A stretch of DNA of 64,000 nt from Anaeromyxobacteraceae bacterium (GTDB lineage: Bacteria; Myxococcota; Myxococcia; Myxococcales; Anaeromyxobacteraceae). Numbering within the stretch: the stretch's first letter is position 1; every line of letters begins with the position of its first letter. Of the stretch, positions 1 through 64,000 are shown piece after piece. The stretch covers positions 3,698,300 through 3,762,299 of the forward strand of contig JASGHJ010000002.1 in assembly GCA_047602405.1 (NCBI GenBank), written 5' to 3'. The notes below the pieces were generated by a model. The model was not told the origin of the DNA and did no database searches. It was given only the letters and a program-made list of their open reading frames with translations. Both the position numbers and the translations under genes were made by a program.

Positions 1-1
1 C

Positions 2-1051
2 CGGTCCGCCTCCCGCGGCCTGGGCGCGGGCGCCAACCCGGACGTGGGCCGCACCGCCGCGCTCGAGGAGCGGGAGCAGATCCTGGCCGCGCTCGACGGC
101 GCGGACATGGTCTTCGTGACCGCCGGCATGGGCGGCGGCACCGGCACCGGCGGCGCCCCCGTCGTGGCCGACATCGCGAAGCAGACCGGCGCGCTCACCG
201 TCGGCGTCGTCACGAAGCCCTTCCTCTTCGAGGGCAACAAGCGCCGCAAGCAGGCCGAGGCCGGCCTCGCCGAGCTGAAGGCCGCGGTCGACACGCTGAT
301 CGTGATCCCGAACCAGCGCCTCCTCTCGGTCGCCGGCGAGAACATGTCGCTCGCCGACGCGTTCAAGCGGGCCGACGAGGTGCTGCTCAACGCGGTGCAG
401 GGCATCTCCGACCTCATCACCGTGCACGGGCTCGTGAACGTCGACTTCGCCGACGTCCGCACCATCATGAGCGAGCAGGGCATGGCGCTCATGGGCACCG
501 GCCGCGCCGGCGGCGACCGCCGCGCGGTCGAGGCCATGCAGGCGGCCATCTCGTCGCCGCTCCTCGAGGACGTCCAGCTCGACGGCGCGACCGGCCTCCT
601 CGTCAACATCACCGGCGGGCCGAACCTGACGCTCCGCGAGGTCGACGAGGCGGTCTCGATGGCGCAGACGGCGGCCGACCCCGACGCCAACATCATCTTC
701 GGCTCGGTGGTCGACGAGACGCTCGGCGACGAGATCAAGATCACCGTCATCGCGACCGGCTTCGCCCCGGCCGGTGCGCCCGCCGGCCGCGCCACCTCGC
801 GGCTCGTGCAGGTCCCGAAGGAGGCGCCCGTCGCGCAGGTCCGCGTCGCGCGCGAGACGCCGCCGCCGCTCCCGGTCGAGAAGAAGGAGCCGCTCAAGCT
901 CCAGACGGTCGTCCCGGCCCCGAAGCGCGAGACGGTGACCGTGAAGGCCACCCGGCGCGTCGAGACGAAGCCCTACCAGCCGTCCGACGAGGACCAGTAC
1001 GACATCCCGACCTTCCTCCGGAAGGGCGGGCCGCCGCCGTCGCAGGAGTGA
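2..1051 (+). CDS. ftsZ: Cell division protein FtsZ (5'-truncated by window edge)
   Basis: GLGAGANP, tubulin signature [15 protein letters not shown] and C-terminal core DIPTFLRK; frame open from base 2. Confidence 0.98.
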
Positions 1052-1054
1052 CGG

Positions 1055-1693
1055 TCAGGCCGGGGGGATCGGCGGCACCGGCGCGTCCGGCAGGTCCGGC
1101 GCGGGCACGCCGCCGATCCCGAGCATCACCGCGATGGGCCGCTGCGCCGCGATGACGAGCGTGGCGAGCTCCGCGAGCGGCAACCCGACGAGCTCCGCGC
1201 CCTTCGTGAGGTAGCTGCGGTCCACCGACCGCGCGAAGGCCTTGTCCTTCGTCTTCTTCACGACCGACGCCGCCTCGAGGTCCAGCACCGACCGCGAGGG
1301 CCGCACGAGCGCGCAGGCGCCCACGAACCCGGTCAGCTCGTCGGCGGCCACGATTGCGCGCTCCATCGGCGACTCGGCCGGGATGCCGGTGTGAAACGCG
1401 TGCGCGCCGATGGCCCGCACGATCGGCTCCGGCCAGCCCTGCCCGCGCAGGATCTCCATGCCGCGCGCGGGGTGGTCGGCCTCGGTCGGGAACCGCTCGT
1501 AGTCGAAGTCGTGGAGGAGCCCGACGAGGCCCCACGTCTCGACCGTGTCGCCGAGGCTGCCGGCGTCCGGCACGCCCGCGCGGCGCGCGAGCGCCCGCAT
1601 CGAGGCCTCGACCGCGAGGGCGTGGCGCCGGAGCGCCTGCGATGGCGTGTACGCGCAGACGAGCGCCCAGGCGGCCTCGCGCGACGGGATCAT
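1055..1693 (-). CDS. HD-domain phosphohydrolase (HDIG-like)
   Basis: MIPSREAAWALV..HALAVEA..GLLHDFD..H..AIGAH..ADEL; ATG at 1693 overlaps upstream stop. Confidence 0.85.
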   Translation of the reverse strand: MIPSREAAWALVCAYTPSQALRRHALAVEASMRALARRAGVPDAGSLGDTVETWGLVGLLHDFDYERFPTEADHPARGMEILRGQGWPEPIVRAIGAHAFHTGIPAESPMERAIVAADELTGFVGACALVRPSRSVLDLEAASVVKKTKDKAFARSVDRSYLTKGAELVGLPLAELATLVIAAQRPIAVMLGIGGVPAPDLPDAPVPPIPPA

Positions 1694-2535
1694 GGGCTCC
1701 CCTCCTCGTGGCTCACCGGGCCCGGCCGCACGCCCTCCACCCAGGGCGCGGCGTAGCCGATGCTCGCGCCGGGCCGCTCGCCGAACGCGACGAGCGCCGC
1801 GGCGGCGGCGTCCACCTCGGCGCCGGTGACCATCCCGGTCGCCGCGATGGCCTCGCGCGCGCCGGCGAGGTTGCCCGCGAGGTTCCGGGCGAAGCCCGGG
1901 AACGCCGGGTCGCCCTGGCAGGCGCCGAAGAAGATCCAGGTCGAGCGGCGCGGAAGTGCCCCGGCGCCCACGAGCAGCGAGGCGAGCCGCCGCCCGACGT
2001 ACGGATCGTTGCCGAGCCGGTCGTAGGTCCGCACGAACGCGTCCCAGACCGCGCGGACGCCGGGGGGCTCCGGGTGCAGGCGCAGCAGCGAGTGATCGTC
2101 GTCGCAGAGCACGACGCGCCCGCCGGGGCGGACCGCCCGCACCATCCCGGCGACCACCACCTCCGGCGCGGGCACGTGCTCGAGCACGAACCGCGCGTGG
2201 GCGAGGTCGAAGGTGCCCCACTCGTCGCCGCGCAGGGGCAGGTCGAGCGCGTCGCCCTGGCGGAGCTCGAGCGCGCCGCCGCCGGGCTCCGCCGCCCCGA
2301 GCGCGCGGGCCCGCTCGAGCTGCTCCGGGCTCCGCTCGACGCCGAGCGCTGACCGCCCCGCCGCGCGCGCCATCGCCCGGCCGAGGTGGCCGAGGCCGCA
2401 GCCGACGTCGAGGACCCGCTCGCCCGGCCGCACCGCGACCTCGCGCAGGCAGGCGCCGTTCAGGAGGTCGTTGAGGAGCGCGAGCCGCGCCTGCTCCTCG
2501 GGGGTCGTGCCGTGGATGTAGCGCGAGTCGGCCAT
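1690..2535 (-). CDS. Class I SAM-dependent methyltransferase
   Basis: VLDVGCGLG motif I, GDA, FDLAHARFVLEHV, RPGG. Confidence 0.9.
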   Translation of the reverse strand: MADSRYIHGTTPEEQARLALLNDLLNGACLREVAVRPGERVLDVGCGLGHLGRAMARAAGRSALGVERSPEQLERARALGAAEPGGGALELRQGDALDLPLRGDEWGTFDLAHARFVLEHVPAPEVVVAGMVRAVRPGGRVVLCDDDHSLLRLHPEPPGVRAVWDAFVRTYDRLGNDPYVGRRLASLLVGAGALPRRSTWIFFGACQGDPAFPGFARNLAGNLAGAREAIAATGMVTGAEVDAAAAALVAFGERPGASIGYAAPWVEGVRPGPVSHEEGSP

Positions 2536-2549
2536 GGTGCGCGCGCTCC

Positions 2550-3608
2550 TCAGGGACGCAGCTTCCGCCCGAGCACCCGGAGCGAGGCCGCGTAGCGGTA
2601 GTCGATCCCCATGTGCCCGTCCTCGAACTCCTCGTGCACGACCTCGACGCCGCCAGCCCGCAGCGCCGCCACCACCATCCGGGCGCCCCAGCGCAGGTTG
2701 AACTCGTCCCGGGTGCCGCAGTCCACGTAGCAGGTCTCGAGCGAGCGGAAGGCGTCGAGCGCGCGCGGCACGAAGCGCACCGGATCCTGCTCGAGCCAGC
2801 GGGCCCAGACCTCGTCTCGCGGGCGCGCGGTCTCGGGGTCGAACGGGAGGGCGGCCGCGAGCACGGCGCCGATCTCCTCCAGCCGCTCATCCCGAGCGTA
2901 GGCCCGCGCAGCGGGCCGGAGTCGAGGGACCGGCTCGTCCGCGTAGTTTGCCGCCATCGCGAACACGTTCACGACCGGGATGTCGTCGGGCCTCAGCTTC
3001 GCCTCCCGCGCCCGCCGCTTCATGCCCTCGAGCCAGCCCGCGAGGTCGCCGCCGGCCGCGAGCAGCGCGCCCGCCGCCTTCGGGAGATCGCCGAGGTACG
3101 CGTACTCGAAGAAGGCGTCCCCGGCGTGGCAGGCCGCGTGCGCGAAGGTGGCGGAGCGGTCGCGGACCATCGCGAGCGTGCCGTAGCCGCCGCTCGACTT
3201 CCCGAGCACGGCGCGCGCCTCGCGGCGCGGCGAGGTGCCGAGCTCGCGCTCGACGAGCCCGACCACGTCGTCGGCCACGTACGACTGGTACCGCCCCACC
3301 GCGGGCGCGTCGATCCACTGGGTGCCGCCGAGCGCGGTCCGGCCGTCGATGAAGACGCCCGCGATGGGCGGGACCTCGCCCGCGGCGACGAGCGCGTCGA
3401 GCCGCTCCGGGACGCTCGGCCCGAAGGGGCCGCCGAGGAGCCAGCCCGGGCCGCTGCCGGTGAAGCCGTGCAGGAAGTACGCGGCGGGCCGGCCGCGCGC
3501 GCCGCCGGGCGGCACGTACACGTGGACGGGGCGCCTCGAGGGATTGCCGAGCGGGTTCCCGGCGAGCGCGGCGGAGTCCACCTCGAGCGTGACGAGCGAG
3601 CCCTTCAT
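2550..3608 (-). CDS. Alpha/beta-hydrolase esterase (Fes-like putative esterase family)
   Basis: VYVPPG, LHG, nucleophile elbow GKSSGG, DCG..DE, DGH; start MKGSLV at 3608. Confidence 0.85.
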   Translation of the reverse strand: MKGSLVTLEVDSAALAGNPLGNPSRRPVHVYVPPGGARGRPAAYFLHGFTGSGPGWLLGGPFGPSVPERLDALVAAGEVPPIAGVFIDGRTALGGTQWIDAPAVGRYQSYVADDVVGLVERELGTSPRREARAVLGKSSGGYGTLAMVRDRSATFAHAACHAGDAFFEYAYLGDLPKAAGALLAAGGDLAGWLEGMKRRAREAKLRPDDIPVVNVFAMAANYADEPVPRLRPAARAYARDERLEEIGAVLAAALPFDPETARPRDEVWARWLEQDPVRFVPRALDAFRSLETCYVDCGTRDEFNLRWGARMVVAALRAGGVEVVHEEFEDGHMGIDYRYAASLRVLGRKLRP

Positions 3609-3626
3609 GGCCGAGAGCCTACCTCG

Positions 3627-3664
3627 AAAACGAAGGCGGCCGCCCCCGTGAGGAGCGGCCGCCT
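3627..3664 (-). terminator. Putative intrinsic terminator after outer-membrane protein gene
   Basis: 10-bp stem aggcggccgc/gcggccgcct followed on the minus strand by TCGTTTT. Confidence 0.6.
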
Positions 3665-3685
3665 CGAGGTGCGACGCGGTCGGGG

Positions 3686-4342
3686 CTACAGCGTGAACTG
3701 ACCGCGGACGCCGATGGTGATGAAGTTGTGCACGGCCTGCTCGTCGATCTTGCCGGACTGATCGACGCCGGCCCCGAAGCCCTCGAGCTTCCCGTTCGAG
3801 TACTTGCCGAAGCTCATCGAGACGAACGGCCCGACCTTGAGCTGCGGGGAGGCCTTGAAGTCCGCGCCGAGCTGCAGGTCGGCGAGCTCGAAGCCGCGGT
3901 AGCTGATCTTGCCCTCGTTGGGGCCCTGCGTGACCTTCAGGCTCCCCCACTCGTACCCGAAGCCGAAGCCGATCCAGGGCACGAACTGGGGATTGAGATC
4001 CTCGAACGCGAACGTGCCCTGGACGCCGAGCCGCACGTCGCGCGCGGAGCAGTCCACGCCGCTCGTGTCGCAGAGGTCCTTGATGTCGCCACCGATCCGG
4101 CCGAAGCCGTAGGAGACGAACGCTCCGACGTTGAACTCCTTCGTGACGTTGTAGCCGACGTCGAGCTGGAGCGGGATGGCGCCCTTGAGGACGTCGGACA
4201 TCTTCGAGTCCTTCGCGGCGTCGCCGCCCGCGATGGCGTAGCCGAGGCGGGCGCCGAGGGTCAGCTTCTGGGCCTGGGCGGAGGCGGCGGCGGGGACGGC
4301 GAGCGCGACCAGCGCGGCCGCGAGGAACGAGAGCTTGCGCAT
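3686..4342 (-). CDS. Outer-membrane beta-barrel protein (OmpA/OmpW-like membrane domain)
   Basis: Signal peptide MRKLSFLAAALVALAVPAAASA, alternating amphipathic strands, C-terminal GVRGQFTL. Confidence 0.8.
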   Translation of the reverse strand: MRKLSFLAAALVALAVPAAASAQAQKLTLGARLGYAIAGGDAAKDSKMSDVLKGAIPLQLDVGYNVTKEFNVGAFVSYGFGRIGGDIKDLCDTSGVDCSARDVRLGVQGTFAFEDLNPQFVPWIGFGFGYEWGSLKVTQGPNEGKISYRGFELADLQLGADFKASPQLKVGPFVSMSFGKYSNGKLEGFGAGVDQSGKIDEQAVHNFITIGVRGQFTL

Positions 4343-4500
4343 GAGGGGTCCTCCTTCGAGTTCACTGCCAGGGCAGTCTGCCAGCCGTCCCGGGAGGGAC
4401 GGCCAACCGCACCGAGAGGCTAACCCGTCGCGGGCCACCCGCAACAAACTGATCGTCGCTGCGCGGGTGCGCGCGGGCCGGGGCGCGCCCGGCCGCGGGC

Positions 4501-5103
4501 CTACGGATCGACCCGCACGCGCAGGCCGTAGTACATGAAGCCGCCCTTCGCGTTCTTGAGGTCGGTCGTGGTCACGTTCGAGTCGGCGAGCGACTGCGCG
4601 TCGTACTTCGACAGCGTGTAGGTGAGGAACGGGCCCACGCGGAAGTAGCCGAACGAGAGGTCCACGCCGACCTGGCCGTTGAAGGCCTCCATGCCGCTCG
4701 CGGTGAGGGCCTTCGCGTTCGAGCGGGCGATGCGCGCCCACTCGTAGCCGACGCCGGCGCCCACCCACGGCTTCACGATGGGCATGGGCAGCGTGAACGT
4801 GGCCTGCACGCCGGCGCGGATGATGCGGCCCGTGCAGTCGACGCCGGTCGCCGAGCAGTTCGCCGCCGCGCCGTCGACGCCGGAGGAGCCGTAGGAGCCG
4901 TAGACGCCGAGCGTGAGCCCCAGGAACAGCCGGTAGTCGAGGTCGATTCGGATCGGGACCTGGTTCGCGACGAGGTTGTCCTTCGACAGGTCCCCGAGCG
5001 CCTTCGCGTAGCCCACCCGGGCGCCGAGGCTGAGCTGGGCGTGCGAGGCGGTGGGGGCGACGAGCGCGACGGCGGCCACGGCGGCGAGAACGAACTTCTT
5101 CAT
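4501..5103 (-). CDS. Outer-membrane beta-barrel protein, paralog of adjacent gene
   Basis: Signal peptide MKKFVLAAV..ASHA; shares LGARxGYA, C-x-x-x-GVDC, PWxGxGxGYEW and VGPF with 3686-4342. Confidence 0.8.
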   Translation of the reverse strand: MKKFVLAAVAAVALVAPTASHAQLSLGARVGYAKALGDLSKDNLVANQVPIRIDLDYRLFLGLTLGVYGSYGSSGVDGAAANCSATGVDCTGRIIRAGVQATFTLPMPIVKPWVGAGVGYEWARIARSNAKALTASGMEAFNGQVGVDLSFGYFRVGPFLTYTLSKYDAQSLADSNVTTTDLKNAKGGFMYYGLRVRVDP

Positions 5104-5138
5104 CGGATTCCTCCGGTGAGGGGGGCTGCGTTGAGAGG

Positions 5139-5537
5139 TCAGCGCTCGCGCGCGAGCACGAGGCCACAGCGCGCGGCGAGCTCGCTCGTGCGGGCGAGCA
5201 GGCCCTGCGCCTCCACGTACAGCTCGGAGGCGTCGCCGCCGGCGGCGGGGTCCGGCAGCTCCTCGATGCGGGCGAGGAGGTCGGAGACGCGCAGGAGGTG
5301 CTGGTGCGCGAGCAAGAGGTCGCGCCCGAGCCGCGCGCCGCGGCGGGTGTAGATGACACCGGTCTGGAAGAGCTGCCCGAGCGCGCGGCGGTTGACCTCG
5401 TCGACCGTGCGACAGCGCTCCTGGAAGTCGCGGAGCCGGCGCGCGTCGCGCGCGTGCGCGAGATCGACGATGGCGGTCGCCCGGGCTCGCGCCCGCGGCC
5501 CCGTCGTCCGCGTCCGGCTCTGGACCCTCGTGGGCAT
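5139..5537 (-). CDS. Hypothetical helical protein
   Basis: Typical codon usage; TACCAT -10-like box 10 nt upstream of ATG 5537. Confidence 0.65.
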   Translation of the reverse strand: MPTRVQSRTRTTGPRARARATAIVDLAHARDARRLRDFQERCRTVDEVNRRALGQLFQTGVIYTRRGARLGRDLLLAHQHLLRVSDLLARIEELPDPAAGGDASELYVEAQGLLARTSELAARCGLVLARER

Positions 5538-5643
5538 CGACGCCGGGATGGTAGGCACCGGCGGCGATGCGGGTCAACGGCGGCCGGGCGGGAGGATCGG
5601 CGCCCCCCGCTTGACTCCGGCCGCGCTTCTTCGATCGCGCCGT

Positions 5644-8322
<2,679 letters not shown>

Positions 8323-8379
8323 AAGAGGGGGCGTAAGATAGCGGAACCACGCCCCCCGGGCCATCCCGGAGACGGCCCG

Positions 8380-8790
8380 TCAGCCGGGCGTCACCACCCG
8401 CCAGCGGCCGCCTTCACGCACCAGCTTGACCTCGGCCGGCGGGCCGTCCGGCGCGCCCGAGACCGTCACCCCCACCACCGCCTCGTCCGCGGACTCCCGG
8501 ACGACCACGACCTTCTGGACCCGCGGCGAGCCGCCCGCGAGGTCGCCGAGCACGAGGTCCTTCCCGGACGCCGGCGCACCCGGCACCGTCGCGGCGAGCG
8601 CCTTCGCCCGGGCGTCGAACGCCGCGCGCGACCGCTCGGAGAGGTGCGACCAGACGGTGCTGGTGTCGCCGGCGCGGGCGGCGGCGGCGAAGGCGCGGTA
8701 GGTCGCCTCGGGGCCCTCGTCCTTCCTGCAGCCGGCGAGGCCGGCGGAGCACAGCGCGAGGAGCACGGCGAGCGGGAGGAAGCGGCGCAT
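8380..8790 (-). CDS. Putative lipoprotein (NTF2-like/DUF4878-like)
   Basis: Lipobox LAGC; C-terminal VKLVREGGRWRV. Confidence 0.7.
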   Translation of the reverse strand: MRRFLPLAVLLALCSAGLAGCRKDEGPEATYRAFAAAARAGDTSTVWSHLSERSRAAFDARAKALAATVPGAPASGKDLVLGDLAGGSPRVQKVVVVRESADEAVVGVTVSGAPDGPPAEVKLVREGGRWRVVTPG

Positions 8791-8857
8791 GGCGGGAGCT
8801 TAGCGCGGCGGACGGGGTCCCGCCGACCCTCCCGTGACCCGGCGGCGGGTGGGGGCC

Positions 8858-8886
8858 TGAATCCGGATCGGCGGGTGCCCGCGTCT
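8858..8886 (+). promoter_or_regulatory. Putative ECF sigma promoter (TGAATCC-N17-CGTC)
   Basis: ECF-type -35/-10 elements ~50 bp upstream of the operon containing the ECF sigma, consistent with autoregulation. Confidence 0.45.
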
Positions 8887-8934
8887 CACGGGAACAGGAA
8901 CGCGGTACACCCCGTGCCCGGAGGCCCCACAGCG

Positions 8935-9381
8935 ATGAAGAAGCTCACCACCCTGATGCTCGCCGCCGCACCCTTCGTCGCCCGCGCCGACGGCGCCGAC
9001 TTCGTCGAGAAGGCGATGCCCGGCGTCGCCACCGCGATCGTCTTCTCGTCGGTTATCGCGATCGTCGCCATCGTCTACTACTCCGCGCACCGGGCCCGCT
9101 CCCTGCGCCACGCCACGGTCCGCTACGCCCTCGAGAAGGGCGTCGCCCCGCCGGTGGAGCTGCTCGAGGAGGGGCGGAGCGCGGTCGACGACGTCAAGGA
9201 CCTCCGCCGCGGGCTCACCCTGCTCGGGCTCGGCCTCGGCCTGATGCTCACGATTCTCTTCCTCCCGAACGCCGCCGCCAACGAGGCGCCGTGGAGCCTC
9301 GGCTTCATCCCGGCGCTCGTCGGCCTCGGGTACCTCGTCACCTGGTTCGTGCGCGGCCGGCCCCTCGGCGTCCGGGCGTGA
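8935..9381 (+). CDS. Membrane protein (DUF6249-like) upstream of ECF sigma
   Basis: GGAGG RBS; three hydrophobic segments; ALEKG..P and DLRRG..L.G.G motifs. Confidence 0.75.
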   Translation: MKKLTTLMLAAAPFVARADGADFVEKAMPGVATAIVFSSVIAIVAIVYYSAHRARSLRHATVRYALEKGVAPPVELLEEGRSAVDDVKDLRRGLTLLGLGLGLMLTILFLPNAAANEAPWSLGFIPALVGLGYLVTWFVRGRPLGVRA

Positions 9382-9963
9382 TCGACGACGCCGCCCTCGT
9401 CGCCCGGGTCCTCGCCGAGGACGACCGCCGGGCCTTCGCGGAGCTCGTCCGCCGGCACCAGTCCGCCGTGCGGACGGTGCTGCGGCGGCTCTGCGCCGGC
9501 GACGCGGCGCGCGCCGACGACCTCGCGCAGGAGACCTTCCTGCGCGCGTACCGCAAGCTCCGCGACTGGCGGGGCGAGGGCCGGCTCTCGACCTGGCTGT
9601 ACGGGATCGCCTACCGGCTCTGGCTCAGCGACGCGCGGCTGAAGGCCCCGCGGATCGCCTCGGCGGCGGAGCTCGCCGCGGCCGGGCGCGCGGCGGCGCA
9701 GGCCGACGCGGGGCCGCACGCGGGCCTCGCCGCGCCGGCCGGCGCCGAGGCCGCGCACGCGCGAGTGGACCTCGCCCGCGCGTTCGCGGTGCTGCGCGAC
9801 GAGGAGCGGGTCGCGCTCGCGCTCGCCTACGGCGAGGAGGCGACGCACGAGGAGGCGGCCCGGGTGCTCGACTGGCCGCTCGGGACGCTGAAGACGCACG
9901 TCACCCGCGGGAAGGAGAAGCTCCGCCGCTTCTTCGCCGCGGATCTCGGAGGCGCTGTCATGA
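9378..9963 (+). CDS. ECF RNA polymerase sigma-70 factor (as sequenced, reads in frame into the next gene, to 10286)
   Basis: Region 2 ADDLAQETFLRAY..STWLYGIA; region 4 HEEAARVLDWPLGTLKTHVTRG; GTGA overlap with upstream gene. Confidence 0.9.
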
Positions 9964-10286
9964 CCAACCCCGGTGACCCGGTGGACCCCATGGACGAGGC
10001 CCTCTCCCGCGGCCCCTACCTCGACGACGCCGGCTTCACCGCCCGCGTGATGGAGGGGCTCCCGCCGCCGCGCCGCGCCCGCGGGCGCGCGCTCGTGCCG
10101 CTCTTCGCGCTCGCCGCGGCCGGCCTCGCCGTCGCGCTCGCGCTCGGGCCGGGCGCGGGGATCCTGCCGGCGATCGTGGCGTGGCTGGGCGGCGGCGTGC
10201 ACGGCCTCTCGGCCGCGCCGGTCGCCGCGCTGGGCGCCGCGGGCGCGCTCGCCGCGGCGGGGCTGCTCGTGGCCTTCGCGGACTAA
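9960..10286 (+). CDS. Putative membrane anti-sigma factor
   Basis: Own GGAGG RBS before ATG 9960; YLDDAGFTARVM..LP motif then two TM helices. Confidence 0.7.
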   Translation: MTNPGDPVDPMDEALSRGPYLDDAGFTARVMEGLPPPRRARGRALVPLFALAAAGLAVALALGPGAGILPAIVAWLGGGVHGLSAAPVAALGAAGALAAAGLLVAFAD

Positions 10287-10792
10287 TCCTCTTCCACGAT
10301 CCGGCAGTGCTGGAGGCGGAGCTCCTCGAGGAACTTCGCCTTCAGGTCGAGGCCGCCGAAGGACGCGTCGATCGCGAACCGGTCGCCCTCGACGGAGGCG
10401 CCCTCCGATACCTCGAGCCGGCCGCCGAGCGCGACGGCGCCCTTCCCGACGCGCGCGCCGCGGGCGACCTTCACGTCGCCGCCGACCGCGACCACGTCCT
10501 CGAGCACGGTGGCGCCCGCCTCGACCCGGACGTCCCCGCCGATCGCGACCGCCTTCTCCACCACCGCGCCGCGGCGGATGGTGAGGTCGCCGTTCACGGC
10601 GACGGCCTCCTCCACCTGGGCGTTCTCCTCGATGACGAGCGGCCCGTCCCGCGCGACCCGGTCGTTCGGACCCTGCGTGAGGGTGCACCCGTCGACGCGG
10701 ACGTGACCCGCCTTGCGGTGGTCGGCCCCGGAGGCCGAGGCGGCGAGCGGGAGGGCGGCGAGCGTCAGGGCGAGCAACCGGACGGTGGTCAT
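10283..10792 (-). CDS. Exported beta-helix protein (bactofilin/polymer-forming-like repeats)
   Basis: Signal peptide; four ~17-aa repeats (AVAxGGDVxVxxGAxV). Confidence 0.7.
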   Translation of the reverse strand: MTTVRLLALTLAALPLAASASGADHRKAGHVRVDGCTLTQGPNDRVARDGPLVIEENAQVEEAVAVNGDLTIRRGAVVEKAVAIGGDVRVEAGATVLEDVVAVGGDVKVARGARVGKGAVALGGRLEVSEGASVEGDRFAIDASFGGLDLKAKFLEELRLQHCRIVEED

Positions 10793-10930
10793 GGGATTTC
10801 CCGGGCGTGAGGCCGGCCTGCTCCTCTGCCCCGAGGAAGGGAACCGAACACTCCTGCGCCGGGCTTTACGTCCGAGCCCCTCCCCTATTTCGCGCCGGCT
10901 TCCCAGCTTTGCCCCTGGGAGGGAGCACGC

Positions 10931-11716
10931 ATGGACCTTAGGAAGCTCGCGCTCGTGGGCGCGATCGCACTGGCGGCCTGCCAGCACGGGAAGCAGACGA
11001 GGACGGTGGCCCAGGCCCCCGACAACACGTCCTCGCAGGGGACGGCGACGTCCGGCACGGCGTCCGGCACCGGCAGCACGACGGGCAGCACGTCCGGCAC
11101 CGCCGGGGCGACCGGCACCGGCGACACGGCGGGGGGGACGGCGTCGACCGACGCCTACGGGCAGTCGGGCACGGGCTCGGGAGGCTCGGCGTCCGGGATG
11201 GCGCACTCCGATGACCGCGTCATCGTCGGGACCGTCAAGCAGGTGAGCCCGAAGTCCGTCGACATCCAGGACGCGGCGAGCGGGCAGTCGAAGACGCTGC
11301 AGATCGCGCCCGAGACGTTGATCGAGGCCGGGGGCGGCGCCTCCGGCCAGCTCGTGGAGGGCCAGCAGGTCCGCGCGAGCTACAACCGCAAGGACGGGAA
11401 GGACACGGCCGTCCGCATCGAGGGGATGAACACCGGCGCGACGCCGCCGCACACCGGCGGCACGGGCACCGATCCGTCGGGCACGGGCTCCTCGGGCACC
11501 GGCTCCTCGGGCACGATGGGCGAGCCGGGGACGTCCACGGGTGGCACCGGCTCGTCGGGGACCACCGGCACGCCGGACCCGACGCTGCCGCCGGGCTCGA
11601 CGAACCCGCAGTCGCCCACGCAGCCGACGCCGCCGTCGCCGCCCGTCCAGACGCCGCCGTCGAGTGGCGGGCTGGCAGAAGTAGCGGGGCTCAGCGCGCC
11701 GGGCGGCGCAGCCTGA
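10931..11716 (+). CDS. Gly/Thr/Ser-rich lipoprotein with a small central beta domain
   Basis: GGAG RBS, lipobox LAAC, low-complexity arms around IVGTVKQV..LVEGQQVRASY. Confidence 0.7.
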   Translation: MDLRKLALVGAIALAACQHGKQTRTVAQAPDNTSSQGTATSGTASGTGSTTGSTSGTAGATGTGDTAGGTASTDAYGQSGTGSGGSASGMAHSDDRVIVGTVKQVSPKSVDIQDAASGQSKTLQIAPETLIEAGGGASGQLVEGQQVRASYNRKDGKDTAVRIEGMNTGATPPHTGGTGTDPSGTGSSGTGSSGTMGEPGTSTGGTGSSGTTGTPDPTLPPGSTNPQSPTQPTPPSPPVQTPPSSGGLAEVAGLSAPGGAA

Positions 11717-12302
11717 GGCGGTACACGGGCTCGTTCGCCGCGAGGTAGCGCTTCTCGCGGGTGGAGGGGAGCTCGCCGGGGGCCGGGTCGCAGAAGCGGC
11801 CCGGCCCCGCCTCGTTCACGAAGCCGCACGCCTCGAGCCGCGCGACCGCGTCGTGGCCGTAGCGGGGGACGTCGGTCCGGAAGTCGAGGAGCCCACCGGG
11901 CGCGAGGAGCCCGAGCAAGAGGAGCCCCATCCCGTCGTCGACGAGCCGGCGCCGGTGGTGCCGCCGCTTCCACCAGGGATCCGGGAAGTGGACGTGGATG
12001 GCGGCGAGGGAGCCCGCCGCGAAGAGCCGCGGCGCCATCAGCCGGGCGTCGCCCTGCAGCGCGAGGAGGTTGTCGAGGCCCCGGCGCGAGGCCTTCTCGG
12101 CGAGCGCCTGTGCGAACGACTTCCGCTGCTCGATGGCGACGAGCGCCCGGTCGGGGTGATGTCGCGCGAAGGCGAGGGCGAAGCCTCCGTGCCCGGCGCC
12201 GATCTCGAGCTCGAGCGCGGCGGCGCGGGGGCCCAGGAGCGCGGCCCAGTCGGGGAACTCGGAGAGCGCGATGGGCGCTTCGTCCTCGGCGAGGAAGATC
12301 AT
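11691..12302 (-). CDS. trmB: tRNA (guanine-N7)-methyltransferase
   Basis: LEIGAGHG, HFPDPWWKRRHHRRR, RTD, TREKRY. Confidence 0.93.
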   Translation of the reverse strand: MIFLAEDEAPIALSEFPDWAALLGPRAAALELEIGAGHGGFALAFARHHPDRALVAIEQRKSFAQALAEKASRRGLDNLLALQGDARLMAPRLFAAGSLAAIHVHFPDPWWKRRHHRRRLVDDGMGLLLLGLLAPGGLLDFRTDVPRYGHDAVARLEACGFVNEAGPGRFCDPAPGELPSTREKRYLAANEPVYRLRLRRPAR

Positions 12303-12335
12303 GAGCGGCTCTCTCTACCATGCTAGAAGTCCGGG

Positions 12336-13960
12336 GTGCCGCGCCGTGCGAAGAGGCTCTCGCCCGTCCTCGCGCCGCTGCTCCTGGCGCTCGCCGGCTG
12401 CCCGGGCGCGCGCCGGGGGCCGCCGCCGGAGCGCTTCCTCCCCGCCGACGTCCGCGCCGCGGTGGTGCTCCCCGACGCCGGGCGCGCCGCGAAGGACCTC
12501 GCCGCGCTGCACCGCACACTCTCCGGCTTCCCGGGCGTGGGCGACGCCGCGGCGCTTCGCGGCGGCATCGCGGCCCAGCTCGGCTTCGACCCGCTCGATC
12601 CGGAGGGGCTCGCCGAGGCCGGCCTCGACCCCGCCCGCGGCGCCGCGCTCGCGCTGCTCGACGGGCCGGACGAGCCGTCGCTCCTCGTCCTCCCGGTCGC
12701 CGACGTCGCGAAGGTGGAGGCGCTCCTCGCCCGGCTCGCCCGCCAGCGGCTCGGCGCCGAGCTCCGCCGCGAGGAGCGGCGCGGCGCGGCGAGCGTGGTG
12801 ACCCTGCGGCGCGCGGAGGGCGCGCCCCCCGCGCTCGCGTACGCGCTCGTCGAGCGTTACGCGCTCGTCTCGGCCGGGCCCGCCGGCCCAGCGATCGCCG
12901 GCGACGCCGCCGGGCTCGACCCCGCCCGCGCGCTCGCCGCCGCGCCCGCCTTCGCGGCGGCCCGCCGCGCGCTCGGCGACGGCGAGGCCGCGGTCGCGTT
13001 CCTCCCGCCGCGCGCCGCGGCCGCCTCGGGGCTCGCGCCGCTCCGGGACGGCGCGGCGGTGAGCCTCTCCGCCTCGGAGGGGCGCCTGCGCGTGCGCGCG
13101 GCCGTGCTCCTCGGCGACCGCGCGCCGGGCTGGCTCGCCGCGCTCGCGCCGAGGGGCGCGGGCGGCGCGCTCGCCGGACGCCTCGAGGCCGGCGCGGCGC
13201 TCGTCGCGCGGCTCGACGCCGACCCGGCCGTCCTCGGGCCGCGGCTCGCCGGGCTCGTGCCCGCGGGGCCGCGCGAGGCGCTCGCCGCGCGCGGGCTCGA
13301 CCTCGAGCGCGACGTGTTCGCCGTGCTCGGCCCGGGCGGCGCGATCGCGGCCTCGCTCTCCCCGCGCTTCTCGCTCGTGGGGCTCACCGGCGAGGTCCTG
13401 CGCGACGACCCTCCGCGCGCGTTCGAGCTCGAGGCGGTGGTGCCGGTGCGCGCGGGCGCGGCGGAGGCGGCGCTGCGCTGGGCGCGCTACGCCGACCCCG
13501 CCCGGCCGCCGAAGGCGGGGCCGGACGGGATCGTGCGGGTCCCGACACCCTCCGGCGAGATCGCGTGGAAGCTCGTCGGGGACCGGCTCGCGCTCGCCTG
13601 CGGCCGGCCCGGACGCCTCGAGCCCCTCCTCGCGCGCCTCGAGGCCGGGGCCGGCGAGGCCTGGACGCCGCCCGTCGCCGGTGCGAAGGCCGCGCTCGAG
13701 GGCGGCCCCGGCGGCCTCGTGCTCGACGTGCCGCGGCTCGCGCGGAGCGTGCGCTCGCTGCCGCCTTCGTCCTTCGGCGCCGGGCCCACCGGCTTCGTGG
13801 TGCGGTCGGTGATCGACCGGTTCGTCGCGCCCGCCGAGCGGCTCAGCGCGGTCTGGCTCCGGGCGGAGCTCCTTGGGGACGCGGTGGTCGTGACGCTCGA
13901 GGCGGCGGCGCGGCCGGCCGACGGCGAGCGCGAGCGAGCCCGGGAAGGAGCGCCGGCCCC

Positions 13961-13964
<4 letters not shown>
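12336..13964 (+). CDS. Ala-rich lipoprotein cotranscribed with ABC transporter
   Basis: Lipobox LAGC; stop overlaps start of ABC ATPase (GTGA). Confidence 0.75.
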
Positions 13965-14634
<670 letters not shown>

Positions 14635-14638
<4 letters not shown>

Positions 14639-15912
14639 GGGCCCGGCTCTGGATCGCGCTCACCGGGCTGCGCGCCGACCGCCGCGGCACGCTCGTGAAC
14701 GCGCTCGCGGCCTGCGTCGGCGCCGCGGCGCTCGTGCTTTTCCTCGCGCTCGGCCTCGGGGTCGGCCGCGCCGCCGCGCGGATGTTCCCCGCGGACGCGC
14801 GGCTCGTCGAGGTGGTGCCGCCGGCGGTCTCGCTCGGCGGCCTCCTCGGCGGCGGCCGGCTCGACGCCGGCGCGGTGGAGCGCCTGCGCGCGCTGCCCGG
14901 CGTGGAGGCCGCCCACCCGCGCCTGCCGCTCCGCGTGCCGCTCGCGATCCCGCGCCCGCCGCGCGGCCTCGACGCCCAGTGGCCGCCGGGCATGACGCTG
15001 CAGGTCCCGGCGGTCGGCGTGGACCCGGCGCTCGTCGCGGGCGATCTCCGCGGCGAGCCCTTCCTCGACCCGCCGCCGGGCCAGCCGGTGCCGGTCGTGC
15101 TCTCCCGCCGCCTGCTCGAGATCTACGACAAGACCATCGCGCCGGCGTGGGGCGTGCCGCGCCTGCCCGCCGGGCTCGTGCCCGTGGGCATCGAGGTGCC
15201 GCTGAAGGTCGGCCTCTCGATCGTGCCCGGGAAGACCGAGCCGCGCGTGGACGAGGTCCGCGCCCGGCTGGCCGGGCTCTCCGACCGGGTGCCGATTTAC
15301 GTGATGGCGCTGCCGCTCGCGACCGTCGAGCGCCTCCACCGGGAGTACGGCAAGGAGGACCTGGGCTACGGGCAGGTCACGCTCGTCGCGCGCGAGGCCT
15401 CGGCCGTGCCCGGGATCGCCGCGGCGATCCGGCGGATGGGCTTCTCGGTGGACGAGTCGGAGCGCCAGGCCGCGGAGCGGGTCGGGACGATCGTGGCGGT
15501 CTCGACCGGCGCGCTCGTGGCGCTCGCGGTGCTCATGTGCGCCCTCGCCGCGCTCGCCATCGCGCAGTCGCTCTCGGCCTCCGTGCGCGGGCGCGCGAAG
15601 GAGATCGCGGTCCTGCAGGCGGTGGGCGCGTCCCCGGCGGACGTGCGGGGCGTCGTCCTCGTGCAGGGCGCCCTGCTCGGCCTCGCCGGCGGCGTCGCGG
15701 GCGCGCTCCTCGCGCGGCTCCTCGCGCTCGGCGCGGACCGCGCGGCGGCGCGGCTGCTCCCGGACTTCCCGCTCCGGCCGGAGACCTTCTTCGCGTTCCC
15801 GCCCTGGCTGCTCGTGCTCGGCGTGGCGCTGCCCGCGGCCGCGGCGGTGCTCGGCGCGCTCGGGCCGGCCGCGGCGGCGGCGCGGGTGGACCCGGCGCGG
15901 ACGCTGAGCTGA
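14635..15912 (+). CDS. ABC transporter permease (FtsX/MacB family)
   Basis: N-terminal TM, periplasmic domain, [14 protein letters not shown]-terminal TMs ending [10 protein letters not shown]. Confidence 0.9.
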
Positions 15913-15915
15913 GTT

Positions 15916-15976
15916 CCAGGGGGCGCTCAGCGCGCCCCCTCCCCGGCGAGGCGGCTCGCCGGGGCCCCTCCCCTGG
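15916..15976. repeat. GC-rich multi-hairpin element between convergent genes
   Basis: Stems agggggcgc/gcgccccct and ccccggcgag/ctcgccgggg; possible outer ccagggg/cccctgg pairing. Confidence 0.55.
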
Positions 15977-15988
15977 CAGCGGGTCGCC

Positions 15989-17590
15989 TCAGCGGCTGCC
16001 GTAGGCCACGAGCTTCTCGCCGACCTGGAGCTTGCGGCTCTTCGGGTTGTGGATCCCGTTCCAGCGGCAGAGGTCGTCGAGCTCGACGCCCAGGCGCTGG
16101 GAGATTGACCAGAGCGAGTCGCCCGACCGCACCCTCACCGTCGTCCGCTCCTCCGCCGAGCGCGACACCGCGGCGGTGCGGGCGCGGACCGCAACGGCGG
16201 CCTCGGTGGTGGCGACGCCGCTGCCGATCGGGCGCGGCACGAGGAGCTCGGTGCCCACGCGCAGCTTCCTCGCGCTCTTCAGGCCGTTCATCTCGAGGAT
16301 GCCCTGCGTCGGGACGCCGTAGCGGAGCGCGATGGAGGAGAGCGTGTCGCCCTTCTTCACCACGTGGCCCGCGAAGGTCATGCGCGACTTGCCCTCGAGC
16401 TTCGGCCAGGCCTCGGCGAACGGGGCGGCGCTCTCCTTCGGGATCTTGATCCGGTAGGCCCGCGGCGGCGTGCAGGCGCGGCGCAGCTCGGGGTTGAGGT
16501 CGATGATGGTCTTCTCGGAGGTCCCGGCGGCGCGGGCGACGAGGGAGAGCAGCGTCGCCTCCTTCACCGTCACCTCCTCGTACGGGACCCACGCCTCGGC
16601 GTCGATCTCCGCCTTCGCGAAGCCGAACGCCTCGGGGTGCTTCGAGATGATGGCGGCCGCCATGAGCTTCGGCACGTAGCCCTTCGTCTCGGCGCGCAGC
16701 ACCTTCTTGCCGGGCGTCGCGGCCATGTCCCAGAAGTCGTCGTAGCCGAGCCGCTTCGCCTTCGTGATCCGCCCGCCGCCCGCGTTGTAGCCGGCCCACG
16801 CGAGGCGCCAGTCCCCGTGCTGCTCGAAGAGCTCCTTCAGGTACCGGGCCGCGGCGTGCGCGGCCTTCTCCGGGTCGCGCCGCTCGTCGACCCAGAAGTC
16901 CTGGGCGAGGCCGAAGCGCTTGCCGGTCGCGCCGATGAACTGCCAGTTGCCCACCGCGCGCGCGCGGCTCTTCGCGAAGTTGCCGAAGCCCGACTCGATC
17001 ATCGCGAGGTAGACGGTGTCCTCCGGGACGCCCTCCTCGCGGAGGATCTCCTTGAACCGCGGGATGTACCGGTGGGAGCGGCCGAGCCACTTCACGAAGT
17101 GCCTGCGGGCGGCCGGCGACTGGAAGAAGCGGATGTACGAGACCACCGCCTCGTTCACGTCGATGGGGATGTCGTAGCGCGCGCGCAGCGTCGCGAGGTC
17201 GACGTCGAGCTGCGGGAGGAGCTGGAGCTTGCCGGAGCCGGGCGTCGCCTTGTCGGCGTCGGCGGCGACGTGCGCGGCCTCCTCGGCGCGGCGCATCTCC
17301 TCGATCTCGGCCGAGTCCTTGTCGATCTCCTCGGAGATGGCGGGCTCGTCGGGAGCGTCGTCCTCGTCGTCGACCGGGCGGGCCTCGACCAGGCGCTCGG
17401 GCGCCGGGGCGGGCGCCGCGGGCTGTGGCCGCGCGGCCTTGAAGCTCGAGCCCACCGGCCGCGGCTCGGGCACCGAGGCGGCAGGCAAGGGCTCGTCCGC
17501 GATCGCGCGGTGGGGTGGCCGCGCGCCGGCGAGGCCGGGCACGACGAGGAGCAGCAGGAGGGGGATCGGGGTCTTCAGGTTCGGCCTCAT
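15989..17590 (-). CDS. mltD: Lytic murein transglycosylase with LysM domains (MltD-like)
   Basis: SLT motifs [23 protein letters not shown]; LysM repeats HVVKKGDTL and VRSGDSLW. Confidence 0.9.
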
Positions 17591-17886
17591 CGGTCCTCGA
17601 CTCGACTCTGCATCGTACTTGGGACGGGCCCTGCCGCCAAATCCTTCGCCCGTTCGCCCGCTTGGCCGCATTCGACCGGCCGTCCGCCCGCCGCCCGGGC
17701 CGCCTTGCCGCGCGCCCAGGCCAACCTGTGCACGGGGTGGGCCCGCCCGGCAGGCCCCGAACCCGGCGAGACCACCGGGCGTTGCGGCGGCACGGCCGCC
17801 CTCTTACCAGGTACCCCCCGACCCTGGGGTCCATTCCCGGGGTTTCACCTTTCTCCCCCGGACGAGCAGCGCCCGGTGTAGACGAC

Positions 17887-18957
17887 GTGGCGAGCCCGCC
17901 CGGAGCCCCCTTGAACATCGGCCCCTACACGTTCTCCGGACGCTTCTTCCTCGCCCCGCTGGCCGGCGTCTCGGACCGCCCGTTCCGCAGCATCTGCCGC
18001 CGCATGGGCGCGAGCTTCGCCTACACCGAGATGGTCTCCGCGCACGGCCTCATGCACGGCACGCTGCAGACGCAGAGCTACCTCGACCGCGATCCCGAGG
18101 AGAACCCGTTCGCGGTGCAGATCTTCGCGGCCGAGCCGGAGGTGCTCGCGCGCGGCGCCGCGGTCGCGGTGAAGGCGGGGGCCGGCATCATCGACGTCAA
18201 CATGGCCTGCCCGGTGAAGAAGGTGTGCGGCACGGGCGCCGGCGCCGCGTTCGGCCGCGAGCCGCGCCGGGTCGAGGAGGCGGTGCGCGCGATCCGCGGC
18301 GCCGTGGACGTGCCGGTCACCGTGAAGATCCGCGCGGGCTGGGACGACGGCGAGGTGAACTGCGTCGACGTCGCGAGGGCCGCCGAGGCCGGCGGCGCCT
18401 CCGCGGTCGCGCTGCACGGCCGCACCCGCGCGCAGATGTACTCGGGGCGCGCCCGCTGGGACCTCGTGAAGGCGATCAAGGATGCGGTCTCGATCGCGGT
18501 GCTCGGCTCCGGCGACGTGTGGACCGCCGACGACGCCCTCCGCATGCGCGCCGAGACCGGCTGTGACGCCGTGCTCGTCGCGCGCGGCGCCTGCGGGAAC
18601 CCGTGGATCTTCCGGGAGCTGAGGGCCGTGGAGCGCGGCCTCCCGCGCCCGCCCCCGCCGACGCGCGAGGAGTGGATCGCGACCGTGCTCGAGCACGTGG
18701 ACCTGCAGGTCGAGCACCTGCGGCGCCAGTTCCCGGAGGAGCCGCCCGAGTCCGCCGAGCACCACGCGATCCGCGAGCTCAGGAAGCACCTCCTCTGGTA
18801 CACGCGCGGCCGGCGCGGCGGCGTCTTCTTCCGCCGGGACGCCCCGCAGCTCAGGACGAGGGCCGACGTCGCGCGCCTCGTCGACCAGCACTTCCCGGCC
18901 GGCGGGGACGCCTTCGAGGCGGACCCCGCCCAGGCCGGCTCCGAGGACTTCGAGTGA
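17887..18957 (+). CDS. dusB: tRNA-dihydrouridine synthase
   Basis: LAPLAGVSD, NMACP, TVKIR, HGRT, ARG..GNPW; start codon uncertain (GTG 17887 or TTG 17911). Confidence 0.92.
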   Translation: MASPPGAPLNIGPYTFSGRFFLAPLAGVSDRPFRSICRRMGASFAYTEMVSAHGLMHGTLQTQSYLDRDPEENPFAVQIFAAEPEVLARGAAVAVKAGAGIIDVNMACPVKKVCGTGAGAAFGREPRRVEEAVRAIRGAVDVPVTVKIRAGWDDGEVNCVDVARAAEAGGASAVALHGRTRAQMYSGRARWDLVKAIKDAVSIAVLGSGDVWTADDALRMRAETGCDAVLVARGACGNPWIFRELRAVERGLPRPPPPTREEWIATVLEHVDLQVEHLRRQFPEEPPESAEHHAIRELRKHLLWYTRGRRGGVFFRRDAPQLRTRADVARLVDQHFPAGGDAFEADPAQAGSEDFE

Positions 18958-19751
18958 CCACCGGCGGCACCCTCGCGGTCTACACCGGCGCGATCCTCGC
19001 GGGCGCGCTCGCCGGCGGGGCGCTCCCGCTCTTCGGGCGGCTGCGCCGCTCCGACCTGCTCCTCTCCTTCTCGGCCGGCGTGATGCTCGGCGCCGCCTTC
19101 CTGCACATGCTGCCGGAGGCGATCGAGGCCGCCGGGGTGAAGGCGCTCCCCTTCGTGCTGGGCGGCTTCCTCGCCCTCTACGTGCTCGAGCGGTTCGCCC
19201 TCGTGCACCTCTGCGCCGAGCCGGGCCCGAACGCGGAGCTCTCCGGCGAGGTCGCGCCGCACGTCGAGGGCGCCGGCCACCAGCACGTCGGCTGCGAGGT
19301 CCACACCATGGGGCTCGCCGCGTTCGTGGGGATGTCGCTCCACACGGTCGTCGACGGCTTCGCGCTCGCCGCCTCGAGCGTGGCCCCCGAGCTCGGGCTG
19401 CTCGTCTTCCTCGCCATCCTGGCGCACAAGGTGCCGAACGCCCTCTCGCTCTCGGCCATCCTGGTGGCGGAGGGCTACAGCCGGCGGCGCGCCCTCGCCC
19501 TCAACGCGACCTTCGCCCTCATGCTGCCGCTCGGCGTGCTGCTCTACGTGCTCCTGCGCGAGGCGGTCCACGCGGAGCGGTTCACCGGGCTCGCGCTCGC
19601 GGTCTCGGCCGGCACGTTCCTCCACCTCTCCATCTCGGACATCCTCCCGGACCTCCACCGGCGGGGAGGGTCGAAGTGGCGGATCTCGGGGGCCGTGCTC
19701 GCCGGGGTGGCGCTGATGGGGGCGCTGGGGTTCCTCCGGTACGGGCACTAG
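18954..19751 (+). CDS. ZIP-family metal (zinc) transporter
   Basis: SFSAGVML..HMLPEA, His-rich loop, LHTVVDG, AILAHKVP, AGTFLH..DILP. Confidence 0.9.
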   Translation: MTTGGTLAVYTGAILAGALAGGALPLFGRLRRSDLLLSFSAGVMLGAAFLHMLPEAIEAAGVKALPFVLGGFLALYVLERFALVHLCAEPGPNAELSGEVAPHVEGAGHQHVGCEVHTMGLAAFVGMSLHTVVDGFALAASSVAPELGLLVFLAILAHKVPNALSLSAILVAEGYSRRRALALNATFALMLPLGVLLYVLLREAVHAERFTGLALAVSAGTFLHLSISDILPDLHRRGGSKWRISGAVLAGVALMGALGFLRYGH

Positions 19752-19871
19752 CGGTCGCGCAGGTTCCCATGTCACTTCCGGCCGCGCCCCGCCTCCGGGA
19801 ACGGGCCGCCGCGATCGTTGTTGAGAAGCTGGGGCGCCGCTAAGCTGCCTCACCCCGGAGGGAACCGCCGC

Positions 19872-20861
19872 ATGAACGCGGACATGAAGGCCATCGCCGA
19901 CGAGGTCCAGGCGCGCGCCGGCTTCGTCGAGGCGCTCGTCGCCGAGACGGGCAAGGTCATCGTCGGCCAGCGTTACCTCGTCGAGCGCGCGCTGATCGGC
20001 GTGCTCACCGGCGGCCACGTGCTGCTCGAGGGCGTGCCCGGCCTCGCGAAGACGCTCGCGGTGAAGACGATCGCCGACGCCGTCGACTGCCAGTTCAGCC
20101 GGGTGCAGTTCACGCCCGACCTCCTCCCGGCCGACGTCGTCGGGACGCAGGTGTACGACCCGCGCAGCCAGACCTTCCACGCGAAGCAGGGGCCCATCTT
20201 CGCGAACGTCGTGCTCGCCGACGAGGTGAACCGCGCGCCCGCGAAGGTCCAGTCCGCCCTCCTCGAGGCGATGCAGGAGCGGCAGGTCACCATCGGCGAC
20301 CAGACCTTCCCGCTGCCGGATCCGTTCGTGGTGCTCGCCACCCAGAACCCCATCGAGCAGGAGGGCACATACCCCCTGCCCGAGGCGCAGGTCGACCGCT
20401 TCATGCTGAAGGTGAAGGTCGGGTACCCGAGCCGCGAGGAGGAGCGGGCGATCATGGACCGGATGTCGGTCCTCACCCCGCCGCGCGCGAGGGCGGTGGT
20501 GTCGCCCGCCCAGCTGAAGGAGGCGCGCGAGACGGTCCACCGCATCTACCTCGACGACCGGGTGAAGGACTACATCGTGAACGTGGTGTTCGCGACGCGC
20601 GACCCGCGCGGCCACGGCCTGCCCGAGCTCGCCGGCTTCGTCGAGTACGGCGCCTCGCCGCGCGCGACGCTGTTCCTCGCGCTCGCCGCCCGCGCCCACG
20701 CGTTCCTCCGCCGGCGGGGGTTCACCACCCCCGAGGACGTGAAGGCGGTCGCCTACGACGTGCTCCGGCACCGGATCACGCTGACCTACGAGGCCGAGGC
20801 CGAGGAGGTCACGCCGGAGAAGGTCGTCTCGCGGGTGCTGGAAAAGATCGAGGTGCCGTGA
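19872..20861 (+). CDS. moxR: MoxR-family AAA+ ATPase
   Basis: LLEGVPGLAKT, QFTPDLLPAD, LADEVNRAPAKVQSALL, ATQNPIEQEGTYPLPEAQVDRF. Confidence 0.96.
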   Translation: MNADMKAIADEVQARAGFVEALVAETGKVIVGQRYLVERALIGVLTGGHVLLEGVPGLAKTLAVKTIADAVDCQFSRVQFTPDLLPADVVGTQVYDPRSQTFHAKQGPIFANVVLADEVNRAPAKVQSALLEAMQERQVTIGDQTFPLPDPFVVLATQNPIEQEGTYPLPEAQVDRFMLKVKVGYPSREEERAIMDRMSVLTPPRARAVVSPAQLKEARETVHRIYLDDRVKDYIVNVVFATRDPRGHGLPELAGFVEYGASPRATLFLALAARAHAFLRRRGFTTPEDVKAVAYDVLRHRITLTYEAEAEEVTPEKVVSRVLEKIEVP

Positions 20862-21781
20862 CCGTGGCTTCGGGCCTGACCGCCCGCGACCTCGTCCAGC
20901 GCGTCCGGCGGATCGAGATCGCCACGCGCCGCGCGGTCGAGGACACCCTCTCCGGCCAGTACCACTCCGTCTTCAAGGGGCGGGGCATGGCCTTCAGCGA
21001 GGTGCGCCCGTACGCCCCCGGCGACGAGGTCCGCGCCATCGACTGGAACGTCTCGGCGCGCACCGGCCAGCTCCACGTGAAGCGGTTCGTGGAGGAGCGC
21101 GAGCTCACCGTCGTGATCCTGGTGGACCTCTCCGCCTCGGCCGACTTCGGCTCGCGGGAGCGCACGAAGGCCGAGGTCGCGGCCGAGATCGCGGCGCTCG
21201 TCGCCTTCAGCGCGGTCGCGAACGGCGACCGGGTCGGCCTCGTGCTCTTCACCGACCGCGTGGAGCGCTTCGTGCCGGCCCGCAAGGGCCGGCGGCACGC
21301 GATGCGGCTCGTCTCGGAGATCCTCCAGTTCCGCCCGGCGTCGCGGCGCACCGGCGTCGGCGCCGCGCTGCAGCTCCTCCGGAACGCGTTCAAGCGCCGC
21401 ACGATCGCCTTCGTCCTCTCCGACTTCCTCGAGCCCGCCGCGAAGGGCGAGCCCGGGGTGCCGTTCGAGCGCGCGCTCAAGGTCGCGGCGAAGAAGCACG
21501 ACCTCGTCCCGGTCCGGCTCACCGACCGGCTCGAGGCCGAGCTGCCGGCGGCGGGCCTCGCGCTCGTCGAGGACCCGGAGAGCGGCGAGGTCCTGCGGGT
21601 CGACCTCTCCGACCGCCGGCTGCGCGCCCGCTTCGCCGCCGCCGCGCGCGCGGACGACGAGCGGCTCCGGAAGCTCTTCGCGAAGCTGCAGCTCGACGCC
21701 ATCGCGGTGCGCGCCGACGACGCCGACTACGTGAAGCCGCTCCTCGCCTTCTTCGGCGCCCGCGCCAGGAGGCGCGCGTGA
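20858..21781 (+). CDS. DUF58 (vWA-like) protein
   Basis: GMAFSEVRPYAPGDEVRAIDWNVSAR, DLSAS, LSDF; follows moxR. Confidence 0.93.
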   Translation: MTVASGLTARDLVQRVRRIEIATRRAVEDTLSGQYHSVFKGRGMAFSEVRPYAPGDEVRAIDWNVSARTGQLHVKRFVEERELTVVILVDLSASADFGSRERTKAEVAAEIAALVAFSAVANGDRVGLVLFTDRVERFVPARKGRRHAMRLVSEILQFRPASRRTGVGAALQLLRNAFKRRTIAFVLSDFLEPAAKGEPGVPFERALKVAAKKHDLVPVRLTDRLEAELPAAGLALVEDPESGEVLRVDLSDRRLRARFAAAARADDERLRKLFAKLQLDAIAVRADDADYVKPLLAFFGARARRRA

Positions 21782-22743
21782 TCGCCGCGGCGGCCCTCGC
21801 GCTCGCGGTCGCCCTGCCGGCGCCGGCGCCGTCGGCTCCTTCCTACCCGGTCCAGTCGCGCGCGCAGAAGACCGAGGTGAAGCTCGGCGAGCCATTCGGT
21901 TACGAGCTCGAGGTGCGCCACCCGGCCGGCCTCACGCTCGCGCTCCCGAAGGAGCTGCCGCAGGAGCCGTTCCACCTCGAGCCGGGCGCCTGCCGGCGCG
22001 AGCCCGTGGAGGGCGAGCCCGGCGAGGTGACGAGCGTGTGCAGCCTCACGGCGTCGCTCTTCGCGCTCGGCCCCCACGAGGTCCCCGCGGTGGCGCTCGA
22101 GCTCACCGGCCCGGGCGGCGCGAAGGAGACCCTGCGCGTCTCCGGGACGGCCGTCACCGGCGTCGGGCTCCTCGACCCGAAGGCGCCGCCCGAGCAGCTC
22201 CAGCTCCGCGACCTCTCGCCGCCCGCGCCGCTCATGGTGCGCTCGCTGCGGCTCGTGTGGTGGACGCTCGGCGCCCTCGGCGCCCTCGCGGTCGCGCTCC
22301 TCGCGTGGAGGGCCTGGCGCCGCCGGGCGGTGCGCGCCGCGGAGCCGCCGCCGCCGGTGCCCCCGCACGAGCGCCTCGCCCGGCGCCTCGCCGCGCTCGA
22401 GGGCGACCGGCTCGGCGAACGCGGGCACGCGCGCGAGCACTTCTACCGGCTCTCCGAGATGGTGCGCGAGTACCTCGGCGCGCTGCTCGGCGTGCCCGCG
22501 CTCGACCTCACCACCGAGGAGCTCCTCGAGCGGACCCGCGACGCCGGCGATCCGCGCCTCGATCCGGCGGACCTGAGGCCCTTCCTCGAGGACGTGGACC
22601 TCGTGAAGTTCGCCCGGGCCGAGGCCGGGCCGGGCGAGTGCGCCTCCGGCGTCGCCTGGGCGCGCGCGCTCCTCGACCGGACGCGCCCGCCGGAGCCGGC
22701 CGCGCCGCCGCCCCCGCCGGGCGCCGGGGAGGCCCGCCGGTGA
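21778..22743 (+). CDS. Bat-operon membrane protein (DUF4381/BatD-like)
   Basis: Signal peptide, Ig-like region, TM, YRLSE..REYL..ALDLTTEE, DLVKFA. Confidence 0.8.
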   Translation: MIAAAALALAVALPAPAPSAPSYPVQSRAQKTEVKLGEPFGYELEVRHPAGLTLALPKELPQEPFHLEPGACRREPVEGEPGEVTSVCSLTASLFALGPHEVPAVALELTGPGGAKETLRVSGTAVTGVGLLDPKAPPEQLQLRDLSPPAPLMVRSLRLVWWTLGALGALAVALLAWRAWRRRAVRAAEPPPPVPPHERLARRLAALEGDRLGERGHAREHFYRLSEMVREYLGALLGVPALDLTTEELLERTRDAGDPRLDPADLRPFLEDVDLVKFARAEAGPGECASGVAWARALLDRTRPPEPAAPPPPPGAGEARR

Positions 22744-23744
22744 ACGGGCCCACGTTCGACCTCGCCCGGCCGTGGGCGCTCGTCCTGCTCCTCGGGCTGC
22801 CGCTCGCGATCGCCGCGTTCCGGCTCGAGCGCCGCCGCGCGCCGCGGCTGCACCACCCGCGCGCGGCCACCCTCGCCGCCGTCGGCCGGGGCCTCGCGGG
22901 CCGGCTCGCCTGGCTGCCCCAGGCGCTCCTCGTCGCCGCGCTCGGGCTCGTCGTGCTCGGGCTCGCCCGGCCCCGCTCGCACGAGCGCACCCCCGAGGCG
23001 CTCGCGGTGGAGGGCATCGACATCGTCGTCGCGCTCGACATGTCTTCCTCGATGCTCGCCGTCGACTTCAAGCCGCAGAACCGCTTCCACGTCGCGAAGG
23101 AGGTGCTGAAGCAGTTCGTCGGCCGGCGCCCGAACGACCGGATCGGCCTCGTGGTCTTCTCCGGCGAGGCGTACACGCAGTGCCCGCTCACCCTCGACGC
23201 CAACATCCTCCGCCAGCTCGTCGATCAGCTCCGGATCGGCACCATCGAGAACGGCACCGCCATCGGCAACGCGCTCGCGACCAGCGTCAACCGCCTGCGC
23301 GAGTCGGACGCGAAGTCGAAGGTCATCATCCTCATCACCGACGGCGACAACAACGCCGGCCAGGTCGCGCCCATGGAGGCCGCCGAGATCGCCCGCGGCT
23401 ACGGGATCCGGGTGTTCACGATCCTCGTCGGCAAGGGCGGCGTGGTGCCGGTGCCGGTGGGGGACGTGCCCGGCGTGTACGAGGACCAGGAGCTGCCGGT
23501 GAACCCGAAGCTGCTCCAGGAGATCGCGCGCACGACGGGCGGGACCTACGCGGTGGCGACCGACCAGGACTCGCTCGAGCACGGCCTGCAGGCGGTGCTC
23601 GACAGGATGGAGAAGACCCGGATGTTCGAGGCGAGCGGCGGGTCGCACGCGACCGAGCTCTTCCCGGAGGCGCTCGAGCCGGCGTTCTGGCTCGCCGCGC
23701 TCGCGCTCGCGCTCTCCGCCACCCGCTTCCGCCCGTTCCCGTGA
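22740..23744 (+). CDS. batA: BatA-like vWA protein
   Basis: LARP, MIDAS DMSSSM, QCPLTLD, GTAIG, LITDG. Confidence 0.88.
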   Translation: MNGPTFDLARPWALVLLLGLPLAIAAFRLERRRAPRLHHPRAATLAAVGRGLAGRLAWLPQALLVAALGLVVLGLARPRSHERTPEALAVEGIDIVVALDMSSSMLAVDFKPQNRFHVAKEVLKQFVGRRPNDRIGLVVFSGEAYTQCPLTLDANILRQLVDQLRIGTIENGTAIGNALATSVNRLRESDAKSKVIILITDGDNNAGQVAPMEAAEIARGYGIRVFTILVGKGGVVPVPVGDVPGVYEDQELPVNPKLLQEIARTTGGTYAVATDQDSLEHGLQAVLDRMEKTRMFEASGGSHATELFPEALEPAFWLAALALALSATRFRPFP

Positions 23745-23799
23745 TGCCGGCTCCGACCACCCACGCCACCCTCGTGAACCACCGCCCCCCATCGCGCCG

Positions 23800-24873
23800 A
23801 TGACGCCCCCAGGCCCCACCCTCCCCATCCCCTTCCTCGGCTACGCCGCCCGGCTCGCCGAGCCCCGCGCGCTGTGGCTGCTCGCGGCGGTGGCCGGCGT
23901 CGCGACGCTCGGGGCGTGGGGCGTGTGGCGCCGGCGGCGCGCGCTCGCCGCCGCGGCGGGCGCGCTCGCGCCCCGGATCGCGCCCGGGGCGAACGTCACG
24001 CGCCCGGCGGCCCGGCTCGGCCTCTCGGTCACCGGCCTCGCGCTCCTCGCGCTCGCGCTCGCCCGCCCGCAGTGCGGCTCCCGCACCGAGATCGCCCGCC
24101 GCTACGGCGCCGACCTCGTGGTGGTGCTCGACGCGTCGCGCTCGATGACCGCGCGCGACGTGAAGCCGGACCGGCTCGCCCGCGCGAAGCTCGAGCTCTC
24201 CGACCTCCTCGACCGGCTCGCCGGCGACCGGGTCGCGCTCGTCGCCTTCGCGGGCTCCGCGTTCGTGCAGTGCCCGCTCACCACCGACTACGCCGCCGCG
24301 AAGCTCTTCCTGCGCACGGTCGACCCCGAGCTCCTCCCGCAGCAGGGCACCGCGCTCGGCCCTGCGCTGCTCGCCGCGCGCGACGCGCTCGTCGCCGGCG
24401 ACCGCGCCGCGGCGCGCGCGAAGCTGGTGCTCGTGGTGTCCGACGGCGAGGACCAGGAGGGCGGCGTCGACGCCGCCGCGCGCGAGCTCGCAGAGGCGGG
24501 CATCGTCGTGCACGCGCTCGCGATCGGCACCCGGGAGGGCGCGCCGATCCCGGTCGCGGGCGAGGACGGGGGCGTCCAGGCCTACAAGAAGGACCGCGCC
24601 GGCAACACGGTCGTGACCCGGCTCGACGACGCGTCGCTGGCCGCGGTCGTGGCGGCGGGCGGCGGACAGGTGTTCGAGCTCGGCGCACCCGGGCGCGGCG
24701 TGGACGCCTTCCGCGCGGAGCTCGACAAGGTGGCGAAGAGCGAGCTCGAGAGCCGGCTCACCGTCGTGTACGAGGACCGCTACGCGGTCGCGGCCTTCCC
24801 GGCGTTCCTGCTCCTCCTCGGGGCCCTGCTCGTGCGCGAGCGCGGCCGGACACCGGACGAGGAGGCCGCGTGA
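23800..24873 (+). CDS. batB: BatB-like vWA protein
   Basis: LARPQ, DASRSM, QCPLTTD, SDGED, VVTRLD. Confidence 0.88.
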   Translation: MTPPGPTLPIPFLGYAARLAEPRALWLLAAVAGVATLGAWGVWRRRRALAAAAGALAPRIAPGANVTRPAARLGLSVTGLALLALALARPQCGSRTEIARRYGADLVVVLDASRSMTARDVKPDRLARAKLELSDLLDRLAGDRVALVAFAGSAFVQCPLTTDYAAAKLFLRTVDPELLPQQGTALGPALLAARDALVAGDRAAARAKLVLVVSDGEDQEGGVDAAARELAEAGIVVHALAIGTREGAPIPVAGEDGGVQAYKKDRAGNTVVTRLDDASLAAVVAAGGGQVFELGAPGRGVDAFRAELDKVAKSELESRLTVVYEDRYAVAAFPAFLLLLGALLVRERGRTPDEEAA

Positions 24874-25640
24874 CCGCGTTCGCCGCCGTCCTCGCGCTCG
24901 CGCTCGCCTTCTCGCCGCTCAAGGCGGAGGAAGAGAACGTCCGCGCGGGGAACGAGAAGCTCGTCGCGGGGGACCCGAAGGCCGCGCTCGAGCGCTACGA
25001 CGCCGCGGAGAAGAAGGTCGGCGCCCACCCGGAGATCGAGTACGACCGCGGCCACGCGGCCTACCGGGCCGGGCGGCTCGACGAGGCGGTCGAGCGGTTC
25101 AGGAAGGCCGCCGAGCAGGCGCCGGCGCCGCTCGCGTCCCGCGCGCTCCAGAACGCGGGCAACGCGCTCGCCGCGAAGGGTGACGAGCCCGGCGCGCTCG
25201 GCGCGTACCGCGACGCGCTCCGGAAGGATCCGGCCAACGAGGACGCGCGCTACGACCTCGAGGTGCTGCTCCGGCGGAAGGAGCAGCCTCCGCCGCCGAA
25301 GAGCGGGAAGGACCAGGACAAGGAGGGCCCGGCCCCGAAGCAGCAGCAGGGCGAGGGACAGCAGCAGGGGAAGCCCCCGCCGAAGCCCGACGACCAGGGG
25401 AAGGAGCAGCAGAAGCAGAGCCCGCAGCGCGAAGGTGAGCAGCAGGAGCCGCAGGGCGGGGAGCAGCAGCAGAAGCAGCCCCGGCCCGCGGAGGAGCGGC
25501 AGGGTGAGCGGGCGGGATCGCTCTCGAAGCAGGACGCGGAGCGGCTGCTCGACGCGCTCCGGGCGCGGGAGAAGAAGCTGCCGCAGGATCCGCGGCGGGG
25601 AAGGAGCTCGGGGAGGACGGATGTCGAACGGGACTGGTGA
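24870..25640 (+). CDS. batC: BatC-like TPR protein with Gln-rich linker
   Basis: TPRs, Q/E/K-rich tract, AERLLDAL and terminal ERDW. Confidence 0.85.
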   Translation: MTAFAAVLALALAFSPLKAEEENVRAGNEKLVAGDPKAALERYDAAEKKVGAHPEIEYDRGHAAYRAGRLDEAVERFRKAAEQAPAPLASRALQNAGNALAAKGDEPGALGAYRDALRKDPANEDARYDLEVLLRRKEQPPPPKSGKDQDKEGPAPKQQQGEGQQQGKPPPKPDDQGKEQQKQSPQREGEQQEPQGGEQQQKQPRPAEERQGERAGSLSKQDAERLLDALRAREKKLPQDPRRGRSSGRTDVERDW

Positions 25641-27528
25641 GCGGGGCTGGTCCGGCGGATCGGGCCCGGGGTGCGCCTCGGCCGGGAGCCGGGCGTGGCC
25701 GCGCGCGCTCCGCGCGGTGGCCGCGGTCGCCCTCCTCGCCGCGCCGGCGCTCGCCGCCGCGCAGGCGCGCGTGACCGCGACGCTCGACGCCGCGGAGATC
25801 GCGCTCGACGAGACGGTCACGCTCACGGTGGTCGTGCAGTCCTCCGACGCGCCGCAGGACCTCCAGTTCCCGAAGGACATGCCGTTCACCGTGCTCGGGC
25901 GCAGCCAGTCGTCCGGCTCCTCGTTCTCGCTCGGCGGCGGCGCCGGCGTGCAGATCTCGCGGACGCTCACGCTCGTGCTGCAGCTCGCGCCGAAGCAGGC
26001 CGGCCGGCTCACCATCCCGCCGATCGCCGCCATCGTGGGCGGGAGGCGCTACGCGTCGGAGCCGGTCACGCTCGACGTCCTGCCGGAGGGGCAGCGCCCG
26101 AAGGCGCAGCCCGGCCCCTCGCTGCCGCAGCGGCTGCCGGGCCCGCCCGGCCCGCGCGGCGGCGGGACCTGGCGCGGCTGGGAGCGGGACCTCCGGCTCG
26201 CGGTCGAGGCCGACCGGACCGAGGTGTGGCTCGGCGAGCAGGTGGTGGTCTCGGCCTGGTTCGTCTCTCCGGTGCCGATCGTGAACGTCGAGAACTGGAA
26301 GGAACCGCAGTTCGTCGGGTTCTGGAAGGAGCTCCTCGACTCGCCGCACCGGCTCGAGGAGCAGGTGCGGGTCATCGACGGCGTCCCGCTGCGCACGTAC
26401 CTCGTGAGCCGCTTCGCGCTCGTGCCGACGCGGTCGGGCGAGCTCACGGTCGATCCGTACCAGGCGCTCGTGAAGGTGCAGGCCGGGGTGAGCTCGCCGT
26501 TCGATCCGTTCCCGGACCTGCGGAGCGCCCGGCTGAAGAGCCAGCCGATCACCGTCAAGGTGCGGCCGCTCCCCGCCGGCGCGCCGCCCGGCTTCGCGAG
26601 CGTGAACGTGGGGACGCTGTCGCTCGAGGCGGCGGCCTCCGACGCGGCCGTGCCGGCCGGGCAGCCCGTGACGATCCGGGTGACCGCGAGGGGCGACGGG
26701 AACGTGCGGGCGCTCGCGCTGCCGCCGGTGCCCGAGCTGCCCGGGACGCGGCGGTTCGAGCCGACGCAGTCGGAGAAGGTGACGACGAAGGGCGGCCGGC
26801 TCGGCGGGGCGCGGACCGTGGAGACCGTGATCGTGCCGGAGCGGGAGGGGGAGCTCGTGGTGCCCGCGCTGAGCTGGCCCGTGTTCGACCCCGCGCGGGG
26901 CGCCTACCAGACCCTCCGGACCGAGCCGATCCACATCTCCGTGAGTCCTGCAGGTGCGGTCGCGGCCCAGACGCCCATCGCAGGGGCGAACGCGCTCGGC
27001 GCCGGGCTCCGGCCGATCCGGGCGGACGGGAGCGACCTCACCCGGACCTCGCCGCCGCCGTGGCGCAGCCCCCTCTTCGTGGCCGCGCTGGCGCTGCCGG
27101 TGCTGGGCTTCGCCGGCCTGGGCCTCGGTCTACGACTCAGGGAGCATCAGGCCGCCGGCGCCGGCGCCCGCCGCACCCGGGCCGCCGGCCGGAACGCGCG
27201 GCGCCGCCTCGCCGCCGCGCGCAGGGCGCTCGGCCGCGGCGACCGTGAGTCGTTCTTCGCGGAGGTGGAGCGCGCCCTGACCGGCTACTGCGCCGACCGG
27301 CTGCGCGTCCCCGTCGGGGGACTCACCCGTGAGGCCCTCGGGAGGACTCTCGGTGGTGCAGGTGCGCACGGGCCAGCCGTGCAGGCGCTCGACGACGCGC
27401 TCGGGGCCTGCGACGCCGCGAGGTACGGGCGCGTCGGAGTGGGCGCCGAGGAGGCGCTGCTCGGCCAGGCAGAGCAGGCGATCGCGCTGCTCGACGAGGT
27501 GGACTGGTCTTCGGGGAGGGCGGCGTGA
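25621..27528 (+). CDS. batD: BatD-like protein
   Basis: Repeated Ig-like BatD modules (GRLTIPP, SGELTV, GxGN), C-terminal TM; operon position. Confidence 0.85.
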   Translation: MSNGTGERGWSGGSGPGCASAGSRAWPRALRAVAAVALLAAPALAAAQARVTATLDAAEIALDETVTLTVVVQSSDAPQDLQFPKDMPFTVLGRSQSSGSSFSLGGGAGVQISRTLTLVLQLAPKQAGRLTIPPIAAIVGGRRYASEPVTLDVLPEGQRPKAQPGPSLPQRLPGPPGPRGGGTWRGWERDLRLAVEADRTEVWLGEQVVVSAWFVSPVPIVNVENWKEPQFVGFWKELLDSPHRLEEQVRVIDGVPLRTYLVSRFALVPTRSGELTVDPYQALVKVQAGVSSPFDPFPDLRSARLKSQPITVKVRPLPAGAPPGFASVNVGTLSLEAAASDAAVPAGQPVTIRVTARGDGNVRALALPPVPELPGTRRFEPTQSEKVTTKGGRLGGARTVETVIVPEREGELVVPALSWPVFDPARGAYQTLRTEPIHISVSPAGAVAAQTPIAGANALGAGLRPIRADGSDLTRTSPPPWRSPLFVAALALPVLGFAGLGLGLRLREHQAAGAGARRTRAAGRNARRRLAAARRALGRGDRESFFAEVERALTGYCADRLRVPVGGLTREALGRTLGGAGAHGPAVQALDDALGACDAARYGRVGVGAEEALLGQAEQAIALLDEVDWSSGRAA

Positions 27529-28274
27529 ACCTCGCCATGCTCCTCGTGGCCTCCGTCACCTCCGCGGTGCAGCCGCAGCTGGAGGCGTCCGGGCCACCGG
27601 CCGCCCGCTTCGCGGCCGCCGCCGACGCCTACCTGGCCGGCGACTTCGGCACGGCCGAACGACTCTGGGACGCGCTCGTCTCCGAGGGGTATACGAGCGC
27701 GTCGCTCCACCTGAACCTGGGGAATGCGCGGCTGCGCGCGGGCCGGAGGGGCACGGCGATCGCCAGCTACGTCCGGGCGCTCCGGCTCGACCCGGGCGAC
27801 CCCGACGCGCGCCACAACCTCGAGCTCGCCCGCGCGGCCAACGTCGACCGCCTGGTCGGGGGCACGGGACCGTCGCTCCTCGACCGCGTGGCCTCACGGA
27901 CGCCGAACGTCGCCGCCGCGCTCGCGTTCGCGGTGCCCTGGTGGCTGCTCTGGACGTGCCTGAGCGGCCGGCTCGTGACGGGGAGGCGCGCGCGCACCTG
28001 GCTCGGCGCGGGCGCGGCGCTCGCCACGCTCGGCGCGATCCTGGGCGGCTCGATCCTGCTCGCGCGTGACGCCGAGCAGCGCGAGGCGACCGCGATCGTG
28101 ATCGCACCCTCGACCGGCGTTCGCGAGGGCCCCGAGGAGGCGCTCCGCGCCACGACGATGCTGCACGAGGGGACCGAGCTGCGGGTCCTCGAGGCGCGCG
28201 GCCCTTCGGTGCGCGTGAAGCTCGTGAACGGGCTCGAGGGCTGGGTGTCGGCCCGCGACCTCGAGGCGATCTAG
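27525..28274 (+). CDS. batE: BatE-like TPR + SH3 protein
   Basis: HLNLGNA..ALRLDPGDPDARHNL, two TMs, LHEGTEL..NGLEGWV. Confidence 0.85.
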   Translation: MNLAMLLVASVTSAVQPQLEASGPPAARFAAAADAYLAGDFGTAERLWDALVSEGYTSASLHLNLGNARLRAGRRGTAIASYVRALRLDPGDPDARHNLELARAANVDRLVGGTGPSLLDRVASRTPNVAAALAFAVPWWLLWTCLSGRLVTGRRARTWLGAGAALATLGAILGGSILLARDAEQREATAIVIAPSTGVREGPEEALRATTMLHEGTELRVLEARGPSVRVKLVNGLEGWVSARDLEAI

Positions 28275-28275
28275 T

Positions 28276-29169
28276 TCAGCCCGCGGGCGCACACTGGAAC
28301 CCGAGCTGCACGCGCAGCTTGTAGGTCCCGGCCGGGAACGCGGTGGTGCGCAGGCCTCCCAGGAACAGGGCGAGGGCCGCCGCGTACTCCTGCCGGAAGA
28401 CGCGCAGGCGCACGAGCGCGTCGTGCCAGAGCTTGCCGTCGGTGGAGGCCGCCCGCTGCATGGACTGGCGCGGCTTCTCCTCCCCCGTGGCGCGGTCTCC
28501 CGGCTCCTGGGCCAGGACGGCCTTCAGGCCCAGGAACTTCTCGCCGGACTTTCTCACCGCCTCGATGGCCACCCGCTCGTGCTCGCGGATGCCCTTCTCG
28601 AGTGCCCGGCGAAAGTCTGCGGGCTCCTGTCCGGGCGGGACCGTGAAGGTGAGCGTCGCGCGGTCGGGCAGGGGCCCCGCCCGGCGGAAGAAGATCGGCG
28701 GGCGCTCGAAGACCATCCCCTTCCGGCCGATCGCCTCCGGGGCGGACCAGAGCCCGGGCCAGCGCTTGCTCCGCGGGATGAGCTTTGCCGCCGCCGGGTT
28801 CGCGAGCGCGTACGCGCCGTGCCCTGTGACCGCGGCCGCGTCCATGAGGTCGACCGACTGGTAGCCACCGCTCGGGAAGACGTTCTCGGAGCGGCCCCAG
28901 AGCTTGTTGAGGAAGCGGGCCAGCGTCGAGTTGAACTCCTGCATGAACGCGGGGAGCTCGCCCTTCGGGTCGGTGAGGACGAGGTGGTAGTGATTCGAGA
29001 GCACGCACGCGACGTGAAGCAGGATGCCGTGGCGCTCCGCCATGACGGCGAGCAGGAAGCCGAAGACCTGCCGCACCTCGGGGGTGGGCTTGAAGTAGAA
29101 GCGCCGCTCGAGACATCGATGCGTGATGAAGTGGGTGGTGCCCGGGAGCACCTGGCGTGGGGCCGTCAT
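28276..29169 (-). mobile_element. Stand-alone HUH/Y1 tyrosine transposase (IS200 TnpA/RAYT-like)
   Basis: HFITHRC, HUH motif SNHYHL, catalytic Tyr in YALANP, WP motif, C-terminal FPAGTY; no tnpB; only 1 bp from the batE stop. Confidence 0.85.
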
Positions 29170-29183
29170 GGCCTCGCGCCATG

Positions 29184-29199
29184 AGCACGCGGCGTGCCG
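29184..29199 (-). promoter_or_regulatory. Putative sigma54 (-24/-12) promoter of the transposase gene
   Basis: Minus strand CGGCACGCCGCGTGCT: GG and GC separated by exactly 10 nt, ~15 nt upstream of the ATG. Confidence 0.5.
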
Positions 29200-29313
29200 C
29201 ACGGAAACCGCTGCGGCCCAGCGACCCTCCTCCGAGCGGGGCGTCCGCGCCGCGGACCATGCGGACGCCCCGCGGACCTCTCGGTCCGCGAACGGGACTC
29301 TCGGGCGAGTCGC

Positions 29314-30681
29314 TCAGGCCACGCGCAGCTTCGCGATGAGCGCGGGCGGACCGCCGGACCGGAAGGCCTCGAGCGCCTCGTCCGCGGGCGACCGCCCGGA
29401 CTCGGCGCGCGCGCGGAGCGGCTCGAGGAACTTGCACTCGTCCTCGCCGCTGGCGGCGCAGCAGCTCTGCCGGCGCAGGCCGTCGGCCGCGGCGGCGAGC
29501 ACCTCCCCGGCGAGCGCCTGCAGCGAGCTCCCGTCCGCCGCCCGCCCCTGCAACCCGCTCCGCCCCGCGGCGTCCATGAGCGCGCGCCGCTCCTCGACCT
29601 TGAACCGCGCCACGGCCTGCCAGGCCCGCTCGCGCGCGGCCTGGTCGTAGAGGATGCCCTTCCACAGCGCGAGCAGCGCGCGGGCGTGGGCGTGGTCGCA
29701 GCCGTCGGCGGCGCGCACCTCCACGACGCCCTTCACCCGGACCTCCGGGAAGACGACCGTGAGGTGATCCTCCCAGTCGCTCTGGGTCGGCCGCTCGCCG
29801 TCGATGCCGCGGAGCATGAAGTCCCGGAACGTCGCGCCCTTCGGGTCGAGGTAGCGGTCGTGGCGCCGCACGAAGATCATCGGGACGTCGAGCGCCCACT
29901 CGACGTACGCGCGGTAAGGATCGTCGAGGAAGCCGGGCGCGAAGGCGAAGGCGAGGAGCCCGCAGCGGGCCGGATCGGTCTCGTTCCAGACCGCCGTCCG
30001 GTAGGACTTCCACCCCACCTCGCGGCCGTCGATGATCGGCGAGTTGGCGAAGAGGGCGACCACCGCGGGCTGCACGGCGAGGGCGGTCCGCAGCTTCTCC
30101 CCCATGTCGCGCGCGTCCGAGAAGTCGAACGACGCCTGCGCCGACGCGGTCATCGCCATCATGTCCTCGCCGAGCCGGCCGTGCGCGGCCAGCCAGGGGC
30201 GCATGATCTTGTAGCGATCCTTCGGCATCCAGGGGTTCGACCGGGGCGTGCCGAAGGGCCGGTAGCCGGTGGCGAGGAGCTCGACCGAGAGTTCTTCGCC
30301 GATGTGCGCGCAGTGGTCCTCGAGGTGCTCGCGCAGCTCCTCCGCGGCCGCGTGGACGTCCGGGAACGGACGGCCGGACAGCTCGAGCTGGCCCCCCGGC
30401 TCGAGCGAGACCGTGAGTCCTTCTCGCTGCGCCGCGATGATCCGGTCCTCTTCCATGAACGGCGTGAAGCCGAAGCGCCCGAAGCCCCTCAGCATCGCGG
30501 CGACGCCGGCAGGGCCCTCCCAGGCGACCGGGTCGGTCGTGCCCGAGCGCATGAGCACGACCTCGTGCTCCAGGCCGACCTTCCAGCCCTGGCGGGGGCG
30601 CTCCCGTGCACGGAACCAGGCGACGAGGTCGTCGGGCCCGCGCACCGGCGGGGTCTCACGCGTGCGGGCGTCGAGGGACAT
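29314..30681 (-). CDS. gshA: Glutamate--cysteine ligase (GCS2/plant-like)
   Basis: VGLEHE, SLEPGGQLELSG, MPKDRY, ALFANSP, HLTVVFPEVRVK, EVRAAD. Confidence 0.92.
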   Translation of the reverse strand: MSLDARTRETPPVRGPDDLVAWFRARERPRQGWKVGLEHEVVLMRSGTTDPVAWEGPAGVAAMLRGFGRFGFTPFMEEDRIIAAQREGLTVSLEPGGQLELSGRPFPDVHAAAEELREHLEDHCAHIGEELSVELLATGYRPFGTPRSNPWMPKDRYKIMRPWLAAHGRLGEDMMAMTASAQASFDFSDARDMGEKLRTALAVQPAVVALFANSPIIDGREVGWKSYRTAVWNETDPARCGLLAFAFAPGFLDDPYRAYVEWALDVPMIFVRRHDRYLDPKGATFRDFMLRGIDGERPTQSDWEDHLTVVFPEVRVKGVVEVRAADGCDHAHARALLALWKGILYDQAARERAWQAVARFKVEERRALMDAAGRSGLQGRAADGSSLQALAGEVLAAAADGLRRQSCCAASGEDECKFLEPLRARAESGRSPADEALEAFRSGGPPALIAKLRVA

Positions 30682-30786
30682 GGGGACGCGGAATCTACCC
30701 GCGGGTGACGCGCTCCGCCACGGGCATGTCCGGGGTGCCCGTGCGTTCTACCCTTGAACGACTCTGGGACCTACGAGGCGATCCGG

Positions 30787-30815
30787 TTGCACGCCCCCCG
30801 GACGCCGCCTATCCT
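30787..30815 (+). promoter_or_regulatory. Putative sigma70 promoter of the S41 peptidase (TTGCAC-N17-TATCCT), flanked by two motif sites
   Basis: 17-bp spacer; motif copies at 30756-30770 and 30846-30862. Confidence 0.55.
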
Positions 30816-30892
30816 GAGCTTTTTCGGGGATTTCTCGCCCCTTGGACGTCCGAGAGTCGTTCGCCGCGCCTCCACCCCCGCAAAGAGCCACC

Positions 30893-33800
30893 ATGACCCG
30901 CCCGTTCCGGCCCCTCGCCACCATCGCCCTCGTCGCCGCGCTCGCGCTCGGCACGGGCGCGCACCTCGTCCGCGCCGAGGCGCGGCAGGAGGAGGACCGC
31001 GGGCGCACCGCCGCGGAGCTCGCCTACCGGGAGAAGGTCCCGTCCCAGGCCCGCCCCGACGCGGCGGGCGAGTACAAGCTCGACAAGCTCCAGATCCTCT
31101 CGAAGGTGATCCTGTCTCTCAAGGACTCCTACGTCGACCCGACCCGCATCGATCCGAAGGCGATGGTCGTCTCGGCGCTCGAGATGGTCGAGAAGACCGT
31201 CGCCGAGGTGATGGTCCAGGGCGACGCGAAGTCGTCGAAGCTCGTCCTCACCGTCGGCTCCGCGAGCCGCGAGCTCGACATCTCGGGCGTCGACTCCATC
31301 TGGAAGATCCGCACCGTGCTCGGCGACGCGATGGGCTTCATCCAGGAGCACCTCGTCGCGCACGACGACCTCCGGCAGATCGAGTACGCCGCCGTGAACG
31401 GCATGCTCTCGACGCTCGACCCGCACACCATCCTGCTCGAGCCGAAGGCCTACAAGGACATGAAGACCCAGACCCGCGGCGAGTTCGGCGGGCTCGGCTT
31501 CGTCATCGGCATGCGCGACGGCAACCTCACCGTGATGCGCGTGCTGCGCGGCACGCCCGCCCAGAAGGCGGGCATCAAGGCGAAGGACGTCATCACCAAG
31601 ATCGAGGAGCAGTCCACCGCCGAGATGGACGTGAACGACGCGGTCGACCGCCTCCGCGGGAAGCCCCGCACGCCGGTCGCGATCACCATCGCCCGCAACG
31701 CACAGGACGCGAAGCGCCTCACGCTCGTCCGGGAGATGATCAGAATCGACACCGTCCCGCAGGCGAAGCTCCTCGAGGGCAACGTGGGCTACCTGAAGCT
31801 CACCGGCTTCTCGGCGAACTCCCGCGCCGACGTCGAGCGCGTCGTCCAGGAGGAGCGCCAGCAGGCGGGCGGCAAGCTCGCCGGCCTCGTCCTCGACCTG
31901 CGCGGCAACCCAGGCGGCCTGCTCGAGCAGGCGGTCCAGGTCTCGGACCTCTTCCTCTCCTCCGGCACGATCGTGAAGACCGTCGGCGGCGGCCGCACCC
32001 TCGAGCTCAAGGAGGCGAGCGCCGACTCCGACGACCTCGCGAACCTCCCGCTCGTCGTGCTCGTCAACAACGGGTCGGCGTCCGCGAGCGAGAATCGTGG
32101 CGGGCGCGCTCAAGAACAACGGCCGCGCCCTCGTCATCGGCCGCCAGACCTTCGGCAAGGGCTCGGTGCAGGTGCTGCAGGACTTCGCCGAGCCGGGTCG
32201 CCCGGGCGAGGAGGCGGCGCTCAAGCTCACCATCGCGCAGTACCTCACCCCGGGCGACGTCTCGATCCAGGAGGTCGGCGTCACCCCCGACGTGCTGCTC
32301 CTCCCCGGCCGCGCGCTCAAGGAGCAGGTGAACTTCTTCGCCCCGCCCCGCTCGATGGGCGAGGTCGACCTCGACCGCCACCTCTCGAACCCGTCGCAGC
32401 GCGACGAGGAGCAGGAGCGCGCCGAGGCCCGCAAGCGCCGCGTCGAGAAGTCGGCGCTCGAGCTCCGCTACCTGCTCGACGAGAAGGAGGACTCGGTCGC
32501 GAAGGCGCTCAAGAAGGCCGCCACCGAGGACGCCGCCGAGAACGCCCACACCGATCTCACGCCCGAGCAGGTCGAGGACGAGGAGGCCGACGCCGACCCC
32601 GACCGCGTGGTGGAGGACTACCAGATCAGGTTCGCGCGCGACCTCCTGCTCAAGGCCCCGTACAACGATCGCGCGCGCATGCTCGAGGGCGCGAAGACGC
32701 TCGTCGCCGAGCGCCACGAGGACGAGGAGCGGCGCCTGGAGGCCCGGCTCAAGGACATGGGCCTCGACTGGTCCGAGCCCGCGAAGACGCCCGCCGGCGC
32801 TCCGAAGGCCGTCGTCACCTTCTCTCCGCCGGCGGCGAAGGACGCGCGTGCGGGCGAGGTCTACCCGTGGACGGTGACCGTCGAGAACCGGGGCGACGCG
32901 CCGTTCCGGCGCCTGCGCGCCTGGACCTCCGCCGAGAAGAACCCGCTGCTCGATCGCCGCGAGTTCATCTTCGGCACCGTCCGCCCGGGTGAGCGCCGCT
33001 CGTGGACCGTGCCCGTGCGCATGCCCCGCAGCCTCGACAGCCGCCGCGACGAGGTGTCCCTCCGGCTCGAGGACGACTCCGGGAAGCCCATCCCGGAGGT
33101 CGCGACCTCGGTCGGCGCGGTCGAGATCCCGAAGCCGCAGTTCGCGTTCAGCGTGCAGGTCGAGGACGCCGCGGGCGGGAACGGCGACGGCCTCGCGCAG
33201 CGCGGCGAGACCTTCGCGTTCCGCGTCGACGTCCGGAACGCCGGCTCCGGCGCCTCCGGCCGCAAGACCTACGTCGCGCTCCGCAGCCTCGGGGACGACA
33301 AGCTCTTCGTGAAGAAGGGCCGCGAGGTCATCGGGACGCTGAAGCCTGGCGAGGCGAAGACCGCCCGCCTCGAGGTCGAGCTGCGCAAGGGCTCGCACGC
33401 CGAGAACGTGCCGTTCCGGCTCGCCATCGTGGACGAGAAGACCGACGAGTACCTCGTCGACAAGATCGAGTGGCCGGTCGCGAAGGACGCGACGCCGCGC
33501 ACGCCCGCCTCGGGCGCCGTCCGGCTCGACGCCGACGTCACCATCCACGGCGGGGCCTCCGAGACCTCGCCGGCCGTCGCGTCCGCGAAGAAGGGCGCCG
33601 TGCTGCCCGTCGACGCCCGCTTCGGCGACGCGTACCGGGTCGAGTGGCAGAAGGGCCGTTTCGGGTTCGTGCCGGTCGCGCAGGCGAAGCCGGTGAAGGC
33701 GCCCCGCTCCGGCGCGGTCGCGATGGCCTGGCAGCGCGAGCCGCCGCGCATCGCGCTCGCGCCTGACCCGGCGAAGGGCGCGCCCGTCGTCGAGGGCGAC

Positions 33801-34106
33801 ACGATGAAGCTCTCCGGCTCCGCCACGGTGCCGGCCTCGGCGGACGACTCGACGCGGCTCCGGGACGTCTTCATCTACGTGAACGACCAGAAGGTCTTCT
33901 TCCGGGTCGTGCCGGACGAGAAGGCCTCCACCCGCCTCGACTTCCAGGCCGACCTGCCGCTCAAGCCCGGGCAGAACACGGTGACCGTCGTGGCCCGCGA
34001 GGACGAGGAGTTCCAGACTCGCCGCTCGCTCGTGGTGTTCCGGCGCGCCCCGCCGGCCGTCGCGCAGGACGGCTCGCGCGAGCCGCCCAAGGCGCAGGCG
34101 CAGTAG
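30893..34106 (+). CDS. S41 (CtpA-like) serine peptidase with PDZ and C-terminal beta domains (MXAN_5808-like); frameshift at ~32093
   Basis: LDPH, FGGLG, DLRGNPGG, SASASE|IVAGAL, TFGKGSVQ; removing one A from gagaatcgtg joins ORFs 30842-32992 and 32097-34106. Confidence 0.9.
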
Positions 34107-34116
34107 GCGCAGCCCG

Positions 34117-34181
34117 AAAACGACGCACGGACCCAGGGAAGGCGCGGCGCTCCGCCCCCTCCGGGGAGTCCGTGCGCTCGT
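34117..34181. terminator. Long hairpin downstream of peptidase; U-tract on minus-strand side
   Basis: cgcacggac (34124-32) pairs with gtccgtgcg (34168-76); AAAA at 34117-20. Confidence 0.45.
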
Positions 34182-34185
34182 CCTG

Positions 34186-34339
34186 ACGACTCTCGGTCGT
34201 CCAACATGAACGACTCTCGGTCGTGCAGCTCGCCTGACGACTCTCGGTCGTCGAAGGTCGACGACTCTCGGTCGTCGAAGGTCGGCGAACGACTCTCGGT
34301 CGTCCAAGGGCCGGGGGGCCCGGAACGACTCTCGGTCGT
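34186..34339. repeat. Array of six identical 15-bp quasi-palindromes ACGACTCTCGGTCGT with 9-21 bp spacers
   Basis: Copies start at 34186, 34210, 34237, 34261, 34289, 34325; spacers 9, 12, 9, 13, 21 bp. Confidence 0.97.
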
Positions 34340-34493
34340 CGAGGAGTGCCCGGAACCCCCCGCCGTGATCCGGCCGATACCGCCCGACACCGCCCTGGCG
34401 AGCGTGCGCTCGGCAGGTGGTATCGGCGACCTGCCTCACTCGCCCGTCCCCAAGTTCGCGAAGCGCCGGATCGCCCGGTAGAATTCCGCTCGC

Positions 34494-37400
34494 ATGGCGG
34501 AGGCTCCGAAGACCGCCTCCGTCCCATCCTCCACCTCCGGGAAGAGGACAGGGTCGGGGTTCGAGCTGCGCCTCGAGCGCGGGACGGCACACGTGCGCCT
34601 CGCGCGCGTGCCGGTCGTCGACGGCCTCGAGCTCGAGGTGCTCGACCTGCTCGTCCCGGACGTCCGCTTCCCCTTCGACGTCGCCGCGGGCTCCGGGCAG
34701 TTCCGGCACCGACTCTCGGACCTCGACGAGCTCGGCGTCGCCGCCGCGCCCGAGCTCGCGGAGCGCACGGTCGCCGCCGCGGGCCCGGAGGCGCTCGGGC
34801 TCCTCGACCTCCGGATCGCGTTCCGGGACGGCTTCGCCGAGCTCGCCGGCCGGCTCGCGGGCGGCACCCGCTTCACGCTCCGCGCCGGGCTCGTCCCCGC
34901 CGGCGACCGCGGCGTCGCGGTCGTCCTCCACGCCCCGCGCCTCTACGGCCCGGCCGCCCTCCCCGAGGGCGCCCTCGTGCACGCCGGCCGCCGCCTCCTC
35001 GCGGCGCTCGGCGAGGACGCCTTGCCCGAGGATCCCGTCTCCCGGCTCCTGCGCCGCGTGCTCGCGCCGCGCGGCTGGAAGATCCCGCGCGCCGTCGACG
35101 TCCGGCTCGCGCGCGCCGAGATCGTCGCGGGCGCCGCGCGGCTCGGCTGGTCGCGCGCGGCCGTGCCCGCGGCCGTCTCCGCCGACCCGGACCTCCTCGC
35201 GGCCGAGGAGGGCGCCCGCACCTTCGCCGCCGCCGAGGCGCTCCTCGAGCGCGGCGACCACGAGGCCGCCCGCGAGGCGTACCTCGCGACGCCCGCCGCG
35301 GCCGGCCACCCGTTCGCCGCCGAGCGGCTCCTGGGCCTGCTCGCGCTCGACGACCGCTTCCACGACGAGGCCCTCGACCTCGCCCAGGCCTGGCTCGCGC
35401 GCCGCCCCGGCTTCCCGGCCGCGCTCGGCGCCGAGGCCGCGGTGCGCATCGCCCGCGGCGAGGAAGCCCGCGCCGCCCGCGCCCTCGCGGAGCTCGCGGA
35501 GGGCGCCGCCGCACGCGGCGAGGTCTTCTCCGCGCTCGCCGCCGCCGAGACCGCGTTCGGCCTCACCGGCGCGGACGCCGCCGTCGCGCGGCGCGCCGCC
35601 GAGGTCGCCCTGCAGGTCCGCCGCGACCACGTCCCCGCCCTGCGCGCGCTGCGCGACCTCGCCCTCGCCGCCGGCGACCGCGAGGCGCTCGTGCGCGCGA
35701 GCCGCCGGCTCGTGGCGTACGACGCGGACCCCGCCCACAAGGCCCGCGCCCACGCCCAGCTCGGCGAGCTCCTCCTCGGCACCGACCCCGCCGCGGCGCG
35801 CCTCCACCTGGACCAGGCGCTCCGCCACGCGCCCGACGAGCCCCAGACCCTGCGCTCGCTCGCCCGCGCCTGCGAGGCGGCCGGCGAGCACCTCCGCGCG
35901 GTGCGCGCGCTCGACCGGCTCCGCGAGCTGCACCTCGCCCACGGCGACCGCGCGCTCGCGGCCGGCGCCGCCTACGAGGCCGGCGCGCTCTGGGACGGCC
36001 CGCTCGACCACGCCGAGAACGCGCTGCTCCGCTTCCGCGAGGCGGCGGAGCTCGCGCCCTCCGCCGAGGCCCACGAGCGCGCCGCCGGCGCCGCCACCCG
36101 CGCCGGCCAGTGGGCCGAGGCCGCCGACCACCACGCCGCGGTCCTCGCCGCGCTCGCCCGCGGGGCGCCCGGCCCGGCCGGCCTCGCCGCGCGCACCCGC
36201 GTCGCCCTCGCGGCGATCGCCGAGGAGCGCCTCGCCGACCTCCCCGCCGCGGCGGCCCACCTCGAGGCTGCGGTCGCGCTCGAGCCCGACCGCGGGGACC
36301 TGTGGCGCCGGCTCGCCGCCCTCGATCGCACCCTCGGCCGCACCGCCGCCCTCGCCGCCGCGCTGGAGCGCGTCGCCGCCCTCTCGCCGGACCTCGCCGA
36401 GCGGGCCGCCGCGCTCGCCGAGGCCGGCGAGGCCGCGCTCGCCCTCGGGCTCCCCGCCGAGGCGCGCGGCCGGTTCGTCGCGGCGCTCGCCGCCGACGAG
36501 CGGAACCGCACCGCCCTCGACGGCCTCGCGCAGCTCGCAGCCGCGCGCGGCGACGCCGCCGCCGAGCGCGACGCCCTCGCCCGCCTCCTGCCGCTCGCCG
36601 CCTCCGCCGACGAGACCGCCACCCTCCAGGACCGGCTCGCCGAGGCCTGCGAGAAGGTCGGGGACCTCGCCGGCGCGCAGCGCGCCCTCGCCGCCGCGCG
36701 CGCCGCCGCGCCGACCGCGGCCCGCCTCGAGGCCTCGCTCCGCCACGCCCGCCGCACCGGCGACGTGCCCGCCCACGCCGCGCTCCTCGCCGAGCGCGCC
36801 GCCGCCGCCGCGGCCCGCGGCGACGCGGCGCTCGCCACGACGAGCTGGCTCGAGCGGGCCCGCCTCCTCGGAGCGACCGATCCCGCCCAGGCCCAGGCGG
36901 CGCTCGCCGAGGCCCGCGCCGCCGCGCCGGGCGATCCCGAGGTGCTCCGGGCCCAGGCCGCCTTCGGCGAGGCGAACCGCGAGCCCCGGCTCGCGCTCGG
37001 CGCGCTGCGCGCGCTCCTCGCCCAGGATCCCGCCGACGCCTCCGAGCTCGAGGTCCGCGCCGGCCGCGCGGCGCTCACCGCCGGCGAGCCGACCGCCGCC
37101 CGCGAGCACGCCGAGCGCGCCCTCGGGCGCGACGCGCCCGGCGCCGGCGAGCTCCTCGCCGACATCCTCGACCGCACCGGCGACGAGGCCGGCCGCGCCG
37201 AGCTGCTCGAGCGGATCGGCCGTCCCCTCGAGGCCGCCCGCCTCCACGAGCGCCACGGTGACCGGCCCCGTGCCATCGCCGCCCTCGAGCGCGCCGCCGC
37301 CGACCCCGCCTCGGCCTCCGAGGCCCTCGGGCTGCTCGCGGAGCTCCGCCTCGCCGAGGGAGACCGCCGCGGCGCCGCCACCGCGCTCCTCGCGCTCGCG

Positions 37401-40400
37401 GCCCGCACGCCCGGCCGCGCCGGCGCGCGCCTCGCGCTGCGCGCCTTCGAGGCCGGCGGCGACGCCTCCCGGGCGCTCGACCTCGCCACCGAGCGCGACC
37501 CGACCTTCGCCCCTGCCCGCGCCCGCCGCGCCGCCCTCCGGGCCGACGACCCGCGCGGCGCGCTCGCCGACGCCGAGGCCGCGCTCGCGGGCGACGAGCT
37601 GCCCCCCGCCGAGCGGATCGGCCTCGTCGCGATCGCCGCCCGCGCCGCCGAGGCACTCGGCGACGACGACCGCGCCGGCGCGCACCTCGCCACCCTCGCG
37701 CGGGCCACCCCGGACGACGCCTCGGTCCTCCGCCGCCTCGCGGCCCTCGAGCGCCGCGCCGGGCGCGCCGAGGCGCTCGCCGCCACGCTCGAGCGGCTCG
37801 TCCCCTTCGCGACGCCCGCCGAGGGCGTCGCGCTCCGGCTCGAGCGCTCCGAGCTCCTGGCCGCCTCCGACCCGGCCCGCGCCGCCGCGCTCGCCGAGGA
37901 GGCCCTCGCCCTCGACCCCGACTCGACCCCCGCGCTCGCGGCCCTCGCGTGGCCGCCGCGGTCCGCCGGGAGCCCGCCCGCCGTTCGCGCCGACCGGCTC
38001 GGCCGCCTCGCCGCCCGGCCCGACGTCCCCGCCGCCGAGGCCGCCCGGGCCCACGGCGAGCGCGCGCGGCTCCTCGCCGGGCTCGGCGACGCCGCGGGCG
38101 CGCTCGAGGCCGTCCGCGCCGCCACCGCCGCGGGCGCCGTCGAGGACGAGCTCACGCACGCGCTCCGCGCCGACCTCGCCCGCCGCACCGGGGATCGCGC
38201 CGAGGAGGCGCGGGCCCTGCTCGCGCTCGCGCACGCGGCCCGTCGGCGCGGCGAGCCCACCGCCGGCGAGCGCCTCGCCGAGGCCGGCCTCGCCGCCCGC
38301 GCGGCCGGCGTCGACGGCGCCGAGGACGCGCTCCTCGCCGCGCGCACGGCCGGCGTCGAGAAGGAGACCGCCCGGCCGGTGCTCGAGGCGCTCGTCGAGC
38401 TCGCCCGCGCCCGCGGCGACGGCGCCGCGGAGCGCGAGGCCCTCGCCGCCCTCGTGCCCCACCTGCCCACCGGCGCGCGCCCCGAGGTGCTCGTCCGGGT
38501 GGCCCGCCTGGCGCTCGAGGCCGGCGACGCCGCCTTCGCCCGGGCGGCCGCCGACGAGGCGCGCACGCTCGCGCCGCGCGACCCCGTCGCCGTCGAGTGC
38601 GCGCGCGCCGCCGCCGCCGCGGAGGGCGACCACGCCGCGGTCGCCGAGCGCCTCGACGAGCTCGCCGCCCTCGAGCCGGCGACGGCCGGCGCCCGCCAGC
38701 TCGAGCGCGCCCGCCTGCTCGCCGCCCTCGGCCGCGCGGAGGACGCCGACCGCGCCTTCGAGGCCGCCCTCGCCGCGCTCGCCCCCGACCGCGCGCTCGC
38801 CGACGAGCAGGTCCGGCACCGCCGCGCCGCCGGCCTCGCCGACCCGGGCGCGCCGCTCGAGGCCTTCGCCCGCCGCGCCGGGGAGCCCCGCGTCGCCGCC
38901 CGCGCCCTCCGCACCGCCGCGGCCCTCGCGCTCGAGGCCGGCGACTGGGACGCCGCGCTCCGGCGCGCCCGCCGCACCGCGGCCCGCACCCAGGACGATC
39001 CTTGCTTCGCGGGCCCGCTCCTCGCGCGCATCCTCTACCTGCGGGGCTCCGCCGCCGAGGCGCTCGTGCTCCACCGGCGCCTCCTCGACGCGCCCGAGGG
39101 CGCGCTCGCCCCGGAGGACCGGGTCGCGGTCCTCTCCCAGGCCGCCGAGCTCGCCGAGGATCTCGGCGACCGCGAGCTCGCCGCGTCCGCGCTGACCCGC
39201 CTCCTCGCGCTGCGCCCCGCCGACGTCGACGCCGCCGGGCGGCGCTTCGCGGTCGACCCCGACCGCCGCCGCGCCATCGAGGGGCTCGCCGCCGCGGCCG
39301 ACCGCACCCGCAACCTGCACCGCCGCGTCGCCGCGCTCCAGAAGGCCGGCGAGGCCGCCCTCACCGAGCTCGAGGACCGCGCCCTCGCGGACCGGCTCCT
39401 CCGCCGCGCCCGCGCCGAGGCCGAGGTCGACCCGGCCCTCGCCGCCCGCACCGCCCGCGAGCGCGCGGCGGTCGTGCGCGCCGCGCTCGGCGTCGGCTCC
39501 GACGCGTTCCTCGACGCCCTCGAGGAGTCCGCCGCCGCGGTCCAGGCGACCGGCGACCGCGCCGGCGCCCGCGCCCTCTACGCCGAGACGGCCGCCCTCC
39601 TGCGCGAGCGCGGCCAGCTCGCCGACGCCGCCCGCCTCCTCCTCCAGCTCGACGCGCTCGCCGCCGCCGACGGCGACTTCGACGGCTCCGCCGCGTACGC
39701 GCGCGAGGCGGGCCTCGCGCTCCGCGACGCCGGCCGCGCCGGCGAGGCCGCCGAGGTCCTGCGCCGCGTCGTGGCGACGAACCCGGGCGACGCCGAGGCG
39801 TTCGCGGCCCTCGAGGAGCTCCTCGCCTCCGGCGGCGACGCCGGCTCCCTCGTCGAGCTCCTCTCGCTCGCCGCGGCGAGCGCCGCGCCCGGCCCGGACC
39901 GCGCCGCGCTCCTCGTGCGGCTCGCCGAGGTCCACGCCCGCGCGGACGACCGGGTCGCCGAGGAGGGCGCGCTCCGCTCGGCCCGCGAGCAGGTGCCCGG
40001 CCACGCGGTCGCGACCGAGCGCCTGCAGGCGCTCCTCGCCGCCGAGGAGCGGTTCGGCGAGCAGGCCGAGCTCCTCCTCGAGCGCGCCGCGGCGGAGCCC
40101 TCCGCCCGCGCCGCGCTCCGCAGGGAGGCCGCGGCGCTCTACTCGCGCTCGGCCGATCCCGGCGAGCGGGCCCGCGGCCTCGACCTCCTCGTGGAGGCCG
40201 CCCGCGAGAACCCCGAGGATCTCGACGCGCTCCGCGAGGCCTCCCGCGCGCTCGTGGCCGCGGGCAGGCGCGAGGAGGCGGTGCCGTTCCTCTCGGCCAT
40301 CGTGCTCGCCAACCCGGACGACGAGGCCGCCGCCGCGCTCCTCGCCGACGCCTGGGCCGACCGCCCGCTCGAGCAGGCCGGCCTCTTCCTCTCCCGCGCC

Positions 40401-43400
40401 GCCGCCGCGAAGGGCGAGCTGCGCGCCTTCCGCCTCGGCGAGGCCGCGAAGGCGCTCGCCCGCGCCGGCGAGGAGGGCCGCGCCCGGGAGACCCGGCTCC
40501 TCGCGTTCGAGGCCTGGCCCTCCGACACCGCCGGGTTCACCGCCGCGCTCCGCGAGGCCGCCGGCGACGCCGACCGGCTCGACCGCGTCCTCGCCGCCCG
40601 CGCCCGCGGCGTGCCCGCCGAGGCCGCCGCCTGCCACCGCGCCCGCGCCGACGCGCTCGTCGCGGTGGGCGCGCTCGAGCGCGCCGCGACCGCCTACGAG
40701 GAGGCGCTCGTCGCCGCCCCGGACGACCCGGTCCTGCTCGCCGCGCTCGCCGCCACGCTCGCGGCCGCCCGCGGCGACGCCGCCGCCTCCGACGCCGACC
40801 ACCGCCTCGTCGCGCTCTCGGACGCGAAGCCGGGCAGCGTGCCCCCGTCCGCGGAGTCGGCCTCCCGCTTCCGCCTCGGCATCGCCGCCTGGGCCGACGG
40901 CCGCCCCGCCGACGCCATCGGCGACCTCGAGCGCGCCCTCCTCCTCACGCCCTCCGATCCGCGCGCCGGCTCGGCCTGGACCGCGCTCGCCGACGGCCAC
41001 GCCGCCCTCGGCCACGGCGAGGCCGCCCTCGCCGCCGCCCGCGGGCGGGCCGACCGCGCCGTCGCGCTCGGACTCGGCCCCGAGCGGCGCCTGGCCCTCG
41101 AGGCCGGCGCCGCGCTCGCGGCCCGCTTCGCCGACGAGGGGCCCGACGCCGCCGAGGTCCTCGACGCGCTCCTCGCGGTGCGGGTGCAGGCGGGCGATCC
41201 GCCCGAGGAGCTCGGCGAGCTCGCCCGCCGCGCGGCCGCCGCGCTCGAGCTCGCCGGCCAGCCGGTCCGGGCGAAGGTCGCCCTCGCCCGCGCCGGCCTC
41301 ACCGCCTCGGGCCCGCTCGCGGCGCCCGCCGTCCCGGCGGAGCTCGAGGTCGAGGTCGAGCCGCCCGCGCCCGCCGCCCCGGCCGCCCAGACCGCCCCGG
41401 AGCCCCTCGCCGCTTCGGCGCCGCCGGCCGCCGCCTTCGGCGCGGGCCGCGTGCAGGAGGCCGGCGAGCGCGCCCTCGCGGCGACCGAGCCGGCCGAGCG
41501 CGCCACCCGCTTCGTGGAGCTCGCCGAGGAGCTCCACCGCGCCGCCGCGCCGGACGAGGAGATCCGCTCGGCGCTCGACCTTGCCGCCGACGCCGACCCC
41601 GACGCCCCCGGCCCGTGGCGCGCCCGCGCCCGCATCGAGGGGGAGCTCGGCGACTCGGAGGCCGCCGCGCGCGCGCACCTCGCCGTCGCGATCCGCGCCG
41701 AGGGCGAGGAGGCCACCGCCGCCGCGCTCGAGGCCGCCCGGCTCTTCGCCGAGGCGGGCGACCACGTCGACGCCGCGCGCGCCTTCCGCGCCGCCCACCA
41801 CGCCGCCCCGGAGGCCGTGCCGGTCGCGCTCGCCGAGTCCGAGGAGGCGCTCGCCGCCGGCGACGCCGCCGCGGCCGCCGAGAAGGCCCTCTCGGTGCCG
41901 CTCGAGGTGCTCCCGCCGGTCGCCCGCTCCGGCCACCTCCGCCGCCTCGCGCAGGCGCTCGACGAGGCCGGCCGCATGACGTCCTCCGACGCCGTCTACG
42001 CCGACCTCTTCCGCGAGGACCCGGCGGACGCCGTCGCCTTCACCCGCGCCGCGGACCGCGCCTTCGAGCGCGGCGGCGCCGACGCCTGGCTCGAGGCCGC
42101 CGCGACGCACGAGGCCGCCCTCGGCAGCTGGGGCGACGCCGATCGCCGCCGCGACCTGCGCTACGCCCGCGGCGAGGTGCTCGCCGCGGCCGGCCGCCTC
42201 GAGGAGGCCCGCGCCGCCTACCTCGGCGCGCTCGAGCTCGACCCCACCCACGAGCCGACCCAGACCTCGCTCGCGGCGCTCGACGCCCGCACCGACGACT
42301 GGGCCGCGCTCGCCGCCCGCGTCGCCCGGGAGGCCGCCGACGCCGGGACCGGCGACGCCGCCGGCCTGCACCTGCGCGTCGCGCGCATCCTGCACGACCG
42401 GCTCGACGACGGGGCCGGCGCGATCCTCTCCTACCGCGCCGCCGTCGAGGCCGCGCGCGAGAGCCCCGCCCCCGCCGCGCGCCGCGTCCAGGAGGAGGCC
42501 GAGGCCGCCCTCCACGCGCTCGGCGCGCCGATGAAGGCCGCCGAGCCGGCGGCCCTCGACGACTCCGAGCCCACCGCCGAACACCTGCTCGAGGCGCCCG
42601 AGGGTGACCCGGTGGCCGAGGTGCTGCGCGCCCAGGCCGACGAGGCGACCGGCGTCGCCCGCGCCGAGCTCCTCGAGCGCCTCGCCGGCCACCTCGAGCG
42701 CGCCGGCGACCGCGCCGGGGCCGCCGACACGCTCCTCCTCGCGCTCGCCGCCGACCCGCACCGCGAGCTGACCCACGCCTGGCTCTCCGGCCTCGTCGAG
42801 GACGACCCCGAGCGCCTGGAGCGCGCCCGCGCCCTGCGCGCCGAGGCCGGCCTGCCCGAGGAGCGCGAGGAGCGCTCGACCGGAGACTTCCCGCCGGTCT
42901 TCCGGACCGACCGGACCACCGGAGACTTCACGGCCCCCGACCCCGAGGTCGAGGGCCGGGAGACGAGGACGACCGGAGACTTCCCGCCGGCGGAGGGAGG
43001 GGCGGATTCGGATCCGGAGACGGTTCCGGAGACGGATTCGGATTCGGAGACGGATTCGGAGACGGATTCGGAGACGGATTCGGAGACGGAATCGGAGACG
43101 GATTCGGAGACGGAGACGGAGACGGATTCGGCCACGGATACGGATCCGGAAACGACTGCCGCAGCGGTTTCGGATGCCGCCCCGGACCCCACTCCCACGC
43201 CCGAGCGCTCCACCCTCGACGACTTCCCGGAGTCCGCGCTGGAGGAGGCGCTCGCGGCAGGGCTCAGCCGGTCGGCGAGGCCGAGCCCGTCTCCGATTCC
43301 GATTCCGTCTCCGATTCCGTCTCCGATTCCGTCTCCGTCTCCGTCTCCGATTCCGTCTCCGTCTCCGTCTCCGATTCCGCCTCCGTCTCCGATTCCGCCT

Positions 43401-45928
43401 CCGTCTCCGATTCCGCCTCCGTCTCCGATTCCGTCTCCGTCTCCGATTCCGTCTCCGATTCCGATTCCGTCCCCGTCTCCCTCTCCTCCCCCCTCCCGTC
43501 CCCGCGCTCGATTCTCGATCTCGACCTCTCTCCCACTCCCGATCCCGATCTCGCTCTCGGTCCCGCTCCCGATCCCGAATTCCCCCCCCGCGAGGACCGC
43601 TCGACGCTCCACGGCTACTCCTCCCTCACCCCCGCCGACCTCCCGCCGCTCTCCCTCGAGGAGCCGCCCGAGCCCCCCGGCCCGGCGACGAAGCCGATCA
43701 CCTCCATCACCGGCCCCTTCCCGCCGCTCTCCCCCGGTGAGCTCTCCTCTGATCTCGCCTCCGACCTCGCCTCCGACCTCTCCGCCAGCGCCTCCGCCCC
43801 GGCCAGCTCGCCGGCCGACCTCGAACCCGACCCCGACCTGGCCGCCGCGCTCGACGCCTTCGACGCGCCCACGCCCGCTCCCGCCTCCGAGCCCGCGAAC
43901 TCCGCGCCCCCCGTCCTCGCCCGCCCGCCCGAGCAGCGCACCACCGGCAACTGGCCGCCTCCCCAGCCCGTCGCGCCTCCGCAGCTCGCGCGGCCGCCCG
44001 CGCAGCGCACCACCGGCAGCTGGCCTCCGCCCTTGCCCACCACCGGGCCCGTCGGTCCGCTCACGCCGTCGCCCATCCCGCCCAGCGCCGACCCGCTCCT
44101 GCCGGAGTCCGAGGGCCCGATCGGCCCGCTGACGCCGTGGCCGATCCCGTCCCGCCCGACGCCGCCGCCGCCGCGCACGACGGGCGCCTTCCCGCCACCG
44201 CTCCCCGAGGGCCGGCCCACGGGCAGCTGGCCACCGCCGGTGCTGAAGCGCGCCGAGGGCCGTCCGGTGCACCCCACCGACCCCTTCACGCCCACCGCGC
44301 CGGACGACGCCACGGTGCCGCCCGCGCCGCCGCGCGCGGTCCCGCCGCGGCTCGAGCGCCGCCCGCCCGAGCTCCAGCCCCGCACGAAGACCGACGCCGC
44401 GTTCCCGCCGCCGCCGCGGCCGTCGACCGATCCCGGGCTCAAGGCGCCCGCCGCCCCGCCGCCGCTCCCGCGCGAGGAGCGCGCGACCGGTGCGTGGCCG
44501 CCGCCCCTGCCCTCGATGCGCGCCGGCCGCCCGCCGGGGCAGCTCGCCGCGGCCGGGCGCGAGGCGCTCGAGGCCGGCGAGCTCGACGAGGCGCGCCGCC
44601 TCCTCGAGGACGCGTTCCAGCGCGAGCCGACCGACCTCACGGTCGCGCGCGACCTGCAGCGGCTCGCCGAGCAGCAGGGCCGCGACGAGGACTACCTCTC
44701 GCTCGGCGAGCTCCTCGCCGACGCGCTCGCCTCGTACGACCCGGCCGCCGCCGCCGCGCGCTACCGCCACTTCGCCGAGCTCGCGCGCCAGCGGCTCGGG
44801 CGCGACGAGAAGGCCGCCGGCTACCTCGAGAAGGCCATCGCGCTCGTGCCCGACGACGCGGCCGCCCGCCGCGAGCTCCTCGAGCTGTGGGCGTCGCGCC
44901 CCGACACCGCGCCCCGCGCCCTCGCGGCGTGGCTCGAGGTCGTGCGGGCGGACCCCGGCGACGGCCAGGCCCTCGCCGCGGTGGTCTCGCTCACGAGCGG
45001 CCTCGCCGCGACCTCGACCCGGCTCGACGCCGGCCGGCTGCAGGAGCGCGGCCGGATCGCCTCCGCCCTCGGCGCGGTGGTCGCCCCCGGCCGCGTGCCG
45101 CCCGCCCGCCCCGCCCCGGTGGCGCGGGCGCTCCCGCCCGGCCTGCGCGAGAAGGTGGCGCTCCCCGGCGCCGGCGGCCCGCTCGCGCGGCTCATCGCCC
45201 TGCTCGCGCCCTGGCTCGAGACGCTCTTCCCCGCCGACCTCGCGCGGCGCGGGGCGAGCCCCGCCGACCGCATCGTCCCGCCGCGCGGGGCCGCGCTGCG
45301 CGGCGCCCTCGACGCCGCGGTGATCTCGCTCGGCGCCCGCTCCTACGCGGCGTTCCTCACCGAGCGGCCCGGCGTCGACGTGGCCATCGAGAACACCCAG
45401 CCGCCGTCGATCGTCGCGACGGCGGGCGTCGAGGGCCTGCCCGACCCGGCGCTCGCGTTCCTCGCTGCGCGGTCCATCGATCTCCTCACCCAGGGCTGGG
45501 CCCTCATCGGCAAGTTCGCGCCCCGCGACGTCGGCATCCTGCTCGAGCTCGCCTGCCGCTACGCCGGCGGCAGCCCGCCGTCGCTCGGCCTGCCCGAGCA
45601 GCGCGCCGGCGCCTTCCTGAAGGCGCTCGAGGCCTCGGTGCCCGCCGCGACGCGCGCCTCCGCCACCGCGCTCGCCGGGCCCGCCGCGGCCGAGCTCGCG
45701 AAGGCGGACCCGCGCAGCTTCTCGACGGCGCTCCGGCGCACGGCGAACCGCGTCGCGCTCGTGCACGCCGGCGACCCGGGCGCGGCCCTGCTCGTCCTCG
45801 CCCAGCTCGAGCGCCGCGGGCCGGGCGATCCGCTGCCCCGCCCGCTCGAGCACGCCGACGCGCGCGACCTCGCCGCCTTCGCGCTCACCGACCTGTTCCT
45901 CGACCTCCGGGTCGCGGTGCGCGGCTGA
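34494..45928 (+). CDS. Giant (~3,800 aa) Ala-rich TPR-like solenoid protein with disordered acidic/Pro-rich linker; frameshift at ~43266
   Basis: ORF 34494 has TPR-like helices; adding one base at ctc^agccg gives LEPVGEAEPVSDSD in the frame that stays open into ORF 44033-45928. Confidence 0.8.
43003..43470. repeat. Two intragenic hexamer-repeat tracts, (GAGACG/GATTCG)n and (CCGTCT/CCGATT)n, in near-inverted orientation
   Basis: ~43003-43150 encodes ETDS repeats; ~43288-43470 encodes SDSV repeats. Confidence 0.9.
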
Positions 45929-46434
45929 TGCGGCGCGCGCCCGCGCTCGCGCTCCTCGCCCTCTCCGCCTGCACGTCCGGCGAGGCGGCCACCTGCCCGG
46001 GCCAGCCGGTCGGCACGTTCCGCTTCGAGGTCGTCGGGACCTATCACCCCCCGGACGACCCCGCGCCGGCGCTCTTCTGCGAGAAGGCCGCCACCGCCGA
46101 CTCGAGCGTGGTGGGGACCTTCACGGCGACGCTCTCCTCCGAGCCGGCGCTCGGGACGGCCGCGCTGTGCGTGGCCGGCGCGGGGAGGCTCGCCCAGCCG
46201 TACTTCGGGCGCGTGGAGGCGGGGACCTACGTCCTCACCGCCGCGGGCGGCCTCGGCGTCCTCGACGCGTGCGGCGCCAACTGCACGGCGCAGGCGACGC
46301 TGCGCGTCGAGGGCACGGTCGCGGCGGGCGGGTTCGTGGGGACGCTCACCGAGACCTTCCAGGACCCGCAGGGCGCCTGCGGCGCGTGCGCCTTCCCCTG
46401 CGAGAAGACCTACCCGCTGACGGGCGCTCCGTGA
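45928..46434 (+). CDS. Cys-rich lipoprotein
   Basis: Lipobox LSAC, CGANC and CGACAFPC; TGATG coupling to the giant protein. Confidence 0.75.
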   Translation: MRRAPALALLALSACTSGEAATCPGQPVGTFRFEVVGTYHPPDDPAPALFCEKAATADSSVVGTFTATLSSEPALGTAALCVAGAGRLAQPYFGRVEAGTYVLTAAGGLGVLDACGANCTAQATLRVEGTVAAGGFVGTLTETFQDPQGACGACAFPCEKTYPLTGAP

Positions 46435-46502
46435 GGCTCCTTCGACGGGCCCGTCCTTCGACGGGCTCGGGAGGGCCGGGCCCGGGTTAATATCTCCGGT
46501 TC

Positions 46503-47207
46503 ATGCCAAGGAAGCCGCCCGCCCCGCCCCGCGCCGTCGTGCTCCTGTCCGGCGGCCTCGACTCCACCACCTGCCTCGCCGTCGCGCGCCGGGACGGCTT
46601 CGAGGCCCACGCGCTCTCGGTCGACTACGGCCAGCGCCACAAGCACGAGCTCGCCCGGGCCCGAAGGCTCGCGAAGGCGCTCGGCGCCGCGAGCCACCGG
46701 GTCGTGAAGGTCGACCTCTCCGCGTTCGGCGGCTCCGCCCTCACCGACCCGACCATCGCGGTGCCGAAGCGGCGGAGCGCGAAGGCCATGTCGGCCGACA
46801 TCCCGGTGACCTACGTCCCGGCGCGCAACACCGTCATGCTCGCCCTCGCCCTCGCGCACGCCGAGACGATCGGCGCCGCCGACGTCTACGTGGGCGTGAA
46901 CGCCATCGACTACTCCGGCTACCCCGACTGCCGCCCGGAGTTCCTGCGCGCCTTCGAGAAGCTCGCGAAGGTCGCGACGAAGGCGGGGGTCGAGGGCCGG
47001 CCGCTCCGCGTCCACGCCCCGCTCCTGCGCCTCTCGAAGGCCGGCATCGTGAAGCTCGGCACCTCCCTGGGGGTGCCGTACCGCCTCACGCTCTCCTGCT
47101 ACGACCCGGTGGGCGGAAAGGCCTGCGGCGCCTGCGACGCGTGCTTACTACGCAGGAAGGGCTTCGAGGAGGCGGGCGTCCCCGACCCCACCGTCTACGC
47201 CCGCTGA
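46503..47207 (+). CDS. queC: 7-cyano-7-deazaguanine synthase
   Basis: LLSGGLDS, YGQRH, YVPARN, YPDCRPEF, SCY..CGACDAC. Confidence 0.97.
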   Translation: MPRKPPAPPRAVVLLSGGLDSTTCLAVARRDGFEAHALSVDYGQRHKHELARARRLAKALGAASHRVVKVDLSAFGGSALTDPTIAVPKRRSAKAMSADIPVTYVPARNTVMLALALAHAETIGAADVYVGVNAIDYSGYPDCRPEFLRAFEKLAKVATKAGVEGRPLRVHAPLLRLSKAGIVKLGTSLGVPYRLTLSCYDPVGGKACGACDACLLRRKGFEEAGVPDPTVYAR

Positions 47208-47271
47208 AGCTCGGGCCATCGCTGCCGGGGTGGGGCGCTGCCGGAGCCCCGCCGGAACAGGGAGAGTTTCC

Positions 47272-47553
47272 ATGCACTCCATCAAGAAGACCTACCCCGG
47301 GAAGTCCGCCCACGCGATCTACGAGAAGGTCGACGCCGAGATGGGCCGCATCGCCGAGAAGTACTCGCTCGACTACGAGAGCGACGAGGCGAAGCGGACC
47401 GGTAAGGTCTCGAAGATGGGCGCGACCGGCACCTACGCCTGCCACGACGGCCACGTCGAGGTGCACCTGAAGTTCCCGATGCTGATGCCCGGCTCCATGC
47501 GCCAGAAGGTGCAGGAGGACATCGACAAGAAGCTGACCGGCCTCTTCGGCTAG
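47272..47553 (+). CDS. Small protein, polyhydroxyalkanoic acid system (PHA_gran_rgn)-like
   Basis: GGAG RBS; 93 aa; AEKYSL..G..G..VEVHLK pattern. Confidence 0.6.
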   Translation: MHSIKKTYPGKSAHAIYEKVDAEMGRIAEKYSLDYESDEAKRTGKVSKMGATGTYACHDGHVEVHLKFPMLMPGSMRQKVQEDIDKKLTGLFG

Positions 47554-47568
47554 GAAGGACGCTGCGAA

Positions 47569-47665
47569 GCCTCCGCCGCGGCGAAAGCCGCGGTGAGGCG
47601 GAGCAGATCCGGGGGTGGGGCCCCGGTCCAGCTTTGCTGGCCGGGGCGGGGGGCTACGCCCCCCG
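47569..47665. repeat. Three-hairpin intergenic element (REP-like or structured RNA)
   Basis: ccgcggc-GAAA-gccgcgg; gccccgg(t)ccagc-TTT-gctggccggggc; cggggggc-TAC-gccccccg. Confidence 0.65.
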
Positions 47666-47671
47666 TGAAAC

Positions 47672-47977
47672 TCAGTCGATGGCCACCACGATCGCGCCCG
47701 ACGCCTCGTTCATCCGCTCGACCGCGGCGTAGATCGCCTGGAGCGGCGAGTCGCCGCTGCCGGTCGCGGAGGCGGCGGCGCGCCGCTTCGCCGAGGGGCC
47801 GGGGACGATGCGGGCGCTCGCGCGGCCGCGGATGGCGTCCGGGGCGAGGCGCACCTGCATCCCGGCGCGGTACAGCGCGAGCATGACCCGCCCCATCTCG
47901 GCGGCAACGCGTTCGTCGGTGTAGGTCATCGAAGGGTCGGAGTGCTGGCGTGGCCGGCGGGTCCGGCTGCGTGGCAT
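47672..47977 (-). CDS. Hypothetical protein
   Basis: TAGGAT box 7 nt upstream of ATG 47977; plausible codon usage (alternative start 47929). Confidence 0.6.
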   Translation of the reverse strand: MPRSRTRRPRQHSDPSMTYTDERVAAEMGRVMLALYRAGMQVRLAPDAIRGRASARIVPGPSAKRRAAASATGSGDSPLQAIYAAVERMNEASGAIVVAID

Positions 47978-48093
47978 CGAGGGCATCCTAGCCCCCCGAT
48001 CCGACAGCGCCAGTTCACGGCCCCTTCCCGGGCGCCCGGCGCGGCAGGCCGCCCACTTGAGCCCCCGCTCCGGCGGGGCTAGCTTGGTGCCGG

Positions 48094-48414
48094 ATGATCG
48101 CGCGATGGGCCAGCTTCGGGGTGGGGCTCTGGCTGATGCTGGCGCCGCTCGTCCTCGGCTACGGGTCGGTGGCGCCGATCCTCCAGGGCGTCGCGGTGGG
48201 CTGCCTCGTGTGCATCGCGACCCTCGTCGCCCTGGATCACCCGCGGGCCCGGTTCGGCCTCGCCGGGGTGGGCCTGTGGCTCGCGCTCGACGCGAGGGGC
48301 GGGACGGACGCGCAGGCCGCTGTTGCCTCCCTCGGCGCGGGCGCGCTGCTCTTCCTGCTGTCGTTCGTGCCCAGCGCGCCGCGCGCCGCGGCCCGGGCGG
48401 GCGCGCGGGCCTGA
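48094..48414 (+). CDS. Small membrane protein (SPW-repeat-like)
   Basis: Two GLWL..P repeats, four hydrophobic segments. Confidence 0.7.
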   Translation: MIARWASFGVGLWLMLAPLVLGYGSVAPILQGVAVGCLVCIATLVALDHPRARFGLAGVGLWLALDARGGTDAQAAVASLGAGALLFLLSFVPSAPRAAARAGARA

Positions 48415-48426
48415 TAGCATCGGCGC

Positions 48427-49068
48427 GTGCGCCGCACCCCCCTCCTCGCCCTCGCGCTCGCCGCCCTATCCGCCTTCGCGGGGGCGGGCCCTGCCCTCGC
48501 GGCCGCCGGCCCGGCGCCCGCGCGCGGGCACGACCTTGTGGACGTCGCCGCCCGCATCCCGGACGCGCTCGTCGAGCTCCGGTACGCGACCCCGCGGAAC
48601 TTCCTCGGCCGCGCGGTCTACCCGGCGGGCGCGCGCTGCCTGCTCCGTGCGCCGGTGGCCGACCGGCTCGCCCGCGCCGCGGCGCGCCTGCGGCCCGACG
48701 GGCTTCGCCTGCGCCTCTGGGACTGCTTCCGGCCGGTCGCGGTGCAGCGCGAGATGTGGCGGCTCGTGCCCCGGCCCGGCTACGTCGCCGACCCGGCGAA
48801 GGGCTCGAACCACAACCGGGGCGCGGCGGTGGACGTGGGGCTCGCGGGCGCGGACGGCGCGGAGGTGCCGGTGCCCACCGACTTCGACACGTTCTCGCCG
48901 CGGGCGCACGCGCGCGCCGCGGGGCTCCCGGAGGCCGCCGCGAGGAACCGCGACCGGCTGCGCGCCGCGATGGAGGCCGAGGGCTTCCGTGTGAACCGGA
49001 TGGAGTGGTGGCACTTCGACGCCCCCGAGGCGCGCGGGGCCCCGCTCCTCGACGCGGAGCTCCGGTGA
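48427..49068 (+). CDS. ddpX: D-Ala-D-Ala dipeptidase (peptidase M15D, VanX/DdpX-like), exported
   Basis: LRYAT..NFLG, WDCFRP, SNHNRGAAVD, EWWHF; signal peptide. Confidence 0.92.
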   Translation: MRRTPLLALALAALSAFAGAGPALAAAGPAPARGHDLVDVAARIPDALVELRYATPRNFLGRAVYPAGARCLLRAPVADRLARAAARLRPDGLRLRLWDCFRPVAVQREMWRLVPRPGYVADPAKGSNHNRGAAVDVGLAGADGAEVPVPTDFDTFSPRAHARAAGLPEAAARNRDRLRAAMEAEGFRVNRMEWWHFDAPEARGAPLLDAELR

Positions 49069-50966
49069 CCGCCAGCGCCCGGCCGGCAGACCGCGCGCTC
49101 GCGGCCCTCGACGCGCTCCCGCCCGCCCGGCAGCTCGAGGCCGCGGCGCGCCGGCTCGCCGGGGAGGCGCAGGGCCCGCTCGCGGGCTTCGCGGTCGCGG
49201 TGGAGGGCGAGGGCGGCCAGCGCCTCGACGGAGGCGATGTCCTCGACGGCGCGCTCCTCGAGGCCATCGCCGCGAAGGCGCTCGACGGCGCGCGGGGCGC
49301 GGTCTTCACGCCCACCGCCGAGGCCCGGCTCCTCGCCGCCGCCGGCCTCGCCCACGCCGCCGCGCGCCGCAGGGGCCCGCCCGCGCCGGAGGCGCTCGCG
49401 GCGCTGCTCGCGGGCCGCCGCCTGGCCCCGCTCGCGCGCGCCCTCGAGGGGCTCGCCGTGCTCGACCCCGCCTGCGGCGCGGGCGCGCTCCTCGCGGCGG
49501 CGCACCGGCTCGCGGCGGCGCAGGGCGCGCGGCTCGCCCTCCACGGGATCGAGCTCGCGCCGCTCGCGGCCCGGGCGGCGCGCCTCCGGCTCGGGCTCCT
49601 CGGCGCGGACGCCGAGGTCGCCGCCGGCGACGCGCTCGTCCGCCCCTGGCCCGCGGCTGGCCTCGTGCTCGCGAACCCGCCCTTCCTGCGCCACGAGGCG
49701 CTCCCTCCCGCCGCGAAGCGCGCCGCGGTCCGGGCGAGCGGGCTCCCCGCCCAGGCCGACCTCTCCGCGCACTTCGCGGCGCTCGCGCTCCGGCGCGCGC
49801 CGGTCGCGGCGCTCGTCTGGCCCCGCGCGCTCGACGTGTCGCGGTCGGCGGCGCCGCTCGTCGCCGACGCGGCCGCGCGCGGCGCGTTCGCGCTCCGGCT
49901 CCGGTCGCGCGCCGCCGGGTCGTTCGCGGCGTCGGTCGACACCCTGCTGGCGGTCTGGGTGGAGGGCGCCGCCGCGGGGCGCGCCGCCGAGGCGAGCGTG
50001 GCCCTCGCGGCGCTCCCGGACGAGGACCTCGTCGCGCTCACCCGCGGCGAGGGCGGCGCGCGCGTCCGGCTCCTCGCGCCGGCGGCCGCCGCGCCGCGCG
50101 GCGCCGTGCCGCTGACGTCGCTCTGCGAGGTGCGCTTCGGCACGAAGACCGGGTGCAACGCCTTCTTCCACCTCCGCCCGGCCGGGCCCGGCCGGTTCGC
50201 CTCGGCGCTCCTCCGCGAGGAGGTCGCGCTCGAGCCCGGCGACGTCGTGCCCCTCCTCTCCTCCCTGCGCGAGGCCGCGGCCCCGGCGGTCGCGGCCCCC
50301 GCGGGCGTGCTGCTCCGGCCCGCGGGCGAGCCCTCGGCCGCGGCGCGCCGGTACCTCGCGCGCGGCGAGGCCGCGGGCGTCCACCGCCGCTCGACCTGCG
50401 CGGGCCGCTCGCCGTGGTGGCGGCTCGTGCCGGGCCGCGGCCCCGCCCCGCTCCTCTACCCGGCGAAGGTCGGCGCCCGCGCGTTCGCCTTCCTGAACGC
50501 CGCGGGGCTCTGGGAGGACAAGAAGTGGCACGCCCTCTTCCCGCGGGGCGCCGACGCCCGGCACCTCGCGCTCGTGCTCTCGGCGACGCCGGTGCGCCTC
50601 GCCGTCGACGAGCGGGCCCGGCAGCTCACCGGCGCGCAGGCCATCGCCGACGTCGACACCGGCGTGCTGGCCCGGGCGCCCGTGCCCGCCGCCGCGGCGC
50701 TCGCCGACCTCGAGGGGGAGCTCGACGCCCTCGCCCCGGCGCTCCTCGAGGCGCCCGTGACGACCGACCTCGCGGCCATGCTCGCGCGCCCGGCGCAGCG
50801 CGCGCTCGACCTCGCGGTGGGCCGCGCGCTCGGCCTGTCGCCCCGGGAGGTCCGCCGGGCCGCGGCCGCGCTGCTCGACCGGGTCGAGGCCCGGCTCGCC
50901 CATGCAGGGACCATCCGCGCGAAGGCCTCGCGAGGGGCCTCGCGGCGCGGCAGACTGATCGCGTAG
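49065..50966 (+). CDS. Putative N6-adenine DNA methyltransferase (motif I before motif IV), orphan
   Basis: VFTP, LDPACGAG, GIE, GDAL, NPPF; C-terminal FGTKTGCNAFF TRD-like region. Confidence 0.75.
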   Translation: MTASARPADRALAALDALPPARQLEAAARRLAGEAQGPLAGFAVAVEGEGGQRLDGGDVLDGALLEAIAAKALDGARGAVFTPTAEARLLAAAGLAHAAARRRGPPAPEALAALLAGRRLAPLARALEGLAVLDPACGAGALLAAAHRLAAAQGARLALHGIELAPLAARAARLRLGLLGADAEVAAGDALVRPWPAAGLVLANPPFLRHEALPPAAKRAAVRASGLPAQADLSAHFAALALRRAPVAALVWPRALDVSRSAAPLVADAAARGAFALRLRSRAAGSFAASVDTLLAVWVEGAAAGRAAEASVALAALPDEDLVALTRGEGGARVRLLAPAAAAPRGAVPLTSLCEVRFGTKTGCNAFFHLRPAGPGRFASALLREEVALEPGDVVPLLSSLREAAAPAVAAPAGVLLRPAGEPSAAARRYLARGEAAGVHRRSTCAGRSPWWRLVPGRGPAPLLYPAKVGARAFAFLNAAGLWEDKKWHALFPRGADARHLALVLSATPVRLAVDERARQLTGAQAIADVDTGVLARAPVPAAAALADLEGELDALAPALLEAPVTTDLAAMLARPAQRALDLAVGRALGLSPREVRRAAAALLDRVEARLAHAGTIRAKASRGASRRGRLIA

Positions 50967-50976
50967 GAGAGCCGAC

Positions 50977-51612
50977 ATGTCCCTCGACGACTGCTTCGCC
51001 GCCAACCGCGCCTGGTCCGCCCGCATGCGCGAGCGCGACCCGGCCTTCTTCGAGCGGCTCAAGAACGCGCAGCGCCCGGAGCTCCTCTGGATCGGCTGCT
51101 CCGACAGCCGGCTCCCGCCCGACCAGGTCGTCGGGCGGCTCCCCGGCGAGATCTTCGTGCACCGCAACGTGGCGAACCTCGTCGTGCACACCGACGTCAA
51201 CTGCCTGTCGGTGCTCCAGTACGGCATCGACGTCCTCGGCGTGAAGCACATCATCGTCTGCGGCCACTACGGCTGCGGCGGCGTGCGCGCCGCGCTCACG
51301 CCGCGCCCGCTCGGGCTCATCGACAACTGGCTGCGCCACCTGCGCGACGTGGCGGTCGTCCACGCGCCGGAGCTCGAGGGCCTGCCCGACGACGACGCCC
51401 GCGAGCGCCGGCTCTGCGAGCTCAACGTCGCGAGCCAGGTCGCGAACGTCTGCCACACCACCATCGTCCAGGACGCCTGGCGGCGGGGGCAGCCCCTCGC
51501 CGTGCACGGGTGGATCTACGACCTCGCGGACGGGCTGATCCGCGACCTCCAGAATCTCCGCCGAGCGGCTGGATCAGCTCGCGGCGGTGCACCGGCTGCG
51601 GTGACGGTGTAG
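50977..51612 (+). CDS. can: Beta-class carbonic anhydrase
   Basis: IGCSDSR, FVHRNVAN, CGHYGCGG, HGWIY. Confidence 0.96.
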   Translation: MSLDDCFAANRAWSARMRERDPAFFERLKNAQRPELLWIGCSDSRLPPDQVVGRLPGEIFVHRNVANLVVHTDVNCLSVLQYGIDVLGVKHIIVCGHYGCGGVRAALTPRPLGLIDNWLRHLRDVAVVHAPELEGLPDDDARERRLCELNVASQVANVCHTTIVQDAWRRGQPLAVHGWIYDLADGLIRDLQNLRRAAGSARGGAPAAVTV

Positions 51613-51621
51613 GCTGCCGCG

Positions 51622-52533
51622 GTGCTGAGGCGCTGCGAGCTCTACGAGGGGAAGCTCCGGGACCGGGACGACGGGCCGCTCTGGATCGTCACGGCCCCCG
51701 ACGAGGCCGAGCGGCGGCTCCTCGTCGAGACGCTCCGGCTGGACGAGCACACGCTCGCCTCCGCGCTCGACCCCGACGAGCTCTCCCGCGTCGAGTCCGA
51801 GCCCGAGCACGTCGCCATCATCCTGAAGCGGCCGAAGAACTACTCGTCGGAGGACGACTTCCTCTTCAAGGTCCTCTCGGTCGGCCTGTTCCTCTTCAAG
51901 GACAAGCTCGTGGTGGTGATGGCCGACGACGCGCCGGTCTTCGACGCCGGGCGGGTGCCGCACAAGGGCAGCTCGCCCGCCGACGTGCTCCTCCGGATCC
52001 TCTACCGGACCATCTTCCACTTCCTGGAGCACCTGCGCGTCATCGGGATGCTGTCCGACTCGCTCGAGAAGCGGATCCACCAGTCCTTCGACAACCGGCA
52101 CCTCCTCAACCTCTTCAAGCTCGAGAAGAGCCTCGTCTACTACGTGTCGGGCATCTCCTCGAACGCGGTCGCCATCGACAAGCTGAAGGCGCTCGCCGGC
52201 CGCCTCGGCCTCGAGAAGGAGCAGCTCGAGTTCCTCGACGACGTCGCCATCGAGAACCAGCAGTGCTACCGGCAGGCCGAGATCAACGCGAACATCCTCG
52301 CGGGCCTGATGGACGCCCGCGTCTCCATCGTCTCGAACAACCTCAACCTGACGATGAAGACGCTCACCCTCATCACGCTCGCCATCATGGTGCCGACGTT
52401 CGTGGTGAGCGCGTTCTCGATGAACATCCCGATGCCGCTCCCGCCGCACCCGGTGACGTTCTGGGGCGTGATGGGGCTCGCGGCGCTGTCGTCGCTCGGG
52501 TTCCTGGCCTGGGGGCGCTACAAGGGCTGGTGA
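51622..52533 (+). CDS. corA: CorA-family divalent cation transporter
   Basis: LDPDE..R, NNLNLTMKTLT, two C-terminal TMs with SMN variant of GMN. Confidence 0.9.
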   Translation: MLRRCELYEGKLRDRDDGPLWIVTAPDEAERRLLVETLRLDEHTLASALDPDELSRVESEPEHVAIILKRPKNYSSEDDFLFKVLSVGLFLFKDKLVVVMADDAPVFDAGRVPHKGSSPADVLLRILYRTIFHFLEHLRVIGMLSDSLEKRIHQSFDNRHLLNLFKLEKSLVYYVSGISSNAVAIDKLKALAGRLGLEKEQLEFLDDVAIENQQCYRQAEINANILAGLMDARVSIVSNNLNLTMKTLTLITLAIMVPTFVVSAFSMNIPMPLPPHPVTFWGVMGLAALSSLGFLAWGRYKGW

Positions 52534-52553
52534 GCGCCGCGGCCGGGTGCGCC

Positions 52554-53045
52554 TCACGCCGCCGTGGCCGCCCGCTGGACCGACCACGGCTCGGGCGCCT
52601 CCGCCGGGCGGGCCGGCGCCTCGCGCCAGCGGCCGGCGTGCACGCCGAGCGCCTCGAGCCGGTGCCGGAGCGCCTGCAGGCGGCGGTCGCGGTCGCGCTC
52701 CGCCTCGGCCCCCTCGCCGTGGAGCCTGAGCGCGATCGCCACGTAGATCTCGTCCGCGCCCGGCACCTGGCGCGAGTCGTAGAGCGCCGAGTGGAAGGGC
52801 TCGAGGTCGCCCGCCCCGTCCTCGCCGAGCGCGGCCGCCCCGACGAGCGTCGCCGCCTCGGCGGCCGCGCGGGCGGCGAGCACCTTCGCCCCGGCCTTCC
52901 CGAGCGTGGACCACAGGCGGACCTCGACCGCGACGACCGGCCGGCCGCGCGCGCCGATCGCCCGCTCCGCGTAGACCTCGTGGTAGACCCGGTGGCCGCG
53001 CACCGCCGCGCCGATCGCCTCCGGATCCGGGCTCGCCGCCGCCAT
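52554..53045 (-). CDS. Hypothetical protein
   Basis: 3' part of ORF 52554-53786 from MAAASPDP; typical codon usage. Confidence 0.6.
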   Translation of the reverse strand: MAAASPDPEAIGAAVRGHRVYHEVYAERAIGARGRPVVAVEVRLWSTLGKAGAKVLAARAAAEAATLVGAAALGEDGAGDLEPFHSALYDSRQVPGADEIYVAIALRLHGEGAEAERDRDRRLQALRHRLEALGVHAGRWREAPARPAEAPEPWSVQRAATAA

Positions 53046-53152
53046 CGCCGAGCGTCGCCTCCCGGGAGAGCGTACCGCTCGACGGCGCGCCCGGGCAGGC
53101 CGCGCCTGGCGCACGTTGCCGCACCGGCCCGAAAGAGCCGGGGGGTCCTTCG

Positions 53153-53675
53153 CTACGCGGCGGTCTCGTCCTCGCGCGGGGGCACCGACCCGGCGGGCGC
53201 GGCGGGCAGGCCGACCGGCCCGCTGCGCGCCTCGCGCTCGAGGCAGTCCGGGCAGGTGCCGAGGAGCTCGTGGTGGTGCGCGTCGAGGCGGAAGCCGTAC
53301 TTCGTCGCGACCTCGCGCTGCAGGATCTCGAACGCCTCGAACTCGAACTCGATCACCTTCGAGCAGCGGCCGCAGATGAGGTGATCGTGGTGGTGGCGCC
53401 CGAAGGTCGTCTCGTACGAGCGCGACTCGCCGGCGAGGATCGCGGGCTCGAGGATGCCCGCCTCGGCGAGGAGCGGCAGCGTCCGGTACACGGTCGCCTT
53501 CGAGCCGCGGATGCCGCGCTTCTTGAGGTCCGCGATCAGATCTTCGAATCGGATAGTGACCGTTTCGCGCGAGCGCCGCCTCGACGATCGCGGCGCGCGC
53601 CTCCGTCAGACGAAGGTCCTTCTTGTGGAGGAAGCGTTCGAACTTCTCGAGAGCTTCCTGGGTCCTTTCGTCCAT
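53153..53675 (-). CDS. fur: Fur-family transcriptional regulator; frameshift at ~53547
   Basis: LRLTEAR..H|..SKATVYRTL..HHHDHLICGRC..GTCPDC; one extra base in ccg att cga. Confidence 0.9.
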
Positions 53676-53857
53676 GGTCGATGCTCCTTGCGACGGCGTC
53701 TCAAGGTCTAGCGGGGTGCCCCCCGTGAAGTCAAATCGGGAATCGACCCTCGCCCCAGGGGCGTTCCCTTCCAGGAGGCGGGCCACGATGCTGGTGCCTG
53801 CGCCGGCGCCCCGGGGCGCCGCTGCCCAAGAACGCTCCGTTCCGGTATGGAGAGTCC

Positions 53858-56029
53858 GTGAGTCCTGAAAGGGCCGCCCCCGCGGTCGCCGTCGCGCTCC
53901 TCCTGTTCGCCGCCGCCCCCCCCGAAGCCCGCGCCGCGGACCCGACCCTGGAGTCCGCGCTGCGCTCCATCGCCCAGGCGGGGCCCCTCTCGACCGCGAG
54001 GCTCGGGGTGCTCGTGGCCGACGCGGCCACCGGCGAGGTGCTCCTCGGCAAGGACGCCGACGTCCTGCTCAACCCCGCGTCGAACGTGAAGCTCGTGACC
54101 ACCGCGGCGGCCCTCGCCCGGCTCGGGCCCGGCTTCCGGTTCGACACCGAGTTCCTCGTCGATACGGCCCAGGCGGGTTCTGCCAGCCCGCGGGCGCTCT
54201 ACGTGCGCGGGAAGGGTGACCCCACCCTGGTCACCGAGCGGCTCTGGGCCATCGCCGGCGAGCTCGCCCACGCGGGCATCAAGCGGATCGGCGACGTGGT
54301 CCTCGACGACGGCTACTTCGACGCCGAGCGCGTCGGGCCGGGCTTCGACCAGGAGGACGGCGACCGCTCGTACCTCGCCCCGGCGGGCGCCCTCTCGTTC
54401 AACTGGAACACCGTGGCGATCTACGTCGCGCCGGGCGACCGCAAGGGGGCGCGCGCCCGCGTCGAGCTCGAGCCGTCGAGCGACCTCTTCTCCGTCGAGG
54501 TCCGCGCCGTCACCGGGTCGCCGCGCGGCGCCCGGCGCGTGAAGGTGAGCTCGAGCTTCACCGGCGGCCGTCAGCGCATCGTGGTGGAGGGCCAGGTGCC
54601 CGCCGGGAGCCGCACCCAGGTGGTCTGGCGGCGCATCGACGAGCCGGCGCTCTACCTCGGCCACTCGCTCGCCCGCCTGCTCGAGCTGCGCGGCGTGAAG
54701 GTGACCGGGCGGATCCGCGCCGGGCAGGTGCCGGCGGGCGCGCGGCTCGTGCACGTGGCCTCGTCCGACACGCTCGCCGAGGTCGTGCGGCGGCTCAACA
54801 AGACCTCGAACAACTTCGTCGCCGAGCAGCTCCTCAAGACGCTGGGGGCCGAGGTGAAGGGCGCCCCCGGGTCGTGGCCGAAGGGCGTCGCCGCGGTCGA
54901 GGAGTTCCTCGCCGAGGCCGGCGTGCCGCGCGGCGGCTACGTGATGAAGAACGGCTCGGGCCTCAACGACGCGAACCGCTTCAGCGCGCGCCAGCTCGTC
55001 ACGGTGCTCCGGGCGATGTACGCGCGCTTCCCCCTCGCCGCCGAGTACGTCGCCTCCCTGCCGGTCGCCGGCCGCGACGGGACCCTGCGGTTCCGGCTCG
55101 ACGGGACCGAGGCCGCCGACCGCCTGCGGGCGAAGACCGGCACGCTCGAGAACGTGACGAGCCTGTCCGGCTACGTGCAGACCGCCGGCGGGCGCACCCT
55201 CGCGTTCGCGGTGCTCGCGAACGACTTCTCGGGCCGGGCCTCGGGCGCGGCGCGCGGGGTGGACGCCATCGCCGGCGCGCTCGCCGCGAGCGGCGGCGGG
55301 GCGGCCGCGATCGACGCGGCGGTGGCCCTCGCCCGCCCGCCGAGCGCGACCGCCTCCCCGGCCGCCACGACCGCCGACCTCGCGAGCGCCGCCCGCACGT
55401 ACTACGCGCTCGCCCGGGCCGGCGACGCGCGGAACGTCGCGTTCCTCCGCTCCGCGCTCCGCGCCGAGACCGACCCGGCGCTGCGCCTCGCGGTCGGCGA
55501 GGCGGCCTACCTCTCCGAGCCGGACGGCGACACCGCGCGGCGCCTGTTCCTCGAGGTGCTCTCGCCCGACGCGGCCGCGATCGGCCGGCTCTGGACCGCG
55601 CTCGCGGGCGACGACCCGCCGCCGGTGGTCCGCTCCGCCGGCGAGCTCGCGGCGGAGGGCGGCGGGGACGCGCTCGCGCGGCTCGTCGAGCTCTCCCAGG
55701 CGGCCGCGCTCGAGCCCCGGCTCGCCGACGGCCTCGCCGACGCGCTCGCCACCGCCGCTGCGGGCGCGCCCGACGAGCTCGTGACCGCGCTCCGCACCGC
55801 CTCGCCCGGCGCGCGCGAGGCCGCCACGGTCGCGCTCGGCCGCGGCCTCGGCCGCAGCGAGGAGAAGGACCACCCCTTCCCGCCCGCGCTGGCGCACCTC
55901 GCGGCCGGGGACGGCGAGCCCGCCGCCTTCGCGCGGGACCTCGCGGCGCGGCTCGAGACGATCCGCCGCGCGGCCGAGGAGCGGCGCGAGGCGCCGAGCC
56001 TGGAGCCCGCTGCATCCGCGCCGCGCTGA
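53858..56029 (+). CDS. dacB: D-Ala-D-Ala carboxypeptidase/endopeptidase PBP4 (S13) with C-terminal helical extension
   Basis: PASNVK (SxxK), KTSNN (SxN), NGSGL, AKTGTL. Confidence 0.93.
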   Translation: MSPERAAPAVAVALLLFAAAPPEARAADPTLESALRSIAQAGPLSTARLGVLVADAATGEVLLGKDADVLLNPASNVKLVTTAAALARLGPGFRFDTEFLVDTAQAGSASPRALYVRGKGDPTLVTERLWAIAGELAHAGIKRIGDVVLDDGYFDAERVGPGFDQEDGDRSYLAPAGALSFNWNTVAIYVAPGDRKGARARVELEPSSDLFSVEVRAVTGSPRGARRVKVSSSFTGGRQRIVVEGQVPAGSRTQVVWRRIDEPALYLGHSLARLLELRGVKVTGRIRAGQVPAGARLVHVASSDTLAEVVRRLNKTSNNFVAEQLLKTLGAEVKGAPGSWPKGVAAVEEFLAEAGVPRGGYVMKNGSGLNDANRFSARQLVTVLRAMYARFPLAAEYVASLPVAGRDGTLRFRLDGTEAADRLRAKTGTLENVTSLSGYVQTAGGRTLAFAVLANDFSGRASGAARGVDAIAGALAASGGGAAAIDAAVALARPPSATASPAATTADLASAARTYYALARAGDARNVAFLRSALRAETDPALRLAVGEAAYLSEPDGDTARRLFLEVLSPDAAAIGRLWTALAGDDPPPVVRSAGELAAEGGGDALARLVELSQAAALEPRLADGLADALATAAAGAPDELVTALRTASPGAREAATVALGRGLGRSEEKDHPFPPALAHLAAGDGEPAAFARDLAARLETIRRAAEERREAPSLEPAASAPR

Positions 56030-56081
56030 CTGGCGCGCCGCCGGGTTCGCTGAGAGAATATCGGGGCCCGACGGTCCCACC

Positions 56082-58673
<2,592 letters not shown>

Positions 58674-58677
<4 letters not shown>

Positions 58678-59675
58678 GGCGCCGGCTCGGCCGCCGCCGG
58701 GCCGCGCGCGCCGGAGGGCGGCGGGTCGGCGTGGTCGGGCCCGAGCTCGAGCAGCGTGCGCAGGAAGCCGCGCGGGCGGCGCGCCGCACCGGCGAGGTGC
58801 TGCAGGAAGTCGACGAGGCCGGGCACGCGGTCGTCGTCGGCCCAGACCGCGTCGGCGCAGGTGGCGCGGTGGCGGCGCTCCCACGCCCGCCAGCGCCGGT
58901 ACTCCTCGCCGCCGAGCACGCCGAGGGCCCGCTGGCCGCGGGTCGCGAGCTCGAAGAGGTTGCGGTTGCAGAACGCGGTGGCGTGGCGCTCCGGGTGCGC
59001 CCGGGAGGCGGCGAGCAGCCGGGACACCTCGGCGGCGTCGCCGCACGCGGCGGCGTGCACCAGCCGCGAGATCTCGAGGCCGCGCGCCTCCTCGAAGCCC
59101 ATCTGCCCGTAGAAGCGCGGGTTGAAGTCGATGAGGAGGTTGCGGTCGCCCTCCTGGATGAACTCGACCTCGAAGGCGCCGTGGTACCGGACGCGCCGGC
59201 AGAGCGCGGCGAGCCGCCCGGCCAGGCCCGGCGCGACCGGCTCCGCCTCGAAGCAGATGCCGGTGCCGATCTTGCGCGGCCACTGGAGGAGCTTCGTGGC
59301 CGCGCGCAGCTCGACCTCGCCGGAGGGGGCCGCGAAGCCGGCGACCGAGTGGATGGTCTCGGCGGCGCCCACGTGGAACGCCTGGATCATCGGGCGGACG
59401 ACGCCGGGCTCGGCCCGCACAATCTCGGGGTGGTACCGGTTCCGGCGGACGAACTCGACGTAGGCGGCGACGAGCTCGCCGGGGTGGTCGACCCGCCGGC
59501 CCTTCACCTTCGTGTCGAAGAAGATTCGCGTCTGCGGCTTCACCATCACCGGGTAGGTGAGCCGGTGGGCGAGCCGCTCCACCTCGGCGACGTCGGCCGG
59601 GAAGTGGGTGACGGGCGCCTCGAGCCCCGCCTCGAGGCAGAGGTCGTGCAGCCGCCGCTTGTTGAGCAACGCGGC
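58674..59675 (-). CDS. ATP-grasp carboxylate-amine ligase-like protein, 5'-truncated at junction
   Basis: LNK..L, YPVMVKP, MIQ, GAFEVEF, IDFNPRF; N-terminal domain missing. Confidence 0.8.
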
Positions 59676-59917
59676 GATCCCTGGTCATCACCGTCACCGG
59701 CGTGCAGATCGCGGCGCTCATCATCGGCGCCGTCGTGATCGAGCGCGTCTTCGTCATCCCCGGCCTCGGCTCGATGCTGCTCGACGCGGTCGGCAATCGC
59801 GATCTGCTGACGGTGCAGTCGGTGGTGATGGTGCTCGTGGCGATCACCCTGCTCATGAACCTGATCATCGATGTGATCTACACCATCGTCGATCCCCGTA
59901 TGCGAAAGGGGGCGTGA
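59666..59917 (+). CDS. Peptide ABC transporter permease DppB/OppB-like, C-terminal fragment only
   Basis: NAAIP-VITVTGVQ..GAVVIERVF.IPGLG..RD..VQ..DPR. Confidence 0.88.
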   Translation, partial: ATRRSLVITVTGVQIAALIIGAVVIERVFVIPGLGSMLLDAVGNRDLLTVQSVVMVLVAITLLMNLIIDVIYTIVDPRMRKGA

Positions 59918-59918
59918 G

Positions 59919-60822
59919 ATGGACACGACTCAGATCCCCACTCCGCCGAGCCAGGCTCCCCGAACCAGTGCGATCTCCGCACCGACCGTTCCCCGTCGAC
60001 GCACGAAGCGCCTGGGGCTCTCCACGCTCATCGTCGGCTTCGTGCTCGTCGGCATCGTCGTGCTCACCGCCATCGTCTCGTTCGTCTGGACCCCCTACGA
60101 CCCGATCCAGGTGAACCCGGCCGACCGCCTGCAGGGGCCGAGCGCCGCGCACTTCTTCGGCACCGACAAGTACGGCCGCGACCTCTTCTCGGGCATGCTG
60201 GTCGGCGCCCGCATCACGCTCTTCGTGGGCCTGATCTCGGTCGGCATCGCGCTCTTCGTCGGCACCCCGATCGGCATTCTCGCCGGCATTCGGGGCGGCT
60301 GGCTCGAAGAGGTCATCATGCGCACGAACGACATCGTGCTCGCCTTCCCGGCGCTGCTCCTCGCCATCATGTTCAGCGCCGTGTTCGGCGCATCGACGCT
60401 GACGGCGATGATCGCGATCGGCATCGCGACGATTCCGGGCTTCGCCCGCGTCGCCCGCTCGGGCACCCTGCAGGTGATGAACACCGAGTACGTGCTCGCC
60501 GCTCGGGCCGCTAGCCAGTCGAGGTTCCGCATCGCGGTGCGCCACGTGCTGCCGAACATCATCGGCATCGTCGTCGTGCAGTCATCGGTGTCGTTCGCGC
60601 TCGCGGTGCTCGCCGAGGCCGCGCTCAGCTTCCTCGGGCTCGGCACTCCCCCGCCGACTCCATCGTGGGGCCGCATGCTGCAGGAGTCGCAGCAGTTCCT
60701 CGGCACCCATCCTTCCCTCGCCATCTTCCCGGCGTCGCCATCGCCATCGCCGTGATGGGCTTCAACCTGCTGGGCGATGGACTGCGCGATCGTTTCGATC
60801 CCAAGCTGAACGGAGGCCGGGC

Positions 60823-60826
<4 letters not shown>
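59919..60826 (+). CDS. Peptide ABC transporter permease DppC/OppC-like; frameshift at ~60729
   Basis: HFFGTDKYGRD, EYVLAARA, HVLPN, PSWG; FNLLGDGLRDRFDPK in shifted frame. Confidence 0.9.
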
Positions 60827-62594
<1,768 letters not shown>

Positions 62595-62617
62595 CCGGCA
62601 CCCCGAAGGAGACGCAG

Positions 62618-64000
62618 ATGCTCAGACCAAGCTGTACGCGAAGAACGCCGCGGAGCTCTCCGAGGGGTACGCCGCCGGGGTGTTCACCCCGAGCGAGGTC
62701 GCCGAGAGCGTGCTCGACCGCATCGCAGAGCGCGAGCCCGAGCTGAACGCCCTCTACCTGCACGATCCCGAGCAGGTGCGCCGGGATGCCGCCGCTTCGA
62801 CCGAGCGGTGGGCATCGGGGAGCAGCTCTGCCGCTTCGACGGCGTGCCAGGCATGGTCAAGGAGAACATCGCGCGCGCGGGCCAACCGAAGCCCTCGGGC
62901 ACTGCGATTCCGAACCCTCCGGTTCCGGCTCGGAACGCCCCGACGACCGATCGCCTGCTCGAGGCGGGCGTCACTTCTCGGCTCGACCACCATGCCCGAC
63001 TGGGGCATGCTCTCGTCGGGCGTTTCGAGCCTGCACGGCATCACCCGCAACGCGCTGAACCCCGCGCACACCTCGGGCGGCTCGAGCGCGGGTGCGGGCA
63101 CCTCGGCGGCGGCCGGCTATTCGCCTGCTGCACATCGGCACCGACATCGGCGGCTCGATCCGCCTGCCGGGCAGCTGGCAGGGGCTCGCGCTCAAGCCGA
63201 GCGAGGGCCTCATTCCGCTCGACGCGCCCTACACTCGGGGCGGGTCGCCGGACCCCTGACGCGCACCGTCGCCGACTCGATCAGGCTCATGTCGATCGTG
63301 GCGAAGGCCGACGACCGCGACCACCCCACGCGCCCCTACCCCGAGATGGATTGGACTCCCAGCTCCGAACCCCCGCGGCATGCGGGTGGCGCTGCAGCTC
63401 GATGCGGGTTCGGGCCTGCCGGTCGAGCCCCAGATGCTCTCTAGACCGCGAGGGCTGCCGCCGCGCTGTTCGAGCAGGCCGGCGACCGTCGAACCGCTCG
63501 ATCCCTTCGTGCCCGCGGAGGTGCTCGACGGCATCGTCGACTTCTGGCGCAGCCGCTCGTACTCCATCTTGAGCTGCTGAGCGACGAGCACCGCGCATCG
63601 GTGCTGCCGTTCATCGTGCAGTGGTGCGAGGCCGGCGCCGGGTTCTCGGCCGCCCAGACGGTGCGCGGCCGCGGCATGATGGACGAGATGGCGAGGCTCA
63701 CCCGGGCGCGGCGACGGCTCCGTTCATTCTGGTGCTCTCGCCGGTCACCCCGGTGGCGGTGTTCGCGGCCGAGGATCCCATGCCCATCACCGACCCGCTC
63801 AAGACGATGGGGTACATCTCGTTCACCGTGCCCTACAACATGTCGGGTCAGCCGGCCGTGTCGGTCGGCGCGGGCGTGCAGGCCGACGGCCGCACGATCG
63901 GTCTGCAGATCGCGAGCCGCATCGGCACCGATGACCGGCTCATGCGGGTCGCGCTCTGGTTCGAGCAGGCGCGAGGCGCCGACGTCGACTGGAGCGCCGT
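62618..64000 (+). CDS. Amidase-signature family enzyme, multiple frameshifts, runs off window
   Basis: [53 protein letters not shown]. Confidence 0.88.

Follow-up and report, generated by a model that had tools for sequence, protein, structure and literature searches.

REPtrons are RAYT (TnpA-REP) genes with flanking REP/BIME sequences (Nunvar 2010; Ton-Hoang 2012; Corneloup 2021, PMC8266576). In the relevant part of Di Nocera 2013 (PMC3733652) TIRtrons are RAYT-like (TIRYT) genes bounded by terminal inverted repeats (TIRs) that are not REPs, with dimers or clusters possible. According to the sections of Quentin 2018 (PMC6006769) on TnpAY1 subclasses 2.1 and 2.3, these comprise longer proteins that carry the motifs NH[YF]H and WE and whose C-terminal extension is conserved, the C-terminus of subclass 2.1 being a helix-turn-helix (HTH) of the Bac_DnaA_C, HTH_23 or HTH_28 type (section 15); subclass 2.3 is multicopy, and no REP-like repeats were found there for either subclass. 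Neither Anaeromyxobacter nor any term beginning with Myxococc- occurs in the main text or the available supplements of PMC3733652 and PMC6006769.

The genome studied here (G000, 6,156,721 bases, with contigs C1 and C2) contains, in a window of 64,000 nucleotides at C2:3.70-3.76 Mb, a gene for a Y1 HUH protein and copies of a short motif in the genes and intergenic DNA around it. The copies reported in a preliminary description of the window were all recovered, exactly in place or at most 3 bases away. The features are as follows, in window coordinates:

26935..26949, minus strand: copy in batD (GTG AGT CCT), 3 mismatches, using AGT (0.5% of Ser codons)
27132..27143, plus strand: copy in batD, ACGACTCAGGGA (CTA CGA CTC AGG GAG)
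27239..27253, minus strand: copy in batD, 1 mismatch
27343..27357, plus strand: copy in batD (AGG ACT CTC GGT GGT), 2 mismatches
27659..27673, plus strand: copy in batE (GAA CGA CTC TGG GAC), 2 mismatches
28276..29169, minus strand: gene for the 297-aa RAYT-like Y1 HUH protein (HUH residues H60/H62; Tyr120-x3-Asn-Pro)
29277..29304, plus strand: resident HUH element, its left end: CCTCTCGG (29277-29284) and then GACTCTCGG (29296-29304)
30281..30295, minus strand: copy in gshA, GCS2-type (GAA GAA CTC TCG GTC), 3 mismatches
30407..30421, minus strand: copy in gshA, 3 mismatches, with the synonymous choices GGA and ACG
30758..30772, plus strand: ACGACTCTGGGACCT, left half of an inverted pair in the divergent gshA-peptidase intergenic region, 2 mismatches
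30846..30860, minus strand: ACGACTCTCGGACGT, right half of the pair, 0 mismatches to the degenerate 15-mer
34120..34134, plus strand: degenerate seventh copy ACGACGCACGGACCC, 3 mismatches
34186..34339, plus strand: six tandem ACGACTCTCGGTCGT copies in the intergenic region between the peptidase gene and the giant gene, each with a possible 5-8 bp hairpin and loop TCTCG
34709..34723, plus strand: copy in the giant gene (CGA CTC TCG GAC), 2 mismatches

Genome-wide counts confirmed the local clustering first noticed in the window. With at most 2 mismatches, ACGACTCWCGGWCGT has 33 matches in the whole 6.16-Mb genome, 12 of them inside window positions 27239-34723 and 21 outside; these 21 predict ~0.03 matches per 8 kb, against 6 non-array matches in the zone. 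The exact 15-mer occurs six times in the genome, always in the six-copy array, and 10 of the 16 genome occurrences of GACTCTCGG lie within the zone. At up to 3 mismatches the window holds 22 matches versus 11.84 +/- 3.55 in shuffled sequence, a count reached by 0 of 100 shuffles. The element common to all copies is asymmetric, GAACG-ACTC[AT][CG]GG-[TA]CG, and its conserved core ACTC[AT][CG]GG is present 119 times in G000, including 17 copies of mixed orientation (11 plus, 6 minus) within +/-6 kb of the HUH gene at 28276-29169 and 10 near its paralog P4; among the 119 copies counted, density equals background except at HUH loci. The motif had been called quasi-palindromic, which applies to the array copies and not to the dispersed ones, since palindromy and hairpin folding (-4.3 to -9 kcal/mol) are limited to the array and the four dispersed copies that were folded did no better than shuffles. 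Moreover, no fixed-register hairpin or stem covariation was detected across 257 distinct sites, unlike in the substrates of solved Y1 enzymes.

Residues H60, H62, Y120, N124 and P125 of the HUH protein are invariant among 38 aligned homologs. A Pfam scan with E up to 10 returned Y1_Tnp alone (E 0.0011, under cut-off) and detected no HTH C-terminus of the Bac_DnaA_C or similar kind, and the NCBIfam model REP_Tyr_transpos matched with E 1.2e-11 and 44.7 bits, under its curated cut-off of 80. The top structural match of the AF2 model (pLDDT 90.6) is E. coli TnpA-REP 4er8_A (Foldseek TM 0.71), the structure of Messing 2012; VIA gave Z 14.3 over 155/165 residues for 4er8_A, followed by IS608 TnpA with Z 8.9. 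The C-terminal half modelled alone reached pLDDT 70.4 and pTM 0.35. The dN/dS of the gene versus its ortholog in G026 is 0.32. The gene is without the canonical 3' UTR and right-end repeats, its stop codon abutting that of batE. Upstream, CCTCTCGG occupies the canonical position 108-115 bp before the ATG, matching the inverted copy at -112 to -125 of other loci, and both left-end copies are inverted relative to the gene.

Across Anaeromyxobacteraceae the motif is associated with this gene family, in line with the earlier suggestion that it is a putative substrate of the adjacent HUH nuclease. A survey of 80 Anaeromyxobacteraceae loci of the ~297-aa RAYT-like family found an inverted core at -250 to -60 of the HUH gene in 46, typically ~110-200 bp upstream, and a same-strand core at +100 to +500 in 53, typically 200-500 bp downstream and often in tandem arrays, which reach 8 units at HUH loci. 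In these 80 loci the -200 bin holds 57 inverted sites versus 0 direct and the +200 bin 68 same-strand sites versus 1 opposite. Strict cores are missing upstream in 34/80 and downstream in 27/80, and variant cores such as CCTCTGGG serve some of the loci without a strict one. In six further genomes, 17 of 19 HUH loci likewise have a same-strand downstream copy. The family consensus is ATT-ACTCTSGG-TCNGGG, from which GTAG is absent. Genomes contain 0-13 family matches, near-identical copies included; in G000, P2, P3, P5 and P6 are 94-99% identical IS-like elements of ~1.45 kb that end in CCCCCCCWKCCCCAGAGG and its inverse, and tnpB was not seen at any of the inspected loci. Compared with 17 cores in G000 and 14 in G026, 3 are present in 250 kb from thirteen syntenic loci that lack the HUH gene. 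In G004, a paralog inserted independently at the same junction is accompanied by the canonical downstream pair and by an additional solo motif copy in the peptidase-giant intergenic region. Halos were seen around the resident, diverged copies (P0, P4 and the L014-16 lineage), each in the motif flavour of its own paralog, and around neither the four recently transposed copies nor P1; distal copies also occur at some canonical loci, such as L056 with 11.

Several arrangements were observed at individual loci. Arrays with a 21-bp period, two helical turns, occupy four successive intergenic regions at P4, the histidine kinase beside P4 carries a four-copy array in frame within its linker that resembles an in-frame insertion, and L014 has an inverted motif pair directly upstream of a gene.

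Compared with REPtrons, the locus is alike in its Y1 HUH enzyme with Y-x3-NP, whose best structural match is E. coli TnpA-REP, and in a gene flanked by its own short inverted repeat and tandem clusters of paralog-specific flavour. It is unlike them in the absence of the GT[AG]G tag and of a family-wide conserved hairpin, in having no genome-wide repeat population (the exact 15-mer is confined to the array), in a protein of roughly double length whose C-terminal half is conserved, and in copies made by substitution within genes. As in TIRtrons, a RAYT-like gene is combined with a TIR (four copies are bounded by CCCCCCCWKCCCCAGAGG and its inverse), and arrays extend to 8 units. Shared as well are the greater protein length, the NH[YF]H and WE motifs, the C-terminal extension and, with subclass 2.3, the multicopy state. 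The TIR motif in the part of PMC3733652 concerned, given for some TIRs and not claimed to be universal, is GGGGWSAS; the one here is ACTCTSGGTCNGG, and single copies such as GGGGAGAC occur. IS200/IS605 elements (IS608, ISDra2) share the Y1 HUH fold and the definition of a unit by short end sequences (here ~1.45 kb, with copies 94-99% identical), but have Y-x3-Q, ~130-150 aa and same-strand subterminal hairpins in place of Y-x3-NP, 297 aa and inverted ends.

Within genes, the proposal that the DNA motif overrides codon choice was upheld by both codon usage and resampling. Frequencies from 773,875 codons of 1,279 long ORFs showed that the copies indeed use rare codons (CGA 2.7% of Arg, GAA 2.9% of Glu, GGA 2.7% of Gly, CTA 0.3% of Leu, ACT 0.6% of Thr and AGT 0.5% of Ser), and the 8 intragenic cores observed compare with 2000 codon resamplings that averaged 0.135 and never gave more than 3. 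The eight intragenic copies came about with no indels, by way of rare codons and amino-acid replacements, and added no residues. The batE copy (27659..27673) differs from the G015 state by about six nucleotide changes, A>E, A>L and E>D among them; the gshA copy at 30281..30295 has Ser where 8 of the 9 other orthologs keep Gly and G032 has Glu, and that at 30407..30421 is written on a G-L-T motif kept in 10 of 11. The giant gene copy (34709..34723) arose through synonymous steps, TCC>TCG being common to G000 and G026 and CGG>CGA specific to G000. The batD site at 27239..27253 is an exact 15-mer in G026 and in contigs from all four metagenome runs. The part of Di Nocera 2013 on in-frame intragenic REP/RPE insertions, including Rickettsia RPE, describes short repeat units inside functional genes; the histidine-kinase linker array beside P4 is similar to these, whereas the eight window copies replace existing codons. 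G000 and G026 differ at 5 of 105 nt of the motif sites versus ~9 expected, and at 1 of 56 core nt, which is not significantly better than in the host genes and thus gives no evidence of ongoing constraint on the cores.

Intergenic copies have mixed origins. The array, with exact ACGACTCTCGGTCGT starts at 34186, 34210, 34237, 34261, 34289 and 34325 (spacings 24, 27, 24, 28, 36), amounts to ~200 bp of DNA that the HUH-free relative G015 does not have, and its copy number is 6 in G000 and 4 in G026. At the position homologous to the degenerate copy 34120..34134, G026 has a good one, AACGACTCTCGGATCC. In the inverted pair, copy 30758..30772 originated by substitution, at a position whose length is unchanged from G015, and at the position of 30846..30860 G015 has a gap of ~13 nt.

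On these results, the motif is probably the sequence by which the ends of ~297-aa Y1 HUH (RAYT/TIRYT-like) elements are recognised, a multicopy family restricted to Anaeromyxobacteraceae. The local halo is the new part, in that the motif entered neighbouring genes via codon changes, which is unusual, and did not spread genome-wide. A canonical member has one inverted ACTCTSGGTCNGG ~110-125 bp upstream of its start codon and one to eight direct motif copies 200-500 bp past its stop, and some members appear to be mobile still as ~1.45-kb IS-like units. The window member (28276-29169, minus strand) appears to be an old resident, whose insertion at the gshA-batE junction took place in an ancestor shared by G000 and G026. 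It retains its left end, lacks its 3' UTR and right end, and still codes for an intact protein subject to purifying selection. Its own flavour, GAACG-ACTC[AT][CG]GG-[TA]CG, has accumulated across ~8 kb around it, probably in intergenic DNA via insertion or tandem duplication (the six-copy array), and in genes and at one promoter position through conversion of near-matches by stepwise point substitution. From homology to TnpA-REP and IS608 TnpA, we infer that the HUH protein binds the sites and is able to nick and rejoin one strand via Tyr120. The substitutions were presumably fixed because they create HUH sites, either because selection favoured many HUH-binding sites close to the gene or by biased repair after near-cognate nicking, and the HUH protein may itself bind across the zone. 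Counter-points to this reading are the six-copy array, which lies 5 kb upstream of the gene, outside the canonical downstream place, the mixed orientations in the halo, the loci without strict cores, the absence of hairpin covariation across the 257 sites, the unremarkable conservation of the cores between G000 and G026, and the Y1 match under the Pfam cut-off.

It is conceivable, though we consider it doubtful, that the halo is functionless: the resident nuclease would nick nearby near-cognate sites, and repair from strong copies would convert them stepwise (cis-acting motif drive), with intergenic arrays growing via slippage or mini-element insertion. Consistent with such a by-product, copies arise on pre-existing partial matches, codon bias and conserved residues are overridden, array turnover is fast (6 in G000 versus 4 in G026), halos are present at P0, P4 and the L014-16 lineage and at none of the four recently transposed copies or P1, and the four-copy array beside P4 lies in frame in the kinase linker. 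However, the two synonymous steps behind the giant-gene site (34711) took place separately, each in a different lineage, so point mutation with a fixing bias fits better than a single conversion tract; the parts of PMC6006769 and PMC8266576 consulted document no such repair bias for Y1 enzymes, and distal copies at some canonical loci, L056 with 11 among them, also speak against it.

Quite unlikely is a role of the sites as operators or enhancers for a transcription factor, the HUH protein or another, controlling the peptidase, the giant protein and gshA, with the HUH association secondary. The best copies do lie in promoter-bearing intergenic DNA, as the inverted pair 30758/30846 and the direct array upstream of the giant gene, and the P4 arrays (21-bp period, two helical turns, four successive intergenic regions) and the L014 pair directly upstream of a gene fit regulation, but in 13 HUH-free genomes these promoters lack the motif, which is thus not an ancestral control element of these genes. 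In addition, the HUH gene excepted, no regulator gene is common to halo loci, the spacing of the window array is irregular (24, 27, 24, 28, 36), eight copies are within coding sequence, and mobile units end in canonical copies.

Very improbable is the reading first envisaged, a parS-like or otherwise chromosome-organising zone onto which a dimeric DNA-binding protein with no relation to the HUH gene would load: the cluster is local and orientation-independent, with several copies within a few kb, some in genes against codon bias as with parS, and its array units are palindromic, but the dispersed copies are non-palindromic, the canonical parS-like sites of this genome (TGTTCCACGTGGAACA and relatives) lie on the other contig (C1:1054926-1057502), a scan of eight ORFs between 23.8 and 38 kb turned up no ParB-like domain, and the motif is lineage-specific, not shared genus-wide, missing from the corresponding syntenic block of 13 relatives without the HUH gene and tied to a transposase-like gene family, with similar halos around certain HUH paralogs at other, unrelated positions of the chromosome. 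Mapping by GC skew put the maximum at C2:1.68 Mb and the window at neither extreme. A plasmid-type iteron origin, which would have direct repeats at regular intervals next to a rep gene and AT-rich DNA, does not fit the same irregular spacings, the lack of a Rep family in the eight ORFs scanned or the GC content of 0.69-0.78 in 1-kb bins over 26001-35000, with no AT-rich stretch.

The zone of clustered motif copies lies within a gene order, batD-batE-gshA-peptidase-giant gene, that is kept across the genus. Gene calls there, based on Pfam matches and GC3 analysis, are listed with the array.

Features of the zone
25180-27528, plus strand: batD
27525-28274, plus strand: 'batE', TPR/SH3
28276-29169, minus strand: coding ORF of a Y1 HUH protein (copy P0)
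29314-30681, minus strand: 'gshA', GCS2-type glutamate-cysteine ligase
30893-34106, plus strand: S41/PDZ peptidase
34186-34339: array of six exact ACGACTCTCGGTCGT units, between the S41 peptidase gene and the 3212-aa gene
34494-44132, plus strand: giant gene, 3212 aa

The exact 15-mer of the array occurs nowhere else in the 6,156,721 bases of this genome (G000). At up to two mismatches the genome contains 33 matches, 12 of them inside 27239-34723 and 21 across the remaining 6.15 Mb, and the 9-mer GACTCTCGG is found 16 times, ten of which fall in the zone. At up to three mismatches the window holds 22 matches against 11.84 +/- 3.55 in shuffled sequence, and none of 100 shuffles reached 22. The related copies listed in the preliminary description were all recovered, and the clustering it claimed is above chance by the shuffles, by the genome-wide match counts and by codon resampling, which rule out chance or composition as its cause. 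A genome-wide REP family was also rejected because the exact motif is restricted to the array. The site had further been described as quasi-palindromic, which holds for the array units, five of six folding into 5-8 bp hairpins (-4.3 to -9 kcal/mol), and fails for the four dispersed copies that were folded, which did no better than shuffles. Common to all copies is the asymmetric core ACTC[AT][CG]GG (the strict core), with the local flanks GAACG and [TA]CG. Fixed-register stem covariation was absent over 257 sites family-wide, a result in which a variable register could mask a stem; with no family-wide covarying hairpin, the copies are therefore not REPs in the strict sense. An Rfam search of 26000-36000 for known RNA families gave no match at E up to 1, and neither sigma-70-like promoter nor intrinsic terminator patterns were present in 34000-34600. 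Between the two copies of the gshA-peptidase intergenic region, GATCCGGTTGCA and TATCCTGAGCTTTTTCGGGGATTT (30790-30840) are kept in G026, the relative with an orthologous HUH gene, and largely in G015, the closest relative lacking one; they are probably real promoter/operator elements of this region.

The minus-strand ORF between batE and gshA matched NCBIfam REP_Tyr_transpos with an E value of 1.2e-11, under the cut-off, and Pfam Y1_Tnp with 0.0011, and many of its homologs carry the JGI name 'REP element-mobilizing transposase RayT'. An alignment of 38 homologs showed no variation at the HUH histidines, Tyr120 or Asn124-Pro125, and conservation spanned the whole length of about 297 aa. The best match of its AF2 model (pLDDT 90.6) was 4er8_A, the E. 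coli TnpA-REP with a bound REP hairpin, with a Foldseek TM of 0.71; VIA gave the same entry a Z of 14.3 over 155/165 residues and placed IS608 TnpA second (Z 8.9). The C-terminal half had no Pfam match, and modelled alone it gave a low-confidence structure (pLDDT 70.4, pTM 0.35). The protein is under purifying selection, with a dN/dS of 0.32 versus 0.075-0.21 in neighbouring genes.

The motif proved to be associated with this gene family well beyond the window. HUH matches were found in 35 of 37 genomes of the genus, with 0 to 13 in each, and in G000 there are seven paralogs, full or nearly so (P0 to P6). This genome carries 119 strict cores, of which 17 lie within 6 kb on either side of P0, ten near P4 and one near P1. 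At 17 of 19 HUH loci from six other genomes a core follows the gene on its own strand at a distance of a few hundred bases, frequently in arrays of 2-7 units; the exceptions are L034, with no core, and L036, with an opposite-strand copy only. Eighty further loci, titled nearly all as Anaeromyxobacter or Anaeromyxobacteraceae, had a same-strand core at +100 to +500 in 53 cases and an inverted core at -250 to -60 in 46. Orientation was strongly biased, with 68 same-strand versus 1 opposite core in the +200 bin and 57 inverted versus 0 direct in the -200 bin. The consensus of the family motif is ATT-ACTCTSGG-TCNGGG, and the core differs slightly among paralogs. P2, P3, P5 and P6 carry CCTCTGGG and form units of about 1.45 kb that are 94-99% identical.

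IS-like HUH copies with G/C-rich terminal inverted repeats
C2:3257160-3258044
C1:2221352-2222236
C2:2523920-2524795
C2:581814-582687

Similarity among these units extends as far as CCCCCCCWKCCCCAGAGG on the left and the inverse of that sequence on the right, the right end of P2 being duplicated, so the motif is the end marker of a transposable unit. The association with the HUH family and the end position in mobile copies support the suggestion in the preliminary description that the sites are substrates of the adjacent HUH nuclease. The match of the fourth copy, P6, is broken into two pieces, so that P6 is probably frameshifted; its 3' UTR is divergent.

P0 retains a canonical left end: CCTCTCGG at 29277-29284 precedes the ATG by 108-115 bp, and another left-end copy lies at 29296-29304, immediately past the gshA stop codon. 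It has neither a 3' UTR nor right-end repeats because its stop adjoins that of batE. The presence of the motif at this locus depends on that of the HUH gene: there are 17 strict cores in G000 and 14 in G026, which has an HUH ortholog of 82% identity, versus three in a total of 250 kb over 13 syntenic loci without the gene there, and none in the syntenic locus of G015 (about 75% amino-acid identity). Genome G004 has another HUH paralog, 40% identical, at the same batE|gshA junction (L043, G004:C17:1-11726), together with one solo motif copy in the peptidase-giant intergenic region. In a midpoint-rooted tree of 91 distinct sequences out of 111, from which partials, hits with stops and duplicates had been removed, this copy fell within a G004-specific clade (support 0.92-0.998) and P0 grouped with G000/G026 paralogs (0.89). 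This placement rules out orthology of the two copies, and the junction was therefore hit twice independently. It seems that the gap separating the ends of convergent gshA and batE is targeted by insertion repeatedly.

The copies at the locus arose in different ways. Compared with G015, the array is about 200 bp of extra DNA, with six copies in G000 and four in G026. That it derived from the missing right end through inversion was dropped as an explanation because two nested inversions would be required while gene orders and orientations are ancestral. The intragenic copies are not insertions, since protein alignments contain no indels at any of them, and the intergenic copy at 30758 likewise originated by substitution at a length-conserved position. 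In batE, GCG CGC GCC TGG GAG became GAA CGA CTC TGG GAC through about six nucleotide changes; in gshA, Ser (GGC>TCG) replaces a Gly that eight of the nine other orthologs retain, G032 having Glu; and in the conserved FRHRLSDL of the giant protein, TCC>TCG is limited to G000 and G026 and was followed by CGG>CGA in G000 alone. The starting state was always a partial match. Rare codons are used in these copies, as had been stated, with shares in G000 of 2.7% (CGA, Arg), 2.9% (GAA, Glu), 2.7% (GGA, Gly), 0.3% (CTA, Leu), 0.6% (ACT, Thr) and 0.5% (AGT, Ser) among the codons of the respective amino acid. When codons of the same proteins were resampled from genome usage in 2000 trials, 0.135 cores arose on average and never more than 3, versus eight observed, which bears out the proposed enrichment over codon-resampled genes. 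The origin of the intragenic copies was thus directed and length-neutral. Between G000 and G026 a by-eye count gave 1 change in 56 core nt and 5 in 105 nt, an underpowered comparison of motif conservation.

Similar local clusters around a resident HUH gene (halos) were found at other loci. Near P4 (C2:3486236-3487126), arrays of 3-4 units, mostly with a 21-bp period, occupy four intergenic regions over 6 kb, and a four-unit array (8516-8592 of L052, G000:C2:3479000-3491000) lies in frame in the histidine kinase gene convergent with P4. It is situated in the linker between HisKA (aa 246-307) and HATPase_c (aa 390-499), encodes the Ser/Pro/Gln-rich stretch PSGSLPSPSQSLPDAGPSQSSTVPSESRG and resembles a repeat inserted in frame into a loop; all these arrays are kept in G026 (L053). 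A paralog of G001, G002 and G007 is accompanied by 8-11 cores over about 8 kb, chiefly as intergenic pairs, and among the 80 loci 11 have at least three far-flank cores, some inside ORFs. Each halo has the flavour of its own paralog. No halo cores occur at the recently transposed P2, P3, P5 and P6, nor at P1. A link between halos and loss of the right end is suggested by P0, P4 and L014-16; L056, in which 11 distal copies occur alongside a right end, is a counterexample. Solo window-type copies remote from any HUH gene were also noted, at C1:1978065-1978079 on the minus strand of G000 (one mismatch) and, intergenically, at G026:C5:404702 (L017 9903-9917; no mismatch); rare dispersal in trans seems possible from them.

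By analogy with its solved relatives, the HUH protein would bind the 13-nt core and would nick and rejoin DNA via Tyr120, and the halo copies may have been fixed owing to being HUH sites. It is a tentative and, on balance, doubtful proposal that the resident, immobilised protein imposes its own motif on about 8 kb including housekeeping coding sequence, by either of two routes. In one, the protein would be a domesticated DNA-binding factor needing a multi-site zone by its gene, a transposase-derived counterpart of ParB/parS; in the other, a cis-acting nick-and-repair drive would turn near-matches into the motif. At 34711, the stepwise history speaks for single mutations together with a fixing force. 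If true, either route would amount to protein-directed local genome rewriting at single-codon resolution, of which no description by Y1 enzymes was found in the accessible parts of PMC6006769, PMC3733652, PMC5581495 and PMC8266576.

The other reading offered in the preliminary description, a parS-like chromosome-organising zone for a dimeric protein, was rejected, since parS-like sites and GC-skew extremes lie elsewhere. Three parS-like sites in 2.6 kb, TGTTCCACGTGGAACA and two variants with two mismatches to canonical parS, are located at C1:1054926-1057502, on the other contig; the true centromere cluster near the origin is probably this one. Cumulative GC skew peaks at C2:1.68 Mb, and neither of its extremes coincides with the window (C2:3.70-3.76 Mb).

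The closest known kinds of system are the REPtron (a RAYT with its REPs) and, from the accessible text of Di Nocera et al. (PMC3733652), the TIRtron/TIRYT. In the classification of Quentin et al. (PMC6006769), the latter corresponds to two TnpAY1 subclasses with long tails, 2.1 and 2.3, for which, in the accessible part of that paper, no REP-like repeats were found. Anaeromyxobacter is not mentioned in PMC3733652 and PMC6006769, accessible supplements included, and no description of this HUH family or motif was found among the papers listed on RAYT with Anaeromyxobacter. The new features are the core motif, its family restriction and, foremost, the local halo substituted into genes. How RAYT-type HUH enzymes make and spread REP-like repeats, and what role their domesticated forms play, are still open according to the accessible parts of PMC8266576 and PMC6006769. 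Here one genus supplies mobile copies, resident copies and local halos, and syntenic relatives without the HUH gene serve as natural controls. The halo copies form a codon-by-codon record of the conversion of near-matches into the motif, and binding selection versus nuclease-driven rewriting thus becomes testable. A caution for annotators is that rare codons grouped together in a high-GC genome can be the footprint of a neighbouring mobile-element protein.

Several minor observations concern the assembly and the flanking genes. The peptidase of G000 contains an extra A at 32093 (GAGAATCG versus GAGATCG in G026) that splits it into two frames within the S41 domain, and in the five relatives checked (L013, L038, L041, L043 and L048) both parts are in a single frame; the gene is either a pseudogene or affected by an assembly error. 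Among the sequencing runs, small shares (0.13-0.18) were in metagenome contigs, and no RNA run was listed. Contigs of four metagenome runs represent a relative, about 93% identical, of the G026-like lineage that occurs in sludge metagenomes; the extra A is missing from those of three runs, and the X6 contig stops there. G000 consists of two contigs (2.39 and 3.76 Mb) with GC-skew curves compatible with one chromosome, and position 64000 of the window, C2:3762299, is the exact end of contig C2. The first 1169 aa of the giant protein have only weak TPR/ARM-like Pfam matches. From 35001 to 46000, covering its gene and the sequence just beyond, there are numerous short tandem repeats, and GC is 80-86% with a skew of -0.11 to -0.18 in most bins, the exception being 43001-44000 (GC 0.71, skew -0.29).

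Follow-up and report, generated by a model that had tools for sequence, protein, structure and literature searches.

A six-copy repeat array in an Anaeromyxobacteraceae genome probably consists of stray end-motif copies of a RAYT-like transposase element

Six identical 15-mers in the 64,000-nt stretch of Anaeromyxobacteraceae DNA that we analyzed (the window) are probably stray copies of a TIRtron end motif that, judged from sequence comparison, would have arisen by local re-copying driven by a transposase encoded 5 kb away. A RAYT-like HUH/Y1 element (TIRtron) of an Anaeromyxobacter-like genus has as its inverted end motif CTCT[CG]GG, the non-palindromic core of the array. Throughout this genus the core bounds transposase genes in inverted orientation, and stray copies, whether alone, in pairs, or in tandem, accumulate within ~7 kb of them. 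The first-pass annotation of the window overlooked the transposase gene at 28276-29169, the motif copies at 30756 and 30846, and those lying in coding genes. The array, its neighbors, and the transposase gene are located as follows (window coordinates).

28276..29169, minus strand: gene for a RAYT-like HUH/Y1 transposase (TIRYT) of 297 aa with intact H60-Y-H62 and Y120-ALANP
29278..29304, minus strand: left end of the element, with two CCGAGAG cores at -115 and -135 from the start codon, then a GC hairpin
30756..30772, plus strand: motif copy upstream of the peptidase promoter region
30846..30862, minus strand: motif copy in the peptidase 5' leader, with 28 nt in common with inverted array copy 5 (one mismatch)
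30893..34106, plus strand: gene for an S41 peptidase of the MXAN_5808 family, the upstream neighbor of the array
34118..34183, plus strand: GC-rich hairpin without a U-tract after the peptidase stop codon, its 5' arm a decayed seventh motif copy
34186..34339, plus strand: six-copy array of the transposon end motif, with exact 15-mers at 34186, 34210, 34237, 34261, 34289, and 34325
34494..44132, plus strand: gene for a giant TPR protein, the downstream neighbor of the array

The six ACGAC-TCTCG-GTCGT units reported by the first-pass annotation are all present, exact, and in place, and its spacers and start-to-start spacings (24/27/24/28/36 bp) were reproduced. The 9-nt spacer start common to copies 3 and 4 and the 4-nt flank common to copies 1 and 3 were likewise borne out; copies 3 and 4 form a tandem duplication of 24 bp. 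In the 6.16-Mb genome analyzed (G000) the exact 15-mer occurs only as the six array copies, and allowing one mismatch adds the minus-strand site at 30846 plus one site on another contig. With up to two mismatches the window holds nine matches versus a shuffle mean of 0.44. Note that the six-copy form is known from a single assembly, of a strain for which no matching read set was found. A one-mismatch match at G000:C2:1117154, located in what we take to be 23S rRNA sequence, was put down to chance. The sister genome G010 has, at the corresponding position, an almost intact version of the seventh copy, the one that forms the 5' arm of the hairpin.

The array spacers are 9, 12, 9, 13, and 21 nt long. 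The 21-mer is unique in the genome, the short spacers are common genome-wide, and two resemble local flanks; an origin of the spacers as foreign DNA was rejected. The unit folds into a 5-6-bp hairpin (-3.6 to -4.9 kcal/mol), as had been proposed, but the hairpin proved incidental: only 3 of 163 motif copies in the genus can form the 5-bp stem, which is therefore an accident of this lineage. The array region as a whole folds with z = -2.5. An Rfam scan of 33800-34800 gave no match near the gathering score (best E 1.6), and a Guanidine-II match with 15 of the 32 bits needed was dismissed as chance. A promoter and terminator scan around the array found none, and the analysis revealed no function of the array for the host. 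RNA runs X19 and X20 contain just minor shares from other organisms and leave the array uncovered.

The genes scanned at 25-44 kb are batD, batE, transposase, gshA, peptidase, and TPR, and some of them show peculiarities. An extra A at about 32093 splits the peptidase frame in the catalytic Ser motif; it is absent from G010 and from contigs of two runs and is probably an assembly error. It puts a near-match of the motif in register, the added base itself not belonging to the motif. The middle of the giant TPR gene (36000-42000) is of 83-84% GC, low in complexity, and fast-diverging, and dN/dS against G010 is 0.51 over the first 1,455 codons. The first ~160 codons of the listed batD open reading frame (25180-25760) show non-coding codon use, the true start lying later.

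The identity of the core rests on 57 near-full-length transposase loci of the genus, one of them a duplicate. A left-end core CC[CG]AGAG is found at -111 to -125 in 49 of the 57, and an inverted right-end core at +150 to +420 in 44, often with tandem copies outward. The bottom strand of the array unit is the right end of several family members, such as L111 and L122. Of 37 genus genomes, 35 carry transposase homologs, between 1 and 13 each. The relaxed 14-mer ACKACTCTSGGWCG has 150 occurrences, clustered, in 26 of the 37 (its reversed control has none), and outside the family it was met in 3 of 50 genomes, once in each. Copies per genus genome range from 0 to 28; G000 has nine, eight of them within 7 kb. 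The motif consensus from 163 copies at 39 loci is AA[CT][GT]ACTCT[GC]GGTCGG. Tandem clusters of two to six copies make up 40 of 112, with 21 and 25 bp the commonest spacings; as such clusters are common, six copies are the upper end of the normal range. Spacings across motif clusters run from 18 to 84 bp, which agrees with the earlier claim that the array is not helically phased. Taken alone, the array is ordinary for a TIRtron element.

The window transposase gene, ~5 kb from the array, is a syntenic single copy in G000 and G010, and a genome scan for its close relatives returned one locus. It is intact and under purifying selection (dN/dS 0.31), with H60, H62, Y120, N124, and P125 invariant across 16 homologs. 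The protein has an altered C-terminal motif and sits on a long branch in a quickly made, midpoint-rooted tree of 56 rows (duplicate L113 left out) that serves for grouping only. Profile matches were to NF047646 (E 1.3e-11) and Y1_Tnp (E 0.001), both below the cut-off, 4ER8 (E 0.013), and IS200-type transposases (E 0.0009). A Pfam search for helix-turn-helix (HTH) domains at E<=1 with five transposase proteins gave no match, and a single-sequence PDB search returned repeat-protein noise only. Because the transposase stop codon abuts that of batE, the usual right end of the element is lost; the inverted repeats at fixed distances hold for the family, and the window gene keeps the left end only. 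The array carries the C variant of the core, as does this left end. The left end scores below 9.5 on a matrix made from array-type copies and its inner four bases differ; left and right ends also differ in other family members. Elsewhere in the genome (G000:C2:581814-582687), one of four recent transposase copies is split into two frames.

The history of the locus was read from relatives. G010, ~92% identical over 19 kb, has the same transposase gene, and among 19 other peptidase-end loci it alone has an array, of four copies (two exact, two variant) with other spacers. The first-pass annotation had called for a comparison of unit conservation and copy number among relatives: the sister keeps the units, with changed spacers, but has four copies rather than six, and the array is missing where the locus has no transposase gene. 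Four sludge or biofilm runs carry a shorter array of the G010 type; a metagenome pattern scan for the spacer gave 0 matches. The strict core was found at the locus in 4 of the 19 relatives: G010, G013, G014 (beside its own transposase), and G001 (a lone match). In G013 the peptidase-TPR gap holds a related motif as an inverted pair, and directly after batE lies an unrelated, 40%-identical transposase of another clade (L158, G013:C17:1336-2217). A relaxed scan of the locus added single two-mismatch matches in G022 (in the gap, inside a small open reading frame) and G007. In 12 further loci the transposase gene was found in none and a good motif in one (G103). The nearest outgroup, G045 (74-78% identity), has the same gene order, a batE-gshA distance of 22 bp, and neither transposase gene nor motif at the locus. 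The gene and all motif copies at the locus arose after the split from G045.

The peptidase-TPR gap collects inserts. That of L005 (G020) holds another repeat array, of GTGGACGTG / GTCCAGGAC type, and a small conserved open reading frame lies in the gap of G002, G014, G017, and G022. The spot after batE, used in both G013 and G000, may be an insertion hot spot at convergent gene ends.

Comparison of individual copies points to copying between sites. Array copy 5 matches the inverted site at 30846, 3.4 kb away, over the 28 nt noted above (one mismatch), flanks included. The G010 ortholog of that site has different flanks, which match the last copy of the G010 array over 21 nt. Moreover, the last copy of G000 and its G010 ortholog are unlike at three positions, yet each matches other copies of its own genome. 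As copies are more alike within a genome than orthologs are between genomes, the invariance of the unit is explained without selection, and the purifying selection deduced by the first-pass annotation from invariant units need not follow.

To place stray copies relative to transposase genes, 136 of the 150 14-mer matches were mapped in 19 genomes, leaving out 14 matches in seven fragmented genomes. The resulting 99 clusters, numbers that close kin (G003/G007/G015 and G000/G010) inflate so that independence is overstated, included 25 element ends, 26 clusters at 0.5-10 kb from a transposase gene (1.9 expected), and nine at 10-40 kb (6.1 expected). The other 39 had no transposase gene within 40 kb on their own contig, many assemblies being fragmented. 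Cluster numbers drop beyond 6-7 kb from the gene. A rule that stray copies face the transposase gene was rejected, with 34 clusters facing it and 32 facing away. In G000 halos of this kind surround two of the seven transposase genes, both single-copy, with 13 and 10 cores inside 8 kb where 0.16 are expected; the remaining five have 0-1 cores and no halo, and four of these five are near-identical recent copies with different inner sequence. Halos also lie beside unrelated genes. The second settled transposase, L057 (G000:C2:3481500-3487600) with its counterpart L235 (G010:C10), has its own halo of triplet arrays. In both genomes the L057 right-end array lies in frame within a sensor kinase and encodes PSQS-like repeats; this end array is an insertion, distinct from the substitutions described below.

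Two further kinds of motif site were observed. A lone strong copy behind a hairpin (G000:C1:1978066 / G010:C5:404702) has no transposase remnant within 20 kb and lies upstream of what are presumably a small Fur-like gene and a bacterioferritin-like gene. In G007, inverted motif pairs 95-130 bp apart (G007:C1:252236-252345, 2424816-2424924, and 260483-260613) resemble miniature non-autonomous elements, and a pair of sites in batD (27239/27341) has the same orientation and spacing.

The motif also occurs in frame inside host genes, at about seven sites around the transposase: about four in batD, one in batE, two in gshA, and one in the TPR gene.

near 26939, minus strand: further weak batD motif
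27130..27146, plus strand: weaker in-frame motif in batD, codon 652, with rare CGA, kept in G010
27239..27255, minus strand: in-frame motif in batD, codon ~689, perfect in G010 and with two mismatches in G000
27341..27357, plus strand: in-frame motif in batD, codon ~723, with rare codons AGG ACT
27657..27673, plus strand: in-frame motif in batE, codons GAA CGA CTC TGG GAC; outgroups have other codons and no indel
30281..30297, minus strand: in-frame motif in gshA, GAA GAA CTC TCG, with Ser where most orthologs have Gly
30407..30423, minus strand: weaker in-frame motif in gshA, codon 88, with rare GGA, kept in G010
34707..34723, plus strand: in-frame motif in the TPR gene, with rare CGA in G000 only, one synonymous step from G010

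These sites were gained by substitution without indels and use rare codons, and most are kept in G010; orthologs align through them gap-free with ordinary codons. The peptide at the batE site is A-E-R-L-W-D in G000, G010, and L189 and A-A-R-[AG]-W-E in G045 and L188. Rare GAA, CGA, GGA, and ACT codons number 17 in 2,740 here, and all seven that are common to G010 fall in motif-like sites. The string of a rare codon, CTC, and [TA][CG]G is met five times here and five times in the 979,576 codons of the genome, a count that may include these. With a matrix built from 14 non-coding copies only, five coding sites take genome-wide ranks 10, 11, 12, 17, and 33, and among 3,078 two-kb bins the three that are richest all fall at 26-36 kb in the window. 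Per 100 kb, in-frame coding matches number 64 here, 35 in G010, 0.82 at 32 other transposase loci, 0.80 in 26 control loci, and 0.44 genome-wide, figures for which the pattern was widened and the 11-kb interval picked after the sites had been seen, and for which the classifier, of limited sensitivity, missed some true sites. A general in-frame enrichment near transposase genes was rejected (0.82 versus 0.80 in controls). The in-frame effect is strong and special to this locus; as the other 32 transposase loci show no enrichment, this part is locus-specific and may need selection. The perfect 15-16-base matches in batE and batD favor patch conversion, and the single-step changes in gshA and the TPR gene favor drive or selection. 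The routes that remain for the coding sites are patch conversion, transmission bias of the kind described for uptake sequences in PMC2817400, and binding-site selection.

How might a resident transposase produce such a pattern? As described in 10.1101/279083 and PMC8266576, HUH/Y1 enzymes nick single-stranded DNA and transfer strands. By analogy, the enzyme, acting mostly in cis, would bind the motif and nick one adjoining strand. Re-priming or transfer of the free end at the same site would give a tandem stutter with spacers of uneven length, and transfer to a nearby match would copy short patches with their flanks and homogenize the copies. Less firmly, the same process, or its transmission bias, may have pushed near-matches in flanking genes toward the motif, with only the frame-keeping changes surviving. 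In that case the array, lying in an intergenic gap after a hairpin, would be a tolerated by-product. Another known route is template switching between inverted repeats. We infer transposase-driven local copying from the sequence patterns. A broader claim, that a resident HUH nuclease turns near-matches within a few kb into its own motif without indels, also in coding genes, we advance tentatively; equally tentative are its proposed routes, short-patch strand transfer or the use of motif-bearing alleles as preferred gene-conversion donors.

An element-derived motif might alternatively serve a domesticated transposase that binds ~15 selected sites over 8 kb and loops or regulates gshA, peptidase, and TPR for the host. 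The intact single-copy gene with its long branch, changed C-terminal motif, dN/dS of 0.31, and lost right end would suit this reading, as would the seven rare codons common to G000 and G010 that all lie in motif-like sites and the changes at gshA 86-88 and TPR 73 that look like single steps toward the motif. Two sites frame the peptidase promoter, and the 30846 site and the array bracket the peptidase gene as element ends would. We nevertheless consider domestication unlikely: copy number, spacing, and orthologous unit sequence differ between G000 and G010, relatives do without gene and sites, halos also lie beside unrelated genes, and altering conserved residues would be an odd route to a regulon.

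Readings that dispense with the transposase fare worse. The unit is a dyad, and the lone strong site kept in G010 upstream of the small, presumably Fur-like and bacterioferritin-like genes could be read as an operator, the array then offering a host transcription factor a multivalent binding site or a decoy. The first-pass annotation offered a multivalent protein-binding array as one of two options. Conservation lies in the non-palindromic centre and not in the arms; the six other ACGAC-N5-GTCGT dyads in G000 all have different centres. As the core also marks transposase ends genus-wide and the sites appear together with the transposase, we judge an operator highly improbable. An array acting as RNA, either as a protein-sponge sRNA or as a 3' region pairing with the peptidase leader, has a very slim chance: the region folds, and the leader site finds a complementary stretch in the array (28 nt of copy 5 in G000, 21 nt of the last copy in G010), but this complementarity is explained by DNA-level copying, copies lie in either orientation to transcription, the hairpin is not conserved, and Rfam gave nothing better than E 1.6. 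The probable one-base error in the peptidase gene and the single assembly of the strain could raise suspicion of an assembly artifact or chance. This is scarcely credible, for unlike spacers rule out a collapsed or expanded tandem, and a related array is present in G010 and in four independent runs.

Set beside known systems, the element belongs to a kind that is known but unstudied, and it is neither a classical REP element nor a CRISPR array. The TIRtrons described in PMC3733652 likewise have a HUH/Tyr transposase gene (TIRYT) between inverted repeats at fixed distances, and their repeats are also found outside the element, singly, as dimers, or in groups. Unlike those, the core here is CC[CG]AGAG and the unit lacks the GGGGWSAS consensus, which in PMC3733652 is found in some TIRs only and is not required of all TIRtrons; moreover, the family here is small and local (~7 kb of the gene) rather than genome-wide, and the right end is lost. 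The main text of PMC3733652 does not name Anaeromyxobacter or describe in-place gain inside genes. The class 2 TnpA-Y1 proteins of 10.1101/279083 share the Y---NP signature, a long C-terminal tail, the lack of a canonical REP, and several divergent copies per genome. As defined there, subclass 2.1 has a C-terminal HTH or DnaA_C-like domain, of which Pfam found none here, and subclass 2.3 has a 55-residue insert between HUH and Tyr in ~325 aa, for which the 297-aa window protein, with 58 residues from H62 to Y120, has no room; its tail differs as well, ending in FPxGTY.

Classical REP elements and REPtrons, as described in PMC8266576, share a related enzyme, short repeats clustered in intergenic gaps, and, broadly taken, the way of working. 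The first-pass suggestion of a REP cluster was right in that the array is an end-motif cluster tied to a RAYT-like transposase, but there is no classical REP hairpin: the unit lacks a GT[AG]G foot at a conserved hairpin, and copies number tens at most and are not genome-wide. Intragenic REPs, in the accounts available, are insertions, whereas the batD, batE, gshA, and TPR sites are substitutions. DNA uptake sequences of Neisseria and Pasteurellaceae are described in PMC2817400 as non-palindromic motifs that accumulate in coding sequence with altered amino acids, as here, by mutation and recombination and not by insertion; they are genome-wide and depend on biased uptake, whereas here 8 kb around one transposase gene are affected, and the likeness is an analogy only. 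CRISPR arrays also combine identical repeats with unlike spacers, but their repeats measure ~24-48 nt according to PMC3733652 and their spacers are regular and non-repetitive; the repeat here is 15 nt and its 9-21-nt spacers are uneven and partly copies of each other or of local flanks, in agreement with the first-pass exclusion of CRISPR. As to cas genes, the interval scanned, 25-44 kb, holds the six neighbors named above. On balance the array is a real feature and is likely an orphan TIR cluster.

Our literature search found no paper on these elements in Anaeromyxobacter (the figures and supplements of PMC3733652 and 10.1101/279083 may list the motif), none on in-place gain of a transposon end motif, and no TIRYT biochemistry in print, repeat binding and cutting included. 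A preprint proposing TnpA-REP-driven change of neighboring genes carries, in the version available, a note weakening its claim.

This locus bears on how REP-like repeats spread. It is a dated natural experiment, with an empty outgroup (G045), two descendants, an independent insertion (G013), one motif, and a scale of ~7 kb. The surprise lies in the in-frame sites, an end motif gained by substitution, which insertion models do not predict. If selection made these sites, the transposase would have been domesticated as a DNA-binding protein. If instead the enzyme writes them, it would be a mutational force acting locally on host proteins and a candidate tool for writing sequence, and the rewriting, if true, would be the natural work of a site-directed sequence writer and a cis-limited molecular drive, like that of uptake sequences but with one enzyme at one locus, by which adjacent host proteins would have been changed.
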